Origin: Escherichia coli
GTDB lineage: Bacteria > Pseudomonadota > Gammaproteobacteria > Enterobacterales > Enterobacteriaceae
Reading direction: 5' to 3' (one strand)
DNA length: 64,000 bases
Assembly (NCBI RefSeq): GCF_003790525.1
Contig: NZ_CP033635.1
Shown here: in pieces, positions 1 to 64,000 of the stretch
How positions within the stretch are numbered: the first letter of the stretch is position 1
Layout: the number at the start of each line of letters is the position of its first letter
Notes under the pieces: model-generated
Databases searched by the model: none
Seen by the model: the letters and a program-made list of their open reading frames with translations, nothing else
What the model was told of the DNA's origin: nothing
Position numbers and translations under genes: made by a program

Positions 1-422
<422 letters not shown>

Positions 423-429
423 TGTAAAT

Positions 430-495
430 GCCGGATGAAGCGTTTATGCCGCATCCGGTAGTCCTGAATCGTGCGGGGGCAACCCCGCACACATC
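430..495. repeat. REP-like palindromic units downstream of glpK
   Basis: Inverted repeats ccggatg...catccgg and tgcggggg..ccccgca in the glpK-glpX intergenic region. Confidence 0.4.
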
Positions 496-556
496 AATAA
501 TCCCGCCCTTCCCCTGTGCTACACTTCGCGCCATTCCTTACTGCTTAGAGTTTGCT

Positions 557-1567
557 ATGAGACGAGAACTTGCCATCGAATTTTCCCGCGTCACCGAATC
601 TGCGGCGCTGGCTGGCTACAAATGGCTAGGACGCGGCGATAAAAACACCGCGGACGGCGCAGCGGTAAACGCCATGCGTATTATGCTCAACCAGGTCAAC
701 ATTGACGGCACCATCGTTATTGGTGAAGGTGAAATCGACGAAGCACCGATGCTCTACATTGGTGAAAAAGTCGGTACTGGTCGCGGCGACGCGGTAGATA
801 TTGCTGTTGATCCGATTGAAGGCACGCGCATGACGGCGATGGGCCAGGCTAACGCGCTGGCGGTGCTGGCTGTTGGCGATAAAGGCTGCTTCCTCAATGC
901 GCCAGATATGTATATGGAGAAGCTGATCGTCGGACCGGGAGCCAAAGGCACCATTGATCTGAACCTGCCGCTGGCGGATAACCTGCGCAATGTTGCGGCG
1001 GCGCTCGGTAAACCGTTGAGCGAACTGACGGTAACAATTCTGGCTAAACCACGCCACGATGCCGTTATCGCTGAAATGCAGCAACTCGGCGTACGCGTAT
1101 TTGCTATTCCGGACGGCGACGTTGCGGCCTCAATTCTCACCTGTATGCCAGACAGCGAAGTTGACGTGCTGTACGGTATTGGTGGCGCGCCGGAAGGCGT
1201 GGTTTCTGCAGCGGTGATCCGCGCATTAGATGGTGACATGAACGGTCGTCTGCTGGCGCGTCATGACGTCAAAGGCGACAACGAAGAGAATCGTCGCATT
1301 GGCGAGCAGGAGCTGGCACGCTGCAAAGCAATGGGCATCGAAGCCGGTAAAGTATTGCGTCTGGGCGATATGGCGCGCAGCGATAACGTCATCTTCTCTG
1401 CCACCGGTATTACCAAAGGCGATCTGCTGGAAGGCATTAGCCGCAAAGGCAATATCGCGACTACCGAAACGCTGCTGATCCGCGGCAAGTCACGCACTAT
1501 TCGCCGCATTCAGTCCATCCACTATCTGGATCGCAAAGACCCGGAAATGCAGGTGCACATTCTCTGA
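557..1567 (+). CDS. glpX: Fructose-1,6-bisphosphatase class II
   Basis: 336 aa from ATG 557 (MRRELAIEFSRVTESAALAGYKWLGRGDKN...); the ORF-track start at 428 is an upstream extension. Confidence 0.9.
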   Translation: MRRELAIEFSRVTESAALAGYKWLGRGDKNTADGAAVNAMRIMLNQVNIDGTIVIGEGEIDEAPMLYIGEKVGTGRGDAVDIAVDPIEGTRMTAMGQANALAVLAVGDKGCFLNAPDMYMEKLIVGPGAKGTIDLNLPLADNLRNVAAALGKPLSELTVTILAKPRHDAVIAEMQQLGVRVFAIPDGDVAASILTCMPDSEVDVLYGIGGAPEGVVSAAVIRALDGDMNGRLLARHDVKGDNEENRRIGEQELARCKAMGIEAGKVLRLGDMARSDNVIFSATGITKGDLLEGISRKGNIATTETLLIRGKSRTIRRIQSIHYLDRKDPEMQVHIL

Positions 1568-1588
1568 GTGATTTGATCGATTGAGCCT

Positions 1589-1617
1589 TCCAGTCCTTCG
1601 GGACTGGAATTTTTTTG
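1589..1617 (+). terminator. Rho-independent terminator after glpX
   Basis: Hairpin tccagtcc-ttcg-ggactgga followed by a T-run. Confidence 0.7.
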
Positions 1618-1663
1618 TTCGGAGAACGAAGATAAGGCAAGTCAATCAAAACAGGAGAAAAAC

Positions 1664-2410
1664 ATGGCTGATTGGGTAACAGGCAAAGTCACTAAAGTGC
1701 AGAACTGGACCGACGCCCTGTTTAGTCTCACCGTTCACGCCCCCGTGCTTCCGTTTACCGCCGGGCAATTTACCAAGCTTGGCCTTGAAATCGACGGTGA
1801 ACGCGTCCAGCGCGCCTACTCCTATGTTAACTCGCCCGATAATCCCGATCTGGAGTTTTACCTGGTCACCGTCCCCGATGGCAAATTAAGCCCACGATTG
1901 GCGGCACTGAAACCGGGCGATGAAGTGCAGGTGGTTAGCGAAGCAGCTGGCTTCTTTGTTCTGGATGAAGTACCAGATTGCGAAACGCTATGGATGCTGG
2001 CAACCGGTACAGCGATTGGCCCTTATCTATCGATTCTGCAACTGGGTAAAGATTTAGATCGCTTCAAAAATCTGGTCCTGGTTCACGCCGCACGTTATGC
2101 CGCCGACTTAAGCTATTTGCCACTGATGCAAGAACTGGAAAAACGCTACGAAGGCAAACTGCGCATTCAGACGGTGGTCAGTCGGGAAACGGCTGCGGGT
2201 TCGCTCACTGGGCGGATACCGGCGTTAATTGAAAGTGGTGAACTGGAAAGCGCGGTTGGCCTGCCGATGAATAAAGAAACCAGCCATGTGATGCTGTGCG
2301 GCAATCCACAGATGGTGCGCGATACGCAACAGTTGCTGAAAGAGACCCGGCAGATGACGAAACATTTACGTCGCCGACCGGGCCATATGACAGCGGAGCA
2401 TTACTGGTAA
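1664..2410 (+). CDS. fpr: Ferredoxin/flavodoxin-NADP+ reductase
   Basis: 248 aa, MADWVTGKVTKVQNWTDALFSLTVHAPV...; recognised as Fpr. Confidence 0.9.
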   Translation: MADWVTGKVTKVQNWTDALFSLTVHAPVLPFTAGQFTKLGLEIDGERVQRAYSYVNSPDNPDLEFYLVTVPDGKLSPRLAALKPGDEVQVVSEAAGFFVLDEVPDCETLWMLATGTAIGPYLSILQLGKDLDRFKNLVLVHAARYAADLSYLPLMQELEKRYEGKLRIQTVVSRETAAGSLTGRIPALIESGELESAVGLPMNKETSHVMLCGNPQMVRDTQQLLKETRQMTKHLRRRPGHMTAEHYW

Positions 2411-2414
2411 GCGG

Positions 2415-2843
2415 TTACTTATCGATAAACGGCACGATGAGCAAATCCGCACTCAACTTATTGATCATCCCGCGATATGCCGGCATCAAACGGTTGATAA
2501 ATGAGTGGTGATGACCACAGACAAGGAGGTCGCACTGCTCTTTTTGCATAATTTCCAGCAGTGTTTCCGGCATTTCTCCGCGTTCAATACGCAGTTTTGT
2601 CTTCGGCCATTGAATATTTTTCGTCAGTTTATACAGCTTGTTATCCGACTTATTCTTCAACAATTGAAGAATATCTTCTGTTGCAGGGAAGTAGATACCC
2701 GGATACAACTCGCTTAAGCCATCATCAATATGAATTAACGTCAGGTGAGCGTCATTATGTCTGGCGAGCTCCAGGGCTTTATTCACCAGTAAGGCATCTT
2801 CTTCATTCCCGGAAATTGCCACGCCAATGTGTTTATAAGCCAT
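2415..2843 (-). CDS. uspD: Universal stress protein D
   Basis: 142 aa, [42 protein letters not shown]...; Usp fold signature. Confidence 0.85.
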
Positions 2844-2869
2844 GTTTAACTCCTTCTAAAGCAACTCCA

Positions 2870-3169
2870 TCAAGCTAACGAACGCAGTGATAACTCAAAA
2901 ATAATCATCTCGGCCTGGCATGAGAAGGTGAAGGCCGCATCAAGCTCAACTTGCCCTTCCAGATCCTTAATCTTATAGGCTACGCTGGCCCCTTCATCTG
3001 CAGAGGATGCAGCGGCGGCAAGCTCTTTCAGTTTGGTCATAAAGGACTCTGCTTCTTCGCGGGTGGCAAAAAAGCGCGAAAACTTACTGGTACAGTTGTC
3101 GTTATCAATCACCGTACCGATATCAATCGCACATCCTTTAGTACTGCATTTATCTACGACATCTTTCAT
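2870..3169 (-). CDS. yiiS: Conserved small protein YiiS (UPF0381)
   Basis: 99 aa ORF in the conserved position between uspD and yiiR. Confidence 0.8.
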
Positions 3170-3380
3170 AGGGCACCTCTGTATATTCGCCTCTCTGTCG
3201 ATTACGACTTAAGAATAATGCGCCGTTAAAGGAAGAACAAACAAGTAATGATCTTATGGATTACCATTTTTTTTGATATTGCTTAAGGTGAAGAGTTCAG
3301 AAGGATTTTCCGGGCATTGTCACTTGCATCGTGGAAATAACAATCCCGGAAAAAAATAGCAGTAAGAGATATATTAAAGG

Positions 3381-3821
3381 TTAATTACTTGATTTATTGT
3401 CGGCTTTATACTTCACATCCTGGGTATCTTTACCATATTTATTTTCGCCTTGTGTGCCAACAAACGCACCAAGATCGATAAGCATCATCACCAGAATCAA
3501 TGTCGGGACAAAACGCCCCACCGCCCATTGCCAGACACCCGGTAAAATCGCCCAGTTACCCGCCAGCAGCATCCACGCCACAATCATCAGAAATGCCCAT
3601 GCGCCGGAACGCCCGCGATCATGCAAGCGCTTAACGGTTACTGCCGCTGTTGGCCAAAGCAAGCACACAAGGCAAAACGCCGCGGTCTGAATATCGAGTA
3701 AATTTTTACCCGCCAGTGAGAAAAGCACCAGCATGCCTGCGAACCACAGGCCTATCCAAATCCAGAAATCACGGCGTCCAATACGCCCTTTAAATGAGAA
3801 TAACCATTGCTGTATGGTCAT
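3381..3821 (-). CDS. yiiR: Inner membrane protein YiiR (DUF805)
   Basis: 146 aa, several hydrophobic helices (MTIQQWLFSFKGRIGRRDFWIWIGLWFAGMLVLF...). Confidence 0.8.
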   Translation of the reverse strand: MTIQQWLFSFKGRIGRRDFWIWIGLWFAGMLVLFSLAGKNLLDIQTAAFCLVCLLWPTAAVTVKRLHDRGRSGAWAFLMIVAWMLLAGNWAILPGVWQWAVGRFVPTLILVMMLIDLGAFVGTQGENKYGKDTQDVKYKADNKSSN

Positions 3822-3921
3822 GTAAGTTCCTTGATGGTTGTCTTTTCCAGGATTCTACCCTTTTGACAAGGGCGACAGATATCGTTTTAATCGGAGCCAG
3901 TCATAACAAAAGGTACTGTCA

Positions 3922-4521
3922 ATGAAGCCAGGGTGTACGCTGTTTTTTCTCTTATATTCTGCATTAACCGTTACAACAACGGCGCATGCACAAACACCAG
4001 ATACGGCAACGACCGCGCCTTATCTGCTGGCTGGAGCCCCTACTTTCGATCTCTCCATCAGCCAGTTTCGAGAAGACTTTAACAGCCAGAATCCCAGCCT
4101 GCCACTGAACGAATTTCGTGCCATCGACAGCAGTCCCGACAAAGCCAATCTCACTCGTGCTGCCAGTAAAATTAACGAGAACTTGTATGCTTCTACAGCG
4201 CTGGAGCGCGGTACCTTAAAAATCAAAAGCATTCAAATGACCTGGCTACCCATCCAGGGGCCAGAGCAAAAAGCCGCGAAAGCGAAAGCTCAGGAATACA
4301 TGGCAGCGGTGATCCGCACACTCACCCCATTAATGACCAAAACACAAAGCCAGAAAAAACTGCAGTCGCTACTAACGGCGGGGAAAAACAAACGTTATTA
4401 CACCGAGACAGAAGGTGCACTGCGTTATGTTGTCGCGGACAACGGCGAAAAGGGGCTGACCTTCGCTGTTGAACCGATTAAGCTGGCACTATCTGAATCG
4501 CTTGAAGGTTTGAATAAATGA
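3922..4521 (+). CDS. yiiQ: Secreted protein YiiQ (DUF1454)
   Basis: 199 aa with N-terminal signal peptide (MKPGCTLFFLLYSALTVTTTAHA). Confidence 0.8.
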   Translation: MKPGCTLFFLLYSALTVTTTAHAQTPDTATTAPYLLAGAPTFDLSISQFREDFNSQNPSLPLNEFRAIDSSPDKANLTRAASKINENLYASTALERGTLKIKSIQMTWLPIQGPEQKAAKAKAQEYMAAVIRTLTPLMTKTQSQKKLQSLLTAGKNKRYYTETEGALRYVVADNGEKGLTFAVEPIKLALSESLEGLNK

Positions 4522-4628
4522 CAAAAAGCAAAGCCTTTGTGCCGATGAATCTCTATACTGTTTCACAGACCTGCTGCCCTGCGGGGCGGCCATCTTCCTT
4601 TATTCGCTTATAAGCGTGGAGAATTAAA

Positions 4629-5396
4629 ATGCGACATCCTTTAGTGATGGGTAACTGGAAACTGAACGGCAGCCGCCACATGGTTCACGAGCTGGTTTCT
4701 AACCTGCGTAAAGAGCTGGCAGGTGTTGCTGGCTGTGCGGTTGCAATCGCACCACCGGAAATGTACATCGATATGGCGAAGCGCGAAGCTGAAGGCAGCC
4801 ACATCATGCTGGGTGCGCAAAACGTGGACCTGAACCTGTCCGGCGCATTCACCGGTGAAACCTCTGCTGCTATGCTGAAAGACATCGGCGCACAGTACAT
4901 CATCATCGGCCACTCTGAACGTCGTACTTACCACAAAGAGTCTGACGAACTGATCGCGAAAAAATTCGCGGTGCTGAAAGAGCAGGGACTGACTCCGGTT
5001 CTGTGCATCGGTGAAACCGAAGCGGAAAACGAAGCGGGCAAAACTGAAGAAGTTTGTGCACGTCAGATCGACGCGGTACTGAAAACTCAGGGGGCTGCGG
5101 CATTCGAAGGTGCGGTTATCGCTTACGAACCTGTATGGGCAATCGGTACTGGCAAATCTGCAACTCCGGCTCAGGCACAGGCTGTTCACAAATTCATCCG
5201 TGACCACATCGCTAAAGTTGACGCTAACATCGCTGAACAAGTGATCATCCAGTACGGCGGCTCTGTAAACGCGTCTAACGCTGCAGAACTGTTTGCTCAG
5301 CCAGACATCGACGGCGCGCTGGTTGGCGGTGCTTCTCTGAAAGCTGACGCTTTCGCAGTGATCGTTAAAGCTGCAGAAGCGGCTAAACAGGCTTAA
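4629..5396 (+). CDS. tpiA: Triosephosphate isomerase
   Basis: 255 aa, [26 protein letters not shown]...[21 protein letters not shown]; classic TIM motifs. Confidence 0.95.
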
Positions 5397-5405
5397 GTCT
5401 GACAG

Positions 5406-5428
5406 GTGCCGGATTTCATATCCGGCAC
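5406..5428. terminator. Hairpin between convergent tpiA and cdh (likely bidirectional terminator)
   Basis: Perfect inverted repeat gtgccggat-ttca-tatccggcac. Confidence 0.6.
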
Positions 5429-5450
5429 TTACTTTCCTTAACTCCTCGCC

Positions 5451-6206
5451 TTAACGCAAAATCTCACACTGATGATCCTGGATTTCCTCGGCTGAAGCAC
5501 GGTTCAGCGTCAGTAGATTTCGTTGTGTCGCCAGCAATACAAATGAGTTATCACTCTGCCGTACCATTGCCAGCCCGTAGCTTCCCATATGTTCCCGCGC
5601 CTCAGGCACTTCTTCTGCAAGCATCATAAATGGGCTGCGTTGTACCAGTTCGCTTTCCGTTACCCGACGCGCCAGGTACTCATGCCCACGCAAACCACCT
5701 GGCAGTGGCAACCAGCGGCTACTGATGTTCGCCAGATTGTTATCCAGCTGTTCGCGCACATCAGGACGAATACAAGAAATATGAATATGAAAATGGTTTT
5801 GCGTACGCCCGGTGCGAGAGTTGATCGCCAAAGAAACCGCGCGATCGGGAACCGGCTGGCCGTATTTTTTGCTCATAAAATCACGCGCCTGCCAGGCCAA
5901 CCAAAAGAAGTTCGGCGTTGAAGGATCGGTCAACAAAGGACTTTCAGTACCGTTAATACGATACGTTGGCATCAACAGATATTGCAGTGGGCCATTAAGA
6001 TCTTTTAAAACCACGTATCCGGCGTTGGGTTTGACTTCCGCACATGGCGAAGGATTTTGATTTTGCTGCTGATTGGGCAAACATTCCTCAAGGACAATCT
6101 TACGTAATGTATCCGACTCTTCACCGGTTAATTTCCAGTAACCAATACCGGCAGCCACAACGGCGATAACTATCATCACCAAAAAAAGAAGACCCGCTTT
6201 TTTCAT
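5451..6206 (-). CDS. cdh: CDP-diacylglycerol pyrophosphatase
   Basis: 251 aa from [24 protein letters not shown]...; ORF-track start at 6398 is an upstream extension. Confidence 0.85.
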
Positions 6207-6261
6207 CTTTTTTTCCCTGTACCTCAAAGAGATGCAAGGGTAACGCAAAATCGTGACAAAT

Positions 6262-6292
6262 AAAAAACCCGGTCGCGAGAAACCACCGGGTT
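6262..6292 (-). terminator. Rho-independent terminator after sbp
   Basis: Minus-strand hairpin aacccggtggtttctcgcgaccgggtt followed by a T-run. Confidence 0.6.
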
Positions 6293-6312
6293 TGATAATT
6301 ATCCTGGAGAAA

Positions 6313-7302
6313 TCAGCGTTTGCTGATCTGATCGAACGTACCGCCGTTAGCAAAATGCTCTTTTTGCGCTTTCGTCCAGCCGCCGAACTCTTCATCAATG
6401 GTGAATAACTTCAGCTTTGGAAACGCATTTTCGTACTTTTTCGCCACCTCAGCATCGCGCGGACGGTAGTAGTTTTTCGCGGCAATTTCCTGACCTTCTG
6501 GCGAGTAGAGATATTTCAGGTAGGCTTCCGCCACCTCTTTGGTGCCTTTTTTCTCGACCACTTTATCGACCACCGACACGGTTGGCTCTGCGAGGATAGA
6601 CTCACTCGGCGTGACGATTTCGAATTTATCTTTCCCCAGTTCATTCGCTGCCAGCAGAGCTTCGTTTTCCCAGGCGATCAGTACATCGCCAATTCCGCGC
6701 TCGACAAAAGTGTTAGTGGAGCCGCGCGCGCCAGAATCCAGAACTTCGACGTTTTTATACAGTGCCCGAACAAAATCCTGTGCTTTTGCCTGATCGTTGT
6801 TGTTGTGATGCAGCGCGTAGCCCCAGGCAGCCAGGTAGTTCCAGCGCGCGCCACCAGAGCTTTTCGGATTAGGCGTGATCACCGAAACACCCGGTTTAAT
6901 CAGATCGTTCCAGTCATGGATCTGCTTCGGATTGCCCTTACGTACCAGGAAAACAATGGTGGAAGTGTACGGTGCGGAGTTATCCGGCAGACGTTTGATC
7001 CACTCTTTATCAATCCGCCCGCGTTCCGCAATTGCGTCCACGTCATAGGCCAGAGCCAGAGTGACAACATCAGCTTCAATACCATTGATTACCGACGTCG
7101 CTTGTTTGCCTGAACCACCGTGGGACTGACGGATCACCACGTTATCGCCAGTTTGCTGTTTCCAGTGGGCGCTGAATGCCTTGTTGTACTGTTCGTACAA
7201 TTCGCGCGTTGGATCATATGAAACGTTAAGAAGCTGAATATCCTTTGCCATAACGCTGGTTGCCGCCAGCAAAAATGTTAACCCTACGCCCCACTTGTTC
7301 AT
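6313..7302 (-). CDS. sbp: Periplasmic sulfate-binding protein
   Basis: 329 aa with signal peptide ([19 protein letters not shown]). Confidence 0.9.
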
Positions 7303-7439
7303 CGCCCGACTCTCTTATGTTGTGTTGTGATGAGCAAAGCGTGCCAGAAGGTTAACCAAACATTAAAGAATAAAAAAAGATTGGCTATAACTTGCGGGTA
7401 TATGTTGAGGGATTAAAAAGGCGGAAGAAATCCGCCTCA

Positions 7440-7570
7440 TATTGCTGACAAAGTGCGCTTTGTCCATGCCGGATGCGGCGCGAACGCCTTATCCGGCCTA
7501 CAAAAGTTTGCAAATTCAATAAATTGCAGAATTCATGTAGGCCTGATAAGCGAAGCGCATCAGGCATTTT
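7440..7570. repeat. REP/BIME elements between sbp and pfkA
   Basis: Copies of the REP consensus gccggatgcggcgcgaacgccttatccggcctac and the inverted copy gtaggcctgataagcgaagcgcatcaggc. Confidence 0.75.
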
Positions 7571-7621
7571 TGCTTCTGTCATCGGTTTCAGGCTAAAGGA
7601 ATCTGCCTTTTTCCGAAATCA

Positions 7622-8584
7622 TTAATACAGTTTTTTCGCGCAGTCCAGCCAGTCGCCTTTGAACGGACGCTTCATGTTTTCGATAGCGTCGATGATGTCG
7701 TGGTGAACCAGCTGTTCGTTCTGGATACCTACGCAACGACCGCCGTAGCCTGCCAGCAGCAGATCGATAGCGTAAGCGCCCATACGGGAAGCCAGAATAC
7801 GGTCGTAAGGCACCGGAGAACCACCGCGCTGGATGTGGCCCAGCACAGTTGCGCGGGTTTCACGACCGGTTTCTTTCTCGATGAAATGCGCCAGTTCGTC
7901 AACATCACACATATGTTCGGTAATCGCCACGATCGCGTGTTTTTTACCTTTCGCGATACCCGCTTTGATTTCGTTTACCAGGTCTTCACGGCTGAATTCA
8001 ACTTCCGGAACTACAACGAATTCACAGCCACCAGCAATAGCCGCAGCCAACGTCAGATCGCCACAATAACGACCCATCACTTCCACCACGGAAATACGCT
8101 GGTGAGAAGAAGAGGTGTCACGCAGACGGTCGATCGCTTCTACAACGGTGCTCAGCGCAGTGAAGAAACCGATAGTGTAGTCAGTGCCTTTGATGTCGTT
8201 GTCGATAGTGCCCGGCAGGCCGATGCACGGGAAGCCCATTTCGGTCAGACGCATTGCACCCATGTAGGAACCGTCACCGCCGATAACCACCAGCGCATCG
8301 ATCCCACGTTTTTTCAGGTTTTCGATAGCCACGGCGCGGATGTTCTCGTCGCGGAATTCCGGGAAACGCGCAGAACCGAGGAACGTACCGCCACGGTTGA
8401 TCATGTCAGAAACGCTGTAACGGTCTAGCTGTACCATACGGTCTTCATACAGACCCAGATAGCCGTCATAAATGCCCATTACTTCCAGACCTTCTGTCAG
8501 CGCAGAACGAACAACCCCGCGAATTGCGGCGTTCATGCCTGGCGCATCACCGCCGCTTGTCAACACACCGATTTTCTTAATCAT
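7622..8584 (-). CDS. pfkA: 6-phosphofructokinase I
   Basis: 320 aa from [26 protein letters not shown]...; ORF-track start at 8680 is an extension. Confidence 0.95.
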
Positions 8585-8764
8585 GACTACCTCTGAACTT
8601 TGGAATGCAAAATGAAATCTGTTGCCGGAAGTCTTCTTGCACATCGAAGTGATCCAACGAATGTGCAAATAGTATAACAATCACTTCCTGCTGAATTGAT
8701 TCAGGTCAGGCCAAATGGCGGTATTTTATACACAAAATGCGGGTCTGGCTCTCTTTTATACTGA

Positions 8765-9667
8765 TTATGAAAGCATAGACCGTTTACCCTCCCTGGGTAC
8801 GACGGAACAGGGGTCCTGATGGATAATCACATCCGATCCCGGAAAACGCCGTAAAATAGCCTGCTCTACCTGATCCGCCACCATATGTGCCTGAACCAAA
8901 GGCAGAGAGTCTTCCATTTCCAAATGAATCTGAATAAAGCGGGTCGGCCCTGACTGCCGCGTGCGAAGATCGTGAGCGCCGCTAACACCCGGCCAGGAAG
9001 TCACGATATCAATAATTTCTTGCCGTTCTTCATCAGGCAATGCGCGATCCAGTAATGACTGTACCGCCTCATATCCCATGCGTAACGCGCTATATAAAAT
9101 ATAGATGCCGATTCCCAATGCAAACAGAGCATCGGCGCGATGCCAGCCGTACCAGGACAACCCCAGCGCCAGCAGAATTGCGCCGTTCATCATAACATCA
9201 GACTGGTAATGTAGCATATCAGCCCGCACCGCCTGGCTTTGCGTCCGGCGCACCACCCACCGCTGAAACGAGACAAGGATAATCGTACAAATTAGCGCCA
9301 CAATTGTCACGATAACCCCGACGCCTGGATCTGTCATCGGTGTTGGAGATACCAGATGTTGAATACCCGTCAAAAACAGGAATAGTGCCGAACCGGAGAT
9401 AAACATACTTTGCGCCAGCGCCGCGAGGGACTCAGCTTTACCGTGACCAAACGAGTGATTATCGTCGGCAGGTTGCAGGGAATATCGCACCACCAGTAAA
9501 TTCGTCAACGACGCGCCGATATCCACCAGCGAATCCACCAGCGCGGCGAGAATACTCACCGACCCGGTATACCACCATGCAAAAATTTTAATCAGCAATA
9601 GCAGCGAAGCCATCGCCGTCGCAGCAATCGCCGCCCGACTGACCAGCCGTCCATAAGATTGATTCAT
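8765..9667 (-). CDS. fieF: Cation-efflux (Fe/Zn) transporter, CDF family
   Basis: 300 aa from [32 protein letters not shown]...; CDF membrane domain plus C-terminal cytoplasmic domain. Confidence 0.9.
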
Positions 9668-9745
9668 AAATACTCCCGCTATCAACTGACGGTAGTATAA
9701 CGGAAGCAAATCATCTGCAATGCATTAAGCAGCAAGCAAATTGAG

Positions 9746-9792
9746 GATAAAAAAAACCCCCACATCATGTGGGGGAAGACAGGGATGGTGTC
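9746..9792. repeat. attL core (prophage-left copy of the cpxP-terminator repeat)
   Basis: gataaaaaaaacccccacatcatgtgggggaagacagggatggtgtc, identical over 47 bp to 44747..44793. Confidence 0.85.
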
Positions 9793-9840
9793 ACAAAAAA
9801 TCACCTAACCTACTGATATAAATGGATTTATATAAACCAC

Positions 9841-9860
9841 TGTCCACATAGCGTCCACAT
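9841..9860. promoter_or_regulatory. Putative integrase arm-type binding sites (tandem TGTCCACA repeats), left arm
   Basis: tgtccacatagcgtccacat; the same tandem motif recurs at 44646..44664 beside int. TGTCCACA is the reverse complement of the P2 Int arm consensus as recalled. Confidence 0.5.
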
Positions 9861-9891
9861 CGACCATAAATAAAGCCCCTCAACTGAGGGG

Positions 9892-11317
9892 TAATGCCGA
9901 TCAGTTAAGGATCAGTTGACCGATCCAGTGGCTGTGTAAGAATCCGGAAACGCTCACTTGTTTCCGGATTTTTTTATGCACATTGGACAGGCTCTTGATC
10001 TGGTATCCCGTTACGATTCTCTGCGTAACCCACTGACTTCTCTGGGGGATTACCTCGACCCCGAACTCATCTCTCGTTGCCTTGCCGAATCAGGTACTGT
10101 AACGCTACGCAAGCGCCGTCTTCCCCTCGAAATGATGGTCTGGTGTATTGTTGGCATGGCGCTTGAGCGTAAAGAACCTCTTCACCAGATTGTGAATCGC
10201 CTGGACATCATGCTGCCGGGCAATCGCCCCTTCGTTGCCCCCAGTGCCGTTATTCAGGCCCGCCAGCGCCTGGGAAGTGAGGCTGTCCGCCGCGTGTTCA
10301 CGAAAACAGCGCAGCTCTGGCATAACGCCACGCCGCATCCGCACTGGTGCGGCCTGACCCTGCTGGCCATCGATGGTGTGTTCTGGCGCACACCGGATAC
10401 ACCAGAGAACGATGCAGCCTTCCCCCGCCAGACACATGCCGGGAACCCGGCGCTCTACCCGCAGGTCAAAATGGTCTGCCAGATGGAACTGACCAGCCAT
10501 CTGCTGACGGCTGCAGCCTTCGGCACGATGAAGAACAGCGAAAATGAGCTTGCTGAGCAACTTATAGAACAAACCGGCGATAACACTCTGACGTTAATGG
10601 ATAAAGGTTATTACTCACTGGGACTGTTAAATGCCTGGAGCCTGGCGGGAGAACACCGCCACTGGATGATACCTCTCAGAAAGGGAGCGCAATATGAAGA
10701 GATCAGAAAACTGGGTAAAGGCGATCATCTGGTGAAGCTGAAAACCAGCCCGCAGGCACGAAAAAAGTGGCCGGGACTGGGAAATGAAGTGACAGCCCGC
10801 CTGCTGACCGTGACGCGCAAAGGAAAAGTCTGCCATCTGCTGACGTCGATGACGGACGCCATGCGCTTCCCCGGAGGAGAAATGGCGGATCTGTACAGTC
10901 ATCGCTGGGAAATCGAACTGGGATACAGGGAGATAAAACAGACGATGCAACTGAGCAGGCTGACGCTGAGAAGTAAAAAACCGGAGCTTGTGGAGCAAGA
11001 GCTGTGGGGTGTCTTACTGGCTTATAATCTGGTGAGATATCAGATGATTAAAATGGCGGAATATCTGAAAGGTTACTGGCCGAATCAACTGAGTTTCTCA
11101 GAATCATGTGGAATGGTGATGAGAATGCTGATGACATTGCAGGGCGCTTCACCGGGACGTATACCGGAGCTGATGCGCGATCTTGCAAGTATGGGACAAC
11201 TTGTGAAATTACCGACAAGAAGGGAAAGGGCCTTCCCGAGAGTGGTAAAGGAGAGGCCCTGGAAATACCCCACAGCCCCGAAAAAGAGCCAGTCAGTTGC
11301 TTAACTGACTGGCATTA
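9892..11317 (+). mobile_element. IS4 insertion sequence (1426 bp)
   Basis: Terminal inverted repeats taatgccgatcagttaagg / ccttaactgactggcatta (imperfect); flanked by a 13-bp direct duplication ctcaactgagggg at 9879..9891 and 11318..11330; single transposase ORF. Confidence 0.9.
9976..11304 (+). CDS. insG: IS4 transposase (DDE family)
   Basis: 442 aa from ATG 9976 ([40 protein letters not shown]...); ORF-track start at 9958 is a TTG extension. Confidence 0.9.
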
Positions 11318-11342
11318 CTCAACTGAGGGGCTATTTTTGTGA

Positions 11343-11561
11343 TCACATCCACATAATTTGCTGCCCTGACGGCAACGGGTGCGGCCTCACGGCGTGGACT
11401 TCTCCCGGCTTCACGATGTATCTCTGTACCGACTCATAAGTGATGAACGTGGCGCTGCAATTCACGTTCTGGCACTGGTGATAACGCTCTTTTGTCGTGT
11501 CAGTGATATAGCGGCTTGTACGCGCATGTGCGGCATGCTGGCATAAAGGACAATGAAACAT
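11343..11561 (-). CDS. ogr: Late-gene transcription activator Ogr (zinc finger)
   Basis: 72 aa, MFHCPLCQHAAHARTSRYITDTTKERYHQCQNVNCSATF...; four-Cys zinc finger; P2 Ogr length. Confidence 0.9.
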   Translation of the reverse strand: MFHCPLCQHAAHARTSRYITDTTKERYHQCQNVNCSATFITYESVQRYIVKPGEVHAVRPHPLPSGQQIMWM

Positions 11562-11642
11562 CGCGAGCACCTCTTCCGGTTTTGTTGATAGTGCCATTTT
11601 AGTTAAATTATCATTATAAAACAAAAAGATAAACAAAAGACA

Positions 11643-12806
11643 TCACTCATAATCTTCTGTTTCGTACTCCACATCAGAAAGCCTGACCTCAAGCTCTAAG
11701 GACGTCGTGAAGCCGCTATTATTCAGAAAATGTGTCACCTTAGTGACTGTCCAGTCCTGCTCGTCTATGACGCGCTTAAAGCCTGACACTCTGACCGGTG
11801 TTTCCGTGTAAATATCTGCACGACCGGTAGCCAGGATGATGGAGAACTCCGCAACGCCCCGTTGCAGTTTATCCCACTTCGCCTGAGCAGCACGCATGGC
11901 CTGTGCTTTCGTGGCATATACCGTGGTCAGGGCAAAAACGTTGTCAGCCTCACCGGCCATGTATTCACCTTCGCGCGCTTCCGGTACTTTTGGCGCTTTC
12001 TTCTGCGTGACTGGTTTCGCTTTCGGGTGCTCCAGTGCGCGCAGGTGTTTTTCTTTCTTTTTGCGTTTCAGTTTTACCTTCTGCTTTTGCGGCTTCGGGT
12101 CTTTGGTGTGAAGCCACTTTGCCGTTACGCCGGTATAGGCTCCACGGTCAGCAATCGCAAAATGATGACGGTCGCCGTCGCTGCGGGTGATGGTAATCTG
12201 CGGGATTTTTTTACCGCTGGCCGTCACCCCCTGCCCCGCTTTGAGAAACAACAGTTTTCCCATTTTTACCGACACCTCACCGCCGTTGCGTTCAGCAAGG
12301 CGGGTCAGGAATTTTGCATCAGACTCCTGCGACTGGTCGATGTGCGGGATTTTAATTCCGGCCAGTGACGGAGCGACACTGGCTTCCAGCCTGTTACGGG
12401 AGGCTATCGCCTCAACAATCGCACCGAGCGTGGTGTCATGCCAGGAGCCTTCACGGCGGGAATTGAGCGTGCCACGAAAATCTGCACTCCGGGCCCGGAT
12501 GGCGACCACATCCGGCGTGCCCCGGTGTTCTACCTCATCAACGGTGAATTTCCCTTTGCATACCAGGGCAAAACCTTTCCAGCCGATATACACCGTCAGA
12601 ACAGCGCCACGAACCGGCAGTTCGACCTGCCCGTCGGCATCGTTCAGTTCAATATCAAGCTGATCAGCCTCAAAGCCCCGGTTATCCGTCAGGGTCATGC
12701 TCATCAGACGGTCGCTGATATTGCCGGTAATATCCCTGCTGTCGAGCATCAGCATGTAATCCGGCGTCAGCGTACTGCCTGCATCAAATGTCAGCGCATC
12801 CAGCAT
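11643..12806 (-). CDS. D: Tail protein D
   Basis: 387 aa, same length and position as P2 gpD. Confidence 0.85.
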   Translation of the reverse strand: MLDALTFDAGSTLTPDYMLMLDSRDITGNISDRLMSMTLTDNRGFEADQLDIELNDADGQVELPVRGAVLTVYIGWKGFALVCKGKFTVDEVEHRGTPDVVAIRARSADFRGTLNSRREGSWHDTTLGAIVEAIASRNRLEASVAPSLAGIKIPHIDQSQESDAKFLTRLAERNGGEVSVKMGKLLFLKAGQGVTASGKKIPQITITRSDGDRHHFAIADRGAYTGVTAKWLHTKDPKPQKQKVKLKRKKKEKHLRALEHPKAKPVTQKKAPKVPEAREGEYMAGEADNVFALTTVYATKAQAMRAAQAKWDKLQRGVAEFSIILATGRADIYTETPVRVSGFKRVIDEQDWTVTKVTHFLNNSGFTTSLELEVRLSDVEYETEDYE

Positions 12807-13285
12807 TATTCCGCCCCCGTCATCCCCGTGAATCTGGTCGCCAGACTACCGGCCTTACCGATGAGCGACTCCGCCTGTTTACCGATATCGCCATAAAGCG
12901 CGGCCAGTGATTCATCAACGCGGGTGAGCGACAGCGTAAAATCAATTTTTCGGGGTGTGCCGTCTGCAAAGAAAATACTCCCTGTTTCACTCACCTTGCT
13001 GATGACATACATGCCGTAAATCATGCCTGTGCCATCCAGCAACGGCCACGCCCGGCCTTCCTCTGCCATCAGCCTGAGCGTGGTCATCGTCAGCTTGCCG
13101 CCGGTCAGTTCGGGATAAAGCACGCCGGCAAGCGTAATGTTTTCCTCACCCACACCGAGAAACTGAAAGGCATCCCGTTTACCGATACGGGAATTTGACG
13201 GCCAGCGATAATCTGATTCGCGCTGCATGGTCTGGTGTGGCAGCGTCTGGCGCATAAAAACAAACATACCTAACGCGAGCATCAT
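12806..13285 (-). CDS. U: Tail protein U
   Basis: 159 aa, P2 gpU length and position. Confidence 0.85.
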   Translation of the reverse strand: MMLALGMFVFMRQTLPHQTMQRESDYRWPSNSRIGKRDAFQFLGVGEENITLAGVLYPELTGGKLTMTTLRLMAEEGRAWPLLDGTGMIYGMYVISKVSETGSIFFADGTPRKIDFTLSLTRVDESLAALYGDIGKQAESLIGKAGSLATRFTGMTGAE

Positions 13286-13299
13286 TTTTAGTCACCTCC

Positions 13300-15747
13300 T
13301 TAACCGTCATGCATCATGCTGGCACGGGCGCGCACACGTTTATCCCGCTCGTATTTTTCGAGCGCATCCTGTAACTGGCGGTCGAGCTGTGTCCCCGGCG
13401 CAGTACCACCCGTCAGGCTGATGTGATATTCGTTTTTACTCTGGTCCACATAAGAGCGGCCAGCCGGTGCCGTGACCGGCTGATAAGCCTGATAGCCTGC
13501 ATAAGAGCTGGTCGCCGGAATATAACCACCGCTGCCATACGTGGCGGCTTGAGTTCTGGCGGCGGTCTGGTCAAGTGTGTCTGACTCTTTGTTGATAACA
13601 CCGAGTTTTTCCAGTACCCAGTCAATACCGCTGCGCAGTTTGTTGAACGCATTAAGCGGCAGCATCAGCGCGTCAGCCAGTGCCTGCCCGAACATGACCC
13701 CCGTGTCACGGCAACTGTTCAGGGAGTCCTGAGTGGCTTTGACCGGGGCAATCAGGTTTTTAAACCACTGCCACGCGGCCTGTAACTTTTCACCCAGCCA
13801 GTCAAACACCGGCTTAAGTGGCGTGAACAGTTCCCCCACCGGCGCAAATGCCACTTTCAGCCCTTCAACCACACCGCCAAAGAATGCGCTGACAGGCTCC
13901 CAGTATTTACGGATAAGCAACGCCCCGGCGACAATTGCGGCCACCACGGCCACAACCGGCCAGCTAATAACCCCGATGGCGGTCATAACAGCACTGCCAA
14001 CCGTCGTGAAGACTGCCCCCATTGCGCCTGCTGCCGCGATGATGGCATTGATGCCGGTGATAACCGGCCAGGCTACGAGGCCAATGGCACCGATGATGCC
14101 AGTCAGCGCCAGCGCGCCACCGGCAATGATGCCGATGGTTGACGCCAGTGATTTGTTTTTCTGGATCCAGCCGTCGAGTTTTAACACATACTTTGTGGTC
14201 GTCTGCGTGAGCTTACGCAGCGCGCCTTCCTGCTGGTCAAACAGGTCAGTCCCCACTGCCTCATAAGCGGACTGAAACTCTTTAAAGTCACCGCCTAGGT
14301 TGTCCTGCATGATATTTACCAGCTCGGCGGTCTTCCCGTCTGAGGATTTAAACGCAGCGGTCAGTTTGTCCAGCTTTCCGGTTGAGGCGGCAGTCATCAG
14401 CACGGCGGCGGCTGAGCTGGCCTCCTCCCCGAAAATAGTTTTCATGTATTCAGCCTGCTGGGCAGTACCGAGCCGGTTTTTCTCAAAACTGGCCTGCATT
14501 TCTTTCAGAATGGTAAATATTGGCCGGGTGTTTCCCTTGCTGTCTGAGGTTTTCACTCCAAGCTCTTTGAGTGCATCCCATGCTTTTCCCGTCGGTGCCT
14601 GCAGGCGGCTTAACACGGCACGGCTTCCCGTCCCCGCCATTGAGCCTGTGATTTTTGCATCATGCAGCGCCCCGACCATTGCGGCGGTTTCTTCAATGCT
14701 GACACCGGCATTTTTTGCCACAGGTGCGGCATAGGTCAGCGCATCGCTCATGCCGTCAAAATCGGCGGCGGTTTTGTTCATCGTCATGGAGAGAACATCC
14801 CCGATATGAGCGACCTTATCGTTTGAAAGCTGAAAGGCGGATTTCATCCCCATCAACAGGGCGGCGTTTTCTTCCATCGTGCGGCGGTTCGCCAGCGCCA
14901 TATTCAGCGTGACCGGCGTTGCCGCCTGAATGGCATCAACATCCCCACCCGCTTTCGCGATGATTATCTGTGCACCGGCCGCATCATCCGCCGAGGCGGC
15001 GGTATTGTCGCCGAGCTGGCGCGCCTGTTTGCGTAGTGCGGTCATTTCGGCGGAGTCTTTTGCCACTCCGAGCACGGCCAGCAATTCTGAGTTTTTCTGC
15101 GCAAACTCATAACCTGGCATCAGCAACTTAACTCCGGCCATCGTTCCCGCCGCCGCAATCCCCACACCGGCAGCGCCCACTGAGGCCATATTTCCGGCCA
15201 GTTCCTTGCCTGCCTGATAACGCTGTTTTACTGCGTTAAGTTTTGCCTGTTGCGCACTGACACGCGCCAGCGCGTCACGCTGACGGTTAAGCTGTGCGGT
15301 GGTTTCACTGATACGGTTTTTCAGTCCCTGCTCATCATGTGCAAGATTGCGGGTATTAATTCCCACAACGGCCAGTTCCCGCTGCTGGCGTTTAACGGAA
15401 TCCGTCAGGCGGTTATATTTCGCCTGTAAGTCCTCCGCCGCACGCTTCGCGGATTCCAGCACTTTCGCCTGAGCACGTGTCGGACGTTCGGTGTTTTTAA
15501 ACTGTGTGGCAAGGGCTTCGGCCTCCTGCCGTGCCTTTTCAAGTGCATGACCAGTCACGGCGAGCTGTGCACTGGTCTTGCGAAATCCCTCAATACGGGA
15601 TGCCTGACCGTTCAGCTCACGCAGTGATTTTTGTGTTTCCCGGATATCCCCCGACAGCGATTTGCTCGCTGTGCGGATGGATTTAAACGGGCGGGATGCC
15701 TGGTCAACAGCCCTGAGCAATACCTGTAATTTTACATTGTTACTCAT
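13300..15747 (-). CDS. T: Tail tape-measure protein T
   Basis: 815 aa, coiled-coil N-terminus and Gly/Ala-rich hydrophobic repeats; P2 gpT length. Confidence 0.9.
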   Translation of the reverse strand: MSNNVKLQVLLRAVDQASRPFKSIRTASKSLSGDIRETQKSLRELNGQASRIEGFRKTSAQLAVTGHALEKARQEAEALATQFKNTERPTRAQAKVLESAKRAAEDLQAKYNRLTDSVKRQQRELAVVGINTRNLAHDEQGLKNRISETTAQLNRQRDALARVSAQQAKLNAVKQRYQAGKELAGNMASVGAAGVGIAAAGTMAGVKLLMPGYEFAQKNSELLAVLGVAKDSAEMTALRKQARQLGDNTAASADDAAGAQIIIAKAGGDVDAIQAATPVTLNMALANRRTMEENAALLMGMKSAFQLSNDKVAHIGDVLSMTMNKTAADFDGMSDALTYAAPVAKNAGVSIEETAAMVGALHDAKITGSMAGTGSRAVLSRLQAPTGKAWDALKELGVKTSDSKGNTRPIFTILKEMQASFEKNRLGTAQQAEYMKTIFGEEASSAAAVLMTAASTGKLDKLTAAFKSSDGKTAELVNIMQDNLGGDFKEFQSAYEAVGTDLFDQQEGALRKLTQTTTKYVLKLDGWIQKNKSLASTIGIIAGGALALTGIIGAIGLVAWPVITGINAIIAAAGAMGAVFTTVGSAVMTAIGVISWPVVAVVAAIVAGALLIRKYWEPVSAFFGGVVEGLKVAFAPVGELFTPLKPVFDWLGEKLQAAWQWFKNLIAPVKATQDSLNSCRDTGVMFGQALADALMLPLNAFNKLRSGIDWVLEKLGVINKESDTLDQTAARTQAATYGSGGYIPATSSYAGYQAYQPVTAPAGRSYVDQSKNEYHISLTGGTAPGTQLDRQLQDALEKYERDKRVRARASMMHDG

Positions 15748-16167
15748 TCGTGTTTCCGCTTCGCCGGAGCGCCTTTTCGCGCCATGTGATGAGTTCGGTC
15801 AGGCTCATGGGATACAGTTCTGATGGCGGCCAGTGAAATATCACTGCCACATCCGCCATCAGGTCATCGACCGAGAGATTTTTCGGAAACGTCACTGCAC
15901 CGAGTTCGGCGACAAAAAACCGACCACCTTACCGGCCAGCGCCACAAGGTCAGGCAGTTCCAGCGCGGCGACCTCCTGTTCGGTCAGCATCGGTGCCGTC
16001 ATGCGCGGCAGCACTTTAATCAGTGCATCGACTTCGGAGTTCGCGACCGCAGCCAGACTGACACCGCGCAGCGTCCCGGCATTGGGTTTCATCAGCGTGA
16101 CCTGTTCGATAACCTGCTCACCACGCTTGACCGGATTGTCCAGGGTAATCACATTTTCTTTGTTCAT
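15740..16167 (-). CDS. E+E': Tail chaperone E+E-prime, made by programmed -1 frameshift
   Basis: Slippery heptamer T-TTT-TTG on the minus strand (plus-strand 15913..15919) near the end of E; hand translation of the -1 frame runs 57 codons to TAA at 15740..15742, overlapping the T start; total about 142 aa as in P2. Confidence 0.75.
15892..16167 (-). CDS. E: Tail chaperone E
   Basis: 91 aa, ...VVGFLSPNSVQ; P2 gpE length. Confidence 0.9.
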   Translation of the reverse strand: MNKENVITLDNPVKRGEQVIEQVTLMKPNAGTLRGVSLAAVANSEVDALIKVLPRMTAPMLTEQEVAALELPDLVALAGKVVGFLSPNSVQ

Positions 16168-16223
16168 GGTTTTCTCACTTCTGAATCAGGGTTAACCGGT
16201 CAGCCTGGCTGACCGGATGAAAA

Positions 16224-16742
16224 TCACAGGCCGATATTGCGGCGGTGTTGCTCCAGCCGGTCGACGCCGTTCACCTTCTCAATCATGTTGATGGTGTCGA
16301 TTTCGACCAGCTCCTTACCGTCCATCGTCAGCCGGAAATAGGTGCAGACCACGGAGATTTTCGACTCAGTGTCTTCTCCCTGTTTACCCTCGCCAGTGTC
16401 GATTTCTTTCTGACGTCCACGCATGACCACTTCGACGGCCACCGTTTCGCCGGTATCGTCACGCTGGTAAGAGCCTGCAAAACGAATCGGCACAGCATCC
16501 ACACCGGTTGCGGCGTAAAGCTCCCAGATAACCGAATCCGGGAAGCCACCGAGTGACCACTCCATTGACAGCGCATCGTCATCAAGGCCGAGGTCTACCG
16601 GTGCGCTGCCGTTCATCCCCGCACCGCGATAGTTTTCGAGCTTACGGGTCAGTTTTGGCAGCGTGACGGACTTTGCAACGCCCTGATAGCTGTAGCCGTT
16701 CAGAAAGACGTTCATTAACTTGAGTTTGCGCGGCATTGCCAT
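16224..16742 (-). CDS. FII: Tail tube protein FII
   Basis: 172 aa, P2 gpFII length and position. Confidence 0.9.
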   Translation of the reverse strand: MAMPRKLKLMNVFLNGYSYQGVAKSVTLPKLTRKLENYRGAGMNGSAPVDLGLDDDALSMEWSLGGFPDSVIWELYAATGVDAVPIRFAGSYQRDDTGETVAVEVVMRGRQKEIDTGEGKQGEDTESKISVVCTYFRLTMDGKELVEIDTINMIEKVNGVDRLEQHRRNIGL

Positions 16743-16754
16743 CGGTCAGGCTCC

Positions 16755-17945
16755 TTAATTGCTGTTAACCGAGGTGACCAGATTTGCCAGGTATTTATCG
16801 GTAATACGCTGGCGCAGGGTCAGGTTTTCAAGAGGAGGCACCGGGGTATAGTCGTAGTCGATATACAGTTTTCCGGCCTTAAGGGTTTCCGCATCGTTGG
16901 ATTCTTCGCTGAACCAGCAGGTCGCATCCACGATATAGCCGTTTGTTTTCAGCTCACGGAATTTGGCATTGATGCCGTCAACGATGTCGCGAATCAGCGT
17001 TGCGGTGATGGGCTTGTCCACCGCCCACATGTGCGCCTCAGCCATCGTGTCGGCCAGCACCTGCGCGGTGCGGGTGTAGTTTTCAAAGAGGAACAGCGGG
17101 TCATCAGAGCAGGTACGGTTACCCCAGAATCGGAAACCGTCGCGGCGAATCAGCGTAGTGACGCCTGACTCGTTAAGCAGGTCAGCATCGGTGCCGGACT
17201 CCTGCAAATCCCAGAATACAGATGCGCTGATGCCGGTAACACCGTTCACCCCGACATTGGACAGCGTTTTATGCCAGCCCTGCTCCTGGTCGATTCTGGC
17301 ACGCAGACCCAGCGCACGGGCGGTGGCATACGCGGTGGCGGTGGTGCTGGTGACCGTATCCCATGCGAGGAAATCCGGCCAGATGACCATCAGCTCACGC
17401 TGGCTGAAATTCTGGCGGTAGGCTTTCACCTCGGAAATGGTTTTACAGCCCCATGCGCTGATATACCCGAAAGCGCGCAGCTTCTGACAGACTGATGCCA
17501 GTGCAACAGCCACCTCTTTGGTATCCAGCCCCGGCACGCCGAGAATACGCGGTTTAACACCGGTTACCGACTCCGCCGCCAGCAGGGCTTTCAGTCCGGT
17601 GTACTGACCGTTTTCGTCGGTGGTGCCGATGATATTGGAAACGGTCTGCGCAAGTTTCGTTTCCTCGTCGTCGCCGGTGCCGTCTTCCACACGCACGACA
17701 ACGGTGACCGGTTTTGACTGGTCGGCGATGGCCTGCAACGATGCCGCCAGCGTGCCTTTTTTACCGGCCTTTGCAATTGCGCTCTGCACATTGGTAATCA
17801 GCACTGGTTTATTGAGGGGGAAGATTTCCGCATCCGCATCGCTGGCCGTGCAGACCATGCCAACAATGGCGGTGGATACGGTGGAAATGACGCGGGTGCC
17901 GTCGTTAATCTCCAGCACCTGCACGCCGTGATGATAGTCACTCAT
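16755..17945 (-). CDS. FI: Contractile tail sheath protein FI
   Basis: 396 aa, MSDYHHGVQVLEINDGTRVISTVSTAIVGMV...; P2 gpFI length. Confidence 0.9.
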   Translation of the reverse strand: MSDYHHGVQVLEINDGTRVISTVSTAIVGMVCTASDADAEIFPLNKPVLITNVQSAIAKAGKKGTLAASLQAIADQSKPVTVVVRVEDGTGDDEETKLAQTVSNIIGTTDENGQYTGLKALLAAESVTGVKPRILGVPGLDTKEVAVALASVCQKLRAFGYISAWGCKTISEVKAYRQNFSQRELMVIWPDFLAWDTVTSTTATAYATARALGLRARIDQEQGWHKTLSNVGVNGVTGISASVFWDLQESGTDADLLNESGVTTLIRRDGFRFWGNRTCSDDPLFLFENYTRTAQVLADTMAEAHMWAVDKPITATLIRDIVDGINAKFRELKTNGYIVDATCWFSEESNDAETLKAGKLYIDYDYTPVPPLENLTLRQRITDKYLANLVTSVNSN

Positions 17946-18264
17946 CCGTTTAACTCCGTGGTTAATGGGTGCAACTATTTTCTGTTGGGCAGTGCATGAG
18001 ACGCTATTTGACCTGGCTGGTCAGTGGATGAAACAACAGATAAAGAAAAGGCAGGCAATTCGCCCGCCTGTCCTGATTTGTACTCACTCATTTTCCGACT
18101 GACAATTTACATAGCCAAAACGCTATCAAATCTGACAGTCTGCTTTGAGCGAGGAGCAGAGGTTAGTTTTAGTTAACCAAAATGATAAAAAGCAGTAGAA
18201 AAATCCGCTCATTACGTTATGGTTATAAGCCGCACATAATCATCCGAGCCAAATCCTCTTGATT

Positions 18265-19164
18265 TCAAAGAATTAGCACTTGCTCTTCACTAGAAACTAT
18301 GGTTCTGACTTCACGCTCAAATATTGGATCCATTATCATTTTTCTATTTGTTGGAATAGTAAATTTACCGAGTACCATGACAATGCTACTCAACGGAAAT
18401 AATTTTGGAGTAACATTTCCTAATTGAATCGTAGGATATATATTAAAGCCCCCTTTTATCCTCATTGGCGAACCTTCAATGAAGTGTCGATAATTAAATT
18501 TCGCCATAGGGATTCTCGCCACATGCACTTTCATAATTACAGCAACCTGAGCTATTTTTACTTTCTGGAGGTAAGTTGACAATCGTTCTAACTGCGTTGT
18601 TTCATAGAAAAAATCAGACCACGTTACAGTACTTGTTCCAGTAACAATTTTTATGCTGTTTCTCTTGTTGGGGTGAGCTTTTCCATATTCATAGATCTCC
18701 CGTAAGCTATCCATGTTCTTCACATAAGGGGCTTTCCGACCTCTCTTGACATAAACGCGGTCTGTAGTATCAGAAGGTGGATTTGCCTGCATAGCTGCAG
18801 CTTTTCTGCTTAATTTAGAGATATCATCTTCATCGAGTATATGTATACGGAATATATTATTACCTGTGGCAAGCGCACGGCTGATATCATGACTGGAATC
18901 ACTTGCATAAATTGTATTCAATCCTGAAGTTCCATACTGGCATAATTTGTCATGCGTGAAATTTTTTTCCAGTCTAAAGAAGGCGGGGATATGCAAGGTT
19001 TTATTAAAACTCCGACGAATATGGCTTTTGACATACACCAAATGAGCAGAGCAATTTGGGTCAGGACATTTGAGTGGATAGGGATTAACACTATAATTAA
19101 AAGTATTTACATTTACTAAAATCTGATTGTTATCAATAGCCTGAGTTATACGAATACCACTCAT
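18265..19164 (-). CDS. Hypothetical protein at the Z/fun variable locus between G and FI (candidate anti-phage cargo)
   Basis: 299 aa ORF with GGAGG 5 nt upstream of the ATG; AT-rich relative to flanking tail genes; no family recognised by eye (contains CPDPNC). Confidence 0.6.
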   Translation of the reverse strand: MSGIRITQAIDNNQILVNVNTFNYSVNPYPLKCPDPNCSAHLVYVKSHIRRSFNKTLHIPAFFRLEKNFTHDKLCQYGTSGLNTIYASDSSHDISRALATGNNIFRIHILDEDDISKLSRKAAAMQANPPSDTTDRVYVKRGRKAPYVKNMDSLREIYEYGKAHPNKRNSIKIVTGTSTVTWSDFFYETTQLERLSTYLQKVKIAQVAVIMKVHVARIPMAKFNYRHFIEGSPMRIKGGFNIYPTIQLGNVTPKLFPLSSIVMVLGKFTIPTNRKMIMDPIFEREVRTIVSSEEQVLIL

Positions 19165-19379
19165 TACTCCTCCATAAAGATAGGCGCAAGCATTTAGTAA
19201 TAAACCATTAACATGCCGAGATCATACCCGATCATTGAAATGTAAACACTCCCCTAAGACGGCTGCTGGCATAATATTTTATGACATCAGCAATGCCCAC
19301 CTCTGGCACAGAGTGGACTGTCAGATTAGGCTTTACTCTGTGCCATAGATATGTAAGCCCACACTAGAGCTCATACAAC

Positions 19380-19907
19380 TTATTGCGGCATTTCCGGCCA
19401 TTCAGGATTTGCAGGATCCACACGACTGACCAGAACACTATAGCGTTCCCATGCCTCCAGTCGACTACGCTCCTCATCTGTTGCCATATTCAGCCTGACC
19501 GCGCGCTCCAGCGGCAAAATCACGGATTCAGCTTCGGAAAGCAAAGCTGCCTTATGTAATTCCGCCAGTTTCTGCTGTTCGTCTGCCGTATAAATCCGCT
19601 TAATCACGGCACCATCCTTAAACATCCATTTACCTGAGTCGTCAGCACGTCGGTTGGAGGTAATATCAGGAACCTCAACAACGCTAAAACCTTCAGGATT
19701 AAGCGTTGAAGCATCTCTGGTGATAGCGACAATAATATTATTTTCATCGTAAACAATCTTTATTGTGTCTGGCTGAAAGTTCTTCACTTCCTCATACCAG
19801 TTTTTTCCGTCCTCAGAGTAAAGCCAGATAACTCCGTGTTTCTTTGTTAACTCATACTGTTCCAGTGTTTTAGCGTTACCCGCTTTTATGTTCTTTAAGT
19901 GCATCAT
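19380..19907 (-). CDS. G: Tail fibre assembly protein G
   Basis: 175 aa, P2 gpG length and position. Confidence 0.85.
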
Positions 19908-19908
19908 A

Positions 19909-21930
19909 TTAAACGCTCGCTACATTATACCAGGTGCCATTTATATACTTTTGAACGGGTCTGTAATAAACGCCCGCTATATTATCGGCAGAGTTGGACC
20001 CTGTATCCTGAACATTAATACCAGACAATACATGACCTGACGGGCACTGGAAATTCCATGTTTGCCAGTTGTTCACTCCATAATATTGCTGTGACCCAAG
20101 TCGAACATCTTTCACATATCTGGAATCAAAATTGCCATAGTTGCCAGGAATAACTTGCGAGCCACAAAGCCAGTTACCGTTATTATCCATGTACGCCTGA
20201 CCATCGGTGCCATTGGCTGTCCTTGAGTTATTAATCATGTAGATGCCAAATTGCTTGTTCCCCAGTCCACCTATCATGAACTTGCGGTCAGCGTGATTCT
20301 GGCGAAGCAACGCCTGAGCGCTATCAGTGTTAACTATATTTTTCCCAAAGATAGCGTTGTTATCGCGCATCTGAATCCACATACCATTACTGCTGTTAAT
20401 AGCAAAACGGTCTGAAAGCGTCTCCCCTGAAACATTAAGGCCACGCCCCATCGAAACAGCGCCAGTAGCGTTATTAATCCATAATGGCCTTAATCCGTTA
20501 TAAGTCCCCATGTTGTCACCGGAGTTTGTCAACATGAAGTATGTATTTGAACCATCATTACGAATAAAGAATCCGTAATTACCATAAGCAATACGTAGGC
20601 CGTTTGCTGATTTTGATATGACTTCGCCATTTACAATGGCATTGACAAGAACATACAAAGCATCCCATTTAAGATTCATCAGGTCTTTTGTTGTAGTACT
20701 CTGGCGGCTTCTCCATTTGAAATATTCATTGCCGTTATCCCCCGTTTCAAACCACATGAATGAATCAGTGTCACCATCGGCATCATTTTTAAATCCAATC
20801 TTCGCCCAGTCAGTATTTCGAATCCAGGCAAGGATTGAGTCGTTTTCAAAAGTAAGTCCACCGGACAAGGTATCGCCATTTTTTTGCACGGCGTTCCCGG
20901 CTCGGTTTACCGTTTCCTGTAAACCGAGATATTCGATAACGGCGGCAACGGTCGATTTAGCCAGAATATCCCGCCCGACTTTTGTCAGGGTTGCCAAGCT
21001 GGCAACATCATTCCCAATAAAATACGGAAACCTGTCTGCCGCAGTAGCAAGCCCCGCCAGTGCCGTCAGGGTGGCATCTTTCGGTTGCTTACCCGCAAGC
21101 GCATTAGTCATGGTGGTAGCAAAATTCGGGTCATTGCCCAGCGCCGCCGCCAGCTCGTTCAGCGTATTCAGTGCGTCAGGCGACGAGTCTACAAGGGCGG
21201 CAATCGCGGCCATAACGAAAGCCGTGTTTGCGATCTGAGTATTATTCGTTCCCTGTCGCGCAGTTGGCGTCGTTGGCGTTCCGGTCAGTGCAGGGCTGTT
21301 TAATGGCGCTTTCTTGTTCGTTTCATCCATTACCGTCTTAACGGCTTTCGGCGTTGCAGCCAGTGTTTCAGACGTGCTGTTGGTCGCACTGCTTAACTGA
21401 GTAAAACCTTTTGCGGTCAGCGAGGCGTCAGGGTGACGTCGTGACTGTTCATGTTCTGCAATTTTGTCATCAACGTAATCCTGCGTCGCCATCACCGTTG
21501 TGGTGTCGATGGTCAGATCCACTGAGGCTACACTGCTGACGATAATGACCATGCGGCAGGTCTGCGAACGTCCTGAGCCTTCGGCAAGGGCTGGCTTATA
21601 ACTTTCGGCCATGTTCGCCACGGCAATTAACGTTCCCGCATCATCGTACAGGCCAAGCTCACGCATCCAGAAACCGCCCACCTCCGGCGGAATAACCAGC
21701 TCTGCGATAATATAATTACTGTTTCGTTTGTCCTGGCTGATTTTGTTCAGCGCATGTCGCCAGACTTCGTGGATAAGCCCGGTCTGTCCGGCATCCGGGA
21801 CAGGCAATTTACCACCGCCATCCCCGACGGCCATCGTGGTAATGTTGACCTTCCGCCCTCCCGGCGCGGTTGCCGCTGCCAGCTTTGCTGCACCGGCAGT
21901 GGTGATAACGGTTTTGAATTTTGTGCTCAT
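19909..21930 (-). CDS. H: Tail fibre protein H
   Basis: 673 aa (P2 gpH is 669 aa); conserved N-terminal region, Asn/Gly-rich C-terminal receptor-binding part. Confidence 0.85.
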
Positions 21931-21940
21931 TATTCCTCAC

Positions 21941-22471
21941 TTATCCGGGGTAAACCGTAATTACATCGCCGTCATAAGCCACACCACCGGCAAACAGGTA
22001 GCCGGGAATGTCCCGGGTAATGTTCAGACCAATAAGGTGGCGGCTTGCAGGTTTGGCATCAGCAATCAGCCGTTCCATTTCCTGATACATTGCCTCTGTG
22101 ATGCCGCTTTCCAGTACACCAATATCAAGCCGGAAGGTGCCGGGCGGGTCACTGTTTTCCCACCACTCCGTCACGTTGATGAGATAGCCGAGCGGCTCCA
22201 CCACACGCCGGATTGCACCTATTGTGCCTTTATGACAGTGGATGAAATAGGCATCGCGGATAACGGCGCGTTTTGTCGCTTCCGGCCACTTTTCATCCCA
22301 CCTGTCGACCGAAAACGCCCACGCCAGCCACGGCAGCAGATTTGCCGGACAGGTATCCGGGTTCCACAGCTCACGAATACTGACCGGCGTTTTTTCAATT
22401 TCCGCACAGGCTTTTGCGGCGGCGACTTCAAGCGGTGATGAGCCGGTCGGCAGCAGTCGCGAATCACTCAT
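21941..22471 (-). CDS. I: Baseplate protein I
   Basis: 176 aa, P2 gpI length and position. Confidence 0.85.
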   Translation of the reverse strand: MSDSRLLPTGSSPLEVAAAKACAEIEKTPVSIRELWNPDTCPANLLPWLAWAFSVDRWDEKWPEATKRAVIRDAYFIHCHKGTIGAIRRVVEPLGYLINVTEWWENSDPPGTFRLDIGVLESGITEAMYQEMERLIADAKPASRHLIGLNITRDIPGYLFAGGVAYDGDVITVYPG

Positions 22472-23372
22472 CCGAGCCTCCGGTCACGACGCTGTATTCG
22501 GTACAGAAAGACGCCTGCGTATTGTTGAGCACGATGTCGGCCAGCGGTGCAGCCAGTTCGACACGCTGCACGCCTTCCACATGCAAAGCGGCATAAATGG
22601 CAGACAGACGGATGTCGCGCCCCAGCCGGTGCTGTGCCGTGATGTATGCTTCCAGTTTTTTCACGGCGGCCGCGCGGATGGGTTCACTTTCGGGACCAGG
22701 GTAAAGGTAAAGCGTGGCGTTTATCTGGTATTCAACAATGGCGGCAGACTGCACGGTCACGCGGTCGGCCACCGGTCTGACGTCCTCGCCATTCAGGGCG
22801 TTACGCACCACCGCCAGCAGGTCTTTGGATGCGACACCGTTATTCTCACGTGACAGCACAGAGATGGTGACGCAGGCCGGAGACGGACTGGTGACAGAGA
22901 TATCCGCGACACGCCCGTCAGCACTGCGACCATGATACTGATAGGCACCCACCGACCCGGCGACGCTTAAACCTTCAAACGCCTGCTGAATACGCAGACG
23001 ATAATCGGTATCAGATTCCATCACTGCCGGTGTCGGCGGGATGGTCGAATCATCTGCCGGGGTGATAGTCAGACGCGTGGTGTTGTAATTGGCACCAATC
23101 ACATCAAGGTCATTACCGGCGGCACAGGCCAGCATCACCGCCCGTGCGGCCTCATTCACACGCTGACGCCAGATAAGCTCACGATAAGCATTTTCTTCCA
23201 GCAGTTTGACGAGAGGCTCAGATTCCAGTGTCAGGGTACGGGCGACCGCCTCCTGCTGGTCTTCCGGGTAAAGGGAAATCAGTGTCGCCTTGCGTTCGGC
23301 GAGAATGGTTTCAAAGTCCAGCTCCTCGACCACATCCGGTGCGGGTAGCTGGTTCAGGTCGATAATCGGCAT
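22464..23372 (-). CDS. J: Baseplate protein J
   Basis: 302 aa, P2 gpJ length and position. Confidence 0.85.
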   Translation of the reverse strand: MPIIDLNQLPAPDVVEELDFETILAERKATLISLYPEDQQEAVARTLTLESEPLVKLLEENAYRELIWRQRVNEAARAVMLACAAGNDLDVIGANYNTTRLTITPADDSTIPPTPAVMESDTDYRLRIQQAFEGLSVAGSVGAYQYHGRSADGRVADISVTSPSPACVTISVLSRENNGVASKDLLAVVRNALNGEDVRPVADRVTVQSAAIVEYQINATLYLYPGPESEPIRAAAVKKLEAYITAQHRLGRDIRLSAIYAALHVEGVQRVELAAPLADIVLNNTQASFCTEYSVVTGGSDE

Positions 23373-23376
23373 GGTT

Positions 23377-23724
23377 TCAACTCACAGGGATGGTTAACGA
23401 AAGTGGCTGGCCGGTGTCGTTGTGCTGACCGGTTAACGTGACCGTCATTCGCCCGTCAAAACTGCGCGCCGTGGTGACGGATGACAGGGTGACGCGGGGT
23501 TCCCATTTCAGCACTGCCATGTAACAGGCGACCTTAATCTGCAACTCAAGCGCCGGGGTCTGCGGCTGGTCAATCATTGACGCCAGCAACGAGCCGTAAT
23601 CACGACGCATCACCCGTGAGCCGACGGGGGTACGCAGGATATCGCCGATACTCTGGCTGATATGCTCAAGGTCAGTGACAGTCAGGCCATCACTGCGATT
23701 CATTCCGAGATAACGCGCAGTCAT
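23377..23724 (-). CDS. W: Baseplate protein W
   Basis: 115 aa, P2 gpW length and position. Confidence 0.85.
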   Translation of the reverse strand: MTARYLGMNRSDGLTVTDLEHISQSIGDILRTPVGSRVMRRDYGSLLASMIDQPQTPALELQIKVACYMAVLKWEPRVTLSSVTTARSFDGRMTVTLTGQHNDTGQPLSLTIPVS

Positions 23725-24356
23725 AGAGGTCCCCCGGTTGTGCCGCCGCTGTCGCCGGGGTGTTTATGGGTATGCAGTACCTTACCGTTTGATGAGAGCT
23801 CACCGCCGGTGTGTTCAATGTTGCCGCGCATCGTCCCGCCCTTCTGCACTTCCAGCGTGCCGGTAATCAGCCTGTTGGTGCAGACCACCTCCGGTGTGTC
23901 CAGGGTGATGCGGGTTGATGCTTTCACCATGACCACCGGCACCGTGGCAGTAACAGAATCAGAAGCCGTCACGCTGGCCGTTTTAACTCCGCTTACCGTG
24001 AGCGCGCTGGTTTCAGGTTCATACTCAATCACCGCCCCGTCAGGGAAACGGATATGCAGGGCATCCGCCGACGCAGACGGCGCGGGGTTATCGCCGGAAT
24101 AAATCCCCGGCAGAACGAACGCCGTGTCGAGTTCACCACCCACGGCCAGAATCAGCACCTGTTCCCCCACGGAAGGTGCCCACCATGTGCGCGAACGCCC
24201 GGCGCGATGGGTCAGCCACTGAAGCCAGTCGGTGCACATGCCGCCGGTCTGCACACGGCAGCGACCGGCATTAAGGTCGGTTTCGACGATAATGCCGGTG
24301 CGGATCATGTTGCGCAGTGCGCGCGCGAGTTCCTGAATATTTGCGAGAGTGTTCAT
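23721..24356 (-). CDS. V: Baseplate spike protein V
   Basis: 211 aa from MNTLANIQELARALRNMIRTGIIVETDLNAGRCRV...; P2 gpV length. Confidence 0.85.
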   Translation of the reverse strand: MNTLANIQELARALRNMIRTGIIVETDLNAGRCRVQTGGMCTDWLQWLTHRAGRSRTWWAPSVGEQVLILAVGGELDTAFVLPGIYSGDNPAPSASADALHIRFPDGAVIEYEPETSALTVSGVKTASVTASDSVTATVPVVMVKASTRITLDTPEVVCTNRLITGTLEVQKGGTMRGNIEHTGGELSSNGKVLHTHKHPGDSGGTTGGPL

Positions 24357-24439
24357 GCGTGTGAGATTGCACAATATATAAAAGTTATGCTATCTGGATT
24401 CATTTGTAGAACGACCATACAACATTCGAGGAGAGCGTA

Positions 24440-25225
24440 ATGTTCAGTGATAATGTGACTAATGCGTGGTGGTTTATCTCTTTGTATCTATTTTTATTAA
24501 TAGCATTAACATTTGTTACCTTTGGTAAAAGTAATCTTATGAGGTTTATTGCACATCATTTCAATCTTGAGTATTCAGACAGAAAGTTAAAAATGCTCGA
24601 CAAAAAATGGCGCGACATTCAACTATTTAAAATAATTAACGGAATCAATGTATCAGGCATCGAAGATGTGAGAATGATACAGCAGGGGCTGATTGATGGA
24701 AAACTAAAAACATCGTATTTTTTCCTTACTCGCTTCTGGGGTGACATAACAAAACCACCACACATAATTAAAACAACAATTGTAATTCTGGCCAGTATTA
24801 TTTATATTCTCTTCGCATGTTATATACACAATGAACAATCCGCTATAGTAAGGGATGCCATAGGTATACCATATAAAAATATGATGTACTATGTTTATAG
24901 TGACAAAGTTCTTTTATCCTTCAAAAATAAAACGGTTGAATTTAATAAAACTTATAGCCTTGCCGATTGCAAGAGTCTGCAAAACGTATTTATAAAAGAC
25001 ACACTTCCCGAGATCGCCTGCAATAAGCTCTTACAGCTAAACAAGGAGGACTCCGAATGGTTAAGTCAGGAGATTAAAGATAATAACAGCCACAGAAAAA
25101 CATTATTAATAATATCCCTAACCTATTTCATTTCAGGTCTGCTTATATTCCTGTCATATACAAAATTCCTTTACGCCAATAAGAAGGTTTTAGAATACAA
25201 AGCATCAAATAAAAACCACTCATAA
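24440..25225 (+). CDS. Hypothetical membrane protein at the orf30 position, opposite strand to the tail genes
   Basis: 261 aa, very AT-rich, about three predicted TM helices (WWFISLYLFLLIALTFVTF; TIVILASIIYILFACYI; LLIISLTYFISGLLIFLSY). Confidence 0.6.
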   Translation: MFSDNVTNAWWFISLYLFLLIALTFVTFGKSNLMRFIAHHFNLEYSDRKLKMLDKKWRDIQLFKIINGINVSGIEDVRMIQQGLIDGKLKTSYFFLTRFWGDITKPPHIIKTTIVILASIIYILFACYIHNEQSAIVRDAIGIPYKNMMYYVYSDKVLLSFKNKTVEFNKTYSLADCKSLQNVFIKDTLPEIACNKLLQLNKEDSEWLSQEIKDNNSHRKTLLIISLTYFISGLLIFLSYTKFLYANKKVLEYKASNKNHS

Positions 25226-25296
25226 ACCTCTAAATATTGAGCGACCAGCACGGCCGCTCAATGCTTAATTGCGCATCAGCCTCTGCCTTGATAAAA

Positions 25297-25749
25297 CTAA
25301 CGCTCAAGGTGAGCCAGGATAATCTCTTCAATCATCTGCACATCCTCACCGGTAAAGCCGAGCAGAGGACGCGCCGGATAATCAATTTTCTTACCGTCTT
25401 TCCGGTTTTCTTCCGACAGACCGAACTGATGCACACTGGCGATTTTCGGTGACTTCCCGCCGTAAAACTCCATTGATGCCTGTTCCGGGCTGGCGCGGAT
25501 ATGCAAAAAACGACTGGTGATAAGTTTCGCAAACATTTTTCGCTTAACACGACCGGTCTTTTTTCTGGCGCTCTGCTGCTGGCGTGGCGCGTAGGGTGTG
25601 CCGTCCGGAGCTTTCTGTGCCATCACCCGACGCTGCTGACTCTGCCGCAGGCGTTTCGCCAGTTCGGCACTCAGTCGCCGACGCCCTGACGGTGACAGCG
25701 ATTCAATCAGTCCGGTCAGCCGGTCTTCAAAACGCTTAAACTCATTCAT
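25297..25749 (-). CDS. S: Tail completion protein S
   Basis: 150 aa, P2 gpS length and position. Confidence 0.85.
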   Translation of the reverse strand: MNEFKRFEDRLTGLIESLSPSGRRRLSAELAKRLRQSQQRRVMAQKAPDGTPYAPRQQQSARKKTGRVKRKMFAKLITSRFLHIRASPEQASMEFYGGKSPKIASVHQFGLSEENRKDGKKIDYPARPLLGFTGEDVQMIEEIILAHLER

Positions 25750-26209
25750 CCCACTTGCTCACCAGTTCGCCATTGATATACAGCTCCATCGGGCGGGTGA
25801 CCGGCTCCGGCGGCGGAGGTTCCGGGATATTCTTCACATGCAGCGCGCCGTCCACCTCACTGACCAGCGTGCGCTCGGTCAGCATCAGGCTGATACTGAT
25901 ATCAAAGCTGCTGTCATTGTTGATGTCCGCATAAAACGTGAAGCCCTTTTTCTGGCCTGCGTCGGTGGTCATGATGTCGGGCTGATTTTCCCGCAGCCAC
26001 GCCAGCACCGGCACGATGAGCAGGTCAAAATCACCGGTAAAGTCGGTCACAATGACATTGAGCGTGTAACGCTTTTCAAATGACAGCGACCTCGCCAGTG
26101 TGGAGGCAATACTCCCGTTATCCACGAATATCCGCAGCATCTCGGGACTGGTTTTCAGCACCGTGACAGCATCAGTCAGCGCCCTGCGCAGGCTGTCGGG
26201 TTTGAGCAT
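25742..26209 (-). CDS. R: Tail completion protein R
   Basis: 155 aa, P2 gpR length and position. Confidence 0.85.
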   Translation of the reverse strand: MLKPDSLRRALTDAVTVLKTSPEMLRIFVDNGSIASTLARSLSFEKRYTLNVIVTDFTGDFDLLIVPVLAWLRENQPDIMTTDAGQKKGFTFYADINNDSSFDISISLMLTERTLVSEVDGALHVKNIPEPPPPEPVTRPMELYINGELVSKWDE

Positions 26210-26462
26210 CGTTTTCGTCCTGACAGTGTTTAATCATTTTTACCTGGCTGGCACAGCGTGCCAGCGCGTTCTCAAGCTGCCGGATATCAGCACTTAAATC
26301 GCCGTTCGTCTCCGGGTCACTGCCCGGCATCGGGCAAAGGCTCACTTTCGGGCAGGCGTTGTGGACAATCACTGGCGTCGGCGCAGGCCGGGCGCTGGTG
26401 CAACCGGCGCACAGCATCAGGCAGGTCAGCGCCGTACCAGCGGCGAAAATCTTCGTTTTCAT
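26172..26462 (-). CDS. lysC: LysC, Rz1-like outer-membrane lipoprotein spanin, nested out of frame in lysB
   Basis: 96 aa from MKTKIFAAGTALTCLMLCAGCTSARPAPTP...; lipobox LCAGC; embedded in the lysB 3' region. Confidence 0.7.
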   Translation of the reverse strand: MKTKIFAAGTALTCLMLCAGCTSARPAPTPVIVHNACPKVSLCPMPGSDPETNGDLSADIRQLENALARCASQVKMIKHCQDENDAQTRQPAQGAD

Positions 26463-26742
26463 TAAGTAACCTCGTGATGGTTTTCTCGCGCTGTGCTTCA
26501 CGCTTCGCGGCGTTCTCCAGCTCCTGACGCAGTGCCACCTGCGCCAGCTCGTTTTTGTCTGCCCTGGTAAGGGCAACATGAAGCTGATTTTTCAGCATGG
26601 TGATGGTCGTCTGCTGTTCACTGGCGACGTTGTTCGCCCTGTCCAGCGAGGCGCGCAGGCTGGCATTTTTGTGTTTCACCAGAAACAGACCGGCCACCGC
26701 CAGTGATAACAACACGACCAGCACAATCATCAGCTTTGACAT
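26317..26742 (-). CDS. lysB: LysB, Rz-like inner-membrane spanin
   Basis: 141 aa, N-terminal TM helix then coiled-coil periplasmic domain. Confidence 0.8.
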   Translation of the reverse strand: MSKLMIVLVVLLSLAVAGLFLVKHKNASLRASLDRANNVASEQQTTITMLKNQLHVALTRADKNELAQVALRQELENAAKREAQREKTITRLLNENEDFRRWYGADLPDAVRRLHQRPACADASDCPQRLPESEPLPDAGQ

Positions 26743-27155
26743 GGTTCCCGCCCCTCAAAACGCTGACAGCAGGCCGTACGTATCAGCCGGAAGAACACCG
26801 ATGCCACGAGATAAATCAGCGCGGTAAAAATCCACCCGGCAGCGACCAGCGAGATAAACGTCGCCACCATCACTACCAGAGCCACTGACCGCCTGCGCCA
26901 CGGCACCGGCTGCAAAAACAGCGCCGTGACAATCTTCACGGCCAGCGATTCCGGCGGCAGCTCCCGCCCGTAGCGTTCCAGTACATACTCAGTGGCATAC
27001 ACGCCGACACCACCGGCAACCACACAGATAACCGTCGCCAGAATCGCCCAGGCGGCGACAAAACTGACGGCCACGCTCTGCGGGTAAATCAGGGACAGTG
27101 CCAGCATCAGCGCCAGCGACACGTTCAGCATCAGTGAAAGGGATAATTTCTTCAT
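26730..27155 (-). CDS. lysA: LysA, membrane protein of the lysis cassette
   Basis: 141 aa with four hydrophobic segments; P2 LysA length. Confidence 0.8.
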   Translation of the reverse strand: MKKLSLSLMLNVSLALMLALSLIYPQSVAVSFVAAWAILATVICVVAGGVGVYATEYVLERYGRELPPESLAVKIVTALFLQPVPWRRRSVALVVMVATFISLVAAGWIFTALIYLVASVFFRLIRTACCQRFEGREPCQS

Positions 27156-27169
27156 GGTGTTTACTCCGT

Positions 27170-27667
27170 TTAAGCCAGTACGCCGCCAGCGGTACGCCAG
27201 ACGGTGAACAGTTTTTCCAGTGAATGCTCACGCTGACCGTAACCGGCACCCGGCAGGGACGCCCAGATATTGCGACAGCGTGAAATGGCGCGCTCAATGC
27301 GTCCCGCCCGGATGTCATCCAGTGCACCGCGTTCGCGGATCAACTGAATGGCGAGTCTGTCCTGTGACAACGGACTGAAATCAGGCAGGGCAAGCTGTTT
27401 GCGGTAGTGCGGCCAGAACAGGTAAAGCTGCTGATAGCGACCGGAGGCCGTGGATTTTTCACCGCGACGGTTAAACACCTTCGCCGGTCGGCCATGCGCG
27501 AACGGGTGGTCACTGTAGTCGGTGAAAATTTCCGGCTTCCCGTCCAGTCCGGTGACTATCACGTCATAGCCCCGGTTTTTCGTCAGCGGATGATTCGCCG
27601 TCCCTTCGGACACGGCCAGCATGTCGAGAAAGGCGGCGATATTCTGGTGCGTGTTAATTACCGGCAT
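27170..27667 (-). CDS. K: Endolysin (lysozyme-like)
   Basis: 165 aa, MPVINTHQNIAAFLDMLAVSEGTANHPLTKNRGYDVIVTG...; P2 gpK length. Confidence 0.85.
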   Translation of the reverse strand: MPVINTHQNIAAFLDMLAVSEGTANHPLTKNRGYDVIVTGLDGKPEIFTDYSDHPFAHGRPAKVFNRRGEKSTASGRYQQLYLFWPHYRKQLALPDFSPLSQDRLAIQLIRERGALDDIRAGRIERAISRCRNIWASLPGAGYGQREHSLEKLFTVWRTAGGVLA

Positions 27668-27948
27668 TACGGTTTCCCCCTGCCCTTAAAGCGGCGCTGA
27701 ATGGCAATCTCAATCACCTGATAACCGGCGATACCCAGCATGGAGCCGATGCCGCAAACCGCAGGCAGTGACAGGTCAGGAAACTGCACCAGAACAACAC
27801 CGGCAACCATCGAGACAAAACCACCGAGCAACATGCGCCCGATAAACAGACGCGGGGTGATGGGTTCACCACCGGTAAGCACCTTGCCGACAACAATCAG
27901 CACCCCAATCATGAAAAGCGACAGGACGCTTTTTTCTTCTGCTGTCAT
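27667..27948 (-). CDS. Y: Holin
   Basis: 93 aa with TM helices; P2 gpY length and position. Confidence 0.85.
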   Translation of the reverse strand: MTAEEKSVLSLFMIGVLIVVGKVLTGGEPITPRLFIGRMLLGGFVSMVAGVVLVQFPDLSLPAVCGIGSMLGIAGYQVIEIAIQRRFKGRGKP

Positions 27949-27951
27949 GCG

Positions 27952-28155
27952 TTACTCCCACAGATTGACAGTTTCAGCCACGGGCGCGGTCTGAACGTCG
28001 GGCAGTTCGACGGCGGTGCCATGTGGCAGCACCGCACCCAGTTCAGCCAGTCCCGGATTTGCGACGAGCACGGTCTCAACCACGCCCTCAGTGCGCCCGT
28101 AATACCGGACACAAATGGCGTCGAGCGTGTCGCCCTGTAGCGCAAAGGTCTTCAT
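27952..28155 (-). CDS. X: Tail protein X
   Basis: 67 aa from MKTFALQGDTLDAICVRYYGRTEGVVETVL...; P2 gpX length. Confidence 0.85.
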   Translation of the reverse strand: MKTFALQGDTLDAICVRYYGRTEGVVETVLVANPGLAELGAVLPHGTAVELPDVQTAPVAETVNLWE

Positions 28156-28664
28156 CAGATTTGACTCACGATGCAGCGCGGCTTGTCCTGGATACGCGCC
28201 ACCGCCCAGCGCATATCCCGCCACAGTTCATCAATGGTGCTGTCAATGCTGTCAGCCTTCTTGTCACCTTTCGCACTGGCATCCACGCCGCGATAACGCT
28301 CATAAAGCGACGCGGTCGCCATCGCACACACGGCGCGCTCGTAGTAAAAAACTTTGATGCTTTCACCGTCGATGTCGTCCGCCGGGACGTCCGCCAGACG
28401 CGTAAAACCGGCGGCAATTTTCTGTTCGCGGTACTCGTACAGCTCCGCATTCGTCTCCGCCATGCCTGACTTGATGGCCTCACGCAGACGGGCGGGGGCG
28501 ACGGTCTGCTCAAGGCGCATACGTTCCCGGACGCGCTTCGGGTCGATATCGGGAAAAAAGAACGTGTTTTTAATCACCGGCTCGTCGCCTGCCGGTTGCG
28601 GGATGACCACCGTACCCTCACCGGACACGGGAGCCTCCTTTCGCGGAATAATCAGCGTCATCAT
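28155..28664 (-). CDS. L: Capsid completion protein L
   Basis: 169 aa from MMTLIIPRKEAPVSGEGTVV...; P2 gpL length. Confidence 0.8.
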   Translation of the reverse strand: MMTLIIPRKEAPVSGEGTVVIPQPAGDEPVIKNTFFFPDIDPKRVRERMRLEQTVAPARLREAIKSGMAETNAELYEYREQKIAAGFTRLADVPADDIDGESIKVFYYERAVCAMATASLYERYRGVDASAKGDKKADSIDSTIDELWRDMRWAVARIQDKPRCIVSQI

Positions 28665-28763
28665 GACTACCTCTGAAAAGTCGGGCGGTGGACGCCGGTG
28701 CAATGTCAGGTAATTCACCCTCACTGACCGGCGTGCCGCCCTGGCGCGGGGCGCATTCGGTTG

Positions 28764-29507
28764 TTAACTGGCTTTCTTTTTCGGGCGTCCACGTTTTGCC
28801 GGTGTCACGCTCCGGGTCTTACGCGGGGTACGGGTGGCCGCTTTTGGCTGCGGCTCCGGCTTCGGTTTCAGCTCCCGCTCCAGTCGTTCAATCTCTTTTT
28901 TGACGCCTGCCTGACAGTCGAGCTGTGTCGCACGTTGCAGGTGAGCCAGCGCACCGGCGGCATCACCAGCGTCACGCAGAAACAGACCGGTGATTTTGTG
29001 CAGCTTTGCGCGCACTTCATCAGGCATGTCAGCCGTGGCGGTCAGTTCAATGGTCTCCGTCAGCAGGCGGGTATCCACAGACTCACCGGCAGCGTGAGCA
29101 CGCATGGCCGCGAGCGCCACCTCCTCGGTGAACATGTACGGCGGGGGGCGGCGGTGTTTACCCGGCATGGTCAGACCGTACTTCAGGGCATAACGGGCAA
29201 TCTCCAGCGCACCGGCAATATCGCCGGTATCCAGACGCCACAGCATGACCGTCATCAGAATGTCATCCTGTGCACCTTTGCCCTGCTCCAGCACGCCGTT
29301 CACCCACGGCAACCAGAACGGCAGCAGTTCGCGTTTTTTCGCGGCCTTCAGCTCTTTTGAATAAATCGCTTTCAGTGTGCGCTGGTCTGCGGCCAGCTTG
29401 ACCAGCATCTGCTCATAGACAGTTGCATGTCGCAGCGGGGCGGCTTCCCGCTGCGCGGTCATCGCTGCCGAGACCCGCATCATGTGGCGCTGTGCGGGAC
29501 TCGTCAT
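28764..29507 (-). CDS. M: Terminase small (endonuclease) subunit M
   Basis: 247 aa, P2 gpM length and position. Confidence 0.85.
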   Translation of the reverse strand: MTSPAQRHMMRVSAAMTAQREAAPLRHATVYEQMLVKLAADQRTLKAIYSKELKAAKKRELLPFWLPWVNGVLEQGKGAQDDILMTVMLWRLDTGDIAGALEIARYALKYGLTMPGKHRRPPPYMFTEEVALAAMRAHAAGESVDTRLLTETIELTATADMPDEVRAKLHKITGLFLRDAGDAAGALAHLQRATQLDCQAGVKKEIERLERELKPKPEPQPKAATRTPRKTRSVTPAKRGRPKKKAS

Positions 29508-29510
29508 CGG

Positions 29511-30584
29511 TCACGCTCCCGGCTCTGCGGTCGCCCTGGCCGGTGTGGAGAAATCACCGACCTTAATTTTTTCCACCAGACAACCGGCGGCGTAGTCTTC
29601 CACCACGTAATCAATGTTCATTGACTCGTAGTTCTCCACGCGGTCGAGTTTCGGGTTTTCCACAATCACGCGGCGATGGCTGTCATCCATGTAGTAGATG
29701 GACAGGTTTTCCAGCTTCGTGATGAGCATCGCATCCGCCGGGAAGTACGGGACGCGTACCGCTGGCAGGTTGCCGATGCGTTTCTGGCTGATGATGACGT
29801 CAGCGGCCAGCATTTCGCTGTTGTCCTGCTCCTTGTTGACGATGGGAAAATACTTGTCCGCCAGTAGCTGACGTCCCACAATCACCACAAGGTCAGGGTC
29901 TTCCTGATACCACGGCTCAATCAGGTTGTTGGTCGCATCCATCACCAGTGCATCAAGGCTGGCATAATCACCGCCCTTACCCACGCGGATGACCTCAGAG
30001 GTGGTGTGCCCTTCCTCGTCAGTGACCTTGCTCATCACGCGCGCCGGGGCTTCATTGCGGTATTTCTGCAGCCAGCCGACCGCCACATCCTGCAGCATCG
30101 GATTGCTGCTGCGGTCAGAGGTTTCGGCACGCTTCACGCCGTTAAAACCGGCCATGATGAAATCAAGGGACTGGCGTTTGATAATGGCGTTACGGACACG
30201 GAGCTGGAAATCCTGATAACGCGCCCACAGGTCCAGCGTTTTGTAGCGGATATAAAAATCGAAGTTAATCTGGTCGCATTCGTACTTGTTTGACGCCAGC
30301 TTCGAGAAGTCCTTCGGCTGACGCTCGGTGCCACCGGCGGTGTCGGTGGTGCTGGCGATGGAGCCGGTGACACCAATACCAATTTTTTCCCCTTTCATTT
30401 CGCTGACCGGCACAATGTTGATGCGGGTCAGAAAGTCAGAGGACTCCTGCATGGTGTTCATCAGGGTCTGGGTGACCGACGGTTCAACGGTGAATTTTTT
30501 CGACACATCACCGGCGTCGATGCCGTTCAGTTCGGCAACACGGGACAGGTAGGCATTAAATTTAAAGCGGGTTTCCTGGCGCAT
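29511..30584 (-). CDS. N: Major capsid protein N
   Basis: 357 aa, P2 gpN length and position. Confidence 0.9.
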   Translation of the reverse strand: MRQETRFKFNAYLSRVAELNGIDAGDVSKKFTVEPSVTQTLMNTMQESSDFLTRINIVPVSEMKGEKIGIGVTGSIASTTDTAGGTERQPKDFSKLASNKYECDQINFDFYIRYKTLDLWARYQDFQLRVRNAIIKRQSLDFIMAGFNGVKRAETSDRSSNPMLQDVAVGWLQKYRNEAPARVMSKVTDEEGHTTSEVIRVGKGGDYASLDALVMDATNNLIEPWYQEDPDLVVIVGRQLLADKYFPIVNKEQDNSEMLAADVIISQKRIGNLPAVRVPYFPADAMLITKLENLSIYYMDDSHRRVIVENPKLDRVENYESMNIDYVVEDYAAGCLVEKIKVGDFSTPARATAEPGA

Positions 30585-30642
30585 AGTTTTTCCTGAAATT
30601 AAGGGTTAATCGTGAAGGTTTTCCCGGACTGACTGACGCCGG

Positions 30643-31497
30643 TCAGCAGTTCGTCATCAGGGCGTCACCGCCACCGCCGGTGGCTTTGCTGCGGCGCTGC
30701 TGGGTCAGACTTTCGGTGTGGTCGAGACTGTTTTTCAGGCGGGTGAATGCCTGACTGGTTTCATCCGCCCTGTCAGTCACATCCTGCTTAAGTGCGGAAA
30801 AGGCGGTTTCCATCTCAGCAAGGCGCTGCTCAGTGGCGCTCAGTTTTTCCTGCACATGCTCAGCGACAGCGGTCACCGCTTCATGCACGTCATTCAGACG
30901 GGCGTCATCGCTGGCCTGTTTGCGGCCAAAAATGGATTTCACCTTTTCGGTCAGGGCGGTGAACACGGTTTCAGGCAGGTCTTCAAATTCCAGCTCAACG
31001 GGCGTTGCCACTGAAATCAGGTTTTCAGGGCTTAATTTGAAGCGGTTCAGGGGGTTGTGTTTTGCCGTGCGGCAGAATTCCAGATATTCCGTGCCGAGGC
31101 TTGCCGGGTCATCGGTGACGGCCAGACCCACCAGATAACATTTGCCGGTGTTGGCAAAGTTCGGCTGAATTTCCATTGAGGTGTAGACCTTCTGTGCGGC
31201 CTTGTTCATCGCGATAAGGTCATCGGTCGGGGTGATTTTCGCAAACAGCGCCCATTTGCCTTTCAGCGCCGAATCATCGTCAATCTTTTCGGCCTTCAGT
31301 TCGACCACATCGCCATAACGTTTAAAAATGCCGTCAGGCAGGATGCCTCGCAGATGTTCCAGGTTAATACGGCAACCATAGACACGCGGGTCAAAGGTTT
31401 CCGCCATTTCCTGAATATCCTGCGCACTGATGACACGCCCGTCACAGGTGTCACCCTCAACGCCGATACGAAAGAATTTTGAGACTTTTTTTGCCAT
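30643..31497 (-). CDS. O: Capsid scaffolding protein O
   Basis: 284 aa from MAKKVSKFFRIGVEGDTCDGRVISAQDIQEMAETF...; P2 gpO length. Confidence 0.85.
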   Translation of the reverse strand: MAKKVSKFFRIGVEGDTCDGRVISAQDIQEMAETFDPRVYGCRINLEHLRGILPDGIFKRYGDVVELKAEKIDDDSALKGKWALFAKITPTDDLIAMNKAAQKVYTSMEIQPNFANTGKCYLVGLAVTDDPASLGTEYLEFCRTAKHNPLNRFKLSPENLISVATPVELEFEDLPETVFTALTEKVKSIFGRKQASDDARLNDVHEAVTAVAEHVQEKLSATEQRLAEMETAFSALKQDVTDRADETSQAFTRLKNSLDHTESLTQQRRSKATGGGGDALMTNC

Positions 31498-31670
31498 TGT
31501 CAGGAGTCCTGAATAGTGATTAGAGGAGTCACATGTCGGCATCAGTTTCCCGACGATGCGCATCCTCCGCCATCAGTCCCGGATGGCTTATCACTGACAC
31601 AACAGCACCTTAGCGAATCGCGGGGCGCGACTCAGTAGCCTTGCCGTGTATTCATCACGGCGAGGTATTC

Positions 31671-33443
31671 ATGACCATCACCACAGACACCACTCTTTTA
31701 CACGACCCGCGTCGTCAGGCGGCGCTGCTGTACTGGCAGGGGTTTTCCGTGCCGCAGATTGCCGCCATGTTGCAGATGAAACGCCCGACGGTGCAGAGCT
31801 GGAAACAGCGCGACGGCTGGGACAGCGTTGCCCCCATCAGCCGTGTCGAAATGAGTCTGGAAGCGCGGCTGACCCAGCTCATCATCAAACCGCAGAAAAC
31901 CGGCGGTGACTTCAAGGAAATTGACCTGCTGGGACGCCAGATTGAACGACTGGCACGGGTCAACCGCTACAGTCAGACCGGCAACGAGGCAGACCTTAAT
32001 CCGAACATCGCTAACCGCAACAAAGGCGGGCGGCGCAAACCGAAAAAGAATTTTTTCAGCGACGAAGCCATCGAAAAGCTGGAGCAGATTTTCTTTGAGC
32101 AGTCTTTCGACTATCAGTTGCACTGGTATCGCGCCGGGCTTGAGCACCGCATCCGCGATATCCTGAAATCCCGCCAGATTGGCGCAACGTTTTATTTTTC
32201 CCGCGAGGCGCTGCTGCGTGCCCTGAAAACCGGTCATAACCAGATTTTTCTGTCGGCCAGTAAAACGCAGGCGTATGTGTTCCGCGAATACATCATCGCC
32301 TTTGCCCGGCTGGTTGACGTTGACCTGACCGGTGACCCGATTGTCCTGGGCAATAACGGCGCAAAACTGATTTTTCTCGGCACCAACTCCAACACCGCGC
32401 AGAGCCATAACGGCGACCTGTACGTCGACGAGATTTTCTGGATCCCGAATTTTCAGGTACTGCGTAAGGTGGCATCAGGTATGGCCTCACAGAGTCACCT
32501 GCGCTCGACCTATTTCTCCACCCCGTCCACGCTGGCGCACGACGCCTACCCGTTCTGGTCGGGTGAACTGTTTAACCGGGGACGCGCCAGCGCCGCCGAA
32601 CGCGTGGAAATCGACGTCAGTCATAACGCCCTTGCCGGTGGGCTTCTCTGTGCGGACGGCCAGTGGCGGCAGATTGTCACCATTGAGGACGCCCTGAAAG
32701 GCGGCTGCACGCTGTTCGACATTGAGCAGCTCAAACGCGAAAACAGCGCCGACGATTTTAAAAACCTGTTCATGTGTGAATTTGTTGACGACAAGGCGTC
32801 GGTATTCCCGTTCGAGGAGCTGCAACGCTGCATGGTCGACACGCTGGAAGAATGGGAAGACTATGCGCCGTTTGCCGCCAATCCGTTCGGCTCCCGCCCG
32901 GTATGGATTGGTTACGACCCGTCACACCGTGGCGACAGCGCCGGATGCGTGGTGCTGGCACCGCCGGTGGTGGCCGGAGGTAAATTCAGAATACTTGAGC
33001 GTCACCAGTGGAAAGGCATGGACTTTGCCACTCAGGCGGAATCCATCCGCAAACTCACCGAAAAATACAACGTCGAATACATCGGAATTGATGCCACCGG
33101 CCTCGGTGTCGGCGTGTTCCAGCTCGTGCGCTCGTTCTATCCCGCCGCGCGCGATATCCGCTACACGCCGGAAATGAAAACCGCAATGGTGCTCAAGGCA
33201 AAAGACGTCATCCGCCGTGGCTGTCTGGAATATGACGTCAGCGCCACCGACATCACCAGCTCGTTCATGGCTATCCGCAAGACCATGACCAGCAGCGGAC
33301 GCAGCGCCACCTATGAGGCCAGCCGTAGCGAGGAAGCCAGCCACGCCGACCTCGCCTGGGCGACCATGCACGCCCTGTTAAATGAGCCACTCACCGCCGG
33401 TATCAGCACCCCGCTGACATCCACCATTCTGGAGTTTTACTGA
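31671..33443 (+). CDS. P: Terminase large (ATPase) subunit P
   Basis: 590 aa from ATG 31671 (MTITTDTTLLHDPRRQAALLYWQGFSVPQIAAM...); ORF-track start at 31641 is a TTG extension. Confidence 0.85.
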   Translation: MTITTDTTLLHDPRRQAALLYWQGFSVPQIAAMLQMKRPTVQSWKQRDGWDSVAPISRVEMSLEARLTQLIIKPQKTGGDFKEIDLLGRQIERLARVNRYSQTGNEADLNPNIANRNKGGRRKPKKNFFSDEAIEKLEQIFFEQSFDYQLHWYRAGLEHRIRDILKSRQIGATFYFSREALLRALKTGHNQIFLSASKTQAYVFREYIIAFARLVDVDLTGDPIVLGNNGAKLIFLGTNSNTAQSHNGDLYVDEIFWIPNFQVLRKVASGMASQSHLRSTYFSTPSTLAHDAYPFWSGELFNRGRASAAERVEIDVSHNALAGGLLCADGQWRQIVTIEDALKGGCTLFDIEQLKRENSADDFKNLFMCEFVDDKASVFPFEELQRCMVDTLEEWEDYAPFAANPFGSRPVWIGYDPSHRGDSAGCVVLAPPVVAGGKFRILERHQWKGMDFATQAESIRKLTEKYNVEYIGIDATGLGVGVFQLVRSFYPAARDIRYTPEMKTAMVLKAKDVIRRGCLEYDVSATDITSSFMAIRKTMTSSGRSATYEASRSEEASHADLAWATMHALLNEPLTAGISTPLTSTILEFY

Positions 33444-34477
33444 TGAGCAAGAAAAAAGGGAAAACACCGCAACCTGCGGCAAAAAAAATGACCGCCAGCG
33501 CCCCGAAAATGGAGGCATTCACCTTTGGTGAGCCGGTGCCGGTACTCGACCGCCGTGACATTCTGGATTACGTCGAGTGCATCAGTAACGGCAGATGGTA
33601 TGAGCCACCAGTCAGCTTTACCGGTCTGGCAAAAAGCCTGCGTGCTGCCGTGCATCACAGCTCACCGATTTACGTCAAACGTAACATTCTGGCCTCAACG
33701 TTTATCCCACACCCGTGGCTTTCTCAGCAGGATTTCAGCCGCTTTGTGCTGGATTTTCTGGTATTCGGTAATGCGTTTCTGGAAAAGCGTTACAGCACCA
33801 CCGGTAAGGTCATCAGACTGGAAACCTCACCGGCAAAATATACCCGCCGTGGCGTGGAGGAGGATGTTTACTGGTGGGTGCCGTCCTTCAACGAGCCGAC
33901 ACCTTTCGCGCCCGGCTCCGTGTTTCACCTGCTGGAGCCGGATATTAATCAGGAGCTGTACGGTCTGCCGGAATATCTCAGCGCCCTTAACTCTGCCTGG
34001 CTGAATGAGTCGGCCACGCTGTTCCGCCGCAAGTATTACGAAAACGGCGCTCATGCCGGATATATCATGTACGTCACTGATGCCGTGCAGGATCGCAACG
34101 ATATCGAAATGCTTCGCGAAAACATGGTGAAGTCGAAAGGCCGCAACAACTTTAAAAACCTGTTTCTCTATGCCCCGCAGGGGAAAGCTGACGGCATTAA
34201 AATTATCCCGCTCAGTGAAGTGGCAACGAAGGACGATTTTTTTAATATCAAAAAAGCCAGCGCCGCTGACCTGCTGGACGCGCACCGCATCCCCTTTCAG
34301 TTGATGGGCGGCAAGCCGGAGAACGTCGGGTCGCTGGGTGATATTGAGAAAGTAGCAAAGGTCTTTGTCCGCAATGAGCTTATCCCGTTACAGGACAGGA
34401 TCCGCGAGATAAACGGCTGGCTCGGTCAGGAGGTCATCCGATTTAAAAACTACTCACTGGACACTGACAACGGCTGA
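33443..34477 (+). CDS. Q: Portal protein Q
   Basis: 344 aa; start overlaps the P stop (TGATG); P2 gpQ length. Confidence 0.9.
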   Translation: MSKKKGKTPQPAAKKMTASAPKMEAFTFGEPVPVLDRRDILDYVECISNGRWYEPPVSFTGLAKSLRAAVHHSSPIYVKRNILASTFIPHPWLSQQDFSRFVLDFLVFGNAFLEKRYSTTGKVIRLETSPAKYTRRGVEEDVYWWVPSFNEPTPFAPGSVFHLLEPDINQELYGLPEYLSALNSAWLNESATLFRRKYYENGAHAGYIMYVTDAVQDRNDIEMLRENMVKSKGRNNFKNLFLYAPQGKADGIKIIPLSEVATKDDFFNIKKASAADLLDAHRIPFQLMGGKPENVGSLGDIEKVAKVFVRNELIPLQDRIREINGWLGQEVIRFKNYSLDTDNG

Positions 34478-34482
34478 ACATC

Positions 34483-34504
34483 GCCGCCTGCGGGCGGCTT
34501 TTTT
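34483..34504 (+). terminator. Rho-independent terminator after Q
   Basis: Hairpin gccgcctgcgggcggc followed by tttttt. Confidence 0.7.
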
Positions 34505-34646
34505 ACACCCCGTCATCACGCCCTCACACGTTCGCCACTGTACAAAACACCCCGCAGACACACCAACGCCCCGGCAGGCCGACTAAACGCCATCACGACG
34601 CGCTCAGACGCTGAAAAAATAAAATCAGCACCACCGCCAGCGCGCA

Positions 34647-34665
34647 GTGCTTTCCCCGCCTCGCC
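34647..34665 (-). other. cos site (19-nt cohesive end)
   Basis: Reverse complement of gtgctttccccgcctcgcc is GGCGAGGCGGGGAAAGCAC, matching the P2 cohesive-end sequence as recalled; lies between Q and the cargo locus as in P2. Confidence 0.7.
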
Positions 34666-34892
34666 CGCCCGCTTCATGGGTCGGTTTTGATGCAATTCCA
34701 AAAGCCGTCCAAACTCTCTTAGGCTAAATGTCCAACGAGAAAATAGTTCTTTGAATGTGAATGCATTTTAATGCAGAGTTATGCCCAGCATTTTTGTACA
34801 CTTCGATGTATCAAATGCGCTGCAAACGATCAAATATGGATGTTTTATCAAGCATCCCCCAAAAGATATTTACATCATCCCATGAGGTTAAG

Positions 34893-35966
34893 ATGGATAA
34901 CAAAATCGTAGAAATTGAGACAAATAAGCTTGATTTTGACCCTAAAAACCCACGTTTCTTTCGTCTCAATGATGCCAGTAACGCTGCAACAGTCATTGAG
35001 GAAATGTTAGATGACGAAAGTGTCCACGATCTAATGCTATCAATCGGTCAGCAAGGTTACTTTCCTGGAGAACCTTTATTGGCAGTAAAAAGCAATGGAA
35101 ACTACATCGTGGTTGAGGGAAACAGACGCTTAGCTGCTGTAAAGTTGCTCAATGGAGATCTGCTTCCTCCAAAAAGAAAACTTAAAGGTGTGCAAGAAAT
35201 CATTGATGATACTACCAATAAACCTAAGAAGCTTCCCTGCATCATTTATGAAAACCGAGAGGATGTACTGAGATATATCGGTTATCGTCATATAACTGGG
35301 GTCAAAGAATGGGACTCATTATCTAAAGCCAAATACCTTAAAGAGTTATGTGATACTTTTTATTCACATGAGCCTAAAGAGATAGTATTAAAAAATCTGG
35401 CTCGTGAGATTGGGAGTAAACCACATTATGTTGCAACACTTCTCACTGCACTGAACTTATATGAAGTCGCGCATGACCATGAGTTTTTTAATTTACCCAT
35501 GAAGGCTTCTGACGTGGAATTTTCATATATAACCACAGCTTTGGGATATTCAAAAATCACAAACTGGTTAGGTCTACAGGATAAAAAGGATTTTTTAGAC
35601 CCAAATTTAAATGAAGAAAACCTTAAGCGTTTATTCTCTTGGTTTTTTGTGCCTGACCAACAAGGTAGAACCATCATCGGTGAGTCTCGAAGAATAAAAG
35701 ATATTGCAGCAGTGGTTGAGAAACCCGAAGCAATTGAAATTCTCATGAAAAGTTCAAACTTGGATGAAGCATATCTATATACCAGCGGAGAAAGAGAAGC
35801 ATTAGATAAAGCACTAAACGCAGCTAGTGTTAAATTAAGAGTAGTTTGGGATATGCTACTTAAAGCTAAAGAATTAACATTAGAGCATGAAGAGGCTGCA
35901 TCTGAAATTTTTGAGATGTCAAAAAATATTAGAAATCAGATCAGAAGCAAAAGGGAGGATGATTGA
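34893..35966 (+). CDS. ParB/Srx-like N-terminal domain protein (cargo gene 1 at the old/tin position)
   Basis: 357 aa from ATG 34893 (RBS gagg upstream); ParB-box-like motifs LDFDPKNPRF and IVVEGNRRLAAVKLL; AT-rich. Confidence 0.7.
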   Translation: MDNKIVEIETNKLDFDPKNPRFFRLNDASNAATVIEEMLDDESVHDLMLSIGQQGYFPGEPLLAVKSNGNYIVVEGNRRLAAVKLLNGDLLPPKRKLKGVQEIIDDTTNKPKKLPCIIYENREDVLRYIGYRHITGVKEWDSLSKAKYLKELCDTFYSHEPKEIVLKNLAREIGSKPHYVATLLTALNLYEVAHDHEFFNLPMKASDVEFSYITTALGYSKITNWLGLQDKKDFLDPNLNEENLKRLFSWFFVPDQQGRTIIGESRRIKDIAAVVEKPEAIEILMKSSNLDEAYLYTSGEREALDKALNAASVKLRVVWDMLLKAKELTLEHEEAASEIFEMSKNIRNQIRSKREDD

Positions 35967-35970
35967 GATT

Positions 35971-36996
35971 ATGATTACAAATCTTGATTCAATGCCTTCT
36001 AATGAGCCTTATTTATGGGCTGATTATATTGAGATATTGGCCTTAACTAATATCGACAGGTCATTCAGTCGAGGAGACCTATATAGCACACTGCAAGCTC
36101 AACCCGAAGCAGTACTAGCTGAAACAGATGAAGCAGAAGAAGAGGGCGTTTATGATGTTGATGATGAAAATGATACGCCTGTACGCAAGAGAACAAAACG
36201 AAGTGTTAGTCGAGCATATACTGACAGAAAGTGGAGCTATGCGATAGGCTTCATACGACAACGCATTGATTTATTTGGGGATAGTTACCCTTTTACTTTA
36301 TCAGAAGACAACGATACTGTAGAGTTACGTGATATATCAGAAAAGCCACTGGAACATTTAGAAAGACTATATTTAGCTTTACTAATCTGTGCTAACATAA
36401 AATATGTCAACATAATGAGCAGAAGAGAGATAACGCGCAGTTTTGAACTAATTAGTTTACCTATTTTTGAAAGCCTAATGCCTAGCGGTAGCATAATAAA
36501 AGCATGCTGGGCTTCTGGTGGTCAAGCGGCCCCTTACACTGGAACTCTATATAATAAATTTAAGAGTATTGCTTCCGATATCCGTTGCACAGCGAACTTC
36601 AAAGAACGAGATTTCAGTCGAGGAAATAGTGGTGACGGAGGCCTTGACATAATTGCCTGGCATCCAATGGGAGATCAACGAGATGCCATCCCTATTTCTT
36701 TTGTTCAGTGTGGCTGTTCTCAAGAAGAGTGGGAAGCGAAGCAGCTTGAGGCCTCACCTGCGATGCTCTACAGTAAATTCCCCGTAGCTCACCGATGGGC
36801 AACTTATTATTTCTTACCTCAAGATCTACGATGGATAGATGGTGAGTGGGCGCATAAAAATAAGTTAGGCGATGCTATTTTTGTTGATCGCCTAAGATTA
36901 ATCAATTTAACCAGAGCATCTGATAATATTGATCACAGTCAAAATATTAGCTATCTAGATATCATCCTTGATCCTTCCAGCGCGATCGCTGCTTAA
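35971..36996 (+). CDS. Hypothetical protein, possible PD-(D/E)xK-type nuclease (cargo gene 2)
   Basis: 341 aa; starts 4 nt after gene 1 (alternative ATG 35959 overlaps its stop); contains GDGGLDIIAW ... ISFVQCGCSQEEWEAK, resembling an Mrr-type catalytic core but lacking the canonical QCK lysine. Confidence 0.6.
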   Translation: MITNLDSMPSNEPYLWADYIEILALTNIDRSFSRGDLYSTLQAQPEAVLAETDEAEEEGVYDVDDENDTPVRKRTKRSVSRAYTDRKWSYAIGFIRQRIDLFGDSYPFTLSEDNDTVELRDISEKPLEHLERLYLALLICANIKYVNIMSRREITRSFELISLPIFESLMPSGSIIKACWASGGQAAPYTGTLYNKFKSIASDIRCTANFKERDFSRGNSGDGGLDIIAWHPMGDQRDAIPISFVQCGCSQEEWEAKQLEASPAMLYSKFPVAHRWATYYFLPQDLRWIDGEWAHKNKLGDAIFVDRLRLINLTRASDNIDHSQNISYLDIILDPSSAIAA

Positions 36997-37931
36997 TCCC
37001 ATAAATCTGGAAGGTTTCTAGCAACCGCCTCAAACAATGGAGGCGGTACTGCATTACCTACCACAGTATATTTCATATTAATAGAAGCCCGTTCAGTTTC
37101 TGGGAAAATTAAATCCCCAAAACCTTGTAAAATAGCAGCCTCTCGATAGCTAAACCTACGAGCTGGTGCATCCGAAGTAAATTGCCACTTATCAGGTCCC
37201 AATTTTTCTAATGTTGGACTTATTGGATGTAGAGGCATATGTCTAGGATTTGCAACAATTGTTTTAGATATCTGATCCCAATCTTGCCTACGGTTTCGCG
37301 ATAGATAATACCAATGAAAATCGGCGTCATAAAACTCGCCAACAGGCCAAACAGGCATATGCCCAATAGCATCACGAATTGTGGAATATGGTGTCAAACC
37401 ATCACCATGTGTTGGTTTTGGAAATTTGTATGTAATACCGTAGTCCTTTCGTATTCCTACGATAAAGATTCGCTTCCTATCTTGGGATACCCCATAATGG
37501 GACGCATTCAGAATTTGCGAGCTTACTGTATAACCTGCTTCTTCGAAAACTTTGAATTGATCCTTTAATAAATGCTCAAAGTTACGCCTTACCATACCAG
37601 AGACATTCTCTACAATGAATGCTTTTGGCTTAATTTTACTCAAAGCACGGGCAAACTCTAAATATAGTGTATTAATCTTTCTATCTGCCTTCCTTGCCCC
37701 ACCTTGACTAAATCCTTGGCAAGGATAGCATCCGATGAGCAACTCAGCAGAAGGGAACGACTGGAGCCCTGAGATATCGCCCAAAATGTAGTCAGTTTCA
37801 GGATGGTTTTCTAAGTAAACGTCCCTTGCGTAAGGCAAAATATCATTTGCCATAAGCACATTGAAACCTGCGTTCAAAACTCCCGCATCAGAACCACCAC
37901 ATCCAGAAAAAAGTGAAACTACAGTTGGCAT
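36993..37931 (-). CDS. DNA cytosine-5 methyltransferase, HaeIII/HhaI-type small m5C MTase (cargo gene 3)
   Basis: 312 aa with motif I FSGCGG, motif IV PCQGFS, motif VI ENV, motif VIII QDRKR, motif X GNAVPPPL, plus YYLSRNRRQDW resembling the M.HaeIII variable region; convergent with gene 2 (4-bp overlap). Confidence 0.85.
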   Translation of the reverse strand: MPTVVSLFSGCGGSDAGVLNAGFNVLMANDILPYARDVYLENHPETDYILGDISGLQSFPSAELLIGCYPCQGFSQGGARKADRKINTLYLEFARALSKIKPKAFIVENVSGMVRRNFEHLLKDQFKVFEEAGYTVSSQILNASHYGVSQDRKRIFIVGIRKDYGITYKFPKPTHGDGLTPYSTIRDAIGHMPVWPVGEFYDADFHWYYLSRNRRQDWDQISKTIVANPRHMPLHPISPTLEKLGPDKWQFTSDAPARRFSYREAAILQGFGDLIFPETERASINMKYTVVGNAVPPPLFEAVARNLPDLWD

Positions 37932-38173
37932 TGACCCCTCCTAAAAACCGACCGCGTATTATAGCGAAACACCCCGTTGGGAAAAGCTAGATTTTGCCAA
38001 GTCTTGATATTCTCACGTTTTAGTAGTTGTGGCCATCTTTAACGAGAAAAAGATAAAATTGACTTCTCATTAATTTTCAATAGGTTTAATTGTAAGCTCA
38101 AACTAACGCCTCGCGACACTCGTTATTCAACCCCGCCAGCCCTGAAAACAAGTTTCACGACTGGCGGCGTTCT

Positions 38174-38323
38174 CTATCGTCTGCGTTGTGGTGGCGCAAC
38201 TCTGGACTGACCGATATGGTTAAACCGCCCGTAATTATCCCGGACTATTTCGGCACACCCGACCAGCTCATCGGGCGTCAGATTTTCGTTGACCATAATC
38301 CGCTGTAAACGCTGAACAATAGC
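38174..38323 (-). CDS. Small hypothetical ORF downstream of the orf91-position gene
   Basis: About 49 aa from MAIVQRLQRIMVNENLTPDELVGCAEIVRDNYGRF...; start and reality uncertain. Confidence 0.3.
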   Translation of the reverse strand, partial: AIVQRLQRIMVNENLTPDELVGCAEIVRDNYGRFNHIGQSRVAPPQRRR

Positions 38324-38379
38324 CATCAGCTTGATATTTTTAGTTTTATGGTGCGGTATCTCGCCTGGTATTCTGTGCA

Positions 38380-38832
38380 TTATCCAAGCCACCCGTTTTG
38401 CTGTGCACGCTCCATCTGTTCATCTGAATAGTTCCATGCTCCATCCGTGGCAACCATTGCCCCGCCAGACATCCCCGTCTCTGGTTCATACATAACAGCA
38501 AGGCCGAGCTGATGCATAATTTCATGATTAATTCTGAATACCAGGCCACGCTCACTAAGTTCTTTCCAGTTCACAATCTCATATGCGCCTGTATTAAGCA
38601 GCTCAATACTTAGCAAGACATAATCTTCCAGCCAGTCTGACAGGTCAGTAACATCTGTTATCCGGGCTTCAACATTTCGCCCCGTATACACACCCTGCAC
38701 CCATTCATACAAAATCAACGTGTCCCCGCGCTCATAATTACGGTCATTTTTCCGGAACTCTGCACGTTTCTTTCCTTCCAGCACAAGGTCGAAATATTTT
38801 GCGTGCAGCTTTACCTCGTGAATTTTTGCCAT
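38380..38832 (-). CDS. ASCH/DUF3850-like protein at the orf91 position
   Basis: 150 aa from MAKIHEVKLHAKYFDLVLEGKKRAEFRKNDRNYERGDTLILYEW...; start overlaps the A stop by one nucleotide. Confidence 0.6.
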   Translation of the reverse strand: MAKIHEVKLHAKYFDLVLEGKKRAEFRKNDRNYERGDTLILYEWVQGVYTGRNVEARITDVTDLSDWLEDYVLLSIELLNTGAYEIVNWKELSERGLVFRINHEIMHQLGLAVMYEPETGMSGGAMVATDGAWNYSDEQMERAQQNGWLG

Positions 38833-41117
38833 TATGTCCACTCCATTACTGTTGAGAATCCCGGCCACTCATCAGCGACCGGATACGTGAATTTTTTCCC
38901 GTCATAATTTACGGTCGCGCCACGCGCCAGCGCCTCAAGCTCCCATCGCTGCGGCCTGATACCGTTCTGAGCAAGGTCAACGCGGATACGGGTAATTTGC
39001 GTTCGTTCCGACCGGGTCAGTCTGGCCGATGGCGCTATTTCATGTGGTTTTAACGGGCTTCCGTTTCTCTGCTGACGATTTGGTGTTCTCAGTTCGTGTT
39101 TTAATGCACCTCTGAGCGCCCTCACGACCTCTGGCTCATTCCATTCGATAACACCGTCATCAACCAGATTAAGCACGGCTGCGGCATGTTCATAAGGTGT
39201 GGGAGCCGGTAACGAAGTATCACTGCCGGTGAGCTTTCCACAGTTATTGACAGGACTCCGAGGCGCGGCGATGCCGCTTTTTAAAGTCAAAGGCTCAACG
39301 ACCGGAACTTTCGGCACAATGCGCCAGTCCGTCGTTCTGGTGATATGAATATGACGCGCGCCGAGATGCGGCGCGTAAATACCGACCACTCTCTCGACTT
39401 CTTCCTCGTACTCGTTAACGTCACTCGACGGGCTACGGGCAACCCTGACAGTCTGACAATCGCGCGGGACATTTGCCCCACCCTGCGCGCTGATATACAA
39501 CGCAAAATCACCACTGTCTGCGGCAGCGCGAGCAGCCTCGACGCGTTCGTCAAACTCATCAGCAATACTGACGCCGCGAGGTAATTTGCGTAGTTCACGG
39601 TAAGCCCCCATTGTCGGTAGGCCAACCGTTTTAAATTGCGGAATGCGCCACGTTGACGCCCATGCGGTAACAGCCGCGGCAGTGTCTTTCAGCGGCCTGC
39701 CGGTATCGTTATCGAGCTGACCATCCAGTGCATAGCCGTCGATGTTTTTTGAAATGTATTTCGCGATATACCCCGCAGCACCGCCCCGATTAAGGTGTTT
39801 TGCCTGAAAACGGTTTCGCGCGGCTCCTCTTTCGTCGCCATCCTCTTTGAGCGCATAGCGACGCATGATTTCGATAATCTGGTTACGCTGGCGCGAATTA
39901 CAAAAAAGCATCATATGCCAGTGCGGCGTTCCGTCGTGGTGTGGCTCGACGACACGCAAACCGTAGACCTGTAAATCATTATCCTTGAATGCCGTGCGCA
40001 TCAGGCTCCAGATACGGCAGAGATAACGCTGCGCATCCTTTGGATTAAATGCCTCATCGTTCCAGCCGTGATTAAGCTGCACGGTTTTACTTTCGCCTTT
40101 TCCTACCTGACGTGTCGGGTGATACTTTGACGGCGCGGTCAGCGTGATAAACATCCCCACATCACCCTCTGCAGCGGCGTAACGCTCAATACCGGCAATG
40201 GTGTTCATCAGCTCCATCCGGCGAATTTCAGGATTAGAAATACTGCCCATCACCTTACTGATAAGGTCGATGCGCTCGCCGGTTTCCCTGTTTTCAAGGT
40301 CACACGATTTAAGAAATTCCAGATTTGCCTGGCGGCGCGCACGCACATCACGAATGGCATGTTTACTGGCATAAGGTGAACGGTCTTTATTGACCTCCCC
40401 GACAGCAATCAGTAACGCCTCATGCCAGCGCATACGCTGGCCTTTAAGCTGTCTAATCCACCACTCATCGTTAAACAGGCGGGCAATGGCAGAATATGCC
40501 TGCCTCGTGGTCATCTGCCCTTTACGGTATTTTCTCCAGTACAGCGGGGAAATATTGAAAGCACGTGCAGCGCCAGCAACATGACCATACAGGTGAGCCT
40601 GCGCCTCATCCGTAAACAGCGATTCTTTTTCGCCATGGGCATCCACCCAGGCATCGCAGAGTTCCTCATACATCATGAAAAGCTGCGATGAGATACGGGC
40701 GGCAAACTTTTTCAGCTCCTTGTCATTCATTCCCGGCAGGCGCGCATAGTGGTCACGCTCTGCCAGAAACAGCAACGACGCGTCGGTGTTCATTTCATGG
40801 CGCTGATTCACACGCTCAATGCGCGGCCATAAACGACGCTGAAAAGTGGATGTGAGGAAATAAAACCCGTGCACCGGGCTTTTATTGCGCCGGATGTAGT
40901 CATAGCGTGAAGTAAACAGCGAGCGCAAAAAGTAAGGCAGGCGGTTAATCGTGGATAAAACACCTTGCACCTGACGCATCTCATCACGTGTAAGGGGTCT
41001 TTCGCGCCCGACGGCCTCGCGTGGCGCGTTCCATGCATAAGCACCGGTAAACATCTTACCGGTGCCTGCGGCAAATGCTGACGGAGGGACAAAACGCCCG
41101 GAGGCTTTAACGGCCAT
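38832..41117 (-). CDS. A: Replication initiation protein A (rolling-circle nicking endonuclease)
   Basis: 761 aa from MAVKASGRFVPPSAFAAGTGKMF...; P2 gpA length. Confidence 0.85.
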   Translation of the reverse strand: MAVKASGRFVPPSAFAAGTGKMFTGAYAWNAPREAVGRERPLTRDEMRQVQGVLSTINRLPYFLRSLFTSRYDYIRRNKSPVHGFYFLTSTFQRRLWPRIERVNQRHEMNTDASLLFLAERDHYARLPGMNDKELKKFAARISSQLFMMYEELCDAWVDAHGEKESLFTDEAQAHLYGHVAGAARAFNISPLYWRKYRKGQMTTRQAYSAIARLFNDEWWIRQLKGQRMRWHEALLIAVGEVNKDRSPYASKHAIRDVRARRQANLEFLKSCDLENRETGERIDLISKVMGSISNPEIRRMELMNTIAGIERYAAAEGDVGMFITLTAPSKYHPTRQVGKGESKTVQLNHGWNDEAFNPKDAQRYLCRIWSLMRTAFKDNDLQVYGLRVVEPHHDGTPHWHMMLFCNSRQRNQIIEIMRRYALKEDGDERGAARNRFQAKHLNRGGAAGYIAKYISKNIDGYALDGQLDNDTGRPLKDTAAAVTAWASTWRIPQFKTVGLPTMGAYRELRKLPRGVSIADEFDERVEAARAAADSGDFALYISAQGGANVPRDCQTVRVARSPSSDVNEYEEEVERVVGIYAPHLGARHIHITRTTDWRIVPKVPVVEPLTLKSGIAAPRSPVNNCGKLTGSDTSLPAPTPYEHAAAVLNLVDDGVIEWNEPEVVRALRGALKHELRTPNRQQRNGSPLKPHEIAPSARLTRSERTQITRIRVDLAQNGIRPQRWELEALARGATVNYDGKKFTYPVADEWPGFSTVMEWT

Positions 41118-41382
41118 ATGAGCCAAAAGCCTCTGAACAACGCCTGCTGAGTTGCTCAACCTGCGCGTTTAAATCAGCAAAAGACTTTGCGCTTCCGGTC
41201 AGAATATCGTGATGCATCAGGCCGGAAACGAGCTGGCTTAATTTCGGGTAATAACCAACCACCGCCAGCCATTCCTGACCGGCGTTTTTACCGCTTTCAG
41301 CTCTCTTTTTCTCGTGGAGAATAAACTGAAAGCTGTCACTGGTAACGACATAACGTTCGCCAATTTCAATACGAATACTCAT
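41107..41382 (-). CDS. P2 orf83-like small protein
   Basis: 91 aa ORF in the conserved early-operon position, tightly packed with neighbours. Confidence 0.6.
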   Translation of the reverse strand: MSIRIEIGERYVVTSDSFQFILHEKKRAESGKNAGQEWLAVVGYYPKLSQLVSGLMHHDILTGSAKSFADLNAQVEQLSRRCSEAFGSYGR

Positions 41383-41603
41383 GCCGTTCTCCGGTAATGT
41401 TTGTTTTTTGCTTCAAAGACTGACTGACAGGAAACACAACGCGTGGCTGACGGATAAGCCGCACGACGGGCAGCAGGTATTGGCGCGTCACACTCTTCGC
41501 AAACCAGCGCAGAAGCACCGCAATGTTTTACCCTTGCCGCGTTAATCTGGCGCTCCAGTAATTCAGCCTGTTGTTCCTGAATAAAATCTACGTTGTCCGG
41601 CAT
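41379..41603 (-). CDS. TraR/DksA-family zinc-finger protein (P2 orf82-like)
   Basis: 74 aa with four-Cys arrangement CEECDAPIP...CVSCQ. Confidence 0.65.
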   Translation of the reverse strand: MPDNVDFIQEQQAELLERQINAARVKHCGASALVCEECDAPIPAARRAAYPSATRCVSCQSVFEAKNKHYRRTA

Positions 41604-41908
41604 TACCAGTTCCTTTTGTCGTTAAGGTTTTTAAATTCATCAGCGCAATAGCTGGCGATTTCTGTCGTTAATTTCGTCAGTTCATCCACGGAGGAGATTT
41701 GCTTGTGAAACACAGCGCGTTTAACAAGTAAATTGACCACATCAGACAGGAGGTTTAATTCGTTCTGATAAATCGCGATAACAGACTCAGTTATTTCGCG
41801 TTTTTCTTTATCAAGACCAAGTTGAATAAGAGACAAATCGCCATTTTTCATAACGGCGATTTTTAGGGCGTTATTCAGTAATACAACTGAACGAGAACAG
41901 GACATCAA
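41603..41908 (-). CDS. P2 orf81-like small protein
   Basis: 101 aa ORF, positional. Confidence 0.55.
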
Positions 41909-42129
41909 AGCACCTCCCCGCGAGACAATCCGATATTGTGAAATTTTTCCGACTCCTGACTGAGCAGCTCGACTATCTCCACGCGGGATAACTCCGCCTT
42001 TGTGATGTGGCGAATCATGGCGTCAAGATGAGAAGAAAAGCGCGTCGCTGCGTCGGCCTGTGCTTCGGTTCTGGCCTGTTGCAGCAGTAATGCGTATTTA
42101 CCGCACTGATTTTCAGAAACTGTATGCAT
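41905..42129 (-). CDS. P2 orf80-like small protein
   Basis: 74 aa ORF, positional. Confidence 0.5.
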
Positions 42130-42192
42130 GACTTTCTCCAGGCAAAAAGAAGCCCCGCACGATTAAGTGCGTTAAAAACTCTGGTTAATTAC

Positions 42193-42693
42193 TTAATGCA
42201 GATATTGCTCTGGTTTTACCGACGTCAGAATTGTCGGTGCATACTCAAACAGGCTGAATAATTCACGTAATGCACGGAATAAAGCATCACGCCAGTAACA
42301 TGATTCTTCATTAATTCGCCAGTATGGCTGGTTGAATTCTTTTTCAGTCAGTCGTGCGTGCATAAATAAAGTGCGACGCTGACTGACTGTTAAAAAACTA
42401 ATATATGCATACTCACTTGCGCCAACCTGACGGCGTTTTGAGAATGCGCCACGCAATTCATCAATTGCACAAACCAGTCGTTCACGTTCGACGTCGTTCA
42501 TTTCTTCAAAACGCATCGTTGCGTGACGCTGTTTTAACTGTGCATGAAAGCAAACCGTTAGCCGTTCGCGCTCCATCATCTGATTATAATAATCACATGT
42601 ATCCTGCCAGCGAGGGACGGCAAGATGCTTGCCAATTATCCGGCGCATAGCTGCTGGCTGTTTTTCAACGAGATTAAGCGTCATCACTGTCAT
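42193..42693 (-). CDS. B: Replication protein B (helicase loader)
   Basis: 166 aa, P2 gpB length and position. Confidence 0.8.
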   Translation of the reverse strand: MTVMTLNLVEKQPAAMRRIIGKHLAVPRWQDTCDYYNQMMERERLTVCFHAQLKQRHATMRFEEMNDVERERLVCAIDELRGAFSKRRQVGASEYAYISFLTVSQRRTLFMHARLTEKEFNQPYWRINEESCYWRDALFRALRELFSLFEYAPTILTSVKPEQYLH

Positions 42694-42887
42694 TTCCAGC
42701 CCCTCCGGCTTTTCAGAAAGGTCAGAGCCTTTTTTAACGGACTCTGTTTTTTGGTGCGGATAATGATTCCCTTACGCCCCTTACCGTGGGTGATGGTGAA
42801 GTCAATCGCCCTGGGGCTTTCGTTACGCAGTAACTGAGCAATACAACGCGGTTCACTCATAATCACAACCCCATCCACAAAAGCCAT
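42690..42887 (-). CDS. P2 orf78-like small protein
   Basis: 65 aa ORF between cox and B. Confidence 0.5.
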   Translation of the reverse strand: MAFVDGVVIMSEPRCIAQLLRNESPRAIDFTITHGKGRKGIIIRTKKQSPLKKALTFLKSRRGWK

Positions 42888-43135
42888 GCATCACGCTGTT
42901 CAACTGGTCGGTTATAAAACGCCTCTCGTACAGCGCGATTAAACTCTGGAATGAAAACCCACTTCTCACCGACACGAGCGTTCGGCTTACTTGGATCACG
43001 AAGCTCAATAACTGGCAACTTATTCTCTTTTACCATCTTGACTACAGCCGTTTCTGGCTTACCAAGTAACTCTGCAAACTTAACCGTATGTACCGCATCA
43101 ATCGGGTACTGAATCACATAGTCATTGACTTCCAT
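42863..43135 (-). CDS. cox: Cox-like excisionase / early-promoter repressor
   Basis: 90 aa; first gene of the early operon, divergent from C; P2 Cox is about 91 aa. Confidence 0.7.
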   Translation of the reverse strand: MEVNDYVIQYPIDAVHTVKFAELLGKPETAVVKMVKENKLPVIELRDPSKPNARVGEKWVFIPEFNRAVREAFYNRPVEQRDAWLLWMGL

Positions 43136-43287
43136 TGATTAGCCCTTTTTGCTTTCGTGTTACCCTTATTAGATCCAGTCCCTTCTAGGTCGCACCTGTC
43201 CTTTCTAGGGACTGGCTAACACACTCAAAAGGTCACCAATACACAACCTTTTGACGGGAATATAAGTCACCAATAGGTTACTGTCAA
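43136..43287. promoter_or_regulatory. Immunity switch region (divergent C and cox promoters with operator repeats)
   Basis: Intergenic region between divergent C and cox; direct repeats ccagtcccttctagg (43175..43189) and cctgtcctttctaggg (43195..43210). Confidence 0.6.
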
Positions 43288-43581
43288 ATGCAGACATTCG
43301 AAAAACTGAAAGCGATTAGGAAAGCAGAAGGCTTAACACAGGCGAAATTCAGCGAAATTAGCGGGATAGCTCTAGGAACAGTCAAAAATTACGAAAGTGG
43401 GCATAAAGACCCTGGTCTCAGCATCGTTATGCGAGTCACAAATACGCCTTTATTTAAAAAATATACGCTCTGGTTAATGACTGGTGATACGTCACCACAA
43501 GCTGGTCAGATCGCGCCGGCTCTCGCACACATTGGGCAAAAACCAACAGAATCAGACCACTCCGAAAAACAGACTGGTTAA
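43288..43581 (+). CDS. C: Immunity repressor C (HTH)
   Basis: 97 aa, MQTFEKLKAIRKAEGLTQAKFSEISGIALGTVKNYESG...; HTH_XRE-like. Confidence 0.8.
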   Translation: MQTFEKLKAIRKAEGLTQAKFSEISGIALGTVKNYESGHKDPGLSIVMRVTNTPLFKKYTLWLMTGDTSPQAGQIAPALAHIGQKPTESDHSEKQTG

Positions 43582-43650
43582 CACTCTATAAACATTACAT
43601 TTTCACCATTTGTTACCAAGATGGTGAATACAGCGTCAGAGGGCTTTCTT

Positions 43651-44631
43651 ATGTCAATTAAGAAGCTCGATGATGGACGCTATGAAGTGGACATTAGACC
43701 TCGCGGTCGCGACGGAAAACGCATCCGCAGGAAATTTGAAAGAAAAGCTGAGGCTGTAGCATTTGAGCGATACACAATCGCCTACGCCAGCCAGAAAGAA
43801 TGGGCAGGTCAGCGAGCAGATCGCAGAACTTTGAGTGAGTTGCTGAACATCTGGTGGAAATATCACGGGCAAAACCACGAGCATGGAACAAAAGAGTTTA
43901 ATCATCTGCTCAAAACCATCAGCGGCATAGGTGATATACCAGTGAGCCGGATGAGCAAAAGAGCTTTGATGGATTATCGTTCCATGCGACTACGTGATGG
44001 TATCAGTGCCGCAACGATAAACCGTGACATGTACCGATTATCCGGCATGTTCACAAAATTAATTCAATTGGATGAATTTTCCGGGCAACACCCAATTCAC
44101 GGACTGCCGCCACTGGCGGAGGCCAACCCTGAAATGACGTTCCTGGAAAAAGCAGAAATCGAAAAACTGTTAAATGTTTTGGATGGTGATGACTTACTTG
44201 TCGCACTTTTATGTCTGAGCACTGGAGGAAGATGGACGGAAGTTGCCACGCTAAAACCAGCACAGATTACAAATTGCAGGGTTACCTTCCTGAAAACCAA
44301 AAACGGTAAAAAGCGAACCGTGCCGATTTCTGAGGAACTGGAGAAAAAAGTTAAAGAGGAGGCCAGCGCTAAATTATTCAAAGTTGATTATGAGAAGTTT
44401 TGCGGGATTTTACGCAGAGTGAAGCCAGATATACCACCCAATCAGGCAACCCACATCCTGCGGCATACATTCGCAAGCCATTTCATGATGAATGGGGGCA
44501 ATATAATCGCACTGCAACAGATTCTGGGACATGCGAGCATTCAGCAGACGATGGCCTATGCGCACCTTGCGCCTGACTACCTGCAAAATGCCGTCGCGCT
44601 GAATCCTCTAAAAGGCGGAGTGACGTTATAA
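43651..44631 (+). CDS. int: Tyrosine integrase
   Basis: 326 aa from MSIKKLDDGRYEVDIRPRGRDGKRIRRKF...; C-terminal catalytic region ...HILRHTFASHFMMNGGNIIALQQILGHASIQQTMAYAHL; ORF-track start at 43621 is a 10-codon extension. Confidence 0.85.
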   Translation: MSIKKLDDGRYEVDIRPRGRDGKRIRRKFERKAEAVAFERYTIAYASQKEWAGQRADRRTLSELLNIWWKYHGQNHEHGTKEFNHLLKTISGIGDIPVSRMSKRALMDYRSMRLRDGISAATINRDMYRLSGMFTKLIQLDEFSGQHPIHGLPPLAEANPEMTFLEKAEIEKLLNVLDGDDLLVALLCLSTGGRWTEVATLKPAQITNCRVTFLKTKNGKKRTVPISEELEKKVKEEASAKLFKVDYEKFCGILRRVKPDIPPNQATHILRHTFASHFMMNGGNIIALQQILGHASIQQTMAYAHLAPDYLQNAVALNPLKGGVTL

Positions 44632-44645
44632 ATTTCCCTTCTGAG

Positions 44646-44664
44646 TGTCCACATAGTGTCCACA
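44646..44664. promoter_or_regulatory. Putative integrase arm-type binding sites, right arm
   Basis: tgtccacatagtgtccaca, matching the left-arm copy at 9841..9860. Confidence 0.5.
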
Positions 44665-44746
44665 CTCTCAGAACTTTGTAGCCCTTCCAGTCCCTTATAG
44701 GTTTTCTTAAGTTACTGTTTTCTTACGGAAACCGATGTAAGTGATT

Positions 44747-44793
44747 GATAAAAAAAACCCCCACATCATGTGGGGGAAGACAGGGATGGTGTC
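44747..44793. repeat. attR core, identical to attL; carries the cpxP/CpxQ terminator hairpin
   Basis: 47-bp identity with 9746..9792; contains cccccacat-c-atgtggggg next to an A/T run. Confidence 0.85.
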
Positions 44794-44812
44794 TATGGCA
44801 AGGAAAACAGGG
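44750..44812 (-). ncRNA. cpxQ: CpxQ sRNA (processed cpxP 3'UTR) with intrinsic terminator
   Basis: Minus-strand sequence ...uuuuccuugccauagacaccaucccugucuucccccacaugaugugggggUUUUUUUU immediately downstream of the cpxP stop; matches CpxQ as recalled. The 5' end is approximate. Confidence 0.6.
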
Positions 44813-44816
44813 TTTA

Positions 44817-45317
44817 CTACTGGGAACGTGAGTTGCTACTACTCAATAGCTTCAACGATGAACTTTTTTGCCATTGCGTCACGTCGCGCAACTGCTCCAT
44901 TCGTTGTTGATGTTTCTCGTTTAAAACCGCTTGCTGCTCCGGCGTTAACAGGCGATACATTTGGTTGCGGACTTTTGCCATCTCAACCTGACGAGCAATT
45001 TGCTCATTCGCCATTTTTTCTGCCTGTGCGCGCACAGCGTTTTCATCAAAATTTTCTGCGGTGACAAGGCGATGCATTGTCTCCAGTTCGCTAACATTAA
45101 CAGGAGGCTGTTCGTGCCGGGCCTGTTGCATAAGATCTCGCATCTGCTGACGCTGATGTTCGGTTAAACTTATGCCGTCGAACATATGGCTCTGCGTACT
45201 GCGCTGCGTAAGTTCTTCACCCGGATGCCAGTTATCGCCTGAACCGACTTCAGCAGCGTGGCTTAATGAACTGACTGCCAGCGTTGAGGCCATGACGGCA
45301 GCGGTAACTATGCGCAT
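44817..45317 (-). CDS. cpxP: Periplasmic stress adaptor/inhibitor CpxP
   Basis: 166 aa, [34 protein letters not shown]...; LTXXQ motifs. Confidence 0.9.
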
Positions 45318-45396
45318 CATTTGCTCCCAAAATCTTTCTGTCGCGATTCAACGATAGAGAGTTTACGATTCAGGCTGCAAACATGCGTCAGGGGGT

Positions 45397-45411
45397 GTAA
45401 AACAACGTAAA
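45397..45411. promoter_or_regulatory. CpxR box in the divergent cpxP-cpxRA promoter region
   Basis: Perfect GTAAA-N5-GTAAA (gtaaaacaacgtaaa). Confidence 0.7.
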
Positions 45412-45466
45412 GTCATGGATTAGCGACGTCTGATGACGTAATTTCTGCCTCGGAGGTATTTAAACA

Positions 45467-46165
45467 ATGAATAAAATCCTGTTAGTTGATGATGACCGAG
45501 AGCTGACTTCCCTATTAAAGGAGCTGCTCGAGATGGAAGGCTTCAACGTGATTGTTGCCCACGATGGGGAACAGGCGCTTGATCTTCTGGACGACAGCAT
45601 TGATTTACTTTTGCTTGATGTAATGATGCCGAAGAAAAATGGTATCGACACATTAAAAGCACTTCGCCAGACACACCAGACGCCTGTCATTATGTTGACG
45701 GCGCGCGGCAGTGAACTTGATCGCGTTCTCGGCCTTGAGCTGGGCGCAGATGACTATCTCCCGAAACCGTTTAATGATCGTGAGCTGGTGGCACGTATTC
45801 GCGCGATCCTGCGCCGTTCGCACTGGAGCGAGCAACAGCAAAACAACGACAACGGTTCACCGACACTGGAAGTTGATGCCTTAGTGCTGAATCCAGGCCG
45901 TCAGGAAGCCAGCTTCGACGGGCAAACGCTGGAGTTAACCGGCACTGAGTTTACCCTGCTCTATTTGCTGGCACAGCATCTGGGTCAGGTGGTTTCCCGT
46001 GAGCATTTAAGCCAGGAAGTGCTGGGCAAACGCCTGACGCCTTTCGACCGCGCTATTGATATGCACATTTCCAACCTGCGTCGTAAACTGCCGGATCGTA
46101 AAGATGGTCATCCGTGGTTTAAAACCTTGCGTGGTCGCGGCTATCTGATGGTTTCTGCTTCATGA
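45467..46165 (+). CDS. cpxR: Envelope-stress response regulator (OmpR family)
   Basis: 232 aa, MNKILLVDDDRELTSLLKELLEMEGFNV... Confidence 0.95.
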   Translation: MNKILLVDDDRELTSLLKELLEMEGFNVIVAHDGEQALDLLDDSIDLLLLDVMMPKKNGIDTLKALRQTHQTPVIMLTARGSELDRVLGLELGADDYLPKPFNDRELVARIRAILRRSHWSEQQQNNDNGSPTLEVDALVLNPGRQEASFDGQTLELTGTEFTLLYLLAQHLGQVVSREHLSQEVLGKRLTPFDRAIDMHISNLRRKLPDRKDGHPWFKTLRGRGYLMVSAS

Positions 46166-47535
46166 TAGGCAGCTTAACCGCGCGCATCTTCGCCATCTTC
46201 TGGCTGACGCTGGCGCTGGTGTTGATGTTGGTTTTGATGTTACCCAAGCTCGATTCACGCCAGATGACCGAGCTTCTGGATAGCGAACAGCGTCAGGGTC
46301 TGATGATTGAGCAGCATGTCGAAGCGGAGCTGGCGAACGATCCGCCCAACGATTTAATGTGGTGGCGGCGTCTGTTCCGGGCGATTGATAAGTGGGCACC
46401 GCCAGGACAGCGTTTGTTATTGGTGACCACCGAAGGCCGCGTGATCGGCGCTGAACGCAGCGAAATGCAGATCATTCGTAACTTTATTGGTCAGGCCGAT
46501 AACGCCGATCATCCGCAGAAGAAAAAGTATGGCCGCGTGGAACTGGTCGGTCCGTTCTCCGTGCGTGATGGCGAAGATAATTACCAACTTTATCTGATTC
46601 GTCCGGCCAGCAGTTCTCAATCCGATTTCATTAACTTACTGTTTGACCGCCCGCTATTACTGCTGATTGTCACCATGTTGGTCAGTACGCCGCTGCTGTT
46701 GTGGTTGGCCTGGAGTCTGGCAAAACCGGCGCGTAAGCTGAAAAACGCTGCCGATGAAGTTGCCCAGGGAAACTTACGCCAGCACCCGGAACTTGAAGCG
46801 GGGCCACAGGAATTCCTTGCCGCTGGTGCCAGTTTTAACCAGATGGTCACCGCGCTGGAGCGCATGATGACCTCTCAGCAGCGTCTGCTTTCTGATATCT
46901 CTCACGAGCTGCGCACCCCGCTGACGCGTCTGCAACTGGGTACGGCGTTACTGCGCCGTCGTAGCGGTGAAAGCAAAGAACTGGAGCGTATTGAAACCGA
47001 AGCGCAACGTCTGGACAGCATGATTAACGACCTGTTGGTGATGTCACGTAATCAGCAGAAAAACGCACTGGTTAGCGAGACCATCAAAGCCAATCAGTTG
47101 TGGAGTGAAGTGCTGGATAACGCGGCGTTCGAAGCCGAGCAAATGGGCAAGTCGTTGACAGTTAACTTCCCGCCTGGGCCGTGGCCGCTGTACGGCAATC
47201 CGAACGCCCTGGAAAGTGCGCTGGAAAACATTGTTCGTAATGCCCTGCGTTATTCCCATACGAAGATTGAAGTGGGCTTTGCGGTAGATAAAGACGGTAT
47301 CACCATTACGGTGGACGACGATGGTCCTGGTGTTAGCCCGGAAGATCGCGAACAGATTTTCCGTCCGTTCTATCGTACCGATGAAGCACGCGATCGTGAA
47401 TCTGGCGGTACAGGTTTGGGGCTGGCGATTGTTGAAACCGCCATCCAGCAGCACCGTGGCTGGGTTAAAGCGGAAGACAGTCCGCTTGGCGGTTTACGGC
47501 TGGTGATTTGGTTGCCGCTGTATAAGCGGAGTTAA
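46162..47535 (+). CDS. cpxA: Envelope-stress sensor histidine kinase
   Basis: 457 aa; start overlaps cpxR stop; HAMP and HisKA/HATPase motifs (SHELRTPLTRL). Confidence 0.95.
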   Translation: MIGSLTARIFAIFWLTLALVLMLVLMLPKLDSRQMTELLDSEQRQGLMIEQHVEAELANDPPNDLMWWRRLFRAIDKWAPPGQRLLLVTTEGRVIGAERSEMQIIRNFIGQADNADHPQKKKYGRVELVGPFSVRDGEDNYQLYLIRPASSSQSDFINLLFDRPLLLLIVTMLVSTPLLLWLAWSLAKPARKLKNAADEVAQGNLRQHPELEAGPQEFLAAGASFNQMVTALERMMTSQQRLLSDISHELRTPLTRLQLGTALLRRRSGESKELERIETEAQRLDSMINDLLVMSRNQQKNALVSETIKANQLWSEVLDNAAFEAEQMGKSLTVNFPPGPWPLYGNPNALESALENIVRNALRYSHTKIEVGFAVDKDGITITVDDDGPGVSPEDREQIFRPFYRTDEARDRESGGTGLGLAIVETAIQQHRGWVKAEDSPLGGLRLVIWLPLYKRS

Positions 47536-47545
47536 ACTCCGCATT

Positions 47546-47636
47546 GTAGGCAGGATAAGGCGTTTACGCCGCATCCGGCATTTGAGCAGGATGCCTGATG
47601 CGACGCTGATAGCGTCTTATCAGGCCTACACTCCGG
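47546..47636. repeat. REP/BIME elements after cpxA
   Basis: gtaggcaggataaggcgtttacgccgcatccggca and gatgcctgatgcgacgctgatagcgtcttatcaggcctac. Confidence 0.7.
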
Positions 47637-47639
47637 GGG

Positions 47640-48314
47640 TTATTTTCCCCACAACCGGCGGGAAAAATCTTCGATCTTGCCGCTCAGTCGGCGCTTTTGC
47701 ATCGTCCGCGTCCAGCTTTTCGATAACCCGGCGGCGGAGAGTAAACGGTGATACTGATCGTCATCAAACGGCATATGCCATGCGATGGCGGCAGCCTCCT
47801 GCACGGTCACATCACTGACACGGGAAACCAACTCCAGTGGCGCATCAGCAGATACCAACCCTGGTGCAATTACGCTATACAACCACCCCACTTTACCCGT
47901 GTTTTGCATCAACTGCGCTATGTCGCTGATATCAAAATGGTAATTGAGTTTATAGCAAGGCGAGCGCGGCTGGCTGACCTGAATTAATGCCTCTCCCCAG
48001 CGGAAAATATCGCCCATATAAACATTACTTTCCGTCAGACCGTCGGTTGAGAGATTTTCACCAAACGCAGGCGCAACAAACAACTCCGCCTGTTCCGGAA
48101 ATTCCCGCGCCCAGTAGAGATAGTGCTCACGAGGATAATGACAAAGCGCTCTGTCTGGCCCGCCGTGAACCATTTTCTCCGCCTGCTCGTCACCTTCCAG
48201 CCCCAGCTCCGTCAGCATCAACTCACCATCAACCTGGATTTTGGCAATTGCGCTGGGTTTGCCTTCGGGATAAGCCTGAATCTTGCCTGTGTATACATCA
48301 ACCGGATATCGCAT
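47640..48314 (-). CDS. yiiM: MOSC-domain protein YiiM
   Basis: 224 aa from MRYPVDVYTGKIQAYPEGKPSAIAKIQVDG... Confidence 0.85.
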   Translation of the reverse strand: MRYPVDVYTGKIQAYPEGKPSAIAKIQVDGELMLTELGLEGDEQAEKMVHGGPDRALCHYPREHYLYWAREFPEQAELFVAPAFGENLSTDGLTESNVYMGDIFRWGEALIQVSQPRSPCYKLNYHFDISDIAQLMQNTGKVGWLYSVIAPGLVSADAPLELVSRVSDVTVQEAAAIAWHMPFDDDQYHRLLSAAGLSKSWTRTMQKRRLSGKIEDFSRRLWGK

Positions 48315-48462
48315 CTGTTCCCTCTCCACGAGAAATTTCCCCATTAGACCATATTTATTTTATGTCAGGCGTGCTGTTTTCGCGGTATGTATCCAGGCAG
48401 GAGCTCAATAGCAAACCGGACGAACGTTAGTTCATCCGGCTGTGGGGATTAAGGAAGCAGGT

Positions 48463-49446
48463 TTATTTCACCGTACCTAAAATTTCGATTTTCGCCGCTC
48501 TGGCTTTGACTTTACGTGACCAGATAGAGGTAAGAATTGGCACCAGAATCGAAGTCACAATGACCGCCGTCGCTACCAGCGAAGTTGCTGCCGGAGCCAT
48601 CGGTTTAAACGCAGGCACCATTTCTGCAATCAGCACAGGTGTCGCTACCGCGGCCCCTGCGGAACTGGAAGCGGCAATTCCGGCAGTGCCATCGCCACCG
48701 CCAATCAATTTATCAGCGATAATCAACGGAATACCGGTCACGATAATTACTGCCACACCCAACAGGATCCCCAGCAAACCTGTCTGGGCAATTACAGTCA
48801 AATCAATGGTATTGCCCAGCGCGAAGGCAAAGAATGGAATCAGCGTCTGCACCGCTTTGCTGAAAAATTCTCGTAATTCAGGGTCAAGGTTCCCAAGGGC
48901 AAAGCCCACCAGGAACGGTAATACTGCGCCGACGAAAACATGCGGTTCAAACGAGGCAATCCCGGCAGTGCCCAGAATAATCATCGTCATGAGCGGCCCG
49001 GACTCCAATGACATCAACACAAATGCCCCAGCTTCTTCTTTTGTGCCGTACTGCTGCATGATGGAAGCGTAAAGTCCGCCGTTGGTCATATCCATCGCCG
49101 CCACCAGCGCCAGCGTTGAAAGTCCGGCAAAGAATCCAACTTCAACACCATGTTCCGGAATAATGCGCGAGGCAATCGCCGCAACCACCCACGCGACGGC
49201 AATTTTTGTTACCACCAGCGTGCCGGATTTACGCAATACCGTTCCCGTCGCGCTTAATTTTATTGACGCCCCCATGCAAAAAAACCACACCGCCAGAATG
49301 GGCACCGTACCGGTAATCATCCCGTTGGTGAATGATCCAAAATATTTCCCCGCCCCCGGCGAGAAGGTGTGGCACAGTGCGCCAAGGAATAGCGGGACGA
49401 GCATCATCCCCCCCGGGATTTTCTCAATCGAGCGTTTTATCTGCAT
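48463..49446 (-). CDS. kdgT: 2-keto-3-deoxygluconate permease
   Basis: 327 aa from [26 protein letters not shown]...; polytopic membrane protein. Confidence 0.9.
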
Positions 49447-49628
49447 TTCCATCACCTGTCGGCATATTTTTAAGGGCTGATGCGTCATTCCTCAACGGAG
49501 CATCAGTGTTGATGGAAACGAAGATAGACATTCATTTGATCAATAAAAGTGATCAAAACCACACCATTTGAAATACTGTTTTATTTTTATCGGATCATTG
49601 TTTTTATTTTGAAATTGATCACAAAAAA

Positions 49629-49649
49629 ACCACCGCCGTTGGCGATGGT
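49629..49649. terminator. Hairpin terminator downstream of sodA
   Basis: accaccgccgttggcgatggt flanked by an A-run and a T-run. Confidence 0.6.
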
Positions 49650-49705
49650 TCATTTTTTAAGCTGCAATGCGGCGTAAACGCCTCATTGCAGCAGGCAGCA
49701 AATGA

Positions 49706-50326
49706 TTATTTTTTCGCCGCGAAACGTGCCGCTGCTTCGTCCCAGTTCACCACGTTCCAGAACTCTTTGATGTAGTCCGGACGGCGGTTCTGGAATTTCA
49801 GGTAGTAAGCATGTTCCCACACATCCAGGCCCACAATCGGGAAGCCGGAAGCGCCAGAAATAGCTTCACCCATCAGCGGGGAGTCCTGGTTAGCAGTAGA
49901 AACCACCGCCAGTTTATCGCCTTTCAGCACCAGCCATGCCCAGCCGGAACCAAAGCGGGAAGCTGCCGCTTTCTCAAATTCTGCTTTGAAGTTATCAACG
50001 GAGCCGAAGTCACGTTCGATAGCCGCTTTCAGGTCACCCTGTAAGGTGGTGCCTTTTTTCAGACCTTTCCAGAACAGGCTGTGGTTAGCGTGACCGCCAG
50101 CGTTGTTGCGCAGTACGGTTTTCTTGTCTGCTGGCAGCTGGTCCAGTTTGGTGATCAGCTCTTCAACCGGCAGGTTAGCGAATTCTGGCAGGCTTTCCAG
50201 CGCCGCGTTGGCGTTGTTGACGTAGGTCTGATGGTGTTTGGTGTGGTGGATTTCCATGGTCTGCTTATCGAAGTGCGGTTCCAGGGCATCGTAAGCATAC
50301 GGCAGGGATGGCAGGGTATAGCTCAT
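49706..50326 (-). CDS. sodA: Manganese superoxide dismutase
   Basis: 206 aa from [35 protein letters not shown]... Confidence 0.95.
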
Positions 50327-50610
50327 ATTCATCTCCAGTATTGTCGGGCGGCCGATTGTTAATGCCGCGTAAGCAGTTGGTTCATTATAGTTAATTAAAT
50401 GATATTGAAAATGATTATCAATGCCGTACTTTTCGTAAGGGTATGGTTTTGCAGGAAAATGCCCAAGATGTGAAGCAAATCACCCACTTAATGCCGTGAT
50501 TGCCAGTAAATCGGCAGCGGCGGCAACAGGCGAAAGGTTAATCGACAGCACGATTTTTACACTCATCTCGTCGGAGATGTGACGCGACGAAAAATGATGA
50601 GGATAAGAAG

Positions 50611-51645
50611 ATGAGTAACGCGATTACGATGGGGATATTTTGGCATTTGATCGGCGCGGCCAGTGCAGCCTGTTTTTACGCTCCGTTCAAAAAAGTAAAA
50701 AAATGGTCATGGGAAACCATGTGGTCAGTTGGTGGGATTGTTTCGTGGATTATTCTGCCGTGGGCCATCAGCGCCCTGTTACTGCCGAATTTCTGGGCGT
50801 ATTACAGCTCGTTTAGTCTCTCTACGCTGCTGCCTGTTTTTCTGTTCGGCGCTATGTGGGGGATCGGTAATATCAACTACGGCCTGACCATGCGTTATCT
50901 CGGCATGTCGATGGGAATTGGCATCGCCATTGGCATTACGTTGATTGTCGGTACGCTGATGACGCCAATTATCAACGGCAATTTCGATGTTCTGATTAAT
51001 ACCGAAGGCGGACGCATGACGTTGCTCGGCGTTCTGGTGGCGCTGATTGGCGTAGGGATTGTGACTCGCGCCGGGCAGTTGAAAGAGCGCAAGATGGGCA
51101 TTAAAGCCGAAGAGTTCAACCTGAAAAAAGGGCTGGTGCTGGCGGTGATGTGCGGCATTTTCTCTGCCGGGATGTCCTTTGCGATGAACGCCGCAAAACC
51201 GATGCATGAAGCCGCTGCTGCACTGGGCGTCGATCCACTGTATGTCGCTCTGCCAAGCTATGTTGTCATCATGGGAGGCGGCGCGATCATCAACCTCGGT
51301 TTCTGCTTCATTCGTCTGGCAAAAGTGAAGGATTTGTCGCTAAAAGCCGACTTTTCGCTGGCAAAACCGCTAATCATTCACAACGTGTTACTCTCGGCAC
51401 TGGGCGGTTTGATGTGGTATCTGCAATTCTTTTTCTATGCCTGGGGCCACGCCCGCATTCCGGCGCAGTATGACTACATCAGCTGGATGCTGCATATGAG
51501 CTTCTATGTATTGTGCGGCGGTATCGTCGGGCTGGTGCTGAAAGAGTGGAACAATGCAGGCCGCCGTCCGGTAACGGTGTTGAGCCTCGGTTGTGTGGTG
51601 ATTATTGTCGCCGCCAACATCGTCGGCATGGGCATGGCGAATTAA
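50611..51645 (+). CDS. rhaT: L-rhamnose-proton symporter
   Basis: 344 aa, [32 protein letters not shown]... Confidence 0.9.
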
Positions 51646-52490
51646 TCTTTCTGCGAATTGAGATGACGCCACTGGCTGGGCGTCATCCCGGTTTCCCGGG
51701 TAAACACCACCGAAAAATAGTTACTATCTTCAAAGCCACATTCGGTTGAAATATCACTGATTAACAGGCGGCTATGCTGGAGAAGATATTGCGCATGACA
51801 CACTCTGACCTGCCGCAGATATTGATTGATGGTCATTCCAGTCTGCTGGCGAAATTGCTGACGCAAAACGCGCTCACTGCACGATGCCTCATCACAAAAC
51901 TCATCCAGCGCAAAGGGACTTTTCAGGCTGGCCGCCAGCCGGGTAATCAGCTTATCCAGCAACGTTTCGCTGGATGTTGGCGGCAACGAATCGCTGGTGT
52001 AACGATGGCGATTCAGCGACATCACCAACTGCCCGAACAGCAACTCTGCCATTTCGTTAGCAAACGGCACATGCTGACTACTTTCATGCTCAAGCTGACC
52101 GATAATCTGCCGCGCCTGTGCCATCCCCATGCTACCTAAGCGCCAGTGTGGTTGCCCTGCGCTGGCGCTAAATCCCGGAATCGCCCCCTGCCAGTCAAGA
52201 TTCAGCTTCAGCCGCTCCGGGCAATAAATAATATTCTGCAAAACCAGATCGTTAACGGAAGCGTAGGAGTGTTTATCGTCAGCATGAATGTAAAAGAGAT
52301 CGCCACGGGTAATGCGATAAGGGCGATCGTTGAGTACATGCAGACCATTACCGCGCCAGACAATTACCAGCTCACAAAAATCATGTGTATGTTCAGCAAA
52401 GACATCTTGCGGATAACGGTCAGCCACAGCGACTGCCTGCTGGTCGCTGGCAAAAAAATCATCTTTGAGAAGTTTTAACTGATGCGCCAC
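51642..52490 (-). CDS. rhaR: Transcriptional activator RhaR (AraC family)
   Basis: AraC-type HTH C-terminus; start set at GTG 52490 for the 282-aa form; an upstream ATG at 52580 ([10 protein letters not shown]...) would give 312 aa. Confidence 0.8.
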
Positions 52491-52563
52491 CGTGGCTACC
52501 TCGGTCAGAGAACGAAGTTGATTATTCGCAATATGGCGTACAAATACGTTGAGAAGATTCGCG

Positions 52564-53400
52564 TTATTGCAGAAAGCCATCCCGTCCCTGACGAATATCA
52601 CGCGGTGACCAGTTAAACTCTCGGCGAAAAAGCGTCGAAAAGTGGTTACTGTCGCTAAATCCGCAGCGATAGGCGATGTCAGTAACGCTGGCCTCACTGT
52701 GGCGTAGCAGATGTCGGGCCTTCATCAGTCGCAGGCGGTTCAGGTAACGCTGAGGCGTCAGTCCCGTTTGCTGCTTAAGCTGCCGATGTAGCGTACGCAG
52801 CGAAAGAGAAAATTGATCCGCCACGGCATCCCAATTCACCTCATCGGCAAAATGGTCCTCCAGCCAGGCCAGAAGCAAGTTGAGACGTGACGCGCTGTTT
52901 TCCAGGTTCTCCTGCAAACTGCTTTTACGCAGCAAGAGCAGTAATTGCATAAATAAGATCTCGCGACTGGCGGTCGAGGGTAAATCATTTTCCTCTTCCT
53001 GCTGTTCCATCTGTGCAACCAGCTGTCGCACCTGCTGCAACACGCTGTGGTTAACGCGCCAGTGAGACGGATACTGCCCATCCTGCTCTTGTGGCAGCAA
53101 CTGATTCAGCCCGGCGAGAAACTGAAATCGATCCGGCGAGCGATACAGCACATTGGTCAGACACAGATTATCGGTATGTTCATACAGATGCCGATCATGA
53201 TCGCGTACGAAACAGACCGTCCCCCCGGTGATGGTATAGGGCTGCCCATTAAACACATGAATACCCGTGCCATGTTCGACAATCACAATTTCATGAAAAT
53301 CATGATGATGTTCAGGAAAATCCGCCTGCGGGAGCCGGGGTTCTATCGCCACGGACGCGTTACCAGACGGAAAAAAATCCACACTATGTAATACGGTCAT
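52564..53400 (-). CDS. rhaS: Transcriptional activator RhaS (AraC family)
   Basis: 278 aa, [44 protein letters not shown]... Confidence 0.9.
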
Positions 53401-56413
<3,013 letters not shown>

Positions 56414-56462
56414 ACACTGCCGGATGCGGCGCGAGCGCCTTATCCGGCCTACGGGTCGTGCA
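56414..56462. repeat. REP element between rhaA and rhaD
   Basis: tgccggatgcggcgcgagcgccttatccggcctac. Confidence 0.7.
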
Positions 56463-56495
56463 TCCGACAACACCGAATTTACAGGAACACAGAAC

Positions 56496-57320
56496 ATGCA
56501 AAACATTACCCAGTCCTGGTTTGTCCAGGGAATGATCAAAGCCACCACCGACGCCTGGCTGAAAGGCTGGGACGAGCGCAATGGTGGTAACCTGACGCTG
56601 CGCCTGGATGACGCCGATATCGCACCGTATCACGACAACTTTCATGCACAACCGCGCTATATCCCGCTCAGCCAGCCCATGCCTTTACTGGCAAATACAC
56701 CGTTTATTGTCACCGGCTCCGGCAAATTCTTCCGTAACGTCCAGCTTGATCCTGCGGCTAACTTAGGCGTCGTAAAAGTCGACAGCGACGGCGCGGGCTA
56801 CCATATTCTCTGGGGGTTAACCAACGAAGCCGTCCCGACATCCGAACTTCCGGCGCACTTCCTCTCTCATTGCGAACGCATTAAAGCCACCAACGGTAAA
56901 GATCGGGTGATCATGCACTGCCATGCCACCAACCTGATCGCCCTTACCTACGTATTGGAAAACGACACCGCGGTCTTCACTCGCCAGCTTTGGGAAGGCA
57001 GCACCGAGTGTCTGGTAGTGTTCCCGGATGGCGTCGGCATTTTGCCGTGGATGGTGCCCGGCACCGACGAAATCGGCCAGGCGACCGCACAGGAAATGCA
57101 AAAACATTCGCTGGTGTTGTGGCCCTTCCACGGCGTCTTCGGCAGCGGTCCGACACTGGATGAAACATTCGGTTTAATCGACACCGCAGAAAAATCAGCA
57201 CAAGTATTAGTGAAGGTTTATTCGATGGGCGGCATGAAACAGACCATCAGTCGTGAAGAGCTGATAGCACTCGGCCAGCGTTTCGGCGTTACACCACTTG
57301 CCAGTGCGCTGGCGCTGTAA
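56496..57320 (+). CDS. rhaD: Rhamnulose-1-phosphate aldolase
   Basis: 274 aa from ATG 56496 ([33 protein letters not shown]...). Confidence 0.95.
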
Positions 57321-57329
57321 GGAGCAAAT

Positions 57330-57644
57330 ATGATCCGCAAAGCCTTTGTCATGCAGGTTAACCCCGACGCCCACGAAGAGTATCAGCGTCGGCATAATCC
57401 AATCTGGCCGGAACTGGAAGCAGTGTTGAAATCTCACGGTGCGCATAACTACGCCATTTACCTCGACAAAGCGCGTAATCTGCTGTTTGCCACGGTAGAG
57501 ATTGAATCTGAAGAACGGTGGAATGCGGTAGCCAGTACTGATGTTTGCCAACGTTGGTGGAAGTATATGACCGACGTTATGCCAGCTAACCCGGATAACA
57601 GCCCAGTCAGTAGCGAGCTGCAAGAAGTGTTTTACCTGCCTTAA
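57330..57644 (+). CDS. rhaM: L-rhamnose mutarotase
   Basis: 104 aa, [34 protein letters not shown]... Confidence 0.9.
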
Positions 57645-57684
57645 TGAGTTGCGGTGCCGGAAAATATCCAGCACCGCGCCTTCA

Positions 57685-59079
57685 TCAGAAGAAGTATTTA
57701 AAGCGAACGCGTGCGCCGTAACGGTCATCAGTATCATCACCGTGTTTTTTATCACCGTCGCTATCCAGAATGGAGTAATACGTCCCGAGGTAAATATTAA
57801 AGTTCTCCATATCCATCACATTAGCGAACTGATAAGACGCATGAATGGTGTGAATGGTGTACGTCCCTTCATCATCAATCCAGCAGTCGTTATCACAAAC
57901 TACACCGCTGAATTCATCAATCTTATTGTGCGCGTAGATATAACCCAGCTCGAAACGTTTCCACAGCGCGTTAATCCCGGCAGTGAAATCTTTCTCATTA
58001 TTAGCATCTAAATAGGCGGTATTAAGATTAACCACGACGCCATTTTCCGGATCCGTTTTCAGGCCATTCCAGGTCATGCTCATACCATAGCCGGTACGAT
58101 CGGACTGATCGACAAAATTACCCTTGCTATCGGTATAACCATAAGCATTATTTACTACGTTCGCTTCCATCGCTGCGGAAACGGTGAATTCTTCCGTCGG
58201 CGACCAGGCAATTACCGGACGCAGATAAGCAACATTTTTCTGCTGCTCCATATCGCGTCCATGATAATTACCGTCATTATATAAAGATGTTCCGTCTTCA
58301 AGTAACGTGTTTAACTCAAAATACCAGTTATCAAGTTGTTTGCTGACGAGGAAATTACCGCCAGCGTTAGAGCGCCCGCGGCCCTCTTTCATCATATAGA
58401 TATAACCGCTGCCATCGTCATAAAGATCGTTCGCAGTATTACCGGAATGTTCAACAAAGGTATCCTGATTCAGCGGGAACATATCGTAGGCTTCAAAACG
58501 GCCGACTTTGACCTTCCAGTCATTCTCTTTCCCAAAGAAGAATACCGCATCATCGATATTTACTGAACCGTGCATGTCCCCCAGCGGTTGTGCGGAGAAC
58601 CCGGCGAAATAGCCATTATCCAGTTTTCGCATACCATCAAAACCTAACAAAATACGACCATTGAGATTCCACTGTTCATTAGTGGGATCGCTATTCACAT
58701 CAGCGTTGGTCATTGCCAGCAGGCCATGATTACTTTCTGCATCCATATTAAATTCTACGTCGCCGTAGATTTTTAAATCGCCATAACCTGAGAGCAAAAG
58801 ATTAGGTGAGGTGGAGTTTTTCTTTGCAGATTCCGCCGTTGCCTGTCCATTTACCGGCGTATTGCCCTGGGCAGCCTTAATTTCGCGGATCTCAGCGGCT
58901 TGTTGTGTCTGCAGCTGTTTAACCTGGCTCTCTGCTTTTGCTGCCCGCATTTCTGCCGCTTCCAGGCGTTCTTCCAGCAATGCCATGCGTTGTTCCAGCG
59001 TTAAATGCTGTGTTTTTGCCATTCCGGTACTACATGCCAATAATAAACCGATGGCTAAAGATAATGTCGATTTTTTCAT
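57685..59079 (-). CDS. Predicted outer-membrane beta-barrel porin with N-terminal coiled coil (absent from K-12 at this position)
   Basis: 464 aa; signal peptide MKKSTLSLAIGLLLACSTGMA; coiled-coil stretch (EQRMALLEERLEAAEMRAAKAESQVKQLQTQQAAEIREIK); aromatic/Gly-rich body ending ...RFKYFF with C-terminal Phe. Confidence 0.7.
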   Translation of the reverse strand: MKKSTLSLAIGLLLACSTGMAKTQHLTLEQRMALLEERLEAAEMRAAKAESQVKQLQTQQAAEIREIKAAQGNTPVNGQATAESAKKNSTSPNLLLSGYGDLKIYGDVEFNMDAESNHGLLAMTNADVNSDPTNEQWNLNGRILLGFDGMRKLDNGYFAGFSAQPLGDMHGSVNIDDAVFFFGKENDWKVKVGRFEAYDMFPLNQDTFVEHSGNTANDLYDDGSGYIYMMKEGRGRSNAGGNFLVSKQLDNWYFELNTLLEDGTSLYNDGNYHGRDMEQQKNVAYLRPVIAWSPTEEFTVSAAMEANVVNNAYGYTDSKGNFVDQSDRTGYGMSMTWNGLKTDPENGVVVNLNTAYLDANNEKDFTAGINALWKRFELGYIYAHNKIDEFSGVVCDNDCWIDDEGTYTIHTIHASYQFANVMDMENFNIYLGTYYSILDSDGDKKHGDDTDDRYGARVRFKYFF

Positions 59080-59555
59080 TATTTACGTTCCCTGAAATAA
59101 AAGAGACCCTACGCTTTCCAAAAGGAATACGTATATAGAGAAATATAAGGTGTGCACTTTCGAATTTTTAATCCAACTTCAGCAGGCCGATGGATAGTAT
59201 CCCGCTGCATAATATGAGTAAATCCGCTGATTTCCTGGAACGTGAGGAATATAACAATAGTGCCTTTTTTAACCAAATATCGTAAAAAATATTAGATATA
59301 ATTCACGCTGACTCATAAGCCACAAATATAAATAACCTTGCTGCAAAACATGTGCGACAGTTAAACATTCACAACATCATTAAATAATGATTTTTTATTC
59401 ACTGAATTTATTTTTCCCATCAATATGTGCCTTACACCACAAAATTTATCCTTCACTCTGCCTTATATTGTCACGACTTCACGACATATCCGCGCTCATC
59501 ACAAAACCGCCCCGCCGTTACAATTAACTATAATATTTTTTCATGGAGTCCAATA

Positions 59556-60002
59556 ATGGCAGCACTTACTGCAAGCTGTATTGACCTGAATATTCAGGGC
59601 AATGGCGCTTATTCCGTTCTGAAGCAGTTGGCGACAATGGCGTTACAAAACGGTTTTATCACCGACTCACACCAGTTCCTGCAAACCCTGCTGCTGCGCG
59701 AAAAAATGCACTCCACGGGATTTGGTTCCGGCATCGCCGTGCCGCACGGTAAAAGCGCCTGCGTTAAACAACCGTTCGTGTTATTCGCCCGCAAAACGCA
59801 GGCCATTGACTGGCAGGCCAGCGATGGCGAAGACGTCAATTGCTGGATCTGCCTCGGCGTGCCACAAAGTGGCGAAGAGGAACAGGTCAAAATCATCGGC
59901 ACGCTGTGCCGCAAAATTATCCACCAGGATTTTATCAACCAACTGCGACAGGGCGACGCCGACCAGGTACTTGCTTTGTTAAATCAAACCCTCAGCTCAT
60001 AA
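59556..60002 (+). CDS. frvA: PTS fructose-like EIIA component
   Basis: 148 aa from ATG 59556 (MAALTASCIDLNIQGNGAYSVLKQLATMALQNGFITD...); ORF-track start at 59427 is an extension. Confidence 0.85.
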   Translation: MAALTASCIDLNIQGNGAYSVLKQLATMALQNGFITDSHQFLQTLLLREKMHSTGFGSGIAVPHGKSACVKQPFVLFARKTQAIDWQASDGEDVNCWICLGVPQSGEEEQVKIIGTLCRKIIHQDFINQLRQGDADQVLALLNQTLSS

Positions 60003-60012
60003 GGAAGTGGCG

Positions 60013-61464
60013 ATGGAGTCATCCTTACGTATTGTCGCGATCACCAACTGCCCCGCCGGGATCGCTCACACCTACATGGTGGCGGAAGCCCTGGAACAGA
60101 AAGCCCGTTCTCTCGGTCATACCATTAAAGTTGAAACTCAAGGATCAAGCGGCATCGAAAACCGCTTATCCAGCGAAGAGATTGCCGCTGCCGATTACGT
60201 GATTCTCGCTACCGGGCGTGGCCTGAGCGGTGATGATCGCGCGCGATTTGCCGGGAAAAAGGTTTATGAGATTGCCATCTCCCAGGCGCTGAAAAATATC
60301 GACCAGATTTTCAGTGAATTACCGACAAACTCGCAGCTTTTTGCCGCAGATAGCGGCGTGAAGCTCGGCAAACAGGAAGTGCAAAGTGGCAGCGTAATGA
60401 GCCATCTGATGGCGGGTGTTTCTGCGGCGCTGCCGTTTGTCATCGGTGGCGGTATCCTGGTGGCGCTTGCCAACATGCTGGTGCAGTTCGGTTTGCCGTA
60501 TACCGATATGTCGAAAGGCGCGCCGTCGTTTACCTGGGTGGTGGAATCCATCGGTTATCTCGGCTTCACCTTTATGATCCCCATCATGGGCGCTTATATT
60601 GCCTCGTCGATTGCCGATAAACCGGCTTTCGCTCCGGCGTTTCTGGTTTGCTATCTGGCGAATGACAAAGCCCTGCTCGGCACCCAGTCTGGCGCGGGCT
60701 TCCTCGGTGCGGTGGTGCTGGGGCTGGCGATTGGCTATTTCGTCTTCTGGTTCCGTAAAGTGCGCCTTGGCAAAGCATTACAACCGCTGCTCGGTTCCAT
60801 GCTGATCCCGTTCGTTACTCTGCTGGTTTTTGGCGTACTGACTTACTACGTTATCGGACCGGTGATGTCCGACCTCATGGGCGGGTTGCTGCACTTCCTG
60901 AACACCATTCCTCCGTCAATGAAGTTTGCGGCGGCGTTTCTGGTTGGTGCGATGCTGGCATTCGATATGGGCGGCCCCATCAACAAAACCGCCTGGTTCT
61001 TCTGCTTCTCTCTGCTGGAAAAACACATTTACGACTGGTACGCCATCGTCGGCGTTGTCGCGCTGATGCCGCCTGTCGCGGCGGGTCTTGCGACGTTCAT
61101 TGCGCCCAAACTGTTTACTCAACAGGAAAAAGAAGCCGCCAGTAGCGCCATTGTGGTCGGTGCCACGGTCGCGACCGAACCGGCTATTCCTTACGCTCTG
61201 GCGGCACCACTGCCAATGATCACCGCCAATACGCTGGCGGGCGGCATTACCGGCGTGCTGGTGATCGCTTTCGGAATCAAACGACTGGCACCTGGTTTGG
61301 GTATCTTTGACCCGCTGATCGGCCTGATGTCGCCGGTAGGTTCGTTTTACCTGGTGCTGGCGATTGGCCTCGCGCTGAACATTTCATTCATTATCGTCCT
61401 GAAAGGATTATGGTTACGCCGCAAAGCCAAAGCTGCGCAACAGGAGCTTGTCCATGAACATTGA
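60013..61464 (+). CDS. frvB: PTS fructose-like EIIBC component
   Basis: 483 aa from MESSLRIVAITNCPAGIAHTYMVAEALEQ...; polytopic C-terminal domain. Confidence 0.85.
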   Translation: MESSLRIVAITNCPAGIAHTYMVAEALEQKARSLGHTIKVETQGSSGIENRLSSEEIAAADYVILATGRGLSGDDRARFAGKKVYEIAISQALKNIDQIFSELPTNSQLFAADSGVKLGKQEVQSGSVMSHLMAGVSAALPFVIGGGILVALANMLVQFGLPYTDMSKGAPSFTWVVESIGYLGFTFMIPIMGAYIASSIADKPAFAPAFLVCYLANDKALLGTQSGAGFLGAVVLGLAIGYFVFWFRKVRLGKALQPLLGSMLIPFVTLLVFGVLTYYVIGPVMSDLMGGLLHFLNTIPPSMKFAAAFLVGAMLAFDMGGPINKTAWFFCFSLLEKHIYDWYAIVGVVALMPPVAAGLATFIAPKLFTQQEKEAASSAIVVGATVATEPAIPYALAAPLPMITANTLAGGITGVLVIAFGIKRLAPGLGIFDPLIGLMSPVGSFYLVLAIGLALNISFIIVLKGLWLRRKAKAAQQELVHEH

Positions 61465-62524
61465 GTTGCTGCAACAGTTGTGCGAAGCCAGCGCCGTCAG
61501 CGGCGATGAACAGGAAGTTCGCGACATTCTGATAAACACGCTGGAACCTTGCGTTAATGAGATCACCTTTGATGGTCTGGGCAGCTTTGTTGCCCGTAAG
61601 GGGAATAAAGGGCCAAAAGTTGCTGTTGTCGGGCATATGGATGAAGTCGGCTTTATGGTCACCCACATCGACAAGAGCGGTTTTCTGCGTTTTACCACCA
61701 TTGGCGGCTGGTGGAATCAGTCGATGCTCAACCACCGGGTAACCATACGGACACACAAGGGAGTGAAAATCCCTGGTGTAATTGGCTCCGTCGCCCCACA
61801 TGCGTTAACCGAAAAGCAAAAGCAACAACCGCTGTCATTTGATGAGATGTTCATTGATATTGGCGCGAACAGTCGCGAAGAGGTGGAAAAACGCGGCGTG
61901 GAAATTGGCAATTTTATTAGCCCGGAAGCCAATTTTGCCTGCTGGGGCGAAGATAAAGTGGTCGGCAAGGCGTTGGATAACCGCATCGGCTGCGCAATGA
62001 TGGCCGAGCTACTACAGACAGTAAATAACCCCGAAATTACGCTTTATGGCGTTGGCAGTGTGGAAGAAGAAGTTGGGCTACGCGGGGCACAAACCTCGGC
62101 TGAACACATTAAACCGGATGTGGTGATCGTGCTGGATACCGCCGTCGCGGGCGATGTTCCGGGCATTGATAACATTAAATACCCGCTGAAACTGGGCCAG
62201 GGGCCGGGGCTGATGCTGTTTGACAAGCGCTACTTCCCCAACCAGAAACTGGTGGCGGCGTTAAAAAACTGTGCCGCACATAACGATTTACCGCTGCAAT
62301 GTTCCACCATGAAAACCGGAGCGACGGATGGCGGGCGCTACAACGTGATGGGCGGCGGGCGTCCAGTTGTCGCGCTGTGTCTGCCAACGCGTTATCTGCA
62401 CGCCAATAGCGGTATGATTTCAAAAGCCGATTACGATGCTCTGCTCACGTTGATAAGGGATTTTCTGACCACCTTAACCGCGGAGAAAGTCAACGCGTTT
62501 AGCCAGTTCCGTCAGGTGGATTAA
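61454..62524 (+). CDS. frvX: M42-family aminopeptidase/endoglucanase-like protein
   Basis: 356 aa from ATG 61454 (MNIELLQQLCEASAVSGDEQEVRDIL...). Confidence 0.85.
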   Translation: MNIELLQQLCEASAVSGDEQEVRDILINTLEPCVNEITFDGLGSFVARKGNKGPKVAVVGHMDEVGFMVTHIDKSGFLRFTTIGGWWNQSMLNHRVTIRTHKGVKIPGVIGSVAPHALTEKQKQQPLSFDEMFIDIGANSREEVEKRGVEIGNFISPEANFACWGEDKVVGKALDNRIGCAMMAELLQTVNNPEITLYGVGSVEEEVGLRGAQTSAEHIKPDVVIVLDTAVAGDVPGIDNIKYPLKLGQGPGLMLFDKRYFPNQKLVAALKNCAAHNDLPLQCSTMKTGATDGGRYNVMGGGRPVVALCLPTRYLHANSGMISKADYDALLTLIRDFLTTLTAEKVNAFSQFRQVD

Positions 62525-64000
62525 TGCTAAACGAACGCCAGTTAAAGATTGTCGATCTGCTGGAGCAACAGCCACGCACGCCTGGCGAGCTGGCGCAACA
62601 GACTGGCGTTTCCGGCAGGACCATCCTGCGTGATATTGACTATCTCAACTTTACCCTTAACGGCAAAGCCCGCATTTCCGCCAGTGGCAACGCGGGCTAT
62701 CAGCTGGAAATCTTCGAGCGCCGCAGCTTTTTTCAGTTGCTGCAAAAGCACGATAACGACGATCGGCTGCTGGCGCTGTTATTACTGAATACCTTCACTC
62801 CCCGTGCGCAACTCGCCTCGGCGCTTAATTTGCCAGAAACGTGGGTAGCAGAGCGCCTGCCCCGCCTGAAACAGCGCTATGAACGCGGTTTTTGTCTCGC
62901 TAGTCGCCCTGGTTTGGGCCATTTCATTGATGAGACAGAAGAGAAACGCATTATTTTGCTGGCGAATCTTTTACGCAAAGATCCGTTTTTAATTCCGCTG
63001 TCGGGCGTAACACGAGACAATTTTCAACAATTAACCACCGCCTGCGAAAAGCAACGTCGCTGGCCGCTGATGCAAGGCGACTATCTCTCAAGCCTGATTC
63101 TGGCGATTTACGCCCTGCGTAATCAACTGACCGATGAGTGGCCGCAATATCCCGGTGACGAGATAAAACAAATCGTTGAACAGAGCGGCCTGTTTCTTGG
63201 TGATAACGCTGTAAGAACCCTGACAGGTTTGATAGAGAAACAGCATCAGCAAGCGCAGGTAATTTCTGCCGATCATGTGCTGGGGTTGCTGCAAAGGGTG
63301 CCAGGCATCGCGTCATTGAATATTATTGATACGCAGTTGGTTGAGAATATTACCGGGCATTTATTACGTTGCCTTGCCGCACCGGTGTGGATTGCCGAGC
63401 ACCGCCAAAGCAGCATGAATAACCTGAAAGCCGCCTGGCCTGCGGCCTTTGATATGAGTCTGCACTTTATTACGCTACTGCGTGAACAGCTCGATATTCC
63501 CCTTTTCGACAGCGATCTGATCGGTTTGTATTTTGCCTGTGCGCTGGAACGGCATCAAAACGAACGCCAGCCGATCATTTTGCTCTCGGACCAGAACGCG
63601 ATTGCCACCATTAATCAGCTCGCCATTGAGCGCGATGTTTTACATTGTCGGGTGATTATTGCCCGTAGCTTAAGCGAACTTGTTGCCATTCGCGAAGAGA
63701 TTGAGCCGTTATTGATCATTAACAACAGCCATTATTTACTGGATGACGCGGTAAATAATTACATCACCGTAAAAAATATCATTACGGCTGCCGGTATCGA
63801 ACAAATAAAACATTTTCTGGCGACGGCATTTATTCGCCAGCAACCGGAGCGTTTTTTCTCTGCCCCCGGAAGTTTTCATTATTCGAATGTACGCGGTGAA
63901 AGCTGGCAACATATTACCCGGCAAATTTGTGCTCAATTAGTCGCACAACACCATATTACCGCCGATGAAGCGCAACGGATCATCGCCCGCGAAGGCGAAG
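62524..64000 (+). CDS. frvR: Transcriptional regulator FrvR, N-terminal part (3' end outside the window)
   Basis: ATG 62524 overlaps the frvX stop; the frame translated by hand (MLNERQLKIVDLLEQQPRTPGELAQQTGVSGRTILRDID...) stays open to the window end. Not in the ORF track because no stop lies inside the window. Confidence 0.8.
   Translation, partial: MLNERQLKIVDLLEQQPRTPGELAQQTGVSGRTILRDIDYLNFTLNGKARISASGNAGYQLEIFERRSFFQLLQKHDNDDRLLALLLLNTFTPRAQLASALNLPETWVAERLPRLKQRYERGFCLASRPGLGHFIDETEEKRIILLANLLRKDPFLIPLSGVTRDNFQQLTTACEKQRRWPLMQGDYLSSLILAIYALRNQLTDEWPQYPGDEIKQIVEQSGLFLGDNAVRTLTGLIEKQHQQAQVISADHVLGLLQRVPGIASLNIIDTQLVENITGHLLRCLAAPVWIAEHRQSSMNNLKAAWPAAFDMSLHFITLLREQLDIPLFDSDLIGLYFACALERHQNERQPIILLSDQNAIATINQLAIERDVLHCRVIIARSLSELVAIREEIEPLLIINNSHYLLDDAVNNYITVKNIITAAGIEQIKHFLATAFIRQQPERFFSAPGSFHYSNVRGESWQHITRQICAQLVAQHHITADEAQRIIAREGE

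Follow-up and report, generated by a model that had tools for sequence, protein, structure and literature searches.

Among the systems closest to the locus analyzed here are the Cox operator of coliphage WΦ and the cox-boxes of phage P2. According to papers that cite the original study, WΦ Cox recognizes a 12-nt direct repeat in the Pe-Pc region and not the P2 cox-boxes (PMC5009727, citing Ahlgren-Berg et al. 2009), and it is reported to bind and bend att DNA (Ahlgren-Berg et al. 2009, as cited in PMC5009727, PMC7498355 and PMC11963761). The half-site of WΦ C is TATTGGTGAC, with 34 nt from center to center, as defined by mutagenesis and EMSA (PMC1904263). The consensus of the integrase arm-type sites is tgTGGaCa (PMC3448106).

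We analyzed a 64,000-nt stretch of Escherichia coli DNA (the window), in which an initial annotation had flagged a 15-bp motif that occurs twice between the divergent C and cox genes and once more beside an att site. We find it very likely that the phage's own Cox protein recognizes each of the three copies as a binding box. Cox boxes are already known for the switch, and for the att arm we strongly infer them.

Results

The prophage and its gene context

Positions 42800-44820 of the window are 99.7% identical in DNA to coliphage WΦ (AY135739, AJ245959). The Cox and C proteins are 100% identical to those of WΦ, Int differs at 2 residues, and the switch differs from that of WΦ by a single substitution, at base 43194 in the spacer separating the two repeats. 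Judged by its sequence, the prophage is WΦ itself, in E. coli. Cox, which is encoded beside the site, matches the Pfam family Phage_Cox (PF10743) with 83.5 bits against a cutoff of 27.5. The prophage adjoins cpxP; the 47-bp att core at its int end has an identical copy at the other prophage end (9746-9792), and the window diverges from WΦ attP at 44794. The gene context that the initial annotation had assumed, with cox, C and the end of int placed as in Table 1, is correct.

We also observed an IS4-family insertion sequence (Pfam Nterm_IS4 and DDE_Tnp_1) within the prophage at about 9892-11320, with an ORF at 9958-11304 (+). The element sits between the P arm with the ogr terminator and ogr itself (ORF 11343-11636, − strand) and breaks the phage matches in two. 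The Int sites of this other arm, at 9841-9859, are intact.

Table 1. Positions of the switch, att arm and gene features in the window.
Feature	Position	Strand	Sequence or remark
cox	42863..43135	−	ORF; 90-aa winged-HTH Cox; represses Pc, excision directionality factor
Pc promoter	43135..43171	+	Lysogenic; transcribes C and int; AJ245959 promoter feature mapped to the window; start near 43171
Motif copy 1 (Cox box repeat 1)	43175-43189	+	CCAGTCCCTTCTAGG; Pc +5 to +19
12-nt core of copy 1	43178-43189	+	GTCCCTTCTAGG; matched to the published 12-nt direct repeat by elimination
Putative degenerate middle box	43187..43197	+	GGTCGCACCTG; one helical turn from each strong repeat
Motif copy 2 (Cox box repeat 2)	43195-43209	+	CCTGTCCTTTCTAGG; 2 mismatches; 20 bp from repeat 1
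Core of copy 2	43198-43209	+	GTCCTTTCTAGG
Inverted partial copy	43207..43215	−	CCAGTCCCT on the − strand; perfect 9-bp dyad with 43175-43183, bracketing the repeats
Dyad 1	43175-43183 with 43207-43215		Perfect over 9 bp; brackets the Cox boxes; begins at Pc +5
Dyad 2	43225-43233 with 43246-43254		Surrounds O2; begins at Pe +1
C operator half-site O2	43232..43241	+	GTCACCAATA (= TATTGGTGAC on the Pe strand); outside the motif family
C operator half-site O1	43266..43275	+	Between Pe −35 and −10
Pe early promoter	43253..43289	−	AJ245959 feature; TTGACA, 17 nt, TATATT; start near 43253
C immunity repressor gene	43288..43581	+	
int, tyrosine integrase	43651..44631	+	
Two Int arm-type sites, P' arm	44646-44653 and 44657-44664	+	TGTCCACA; conserved across seven arms
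Putative weaker arm box	44680..44688	+	AGCCCTTCC; about one helical turn upstream of the third copy
Motif copy 3, att arm	44687-44701	+	CCAGTCCCTTATAGG; 1 mismatch
47-bp att core, int end of prophage	44747..44793	+	

Copies of the motif and their chance expectation

The motif has three copies, all on the + strand, and no other match to the 15-mer at up to 3 mismatches is found in the 64-kb window. The repeats are thus present as they had first been described, at the switch and beside the att arm. The positions given earlier for the two switch copies stand (the second had been taken as a 16-mer extending to 43210); the third copy had been placed at 44688, and its true start is 44687. Together with their flanks, copies 1 and 3 match at 16 of 17 positions (TCCAGTCCCTTMTAGGT).

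At 3 mismatches the test is a modest one, with 0.78 matches expected in the window and 3 or more matches in 6 of 100 shuffles. At no more than 1 mismatch, chance would give 0.005 copies of the 15-mer over the whole window and 4e-6 in the arm, and the observed match between switch and arm was reached by none of 500 arm shuffles. Shorter segments are likewise in excess: GTCCYTTMTAGG has 3 matches (0.5 expected), and the 9-mer CCAGTCCCT has 4 (0.26 expected), a number reached in 0 of 100 shuffles. The fourth exact copy of the CCAGTCCCT 9-mer lies at 30166-30174 (−) in the phage late region; it stands without neighboring copies and is probably a chance occurrence.

The switch repeats and the C operators

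We mapped the promoter features of AJ245959 to the window (Table 1). Their positions agree with the published 82-nt transcript overlap and with the location of O2 at 60 nt from the Pc start, and the Pe sequence is also found in the pEE938 oligonucleotide (PMC1904263). The two repeats (43175-43209) fall between the Pc start (about 43171) and the Pe start (about 43253). They begin 4 nt downstream of the mapped Pc start and span Pc +5 to +39, within the 82-nt overlap.

The Pe-Pc interval contains only two families of direct repeats, the flagged one with 20-bp spacing and the GTCACCAATA pair with 34-bp spacing. Only the first of these, formed by GTCCCTTCTAGG and GTCCTTTCTAGG, is a 12-nt repeat within 43136-43287; the second, with a unit of 10 nt, is the C operator. 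Since one of the two families is the C operator, the flagged repeat is the Cox repeat described for WΦ in the citing literature; the switch repeats are in this sense already known, by way of a secondary citation and elimination.

As an alternative, the initial annotation had read the switch repeats as operators of the C repressor, with a chance match in the att arm. C repressors of the P2 family do bind direct repeats, and the flagged pair, too, is a direct repeat situated between C and cox. The C protein here is, however, identical to WΦ C, whose half-sites, 34 nt apart and spanning Pe, map elsewhere, to the separate GTCACCAATA pair (O2 and O1). The flagged repeats differ from these operators in sequence, are spaced by 20 nt and lie 44-79 nt downstream of the Pe start, and only about 4e-6 copies with at most 1 mismatch would be expected in the arm by chance. 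As the published WΦ C operators are this separate pair, we reject the operator reading, which is extremely improbable.

A search for the P2-type cox-box TTAAA(G/C)NC(A/C) with up to 1 mismatch found none in 43136-43287 or in 44632-44746. We discarded an identity with the P2-type box, as this consensus is absent from both the switch and the arm and WΦ Cox, as relayed by the citing papers, does not bind P2 boxes.

Anatomy of the Cox boxes

Close variants of Cox keep AGTCCYTT without a conserved CTAGG tail of the repeat. On this comparison the true recognition core is probably shorter than 15 bp, at about AGTCCYTT. The trinucleotide GTC recurs at 43178, 43189 and 43198. Its middle occurrence belongs to a GTCGC that is conserved in variants whose Cox is 93-97% identical and that aligns with the AAACCNCTC box of relatives. 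The recurrence of GTC and the conserved, aligned middle GTCGC together suggest three head-to-tail positions, strong, weak and strong, of which the middle one may be a low-specificity Cox position, by analogy with X1.5 of lambda.

In relatives the boxes recur with a 10-11 bp period (for example AAACCACTCAAAACCGTTT), an arrangement typical of directionality factors. The strong repeats here are 20 bp apart and not 10, and a degenerate yet conserved box, GTCGCAC, lies in the middle.

Cox homologues with 80-86% overall identity differ mostly in the stretch of the predicted recognition helix (alignment columns 28-45), which reads PETAVVKMVKEN in WΦ, PKTAVEAMAKAN in SI7 and PKTAVSEMVKAN in L-413C; these differences fit the differing box sequences. 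In P2 Cox, residues T25 and D33 have been indicated as specificity determinants (PMC3936717).

Dyad symmetries in the overlap of the Pe and Pc transcripts

We observed two dyads in the 82-nt overlap of the Pe and Pc transcripts (Table 1), both kept across about 40 unique heteroimmune switch variants through compensatory stem changes. The variants were drawn from the switch regions of loci L001-L094. Conservation was judged from per-sequence folds with shuffles, as an ungapped MAFFT alignment set the 3' stems out of register. The mean fold z of dyad 1 over 39 unique variants is −2.6 in the Pc sense and −2.9 in the Pe sense; that of dyad 2 over 42 unique variants is −3.7 in the Pc sense and −3.3 in the Pe sense. 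The per-sequence folds of these 39 and 42 variants show no detectable strand preference, and a fold test of the att arms revealed no comparable dyad symmetry. As either strand folds about equally, 5' hairpins in the RNA are inseparable from a symmetry at the DNA level, such as an inverted Cox box that seeds bidirectional spreading.

It is possible, if rather doubtful, that the dyads form 5'-terminal RNA stem-loops on both of the opposing transcripts, each lying over the operator of the opposing repressor, and that the balance between the lysogenic and lytic mRNAs, in stability or output, depends on them. If this were true, the flagged motif would be dual-coded, as a protein site and as an RNA stem. 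The dyads leave the assignment of the Cox boxes unchanged.

A stronger form of the same idea holds that the motif is chiefly half of a stem, with 43175-43183 pairing with 43207-43215 in a 5' hairpin of the Pc transcript or in the cox leader, and that the direct repeat is secondary. The perfect 9-bp dyad, the fold of the Pc leader (z = −3.3) and the hairpin potential kept in the 39 variants speak for it, as do the compensatory stem variants CCAGCC/GGCTGG, CCAACC/GGTTGG, CCAGCGC/GCGCTGG and CCAGTCCC/GGGACTGG. It leaves the att copy unexplained, however, as the arms lack dyad symmetry (mean z of +0.6 and −0.3) and yet carry the motif, and it conflicts with the specificity of Cox for a direct repeat as given in the papers that cite the WΦ work. 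The equal folding of both strands fits a fourth Cox box in inverted orientation as well, and the boxes of P2 occur in both orientations. We consider it unlikely that the motif is chiefly a stem half; the stem would more probably supplement the Cox boxes than replace them.

The att arm copy

In the window the int stop is followed by the Int arm-type sites, the third copy, a conserved block and the att core (Table 1). The P2 record has the order int 3' end, P' Int sites, Cox site (74 bp), core, IHF and P Int. The third copy thus occupies the slot equivalent to the annotated P2 Cox protein_bind feature, between the P' Int sites and the core. The initial annotation had placed this copy beside attR. 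It does lie next to the prophage att junction at the right end of the window, but P2 nomenclature names the arm next to int P', which makes the junction B-O-P', in P2 terms attL.

Among seven aligned arms with the same core, the Int sites, the conserved block and the core are constant and the motif segment varies by phage type. The motif is kept in 6 of the 6 fetched loci that include the arm and have a Cox at least 97% identical to that of the window. One of these retentions (L038) comes despite a 560-bp insertion between int and the arm. An insert of about 560 bp with coding potential before the P' Int sites is found in some WΦ-like prophages (L038, 200-760; L044-L051, just past the int stop), where it displaces the att arm from int and leaves the arm itself unchanged.

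Upstream of the third copy we find a putative weaker box, AGCCCTTCC, so placed that CCCTT repeats at a 10-bp interval across this box and the third copy. Its homologue in the arms of L-413C and P37 is the first AAACC box. The abstract of the original WΦ work is said to give Cox a lower affinity for attP than for Pe-Pc, and reportedly describes there a 9-bp repeat with only 5 bp in common with the switch repeat. Such a description is weaker than a 16/17 match, yet it is compatible with one strong box and a weak neighbor. The att copy very probably lies within the interaction of Cox with attP that the citing papers describe, and Cox is predicted to make contact exactly at 44687-44701.

An Int arm-type site or an IHF site is a conceivable identity for the att copy, given that it lies in the att arm, where such sites occur. 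The motif does not contain the tgTGGaCa consensus, though; the Int arm-type sites are separate, the sole match to the IHF consensus in the arm is at 44738-44750, and Int and IHF have no known role at Pe-Pc, where the motif occurs twice. An Int or IHF site at the att copy is hardly credible.

The IHF match itself is perfect (TATCAATCACTTA, − strand). It extends over the left edge of the 47-bp core, at the side nearer to int, and is part of the block ATGTAAGTNATTGAT that is conserved in all arms with this core. The annotated IHF site of P2 is on the opposite side of its core. A search for a strict IHF match near the other junction (9730-9900) found none.

Co-variation of switch and arm across Cox types

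We gathered Cox homologues from phage records and viral contigs. The scan of viral contigs yielded 80 loci, most of which end exactly at the int stop and thus come without an att arm; about a dozen added arm data.

Four Cox types each have their own distinct long match between switch and arm: WΦ (16/17), L-413C (16/18), L086 (18/19) and T5282H (24/28). The matching sequences, TCCAGTCCCTTMTAGGT in WΦ, AAACCACTCMAAACCSTT in L-413C and TTTGAAACGGYTCAGGAAG in L086, lie in the same two slots; the boxes of L-413C are AAACCACTCAAAACCG. For three of the four types, 0 of 500 shuffles reach the long match. Over 13 Cox types the scores of each switch with its own arm sum to 131, against 102 +/- 6 when arms are permuted, and the observed sum was reached in 11 of 100,000 arm permutations. 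This co-variation supports the reading that one protein would recognize both switch and arm.

The initial annotation had suggested a motif comparison across P2-like phages of the same immunity type as a check; the co-variation over 13 Cox types favors Cox sites. The annotation had arrived at the published switch site from the letters alone, and its Cox reading is now carried by the identity with WΦ, the published 12-nt repeat, the P2 slot and the co-variation.

In the ungapped test the match of a switch with its own arm is not significant for SI7, P37, L076, P2 and KpST16. As P2, with its experimentally proven boxes, is among these, the ungapped test lacks sensitivity, and function does not depend on a long match. 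Nor is the co-variation base-perfect: P2_AC1 has AAACCA in the switch and AAACCG in the arm. An apparent A/G compensatory change between the switches and arms of L-413C and P37 did not hold up in P2_AC1.

The long matches could in principle be historical, with the att copy a neutral relic of an old duplication or recombination between switch and arm and Cox acting elsewhere in the arm. A 16/17 match exceeds the need of a single winged-helix protomer, and P2, whose boxes are proven, lacks such a long match. Against this, each of four Cox types has a long match of a different sequence at these two slots, which a relic could produce only by repeated concerted change. The motif is kept in every fetched arm with a WΦ-type Cox, even beside the 560-bp insertion, and the att copy occupies the position of the annotated Cox site of P2. 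A relic is, on this evidence, very unlikely.

Mosaic switches separate the Cox boxes from the C operators. In six loci (L057, L064, L068, L069, L070 and L078) the Cox proteins are 97-100% mutually identical and the box segments 93-100%, with C only 59-94% and the operator segments 44-96% identical. Loci with a Cox 93-97% identical to that of WΦ and a C of only 64-74% (L044-L051) keep GTCCYTT..GTCGC..GTCCTT..GGGACTGG and lose GTCACCAATA. In these mosaics the boxes are alike where Cox is alike, despite divergent C, so the box segment follows cox and not C. The operator segment follows C, which tells further against C operators at the flagged repeats. The mosaics recombine within the switch: C genes and operator segments of as many as five different kinds adjoin near-identical cox genes and Cox-box segments, so the breakpoint lies between the two operator sets.

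Discussion

Cox is a winged-helix recombination directionality factor that doubles as the lytic-side repressor of the switch. The switch has two strong boxes 20 bp apart, on the same helix face, with a putative degenerate middle box, from Pc +5 to +39. In the mechanism that we propose, Cox protomers would bind head to tail one helical turn apart, oligomerize cooperatively and bend the DNA. Bound at the switch, Cox would repress Pc, presumably by occluding RNA polymerase, which would turn off C and int and lock in lytic growth. In the P' arm, one strong box and weaker neighbors with a 10-bp period would occupy the stretch from the Int arm-type sites to the core. By bending the DNA there and acting together with Int, Cox would favor the excisive complex and inhibit re-integration, as described for P2.

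What the analysis adds to existing knowledge is small: it makes explicit that switch box 1 and the arm box match at 16 of 17 positions, and it shows that switch and arm co-vary from one Cox type to the next. For this locus the value lies mainly in a correct annotation of the Cox operator, the C operators, the promoters, the Int arm sites and the att core of a WΦ prophage beside cpxP. Many heteroimmune P2-like phages have a type-specific motif common to switch and att arm, which could serve to predict Cox/Apl specificity from sequence. The mosaics are natural module swaps, in which each operator set moves together with the gene of its protein, the Cox boxes with cox and the C operators with C.

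The nearest described system is the WΦ Cox operator itself (Ahlgren-Berg et al. 2009, as described in citing papers), with which the locus shares the sequence (apart from one spacer substitution), the protein and the imperfect 12-nt direct repeat; compared with that description there is no substantive difference at the switch. Lambda Xis likewise reads two specific direct repeats, X1 and X2, separated by about two turns, and fills a less specific site in the middle, X1.5, cooperatively in a bent microfilament. GTCCCTT / GTCGCAC / GTCCTTT in the window resembles this pattern, and its middle box would be the analogue of X1.5. Xis differs in having no role in the lambda switch. In phage 186, as here, one protein, Apl, acts at direct repeats both at the convergent lytic and lysogenic promoters (pR-pL) and at att, and binds cooperatively; Apl is, however, a sequence outlier among directionality factors, has seven operators at one-turn spacing and works beside a CI/CII immunity system. 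With P2 the locus shares the protein family, Pc repression together with excision, the attP slot between the core and the P' Int sites, oligomerization and bending. The P2 cox-boxes, TTAAA(G/C)NC(A/C), occur in at least 6 copies at Pc, attP and P4 PLL, and their sequence is unrelated to the WΦ motif. The WΦ repeats are fewer and longer than those of P2, and the WΦ site lies just downstream of the Pc start, whereas that of P2 lies over −10/−35.

Follow-up and report, generated by a model that had tools for sequence, protein, structure and literature searches.

Integration between cpxP and fieF is an established property of Wphi, a P2-like phage. The E. coli W genome paper lists the site as "cpxP-fieF: Wphi1 (P2)" (PMC3032704 Table 2) and records P2-like elements at the RNA genes rybB, cyaR and ssrA (PMC3032704), and Nilsson et al. 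placed the site of Wphi and L-413C at MG1655 position 4104392 (PMC3448106 Table 1). Prophages between cpxP and fieF have also been described in an O157 study and in a Salmonella Infantis preprint. In these Wphi papers the site is given by its flanking genes or by coordinates, and the small RNA (sRNA) CpxQ goes unnamed (PMC3032704; PMC3448106). Our literature search, which lacked Karlsson 2006, Liu 1999, and Chao and Vogel 2016, yielded no paper naming CpxQ as the Wphi attB; for cpxP in combination with P2-like elements it returned the E. coli W genome paper only.

In K-12 and Salmonella, CpxQ is released from the cpxP mRNA by RNase E, binds Hfq and represses nhaB, skp, cfa and others (PMC9438474, PMC6755755). 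The RNA is 58 nt long, with a processed 5′ end and a seed at that end (PMC6755755; PMC9438474), and its sequence is exceptionally conserved (PMC9438474). This conservation across Salmonella and E. coli makes the site well suited to phages that cross genera.

P2 itself provides a close parallel. In a direct check, the annotated 27-bp attP core of P2 proved to be the reverse complement of the last 27 nt of K-12 cyaR, and K-12 carries a P2 remnant, PR-X with ogrK, that is annotated as overlapping the cyaR 3′ end. At P2 locI, as at the locus described here, the att core coincides with the 3′ end, U-tract included, of an Hfq-dependent sRNA, and the two phages share a family and an arm-site consensus. 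The systems differ in that CyaR is encoded by a stand-alone gene whereas CpxQ derives from a 3′ UTR, and in core length, which is 27 bp in P2 and 47 bp here. They also have opposite orientations, the CyaR-proximal junction being on the ogr side and the CpxQ-proximal junction on the int side.

A more general precedent is integration at the 3′ ends of tRNA and tmRNA genes, exemplified by phage 186 in a tRNA-Ile gene and by Fels-2 and SopE-phi in ssrA. The resemblance to the present case is that crossover takes place inside an RNA gene, which is then regenerated by the 3′ remainder supplied by the element (186-type: PMC3448106). Unlike a tRNA or tmRNA gene, CpxQ is a regulatory sRNA as well as an mRNA 3′ UTR with its terminator, and both gene termination and the sRNA are restored. 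Genes for sRNAs have also been discussed as integration targets by Bobay et al. (PMC3603311), and at the transfer hot spots ryeA/ryeB in Salmonella, ryeE/cyaR and rybB, prophages likewise adjoin conserved sRNA genes (PMC3603311, PMC3032704). CpxQ is absent from the sRNA sets of those studies, in contrast to the present locus, where the overlap is resolved to the nucleotide.

Against this background, the view of the first-pass annotation that an sRNA terminator serving as attB is notable was overstated, since the site is the established Wphi attB (PMC3032704, PMC3448106) and sRNA genes had already been discussed as targets (PMC3603311). Both the site and the kind of site are known, and the biology is ordinary. 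Our additions are modest: a nucleotide-level equation of attB with cpxQ, and a single-nucleotide polymorphism (SNP) that shows which terminator copy is phage-derived. We conclude with high confidence that the locus holds a P2-like (Peduovirus) prophage with a Wphi-type integrase, inserted at the canonical Wphi attB, that this attB corresponds to the 3′ portion of cpxQ, which lies in the cpxP 3′ UTR, and that the 3′ end of the gene has been replaced in the manner known from tRNA and tmRNA genes.

The prophage between fieF and cpxP

The window, by which we mean the whole 64,000-nucleotide stretch of E. coli DNA that was analysed, yielded in a repeat search a 47-bp direct repeat, GATAAAAAAAACCCCCACATCATGTGGGGGAAGACAGGGATGGTGTC, whose copies at 9746-9792 and 44747-44793 are 100% identical and spaced 35,001 bp apart. 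To the left of the left copy lie fieF and, beyond it, pfkA; to the right of the right copy, beyond cpxP, are cpxR and cpxA. Between the two copies is the prophage, and its main features, with those of its left flank, are as follows (window coordinates).

8765..9667, minus strand: fieF CDS, ATG at 9667, from the ORF, RefSeq annotation and alignment to the K-12 fieF start
9746..9792, no strand assigned: att core at the fieF/ogr junction, 47 bp; hairpin and U-tract part host-derived as judged by SNP asymmetry
9793..44746, no strand assigned: prophage body, Peduovirus (P2-like, with Wphi-type int/att), from similarity to NC_070904 and Wphi
9841..9859, minus strand: arm-type Int sites on the ogr side, TGTGGACA and TGTGGACG
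9892..11317, plus strand: IS4, 1,426 bp, with a 13-bp target duplication CTCAACTGAGGGG at 9879-9891 and 11318-11330
11343..11561, minus strand: ogr (late activator), reading toward the fieF-side core; annotated in Wphi and in lysogens
43651..44631, plus strand: tyrosine integrase, reading toward the core and cpxP; the listed ORF starts at 43621, and 981-nt homologues are annotated in relatives
44646..44664, minus strand: arm-type Int sites on the int side, two direct TGTGGACA, conserved in Wphi, L-413C and others

Overall the prophage is closer to the sequenced Peduovirus OU784549/NC_070904 (99.4% identity over 24.7 kb) than to Wphi (96.4% identity over 93% of the query). Its ORFs follow the P2-type order, with ogr and D on the left and integrase, C, cox and gpA on the right. 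Tyrosine recombinase models match the integrase ORF, whose homologues are annotated in RefSeq as "phage integrase". The attP reconstructed from the two junctions is 100% identical to that of NC_070904, 99.2% identical to Wphi over 499 bp, 98.6% to fiAA91-ss and ~92% to L-413C, and with IS4 removed the region is collinear with the Wphi attP-ogr region. The prophage shares with Wphi, and also with L-413C and fiAA91-ss, the same 47-bp core, the arm repeats, the int/ogr arrangement and the cpxP-fieF site; it differs from Wphi by the IS4 in the ogr terminator. Both junctions and both sets of arm sites are intact, the P2-type arm-site consensus being tgTGGaCa (PMC3448106).

The bidirectional terminator just downstream of ogr has IS4 inserted precisely in its loop. 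The insertion adds 1.44 kb to the prophage and splits ogr from its terminator, although the terminator half that serves minus-strand transcripts persists at 9876-9891. Without IS4 the element measures 35,001 - 1,439 = 33,562 bp, which is the exact length of the OU784549/NC_070904 record. The ogr-att interval of strains AR216.2b and M217 holds IS150 instead.

Between the portal gene and gpA, at 34761-37931, the prophage carries three cargo genes, encoding a protein with a ParB N-terminal-like domain, a hypothetical protein and a Dcm-type cytosine methyltransferase; the same trio is annotated in the Wphi prophage of E. coli W. We take this position to be the known P2 accessory/defence hot spot. 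Two Rfam families scored above gathering elsewhere in the window, naRNA4 (REP-derived) at 47549-47626 downstream of cpxA and ES036 at 7503-7544 downstream of pfkA, and both are unrelated to the att site.

By the P2/lambda convention the int-adjacent junction is attL. The attL and attR labels assigned earlier to this prophage were merely positional, and under the convention it is the cpxP-side junction that becomes attL. We refer to the two junctions below by their neighbouring genes.

The history of the site could be read from genomes with and without a prophage. An empty site, reconstructed by joining the two outer flanks through a single core, is 100% identical over 847 bp to natural genomes, and 4,593 of 5,426 complete E. 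coli genomes contain it uninterrupted. Where the site is not empty, the match splits into query positions 1-447 and 401-847, which overlap by exactly 47 bp. The specific junction of a Wphi-type integrase, core and cpxP was found in 791 of the 5,426 (14.6%). The first-pass annotation had put forward, as a check on its interpretation, that prophage-free E. coli should carry an intact fieF-cpxP site; this is what the uninterrupted genomes and the perfect match of the reconstruction bear out.

The core is not restricted to E. coli prophages. At least 62 records in the phage collection contain it, with hosts in Escherichia, Salmonella and Yersinia, and so do 40 IMG/VR contigs. Wphi, L-413C, P24B2 and MET_P1_103_31 all have the core without a single change, in contrast to the arm spacer next to it, in which they differ. 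Representatives of three other Peduoviridae genera with unrelated arms, Salmonella phages SI7 and SEN4 and Escherichia phage ev239, share 45-46 bp of it (at positions 151-197 of loci L053, L054 and L055, respectively). One further contig, NZ_JBQJRQ010000002.1 (32,330 bp, E. coli strain 2020N21-246-1), has the core at 16242-16286 and no cpxP or fieF flanks; it may represent a P2-like genome, excised or episomal, that was assembled separately.

The att core and the CpxQ 3′ end

On the cpxP side the core lies within a compact arrangement of overlapping elements, which has a shortened counterpart at the fieF side.

44747..44793, no strand assigned: att core at the cpxP/integrase junction, 47 bp, exact repeat, its length matching the 47-bp overlap of split matches in occupied genomes
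44750..44776, minus strand: cpxP/CpxQ Rho-independent terminator, stem-loop 44758-44776 and U8 44750-44757; phage-derived DNA in this lysogen, as judged from the SNP mapping below
44750..44807, minus strand: full-length CpxQ sRNA gene, 58 nt, with 5′ seed, small hairpin, terminator hairpin and U8, from the fold and alignment to K-12 b4716
44817..45320, minus strand: cpxP CDS, from the ORF and RefSeq annotation under matches
9749..9792, minus strand: truncated CpxQ copy, nt 15-58 and no 5′ seed, preceded by phage P-arm DNA, with the host terminator ~80 bp upstream of the fieF start

The K-12 annotation describes cpxQ (b4716) as an ncRNA of 58 nt that starts 9 nt past the cpxP stop; the RNA was named in 2016. 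Aligned to the minus strand of the window at 44807..44750, K-12 cpxQ matches at 57 of 58 nt, and the lone difference is at nt 42, the third nucleotide of the terminator loop, which is C in K-12 and A in the window. The right core copy starts 23 nt beyond the cpxP stop codon. It comprises CpxQ nt 15-58, including the terminator and U-tract, plus 3 bp, and leaves the first 14 nt, the 5′ seed, outside. The entire cpxP 3′ UTR plus 3 bp corresponds to 44747-44816. The seed and the upstream cleavage context of CpxQ in the window are host DNA and are identical to K-12 by alignment, and the CpxQ next to cpxP in the lysogen is of full length. Compared with Salmonella records, the CpxQ region of the window is 100% identical over 68 nt.

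Within the core, a 19-nt hairpin, CCCCCACAT-C-ATGTGGGGG, occurs in the window solely at the two repeat copies, with 0 occurrences expected from shuffled sequence. When folded, each copy gives on the minus strand an 8-bp GC-rich stem with a 3-nt loop followed by U8, and a terminator scan called both as terminators; the CpxQ terminator has a predicted energy of -17.4 kcal/mol and a z-score of -2.7. The earlier reading of the 47-bp repeat at both prophage ends, as a sequence that contains the CpxQ terminator hairpin and its T-run, is in full agreement with the exactness of the repeat, the fold and the K-12 cpxQ alignment. That alignment also bears on the possibility, raised at the same time, that CpxQ maps elsewhere, which is not the case.

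At Rfam gathering thresholds no CpxQ family was matched in the window, and CpxQ is defined here from the K-12 annotation, not from Rfam. At relaxed thresholds there was a single notable hit: Hrs1 (RF02628), the Erwinia "Hfq-regulated sRNA 1", scored 44.5 bits against a gathering score of 56.4 on the plus strand at 44750-44822, antisense to CpxQ. The Hrs1 model begins with an A-run and continues with a hairpin, and the family looks like a CpxQ homologue that was put into Rfam on the wrong strand.

A terminator-loop SNP as a map of strand exchange

The nucleotide at which K-12 and the window differ, CpxQ nt 42, served as a marker (window positions 44766 and 9765; position 772 of the K-12 locus L045). 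The A of the window is also the Salmonella sequence and that of the phage attP cores read directly, and the K-12 allele, C, is present at 896 of the 4,593 uninterrupted sites (19.5%). On direct reading, lysogens AR216.2b, JX4-T and G8 all carry the K-12 allele on the fieF side and the phage allele on the cpxP side; the three differ in arm subtype, integrase allele and cargo genes, and represent at least two phage subtypes. Across the population, the K-12 allele occupies the fieF junction of about 150-170 lysogens, as estimated both from 1,052 - 896 and from 6 of 60 evenly spaced rows, counts that are not phylogenetically independent and within which two or three distinct prophage types were read directly. 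At the cpxP junction, 0 complete E. coli genomes have it, the top match being already one mismatch off. The frequency of the K-12 allele at the fieF copies of lysogens, ~19%, is similar to the 19.5% at empty sites.

The loop nucleotide on the cpxP side is always that of the phage and the one on the fieF side that of the host, which shows that strand exchange takes place on the cpxP side of nt 42. By the same reasoning it shows that the terminator in which cpxP and CpxQ end in a lysogen is phage DNA, and that the copy upstream of fieF is the original terminator of the host. In SI7, SEN4 and ev239, core identity on the cpxP side always stops at ...GGGATGGTG, and this common end narrows the exchange interval to 44767-44791, or CpxQ nt 17-41. 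The interval overlaps a candidate site.

44778..44794, no strand assigned: candidate crossover region, AGACA-GGGATGG-TGTCT, a 5-bp inverted repeat with a 7-bp spacer, equal to the first CpxQ hairpin

From the geometry alone, we propose that this motif is a core-overlap-core site with GGGATGG as a putative 7-bp overlap. The attP sequences of SI7, SEN4 and ev239 do not preserve its right-hand arm, TGTC(T). An alternative overlap, the centre of the terminator palindrome, CATCATG, was dropped, because the loop SNP segregates cleanly and hosts with the K-12 allele are lysogenised about equally often. These two observations place the loop outside the exchanged region and suggest that it may lie outside the sequence that must match between phage and host.

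Together these data are best explained by the following sequence of events at the Wphi attB. The integrase exchanges strands near the 5′ edge of the identity block, within CpxQ nt 17-41, the most probable position being the loop of the first hairpin. From the exchange point to 3 bp past the U-tract, attP supplies an exact copy of the host sequence. After integration, the cpxP-CpxQ transcript would keep the host's 5′ seed and take its 3′ part, with the terminator hairpin and U8, from the phage, and CpxQ would remain 58 nt long. The displaced host terminator stays beside fieF, now behind the phage P arm and the ogr terminator. The crossover is internal to the gene, with identity running on to 3 bp beyond the U-tract, the combination by which integration at the 3′ end of an RNA gene is recognised. 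Just past the U-tract, the lysogen differs from the empty site, and in about 150-170 genomes the phage allele has changed CpxQ nt 42 from C to A. The CpxQ gene proximal to cpxP is of full length, and the first-pass statement that integration regenerates an intact cpxP-CpxQ 3′ end holds on these grounds.

The extended core and the consequences of lysogeny

Replacement of the CpxQ 3′ end has to be weighed against the possibility that the overlap with CpxQ is incidental and that the identity block serves recombination, as a conserved and partly palindromic target of 45-47 bp, with no role in restoring the sRNA. The core does hold two inverted repeats suited to a tyrosine recombinase, and the exceptional conservation of CpxQ (PMC9438474), with 68 nt 100% identical in Salmonella, would make it a good target in any case. 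Departures from the sequence also occur: the SEN4 core has a stem change (A9C4 as opposed to A8C5) and the U-tract region of ev239 is altered, which indicates that changes in the U-tract part are tolerated by these two phages. Lysogens of either phage would end up with a modified CpxQ terminator, so CpxQ is not restored perfectly in every case. Yet strand exchange maps to the 25 bp on the cpxP side, and identity continues for ~20 bp further, to end 3 bp past the sRNA 3′ end, which is the pattern expected when the 3′ end of a gene is replaced. P2 at CyaR shows the same pattern, and the ~20-bp part is unchanged across five phages that have diverged from one another in the arm spacer beside it. 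On balance we consider an incidental overlap unlikely, and favour replacement of the CpxQ 3′ end, in which the additional identity is presumably kept by selection that preserves CpxQ and cpxP termination.

A different function for the core, on the other side of the prophage, was implied by the earlier suggestion that the phage places a second terminator copy upstream of fieF. A copy is indeed there; its supposed phage origin did not survive the SNP mapping, by which the hairpin and U-tract belong to the original host. Whether this copy shields fieF from prophage late and ogr transcription seems to us doubtful, if not quite as unlikely as the incidental overlap. Transcription of ogr and of the late tail operon, both on the minus strand, is directed toward fieF, and an 8-bp GC-rich stem with U8 makes for a strong terminator, but the host had this terminator upstream of fieF even before the phage integrated, and transcripts would meet the phage's own post-ogr terminator first, the minus-strand half of which is intact despite IS4. 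With the host terminator already in place and the ogr terminator ahead of it, the core copy could be at most a second barrier. The terminator being the host's own, the sequence upstream of fieF is still the native one beyond the crossover, and fieF expression is probably unaffected.

It is also conceivable that lysogeny changes sRNA regulation in the Cpx response, with CpxQ activity lowered or modulated either by int transcripts that read through CpxQ and cpxP in antisense or by a transcribed, seedless CpxQ that binds Hfq. From the int stop (44631) to the body of cpxP, no plus-strand intrinsic terminator is predicted, merely a weak 5-bp stem at 45024, so that transcription of int could extend in antisense over CpxQ and cpxP; when the phage is free, it would arrive at the bidirectional ogr terminator beyond attP. 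The truncated copy, for its part, retains the terminator and U8, which form an Hfq-binding module. Against these features, int transcript levels are low in P2-type lysogens, the minus strand upstream of the truncated copy has no promoter-like site, and the ogr terminator stands between ogr and that copy. Moreover, ~15% of E. coli genomes carry such prophages, and no Cpx phenotype was reported in the literature searched. We regard an effect of this kind as improbable. Still less probable, in our estimation, is its broadest form, in which the replaced CpxQ 3′ part, the convergent int gene and the seedless copy together could allow Wphi-type lysogeny to adjust the Cpx envelope-stress response through its non-coding arm in ~15% of E. 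coli strains. With phages of the SEN4 and ev239 types, the replaced part would differ in the CpxQ stem or U-tract.

Replacement of the CpxQ 3′ end, as the preferred reading, has several practical implications. In genome annotation, the "cpxP-fieF" hot spot is better described as the cpxQ gene, to be listed alongside cyaR (P2), rybB and ssrA. The natural SNP amounts to a free genetic map of strand exchange by the Wphi integrase. For work on CpxQ in natural isolates, it means that phage DNA often makes up the 3′ part of the sRNA gene, including its terminator, and that the locus contains a second, truncated copy. This is the standard site of a well-studied phage group, and it is occupied in about one-seventh of complete E. 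coli genomes.

Follow-up and report, generated by a model that had tools for sequence, protein, structure and literature searches.

An orphan chromosomal RafY-family porin gene between rhaM and frvA of Escherichia coli

Introduction

The outer-membrane porin RafY is encoded on the raffinose plasmids (pRSD2 type) by the last gene of the rafRABD-Y operon. The work of Andersen et al. (1998), as it is cited in PMC4827864, presents plasmid RafY as a large general diffusion channel, and Ulmke (1997) and Andersen (1998), as cited in PMC4809568 and PMC4827864, are the sources for a faster entry of raffinose, maltose, sucrose, and lactose through it. TCDB gives 16 strands for the RafY family (PMC4827864). 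GlyP of Klebsiella pneumoniae, which is a chromosomal member of the family, aids nutrient competition upon loss of OmpK35/36 and provides an alternative nutrient channel once de-repressed (bioRxiv 10.64898/2026.03.29.715108). Its gene is under the control of a LacI-type repressor, GlyR, and is the last one in a regulator-permease-hydrolase-porin operon. The sucrose porin ScrY and the maltoporin LamB are likewise outer-membrane sugar channels, but they are 18-stranded.

Here we describe a porin gene located between rhaM and frvA of E. coli. The analysis covered the family and domain layout of the protein, its predicted fold class, and the distribution, gene order, purifying selection, and conserved upstream motif of the gene. 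It is probable that the gene encodes a chromosomal, stand-alone ('orphan') outer-membrane glycoporin of the RafY family, i.e., a wide, catabolite-controlled sugar channel that is ancestral at its site and was lost in K-12-type strains. A literature search found no functional experiment on the chromosomal porin, the sole mention being that of 'rafY2' in O157:H7.

Results and discussion

Gene identity and sequence features

The window, i.e., the whole stretch of DNA that was analyzed, comprises 64,000 nucleotides, and the features discussed below are collected in Table 1. The RefSeq CDS ECSMS35_RS21625 (WP_000749944.1) of E. coli SMS-3-5, with which the window is 100% identical, has the same coordinates as the open reading frame found here and is named 'carbohydrate porin'. 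The gene rhaM (57330–57644, + strand) is convergent with the porin gene, with 40 bp separating the two stop codons, and frvA (59556–60002, + strand) is divergent from it across a spacer of 476 bp, where the G+C content falls to 33%. The open reading frame list and this spacer agree with the original prediction of a 464-residue product, encoded convergently with rhaM and next to an AT-rich region.

Signal peptidase I is predicted to cleave the precursor after G-M-A (Ala21). In an alignment of 67 homologues Ala21 was almost invariant, and Cys16 is replaced by Val/Ala-Asn in the Citrobacter and Kluyvera orthologues. Since Cys16 is not kept and Ala21 nearly always is, a lipobox is unlikely. The protein ends in ...RFKYFF, with a terminal Phe. 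A search of NCBIfam returned no family assignment.

Table 1. Positions of the porin gene, its predicted parts, and neighboring elements in the window
Feature	Coordinates	Strand	Basis or description
RafY-family porin CDS	57685–59079	−	464 aa + stop; ORF list, RefSeq annotation, Pfam
Predicted signal peptide, residues 1–21 (MKKSTLSLAIGLLLACSTGMA, followed by KT)	59017–59079	−	read from sequence
Putative periplasmic N-terminal coiled-coil extension, about residues 26–71	58867–59004	−	AlphaFold helix, Sugarporin_N, invariant residues
Beta-barrel domain, residues 104–464	57688–58770	−	match to Porin_8/RafY of Pfam; 16 strands in the model; last residues ...RFKYFF
Long loop between strands 5 and 6, residues 193–240	58360–58503	−	alignment and model
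Conserved cis element TGTTATATTCCTCACG	59241–59256	−	CRP-like geometry (TGTGA-N6-TCACA)
Predicted promoter	59194–59222	−	−35 TTTACT (59222–59217), 17-nt spacer, −10 TACTAT (59199–59194)
Palindromic sequence ACGTATTCCTTTTGGAAAGCGT of the putative 5' leader	59111–59132	−	conserved in E. coli and Citrobacter
G+C-rich hairpin between the stop codons of rhaM and the porin gene	57651–57677		11-bp stem with one mismatch, 5-nt loop
Segment without K-12-type counterpart	57646–59420		blastn of the window against the K-12-type locus

Family membership and fold

Residues 104–464 matched the Pfam family Porin_8, 'glycoporin RafY' (PF16966, TCDB 1.B.15), over the entire model (1–372 of 372) with E=3.7e-154, and the same family was matched by all 67 aligned homologues. 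The neighbors of the protein in AlphaFold DB carry carbohydrate, raffinose, or glyco-porin annotations. The identity to the plasmid RafY proteins, which are encoded downstream of rafR-rafA-rafB-rafD on IncF plasmids, was 77.6–79% over 464 residues. Plasmid RafY is likewise 464 residues long and has the same order of signal peptide, coiled coil, linker, and barrel; the two proteins also have the C-terminal ...FKYFF and a Cys pair (VCDNDCW) in common, whereas their signal peptides have diverged. RafY family, fold class, and annotation of the gene are already known, and in that respect it is a real but ordinary gene. No raf genes or fragments were found at the E. coli porin locus, so linkage to raffinose genes is absent there; the rafRABD linkage is the context of the prototype and does not define the RafY protein family.

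A PDB sequence search gave chance matches only (E about 1). Since the RafY family has no solved structure, the fold comparison was done with the AlphaFold model, in which residues 101–463 form a beta-barrel with 16 main strands and pLDDT values of 75–92 in the barrel blocks. The mean pLDDT is 67.6, with values below 50 at residues 209–235 and in the linker, and because of this moderate quality the strand count and the pore geometry are provisional. The fold is predicted, on the basis of the model, to be nearer to trimeric general porins (OprP, DcaP, Omp-Pst1) than to LamB or ScrY. Sequence identity to the 16-stranded trimeric porins OprP, DcaP, Omp-Pst1, PorB, and OmpU is only 7–13%, neither Porin_1 nor Porin_O_P of Pfam matched the protein, and the substrates of these porins (phosphate, dicarboxylates, ions) differ from the sugars proposed here.

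The model also contains a low-confidence helix at residues 28–70 (pLDDT about 55) with regular a/d heptads, the a/d positions being L28, M32, L35, L39, A42, A46, A49, V53, and L56. E29, R31, E36, R38, L39, E43, and E50 of this stretch are invariant among the 67 homologues. The Pfam family Sugarporin_N, which represents the homologous periplasmic coiled-coil extension of ScrY, matched residues 27–54 weakly in this porin (E=0.06) and 31 of the 67 RafY-family homologues at E<=0.001 (best 6.9e-07). As judged from sequence, the N-terminal coiled coil is related to the ScrY-type extension.

Conservation in the protein is highest between G193 and G241, where about 30 invariant columns of the alignment gather. 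This stretch corresponds to the loop flanked by model strands 188–194 and 241–249, and by analogy with other 16-stranded porins it is a candidate L3-type constriction loop.

The original prediction of a secreted protein with a ScrY-like N-terminal coiled coil and a C-terminal barrel ending in Phe is borne out by the signal peptide, the helix and its Sugarporin_N matches, and the C-terminus, and the predicted porin-like barrel speaks against a non-porin protein. The proposed OprB/LamB/ScrY type held as far as a carbohydrate porin is concerned; the barrel itself belongs to RafY (PF16966) and not to any of these three.

This evidence also bears on the possibility that the protein is a substrate-specific LamB/ScrY-like channel with a saturable site, for which raffinose-family or rhamnose-containing oligosaccharides would be candidate substrates. 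The ScrY-type extension, the RefSeq name, and the preservation of the porin-rhaM pair in six genera are consistent with such a channel, and the extremely conserved loop 193–240 could make a binding site. We nevertheless regard it as unlikely, given that the Pfam profiles of LamB (PF02264) and OprB (PF04966) did not match the protein even at E<=10, that the model has 16 strands rather than the 18 of the LamB/ScrY family and resembles general porins, and that the gene is convergent with rhaM and not co-transcribed with it. Monomeric rhamnose does not require a special porin, in view of the exclusion limits of OmpF and OmpC.

Upstream region and flanking hairpins

The motif TGTTAynTnnCTCACG was present as a single copy 176–241 nt upstream of the start codon in all rhaM/frvA-site orthologues examined, which came from six genera and two unclassified Enterobacteriaceae isolates. 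It is embedded in otherwise unalignable DNA, and 18 of the 26 matches to the pattern in 1.13 Mb of sequence fall at this position upstream of a porin gene. A TTTAC hexamer is fixed 18 nt past the motif in most aligned orthologues, two of which have TTTCAT and TCCACT instead; the next element, 16–17 nt beyond the −35 hexamer, is a TAnTAn box. The predicted promoter places the CRP-like site at about −61.5, and the 16-bp motif, having the correct half-site spacing and TGTTA as its left half-site, is a candidate class I CRP site of the lac P1 type. The most conserved G of CRP sites lies in the TGTGA half-site. In all orthologues the left half of the motif is TGTTA and not TGTGA, and since T replaces this G, another regulator may bind the site. 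A consensus promoter scan chose a different site, 59171–59142. The predicted transcription start lies near 59187, with an alternative near 59135.

The possibility that the motif is a RafR operator was rejected, as RafR sites are CGAAACGTTTCG palindromes unrelated to it. Such operators, which are found in the raffinose operon, are absent upstream of the chromosomal gene, and conversely the rafD-rafY spacer of the plasmids does not contain the CRP-like motif. A G+C content of 33% is typical of H-NS-silenced DNA, and the gene may therefore be poorly expressed in the laboratory.

A Shine-Dalgarno sequence, AGGGAA (59093–59088), lies downstream of the leader palindrome. Nine of 12 orthologues have a hairpin in about this part of the leader, though with differing stems; RNAalifold found no consensus structure in the 5' leader, and single-sequence z-scores ranged from −2.6 to +1.1, so that a conserved leader hairpin is unsupported. 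At the other end of the gene, the K-12 spacer begins with GTGCCAGAGATGCCTCCGGCAC, which is similar to the hairpin between the two stop codons, and this likeness identifies the latter as the counterpart of the putative K-12 rhaM terminator hairpin. The terminator scan missed it because it has no T run. A search of Rfam with positions 57300–59700 returned nothing.

Proposed function

The most likely role of the porin is that of a diffusion channel for di- and oligosaccharides under catabolite control. The rafRAB genes near the orthologues of K. oxytoca, Enterobacter sp. ENT03, and Superficieibacter (see below) speak for a link to sugars. What is outlined here about trimers, the pore and its substrates, and control by CRP is inferred. 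Sec would export the precursor, the signal peptide would be removed after Ala21, and BAM, for which a terminal Phe is the usual signal, would insert the C-terminal ~360 residues as a 16-stranded barrel. Three barrels would probably assemble, their N-terminal heptad helices would wind into a coiled coil in the periplasm like those of ScrY and DcaP, and the loop between strands 5 and 6 would fold into the lumen and fix the pore size. Such a pore may pass sugars that OmpF and OmpC admit poorly, from disaccharides to small oligosaccharides (raffinose, melibiose, maltodextrins, lactose), which carriers encoded elsewhere would import from the periplasm across the inner membrane. A weak promoter, probably activated by cAMP-CRP bound ~61.5 bp upstream, would have the channel made when preferred sugars are scarce.

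A more far-reaching version, which we put forward only tentatively, is that the orphan porin is no leftover but a CRP-activated alternative wide channel, which Escherichia, Citrobacter, Kluyvera, and relatives have retained next to the rhamnose genes for much longer than genus-level time and whose chromosomal lineage was the source of plasmid RafY. If the CRP-activated channel exists, then by analogy with GlyP, to which we liken the porin by family, its presence could alter the competitiveness for oligosaccharides in the gut in half of E. coli and could change the cost of OmpF/OmpC loss in antibiotic-resistant strains. Unlike glyP, the E. coli gene has no regulator, permease, or hydrolase genes of this kind next to it; neither a partner permease nor a partner hydrolase is adjacent at its locus.

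If the pore is as wide and general as that of plasmid RafY, strains in the gut could grow differently on oligosaccharides from plants, and the channel could partly offset the loss of classical porins, as reported for the Klebsiella family member. K-12 misses an outer-membrane channel that is carried by about half of E. coli, including BL21, O157:H7, and ST131, and this is relevant to studies of uptake, permeability, phages, or antibiotics that extrapolate from K-12, although the practical value is modest.

Distribution and evolutionary history

A survey of complete E. coli genomes found the gene in 2557 of 5426 (47%) and showed it to be absent from 53%. In K-12 MG1655, rhaM (b3901) and frvA (b3900) are adjacent across a 300-bp spacer, as expected if the gene is accessory and missing from K-12, which the original prediction had claimed. 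When the window was compared with the K-12-type locus by blastn, homology stopped at 57645 and restarted at 59421, with 1775 bp in the window versus 164 bp in the K-12-type locus. Under two scoring schemes, the search for remnants of the porin gene or its upstream region in the 164-bp filler gave results no better than shuffled sequences. The direction of the change was inferred from synteny in other genera, because the junction cannot tell deletion from replacement.

Among the matches listed, orthologues with 70–85% identity are convergent with rhaM in Citrobacter, Kluyvera, Trabulsiella, Pseudocitrobacter, and Superficieibacter, and in Trabulsiella the order frvA-porin-rhaM is identical. The matches listed, which were obtained by a scan of genome contigs, include none from Escherichia outgroups such as E. 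albertii or E. fergusonii. Across genera the porin gene stays paired with rhaM, and the other flank varies; of the two neighboring sugar loci to which the original prediction had pointed, the conserved one is rhaM and not frv.

The dN/dS of the porin gene was 0.044 within E. coli and 0.052 in comparison with C. rodentium, and two E. coli strains differed by 13 synonymous and no nonsynonymous changes. When the three genes were compared in one strain pair, dS was 0.24 in the porin gene, 0.27 in rhaD, and 0.20 in rhaA. The cross-genus synteny, the dN/dS of about 0.04, and the dS matching that of the rha genes show that the porin gene is ancestral at the rhaM-frvA site and under purifying constraint, and that K-12-type E. 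coli lost it rather than an insertion having occurred into a K-12-like ancestor.

It has also to be considered whether the gene is a cryptic relic, i.e., the last gene of an ancestral raf-type cluster that is silent in E. coli and heading for loss. In K. oxytoca and Enterobacter sp. ENT03 the orthologue has rafRAB as its immediate neighbors, and in Superficieibacter these genes are ~4 kb off, the partner genes are not retained in E. coli, over half of the strains have lost the porin gene itself, and its upstream region is AT-rich, with no expression data found in the literature search. Against this, the substitution pattern within E. coli is that of a constrained gene, none of the five alleles that were translated had a broken reading frame, and all chromosomal matches listed are annotated as carbohydrate porin, with no pseudogene flag in the loci examined. 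Moreover, the promoter-region motif is kept across genera also where raf genes do not neighbor the porin, and the 476-bp upstream spacer contains no fragments of raf genes. A decaying relic appears quite improbable.

Plasmid copies

Paralogues of the porin were found on 196 plasmids. One IncI-gamma/K1 plasmid carries the identical porin allele together with rhaM-rhaD, and MFS and GH32 genes lie immediately upstream of the porin gene there. These two genes were considered as its missing partners and rejected, as they belong to a fos-type island that is located elsewhere in the chromosomes examined (e.g., BEN2908). Because of this origin and because the junction (window position 59237) is plasmid-specific, the arrangement is a mosaic and not a natural operon; the porin of this plasmid is chromosomal DNA captured by the plasmid, the transfer having been from chromosome to plasmid.

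A recent horizontal insertion between rhaM and frvA, perhaps from raf plasmids, would fit the presence/absence polymorphism, the G+C content of the porin segment (43–48% versus 51–58% in the flanks), and the plasmid-borne copies, but it is highly improbable. The same site is occupied in the five genera named above, and at synonymous sites the gene has diverged as much as the rha genes next to it. A search for direct or inverted repeats of a mobile element in the flanks was negative, and integrase and IS genes are absent as well. The identity of plasmid RafY is no more than 78%, with a longer branch, and the IncI-gamma/K1 copy is itself captured chromosomal DNA.

The nearest relative of plasmid RafY is the chromosomal porin of E. 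coli, with 77.6% identity versus <=70% to all others; dS between these two is 0.94, and it is saturated in the comparison of plasmid RafY with Citrobacter.

Locus and annotation

The window matches the chromosome of E. coli SMS-3-5 (NC_010498.1) at 100% identity, and there RefSeq annotates the identical CDS as "carbohydrate porin" (WP_000749944.1). The original prediction had described a 464-aa gene between rhaM and frvA, convergent with rhaM, next to an AT-rich region and absent from K-12, and the open reading frame list, the annotation and the base composition agreed with it. The stop codons of the porin gene and rhaM are 40 bp apart. The spacer 5' of the porin gene is 476 bp long, with a G+C content falling to 33%; that of the porin CDS is 43–48% versus 51–58% in the flanking genes. 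In K-12 MG1655, rhaM (b3901) adjoins frvA (b3900) across a gap of 300 bp.

Coordinates of the porin gene, its neighbours and the predicted control elements in the window
Feature	Position	Strand	Source
rhaM	57330-57644	+	RefSeq annotation of SMS-3-5
G+C-rich hairpin between the stops of rhaM and the porin gene	57651-57677		sequence
Porin ORF (464 aa)	57685-59079	-	ORF list of the window
Predicted -10, TACTAT	59199-59194	-	sequence
Predicted -35, TTTACT	59222-59217	-	sequence
Conserved element TGTTAynTnnCTCACG	59256-59241	-	alignment of orthologue upstream regions
frvA	59556-60002	+	RefSeq annotation of SMS-3-5

When the window was compared with the K-12-type locus, in which rhaM and frvA are adjacent, similarity ended at 57645 and restarted at 59421, with 1775 bp in the window versus 164 unrelated bp in the K-12 type between these breakpoints. 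The 135 bp before frvA (59421–59555) were only ~87% identical between SMS-3-5 and the K-12 type, as against 97% for rhaM, and the frvA control region beside the indel is unusually diverged. The rhaA–rhaD spacer (56414–56495) measured 82 bp in SMS-3-5 and JNE25-001 and ~450–460 bp in K-12 MG1655 and AREA_486; there is therefore a second indel polymorphism in the rha operon. The extra length in K-12 could consist of the repetitive extragenic elements present there.

Family and architecture of the porin

A Pfam search assigned residues 104–464 to Porin_8, "porin-like glycoporin RafY", with the whole model covered (E=3.7e-154). Neither an NCBIfam model matching the protein nor a detectably similar chain among the PDB sequences was found. 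Sugarporin_N matched residues 27–54 weakly (E=0.06) and the same region in 31 of the 67 homologues at E<=0.001 (best 6.9e-07), a sign that the N-terminal extension and the periplasmic coiled coil of ScrY-type porins are related. Residues 1–21 look like a signal for signal peptidase I, and Ala21 is nearly invariant among the homologues. A lipobox at Cys16 is unlikely, as this residue is not kept in Citrobacter or Kluyvera.

The AlphaFold model, built on the 67 homologues, had a mean pLDDT of 67.6 (75–92 in the barrel blocks). It showed a helix at residues 28–70 whose hydrophobic residues recur with 3-4-3-4 spacing, then a disordered linker, and 16 main strands within residues 101–463, of which strands 5 and 6 are joined by a loop of 46 residues. 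Nowhere in the family are invariant residues clustered more densely than in this loop (residues 193–240), which, though modelled at low confidence, is the prime candidate for a constriction loop of the L3 type. Homology search and structure prediction, the checks put forward with the original prediction, gave a predicted porin fold of the RafY family; the ScrY-like N-terminal coiled coil and the carbohydrate porin stood, whereas assignment of the barrel to the ScrY/LamB/OprB type did not.

Proposed function

According to two papers (PMC4809568, PMC12987596), growth on maltose, sucrose and raffinose is faster with the RafY prototype, the plasmid raffinose porin. RafY was reported to form a pore for general diffusion without specificity for sugars (Andersen et al. 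1998, as cited in PMC4827864), and in Klebsiella the family member GlyP is of nutritional benefit when classical porins are lost (bioRxiv 10.64898/2026.03.29.715108). From the pore behaviour of RafY and the advantage given by GlyP, we infer that the chromosomal porin would be a wide channel, under catabolite control, through which di- and oligosaccharides diffuse. After export and cleavage, the protein would be inserted by BAM as a 16-stranded barrel. By analogy with its structural neighbours and with ScrY and DcaP, three such barrels would probably associate, their three periplasmic helices forming a coiled coil. The channel would serve inner-membrane carriers encoded elsewhere. A specific channel of the LamB/ScrY kind is disfavoured, since the Pfam search of the protein gave no LamB match, the model has 16 strands, and RafY is reported to behave differently.

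Conserved upstream element

The upstream regions of the orthologues were mostly unalignable. The sole exception was TGTTAynTnnCTCACG, which occurred once per orthologue at the rhaM/frvA site in all those examined, 176–241 nt before the start codon; when 1.13 Mb of sequence was searched with a loose pattern, 18 of the 26 matches lay at this upstream position. The K. oxytoca copy, which has rafB in front of it, and plasmid rafY both lacked the element in their upstream DNA. The element shares its half-site spacing with the CRP site (TGTGA-N6-TCACA), but its left half-site is TGTTA in all species. A fixed 18 nt downstream of it lies a TTTACa hexamer (TTTCAT or TCCACT in two orthologues), followed after 16–17 nt by a TAnTAn box. 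The CRP-like element would be centred near -61.5 of this predicted promoter, which is the geometry of lac P1, and the arrangement would be compatible with control by CRP. A consensus promoter scan preferred a different, weak promoter (59171–59142). The AT-rich spacer suggests silencing by H-NS.

The reverse complement of the motif, CGTGAGCGAGATAACA in Kluyvera, Pseudocitrobacter, ENT03 and RIT691, contains GTGAGC and GATAAC, the two half-sites of lac operator O1, at a distance of 2 bp, as against 1 bp in O1. A LacI-family regulator could therefore bind the element, instead of or besides CRP. The element was unrelated to the RafR operators on comparison. A palindrome in the putative leader (59132–59111) is kept in E. 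coli and Citrobacter; structure tests did not support it as a conserved RNA structure, and an Rfam search of the porin region gave no match.

Distribution and history

The porin gene (>=80% of length, ~93–100% identity) was present in 2557 of 5426 complete E. coli genomes, and ~300 others had only a raf-type paralogue (~86% identity). The order rhaM-porin-frvABXR was found in SMS-3-5, BL21, O157:H7, O145:H28 and ST131, and rhaM-frvABXR in K-12 and one listed O111:H8 strain. JNE25-001 and AREA_486 showed rhaM-porin-truncated yiiG; in this haplotype (locus positions 11781–12824) all of frvABXR has been lost, together with the 5' portion of yiiG, which is annotated as a pseudogene, and similarity to the window stops at ~59411. 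Since the porin gene is kept where the frv operon is deleted, it is independent of frv. In the record of O111:H8 05-3004, 'fucO: lactaldehyde reductase' adjoins rhaM in place of rhaD.

Among the matches listed, orthologues of 70–85% identity occupied the same site, convergent with rhaM, in Citrobacter (including C. rodentium), Kluyvera, Trabulsiella (with an identical frvB-frvA-porin-rhaM order), Pseudocitrobacter and Superficieibacter. The upstream flank differed: in some it was frvA, in others azlCD with an HTH-cupin regulator, and in yet others a cluster of 6-phospho-glucosidase and PTS genes; rafR-rafA-rafB directly adjoin the porin gene in K. oxytoca and Enterobacter sp. ENT03. In K. oxytoca NBRC 105695 (locus 9755–13729), rafRAB-porin and rhaM are separated by a further regulator of the LacI type, a sugar transporter of the GPH family and a 454-aa protein, which together resemble an additional sugar module at this hotspot. 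Citrobacter and Kluyvera carry an iron-containing alcohol dehydrogenase gene (lactaldehyde reductase-like) between rhaD and rhaM, directly upstream of rhaM, and Kluyvera also has a rhamnose ABC transporter upstream of rhaM.

Between SMS-3-5 and AREA_486, dS was 0.24 for the porin gene, 0.27 for rhaD, 0.20 for rhaA and 0.17 for rhaM. The dN/dS of the porin gene was 0.044 within E. coli and 0.052 against C. rodentium, and no repeats, integrase or IS were found at the flanks of the porin segment. Together, the cross-genus position, the rha-like dS, the low dN/dS and the lack of mobile flanks indicate that the gene is ancestral at the rhaM site, vertically inherited under strong purifying selection, and lost by K-12-type strains. 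The junction is uninformative because the K-12-type filler has no detectable similarity to the SMS-3-5 segment. The predicted accessory status was upheld by the survey, and a gain in the window strain gave way to loss in the K-12 type. With a dN/dS of 0.04 and a promoter motif that has been conserved, the gene is unlikely to be the silent remnant of a chromosomal raf cluster. Synteny across genera, and a dS equal to that of the neighbouring genes, contradict a recent horizontal insertion.

Relation to plasmid RafY

Members of the family were detected by tblastn on 196 plasmids, at ~79% identity; most of these were conjugative plasmids of E. coli. In IncF plasmid pYDC107_184, genes for a regulator of the LacI type, an alpha-galactosidase, a permease of the MFS and a hydrolase of family GH32 precede the porin homologue, which is the classical rafR-rafA-rafB-rafD-rafY order. 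Plasmid RafY was 77.6% identical to the E. coli chromosomal porin and <=70% to every other chromosomal orthologue compared; it was sister to the former, on a long branch, in a neighbour-joining tree, and the two genes differed by a dS of 0.94 (dN/dS 0.14). By these measures the chromosomal gene is a close paralogue of rafY, and the simple tree suggests that the plasmid lineage possibly derives from the chromosomal porin. A second match on the SMS-3-5 chromosome, outside the window, is probably a raf-type paralogue.

The original interpretation was essentially right, and the gene is already known, being annotated in RefSeq and belonging to a curated Pfam/TCDB family. The O157:H7 copy has been named "rafY2", and O157 lacks rafRABD (PMC4809568); a literature search for functional work on the chromosomal gene or rafY2 found none. 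Minor leads are the linkage to rhaM across genera, the conserved CRP-like promoter element, the possibility that plasmid rafY arose from the chromosome, and the capture of the chromosomal porin segment by a plasmid. In this plasmid, CP057400.1 (IncI-gamma/K1, conjugative, from pig faeces), positions 5843–8589 correspond to window 59237–56491, a 2.7-kb copy of porin, rhaM and rhaD with 98.4% identity and an identical porin protein. The segment is fused to the MFS and GH32 genes of a fos-type fructo-oligosaccharide island that sits elsewhere in chromosomes such as BEN2908, so that the mosaic joins two sugar-uptake modules.
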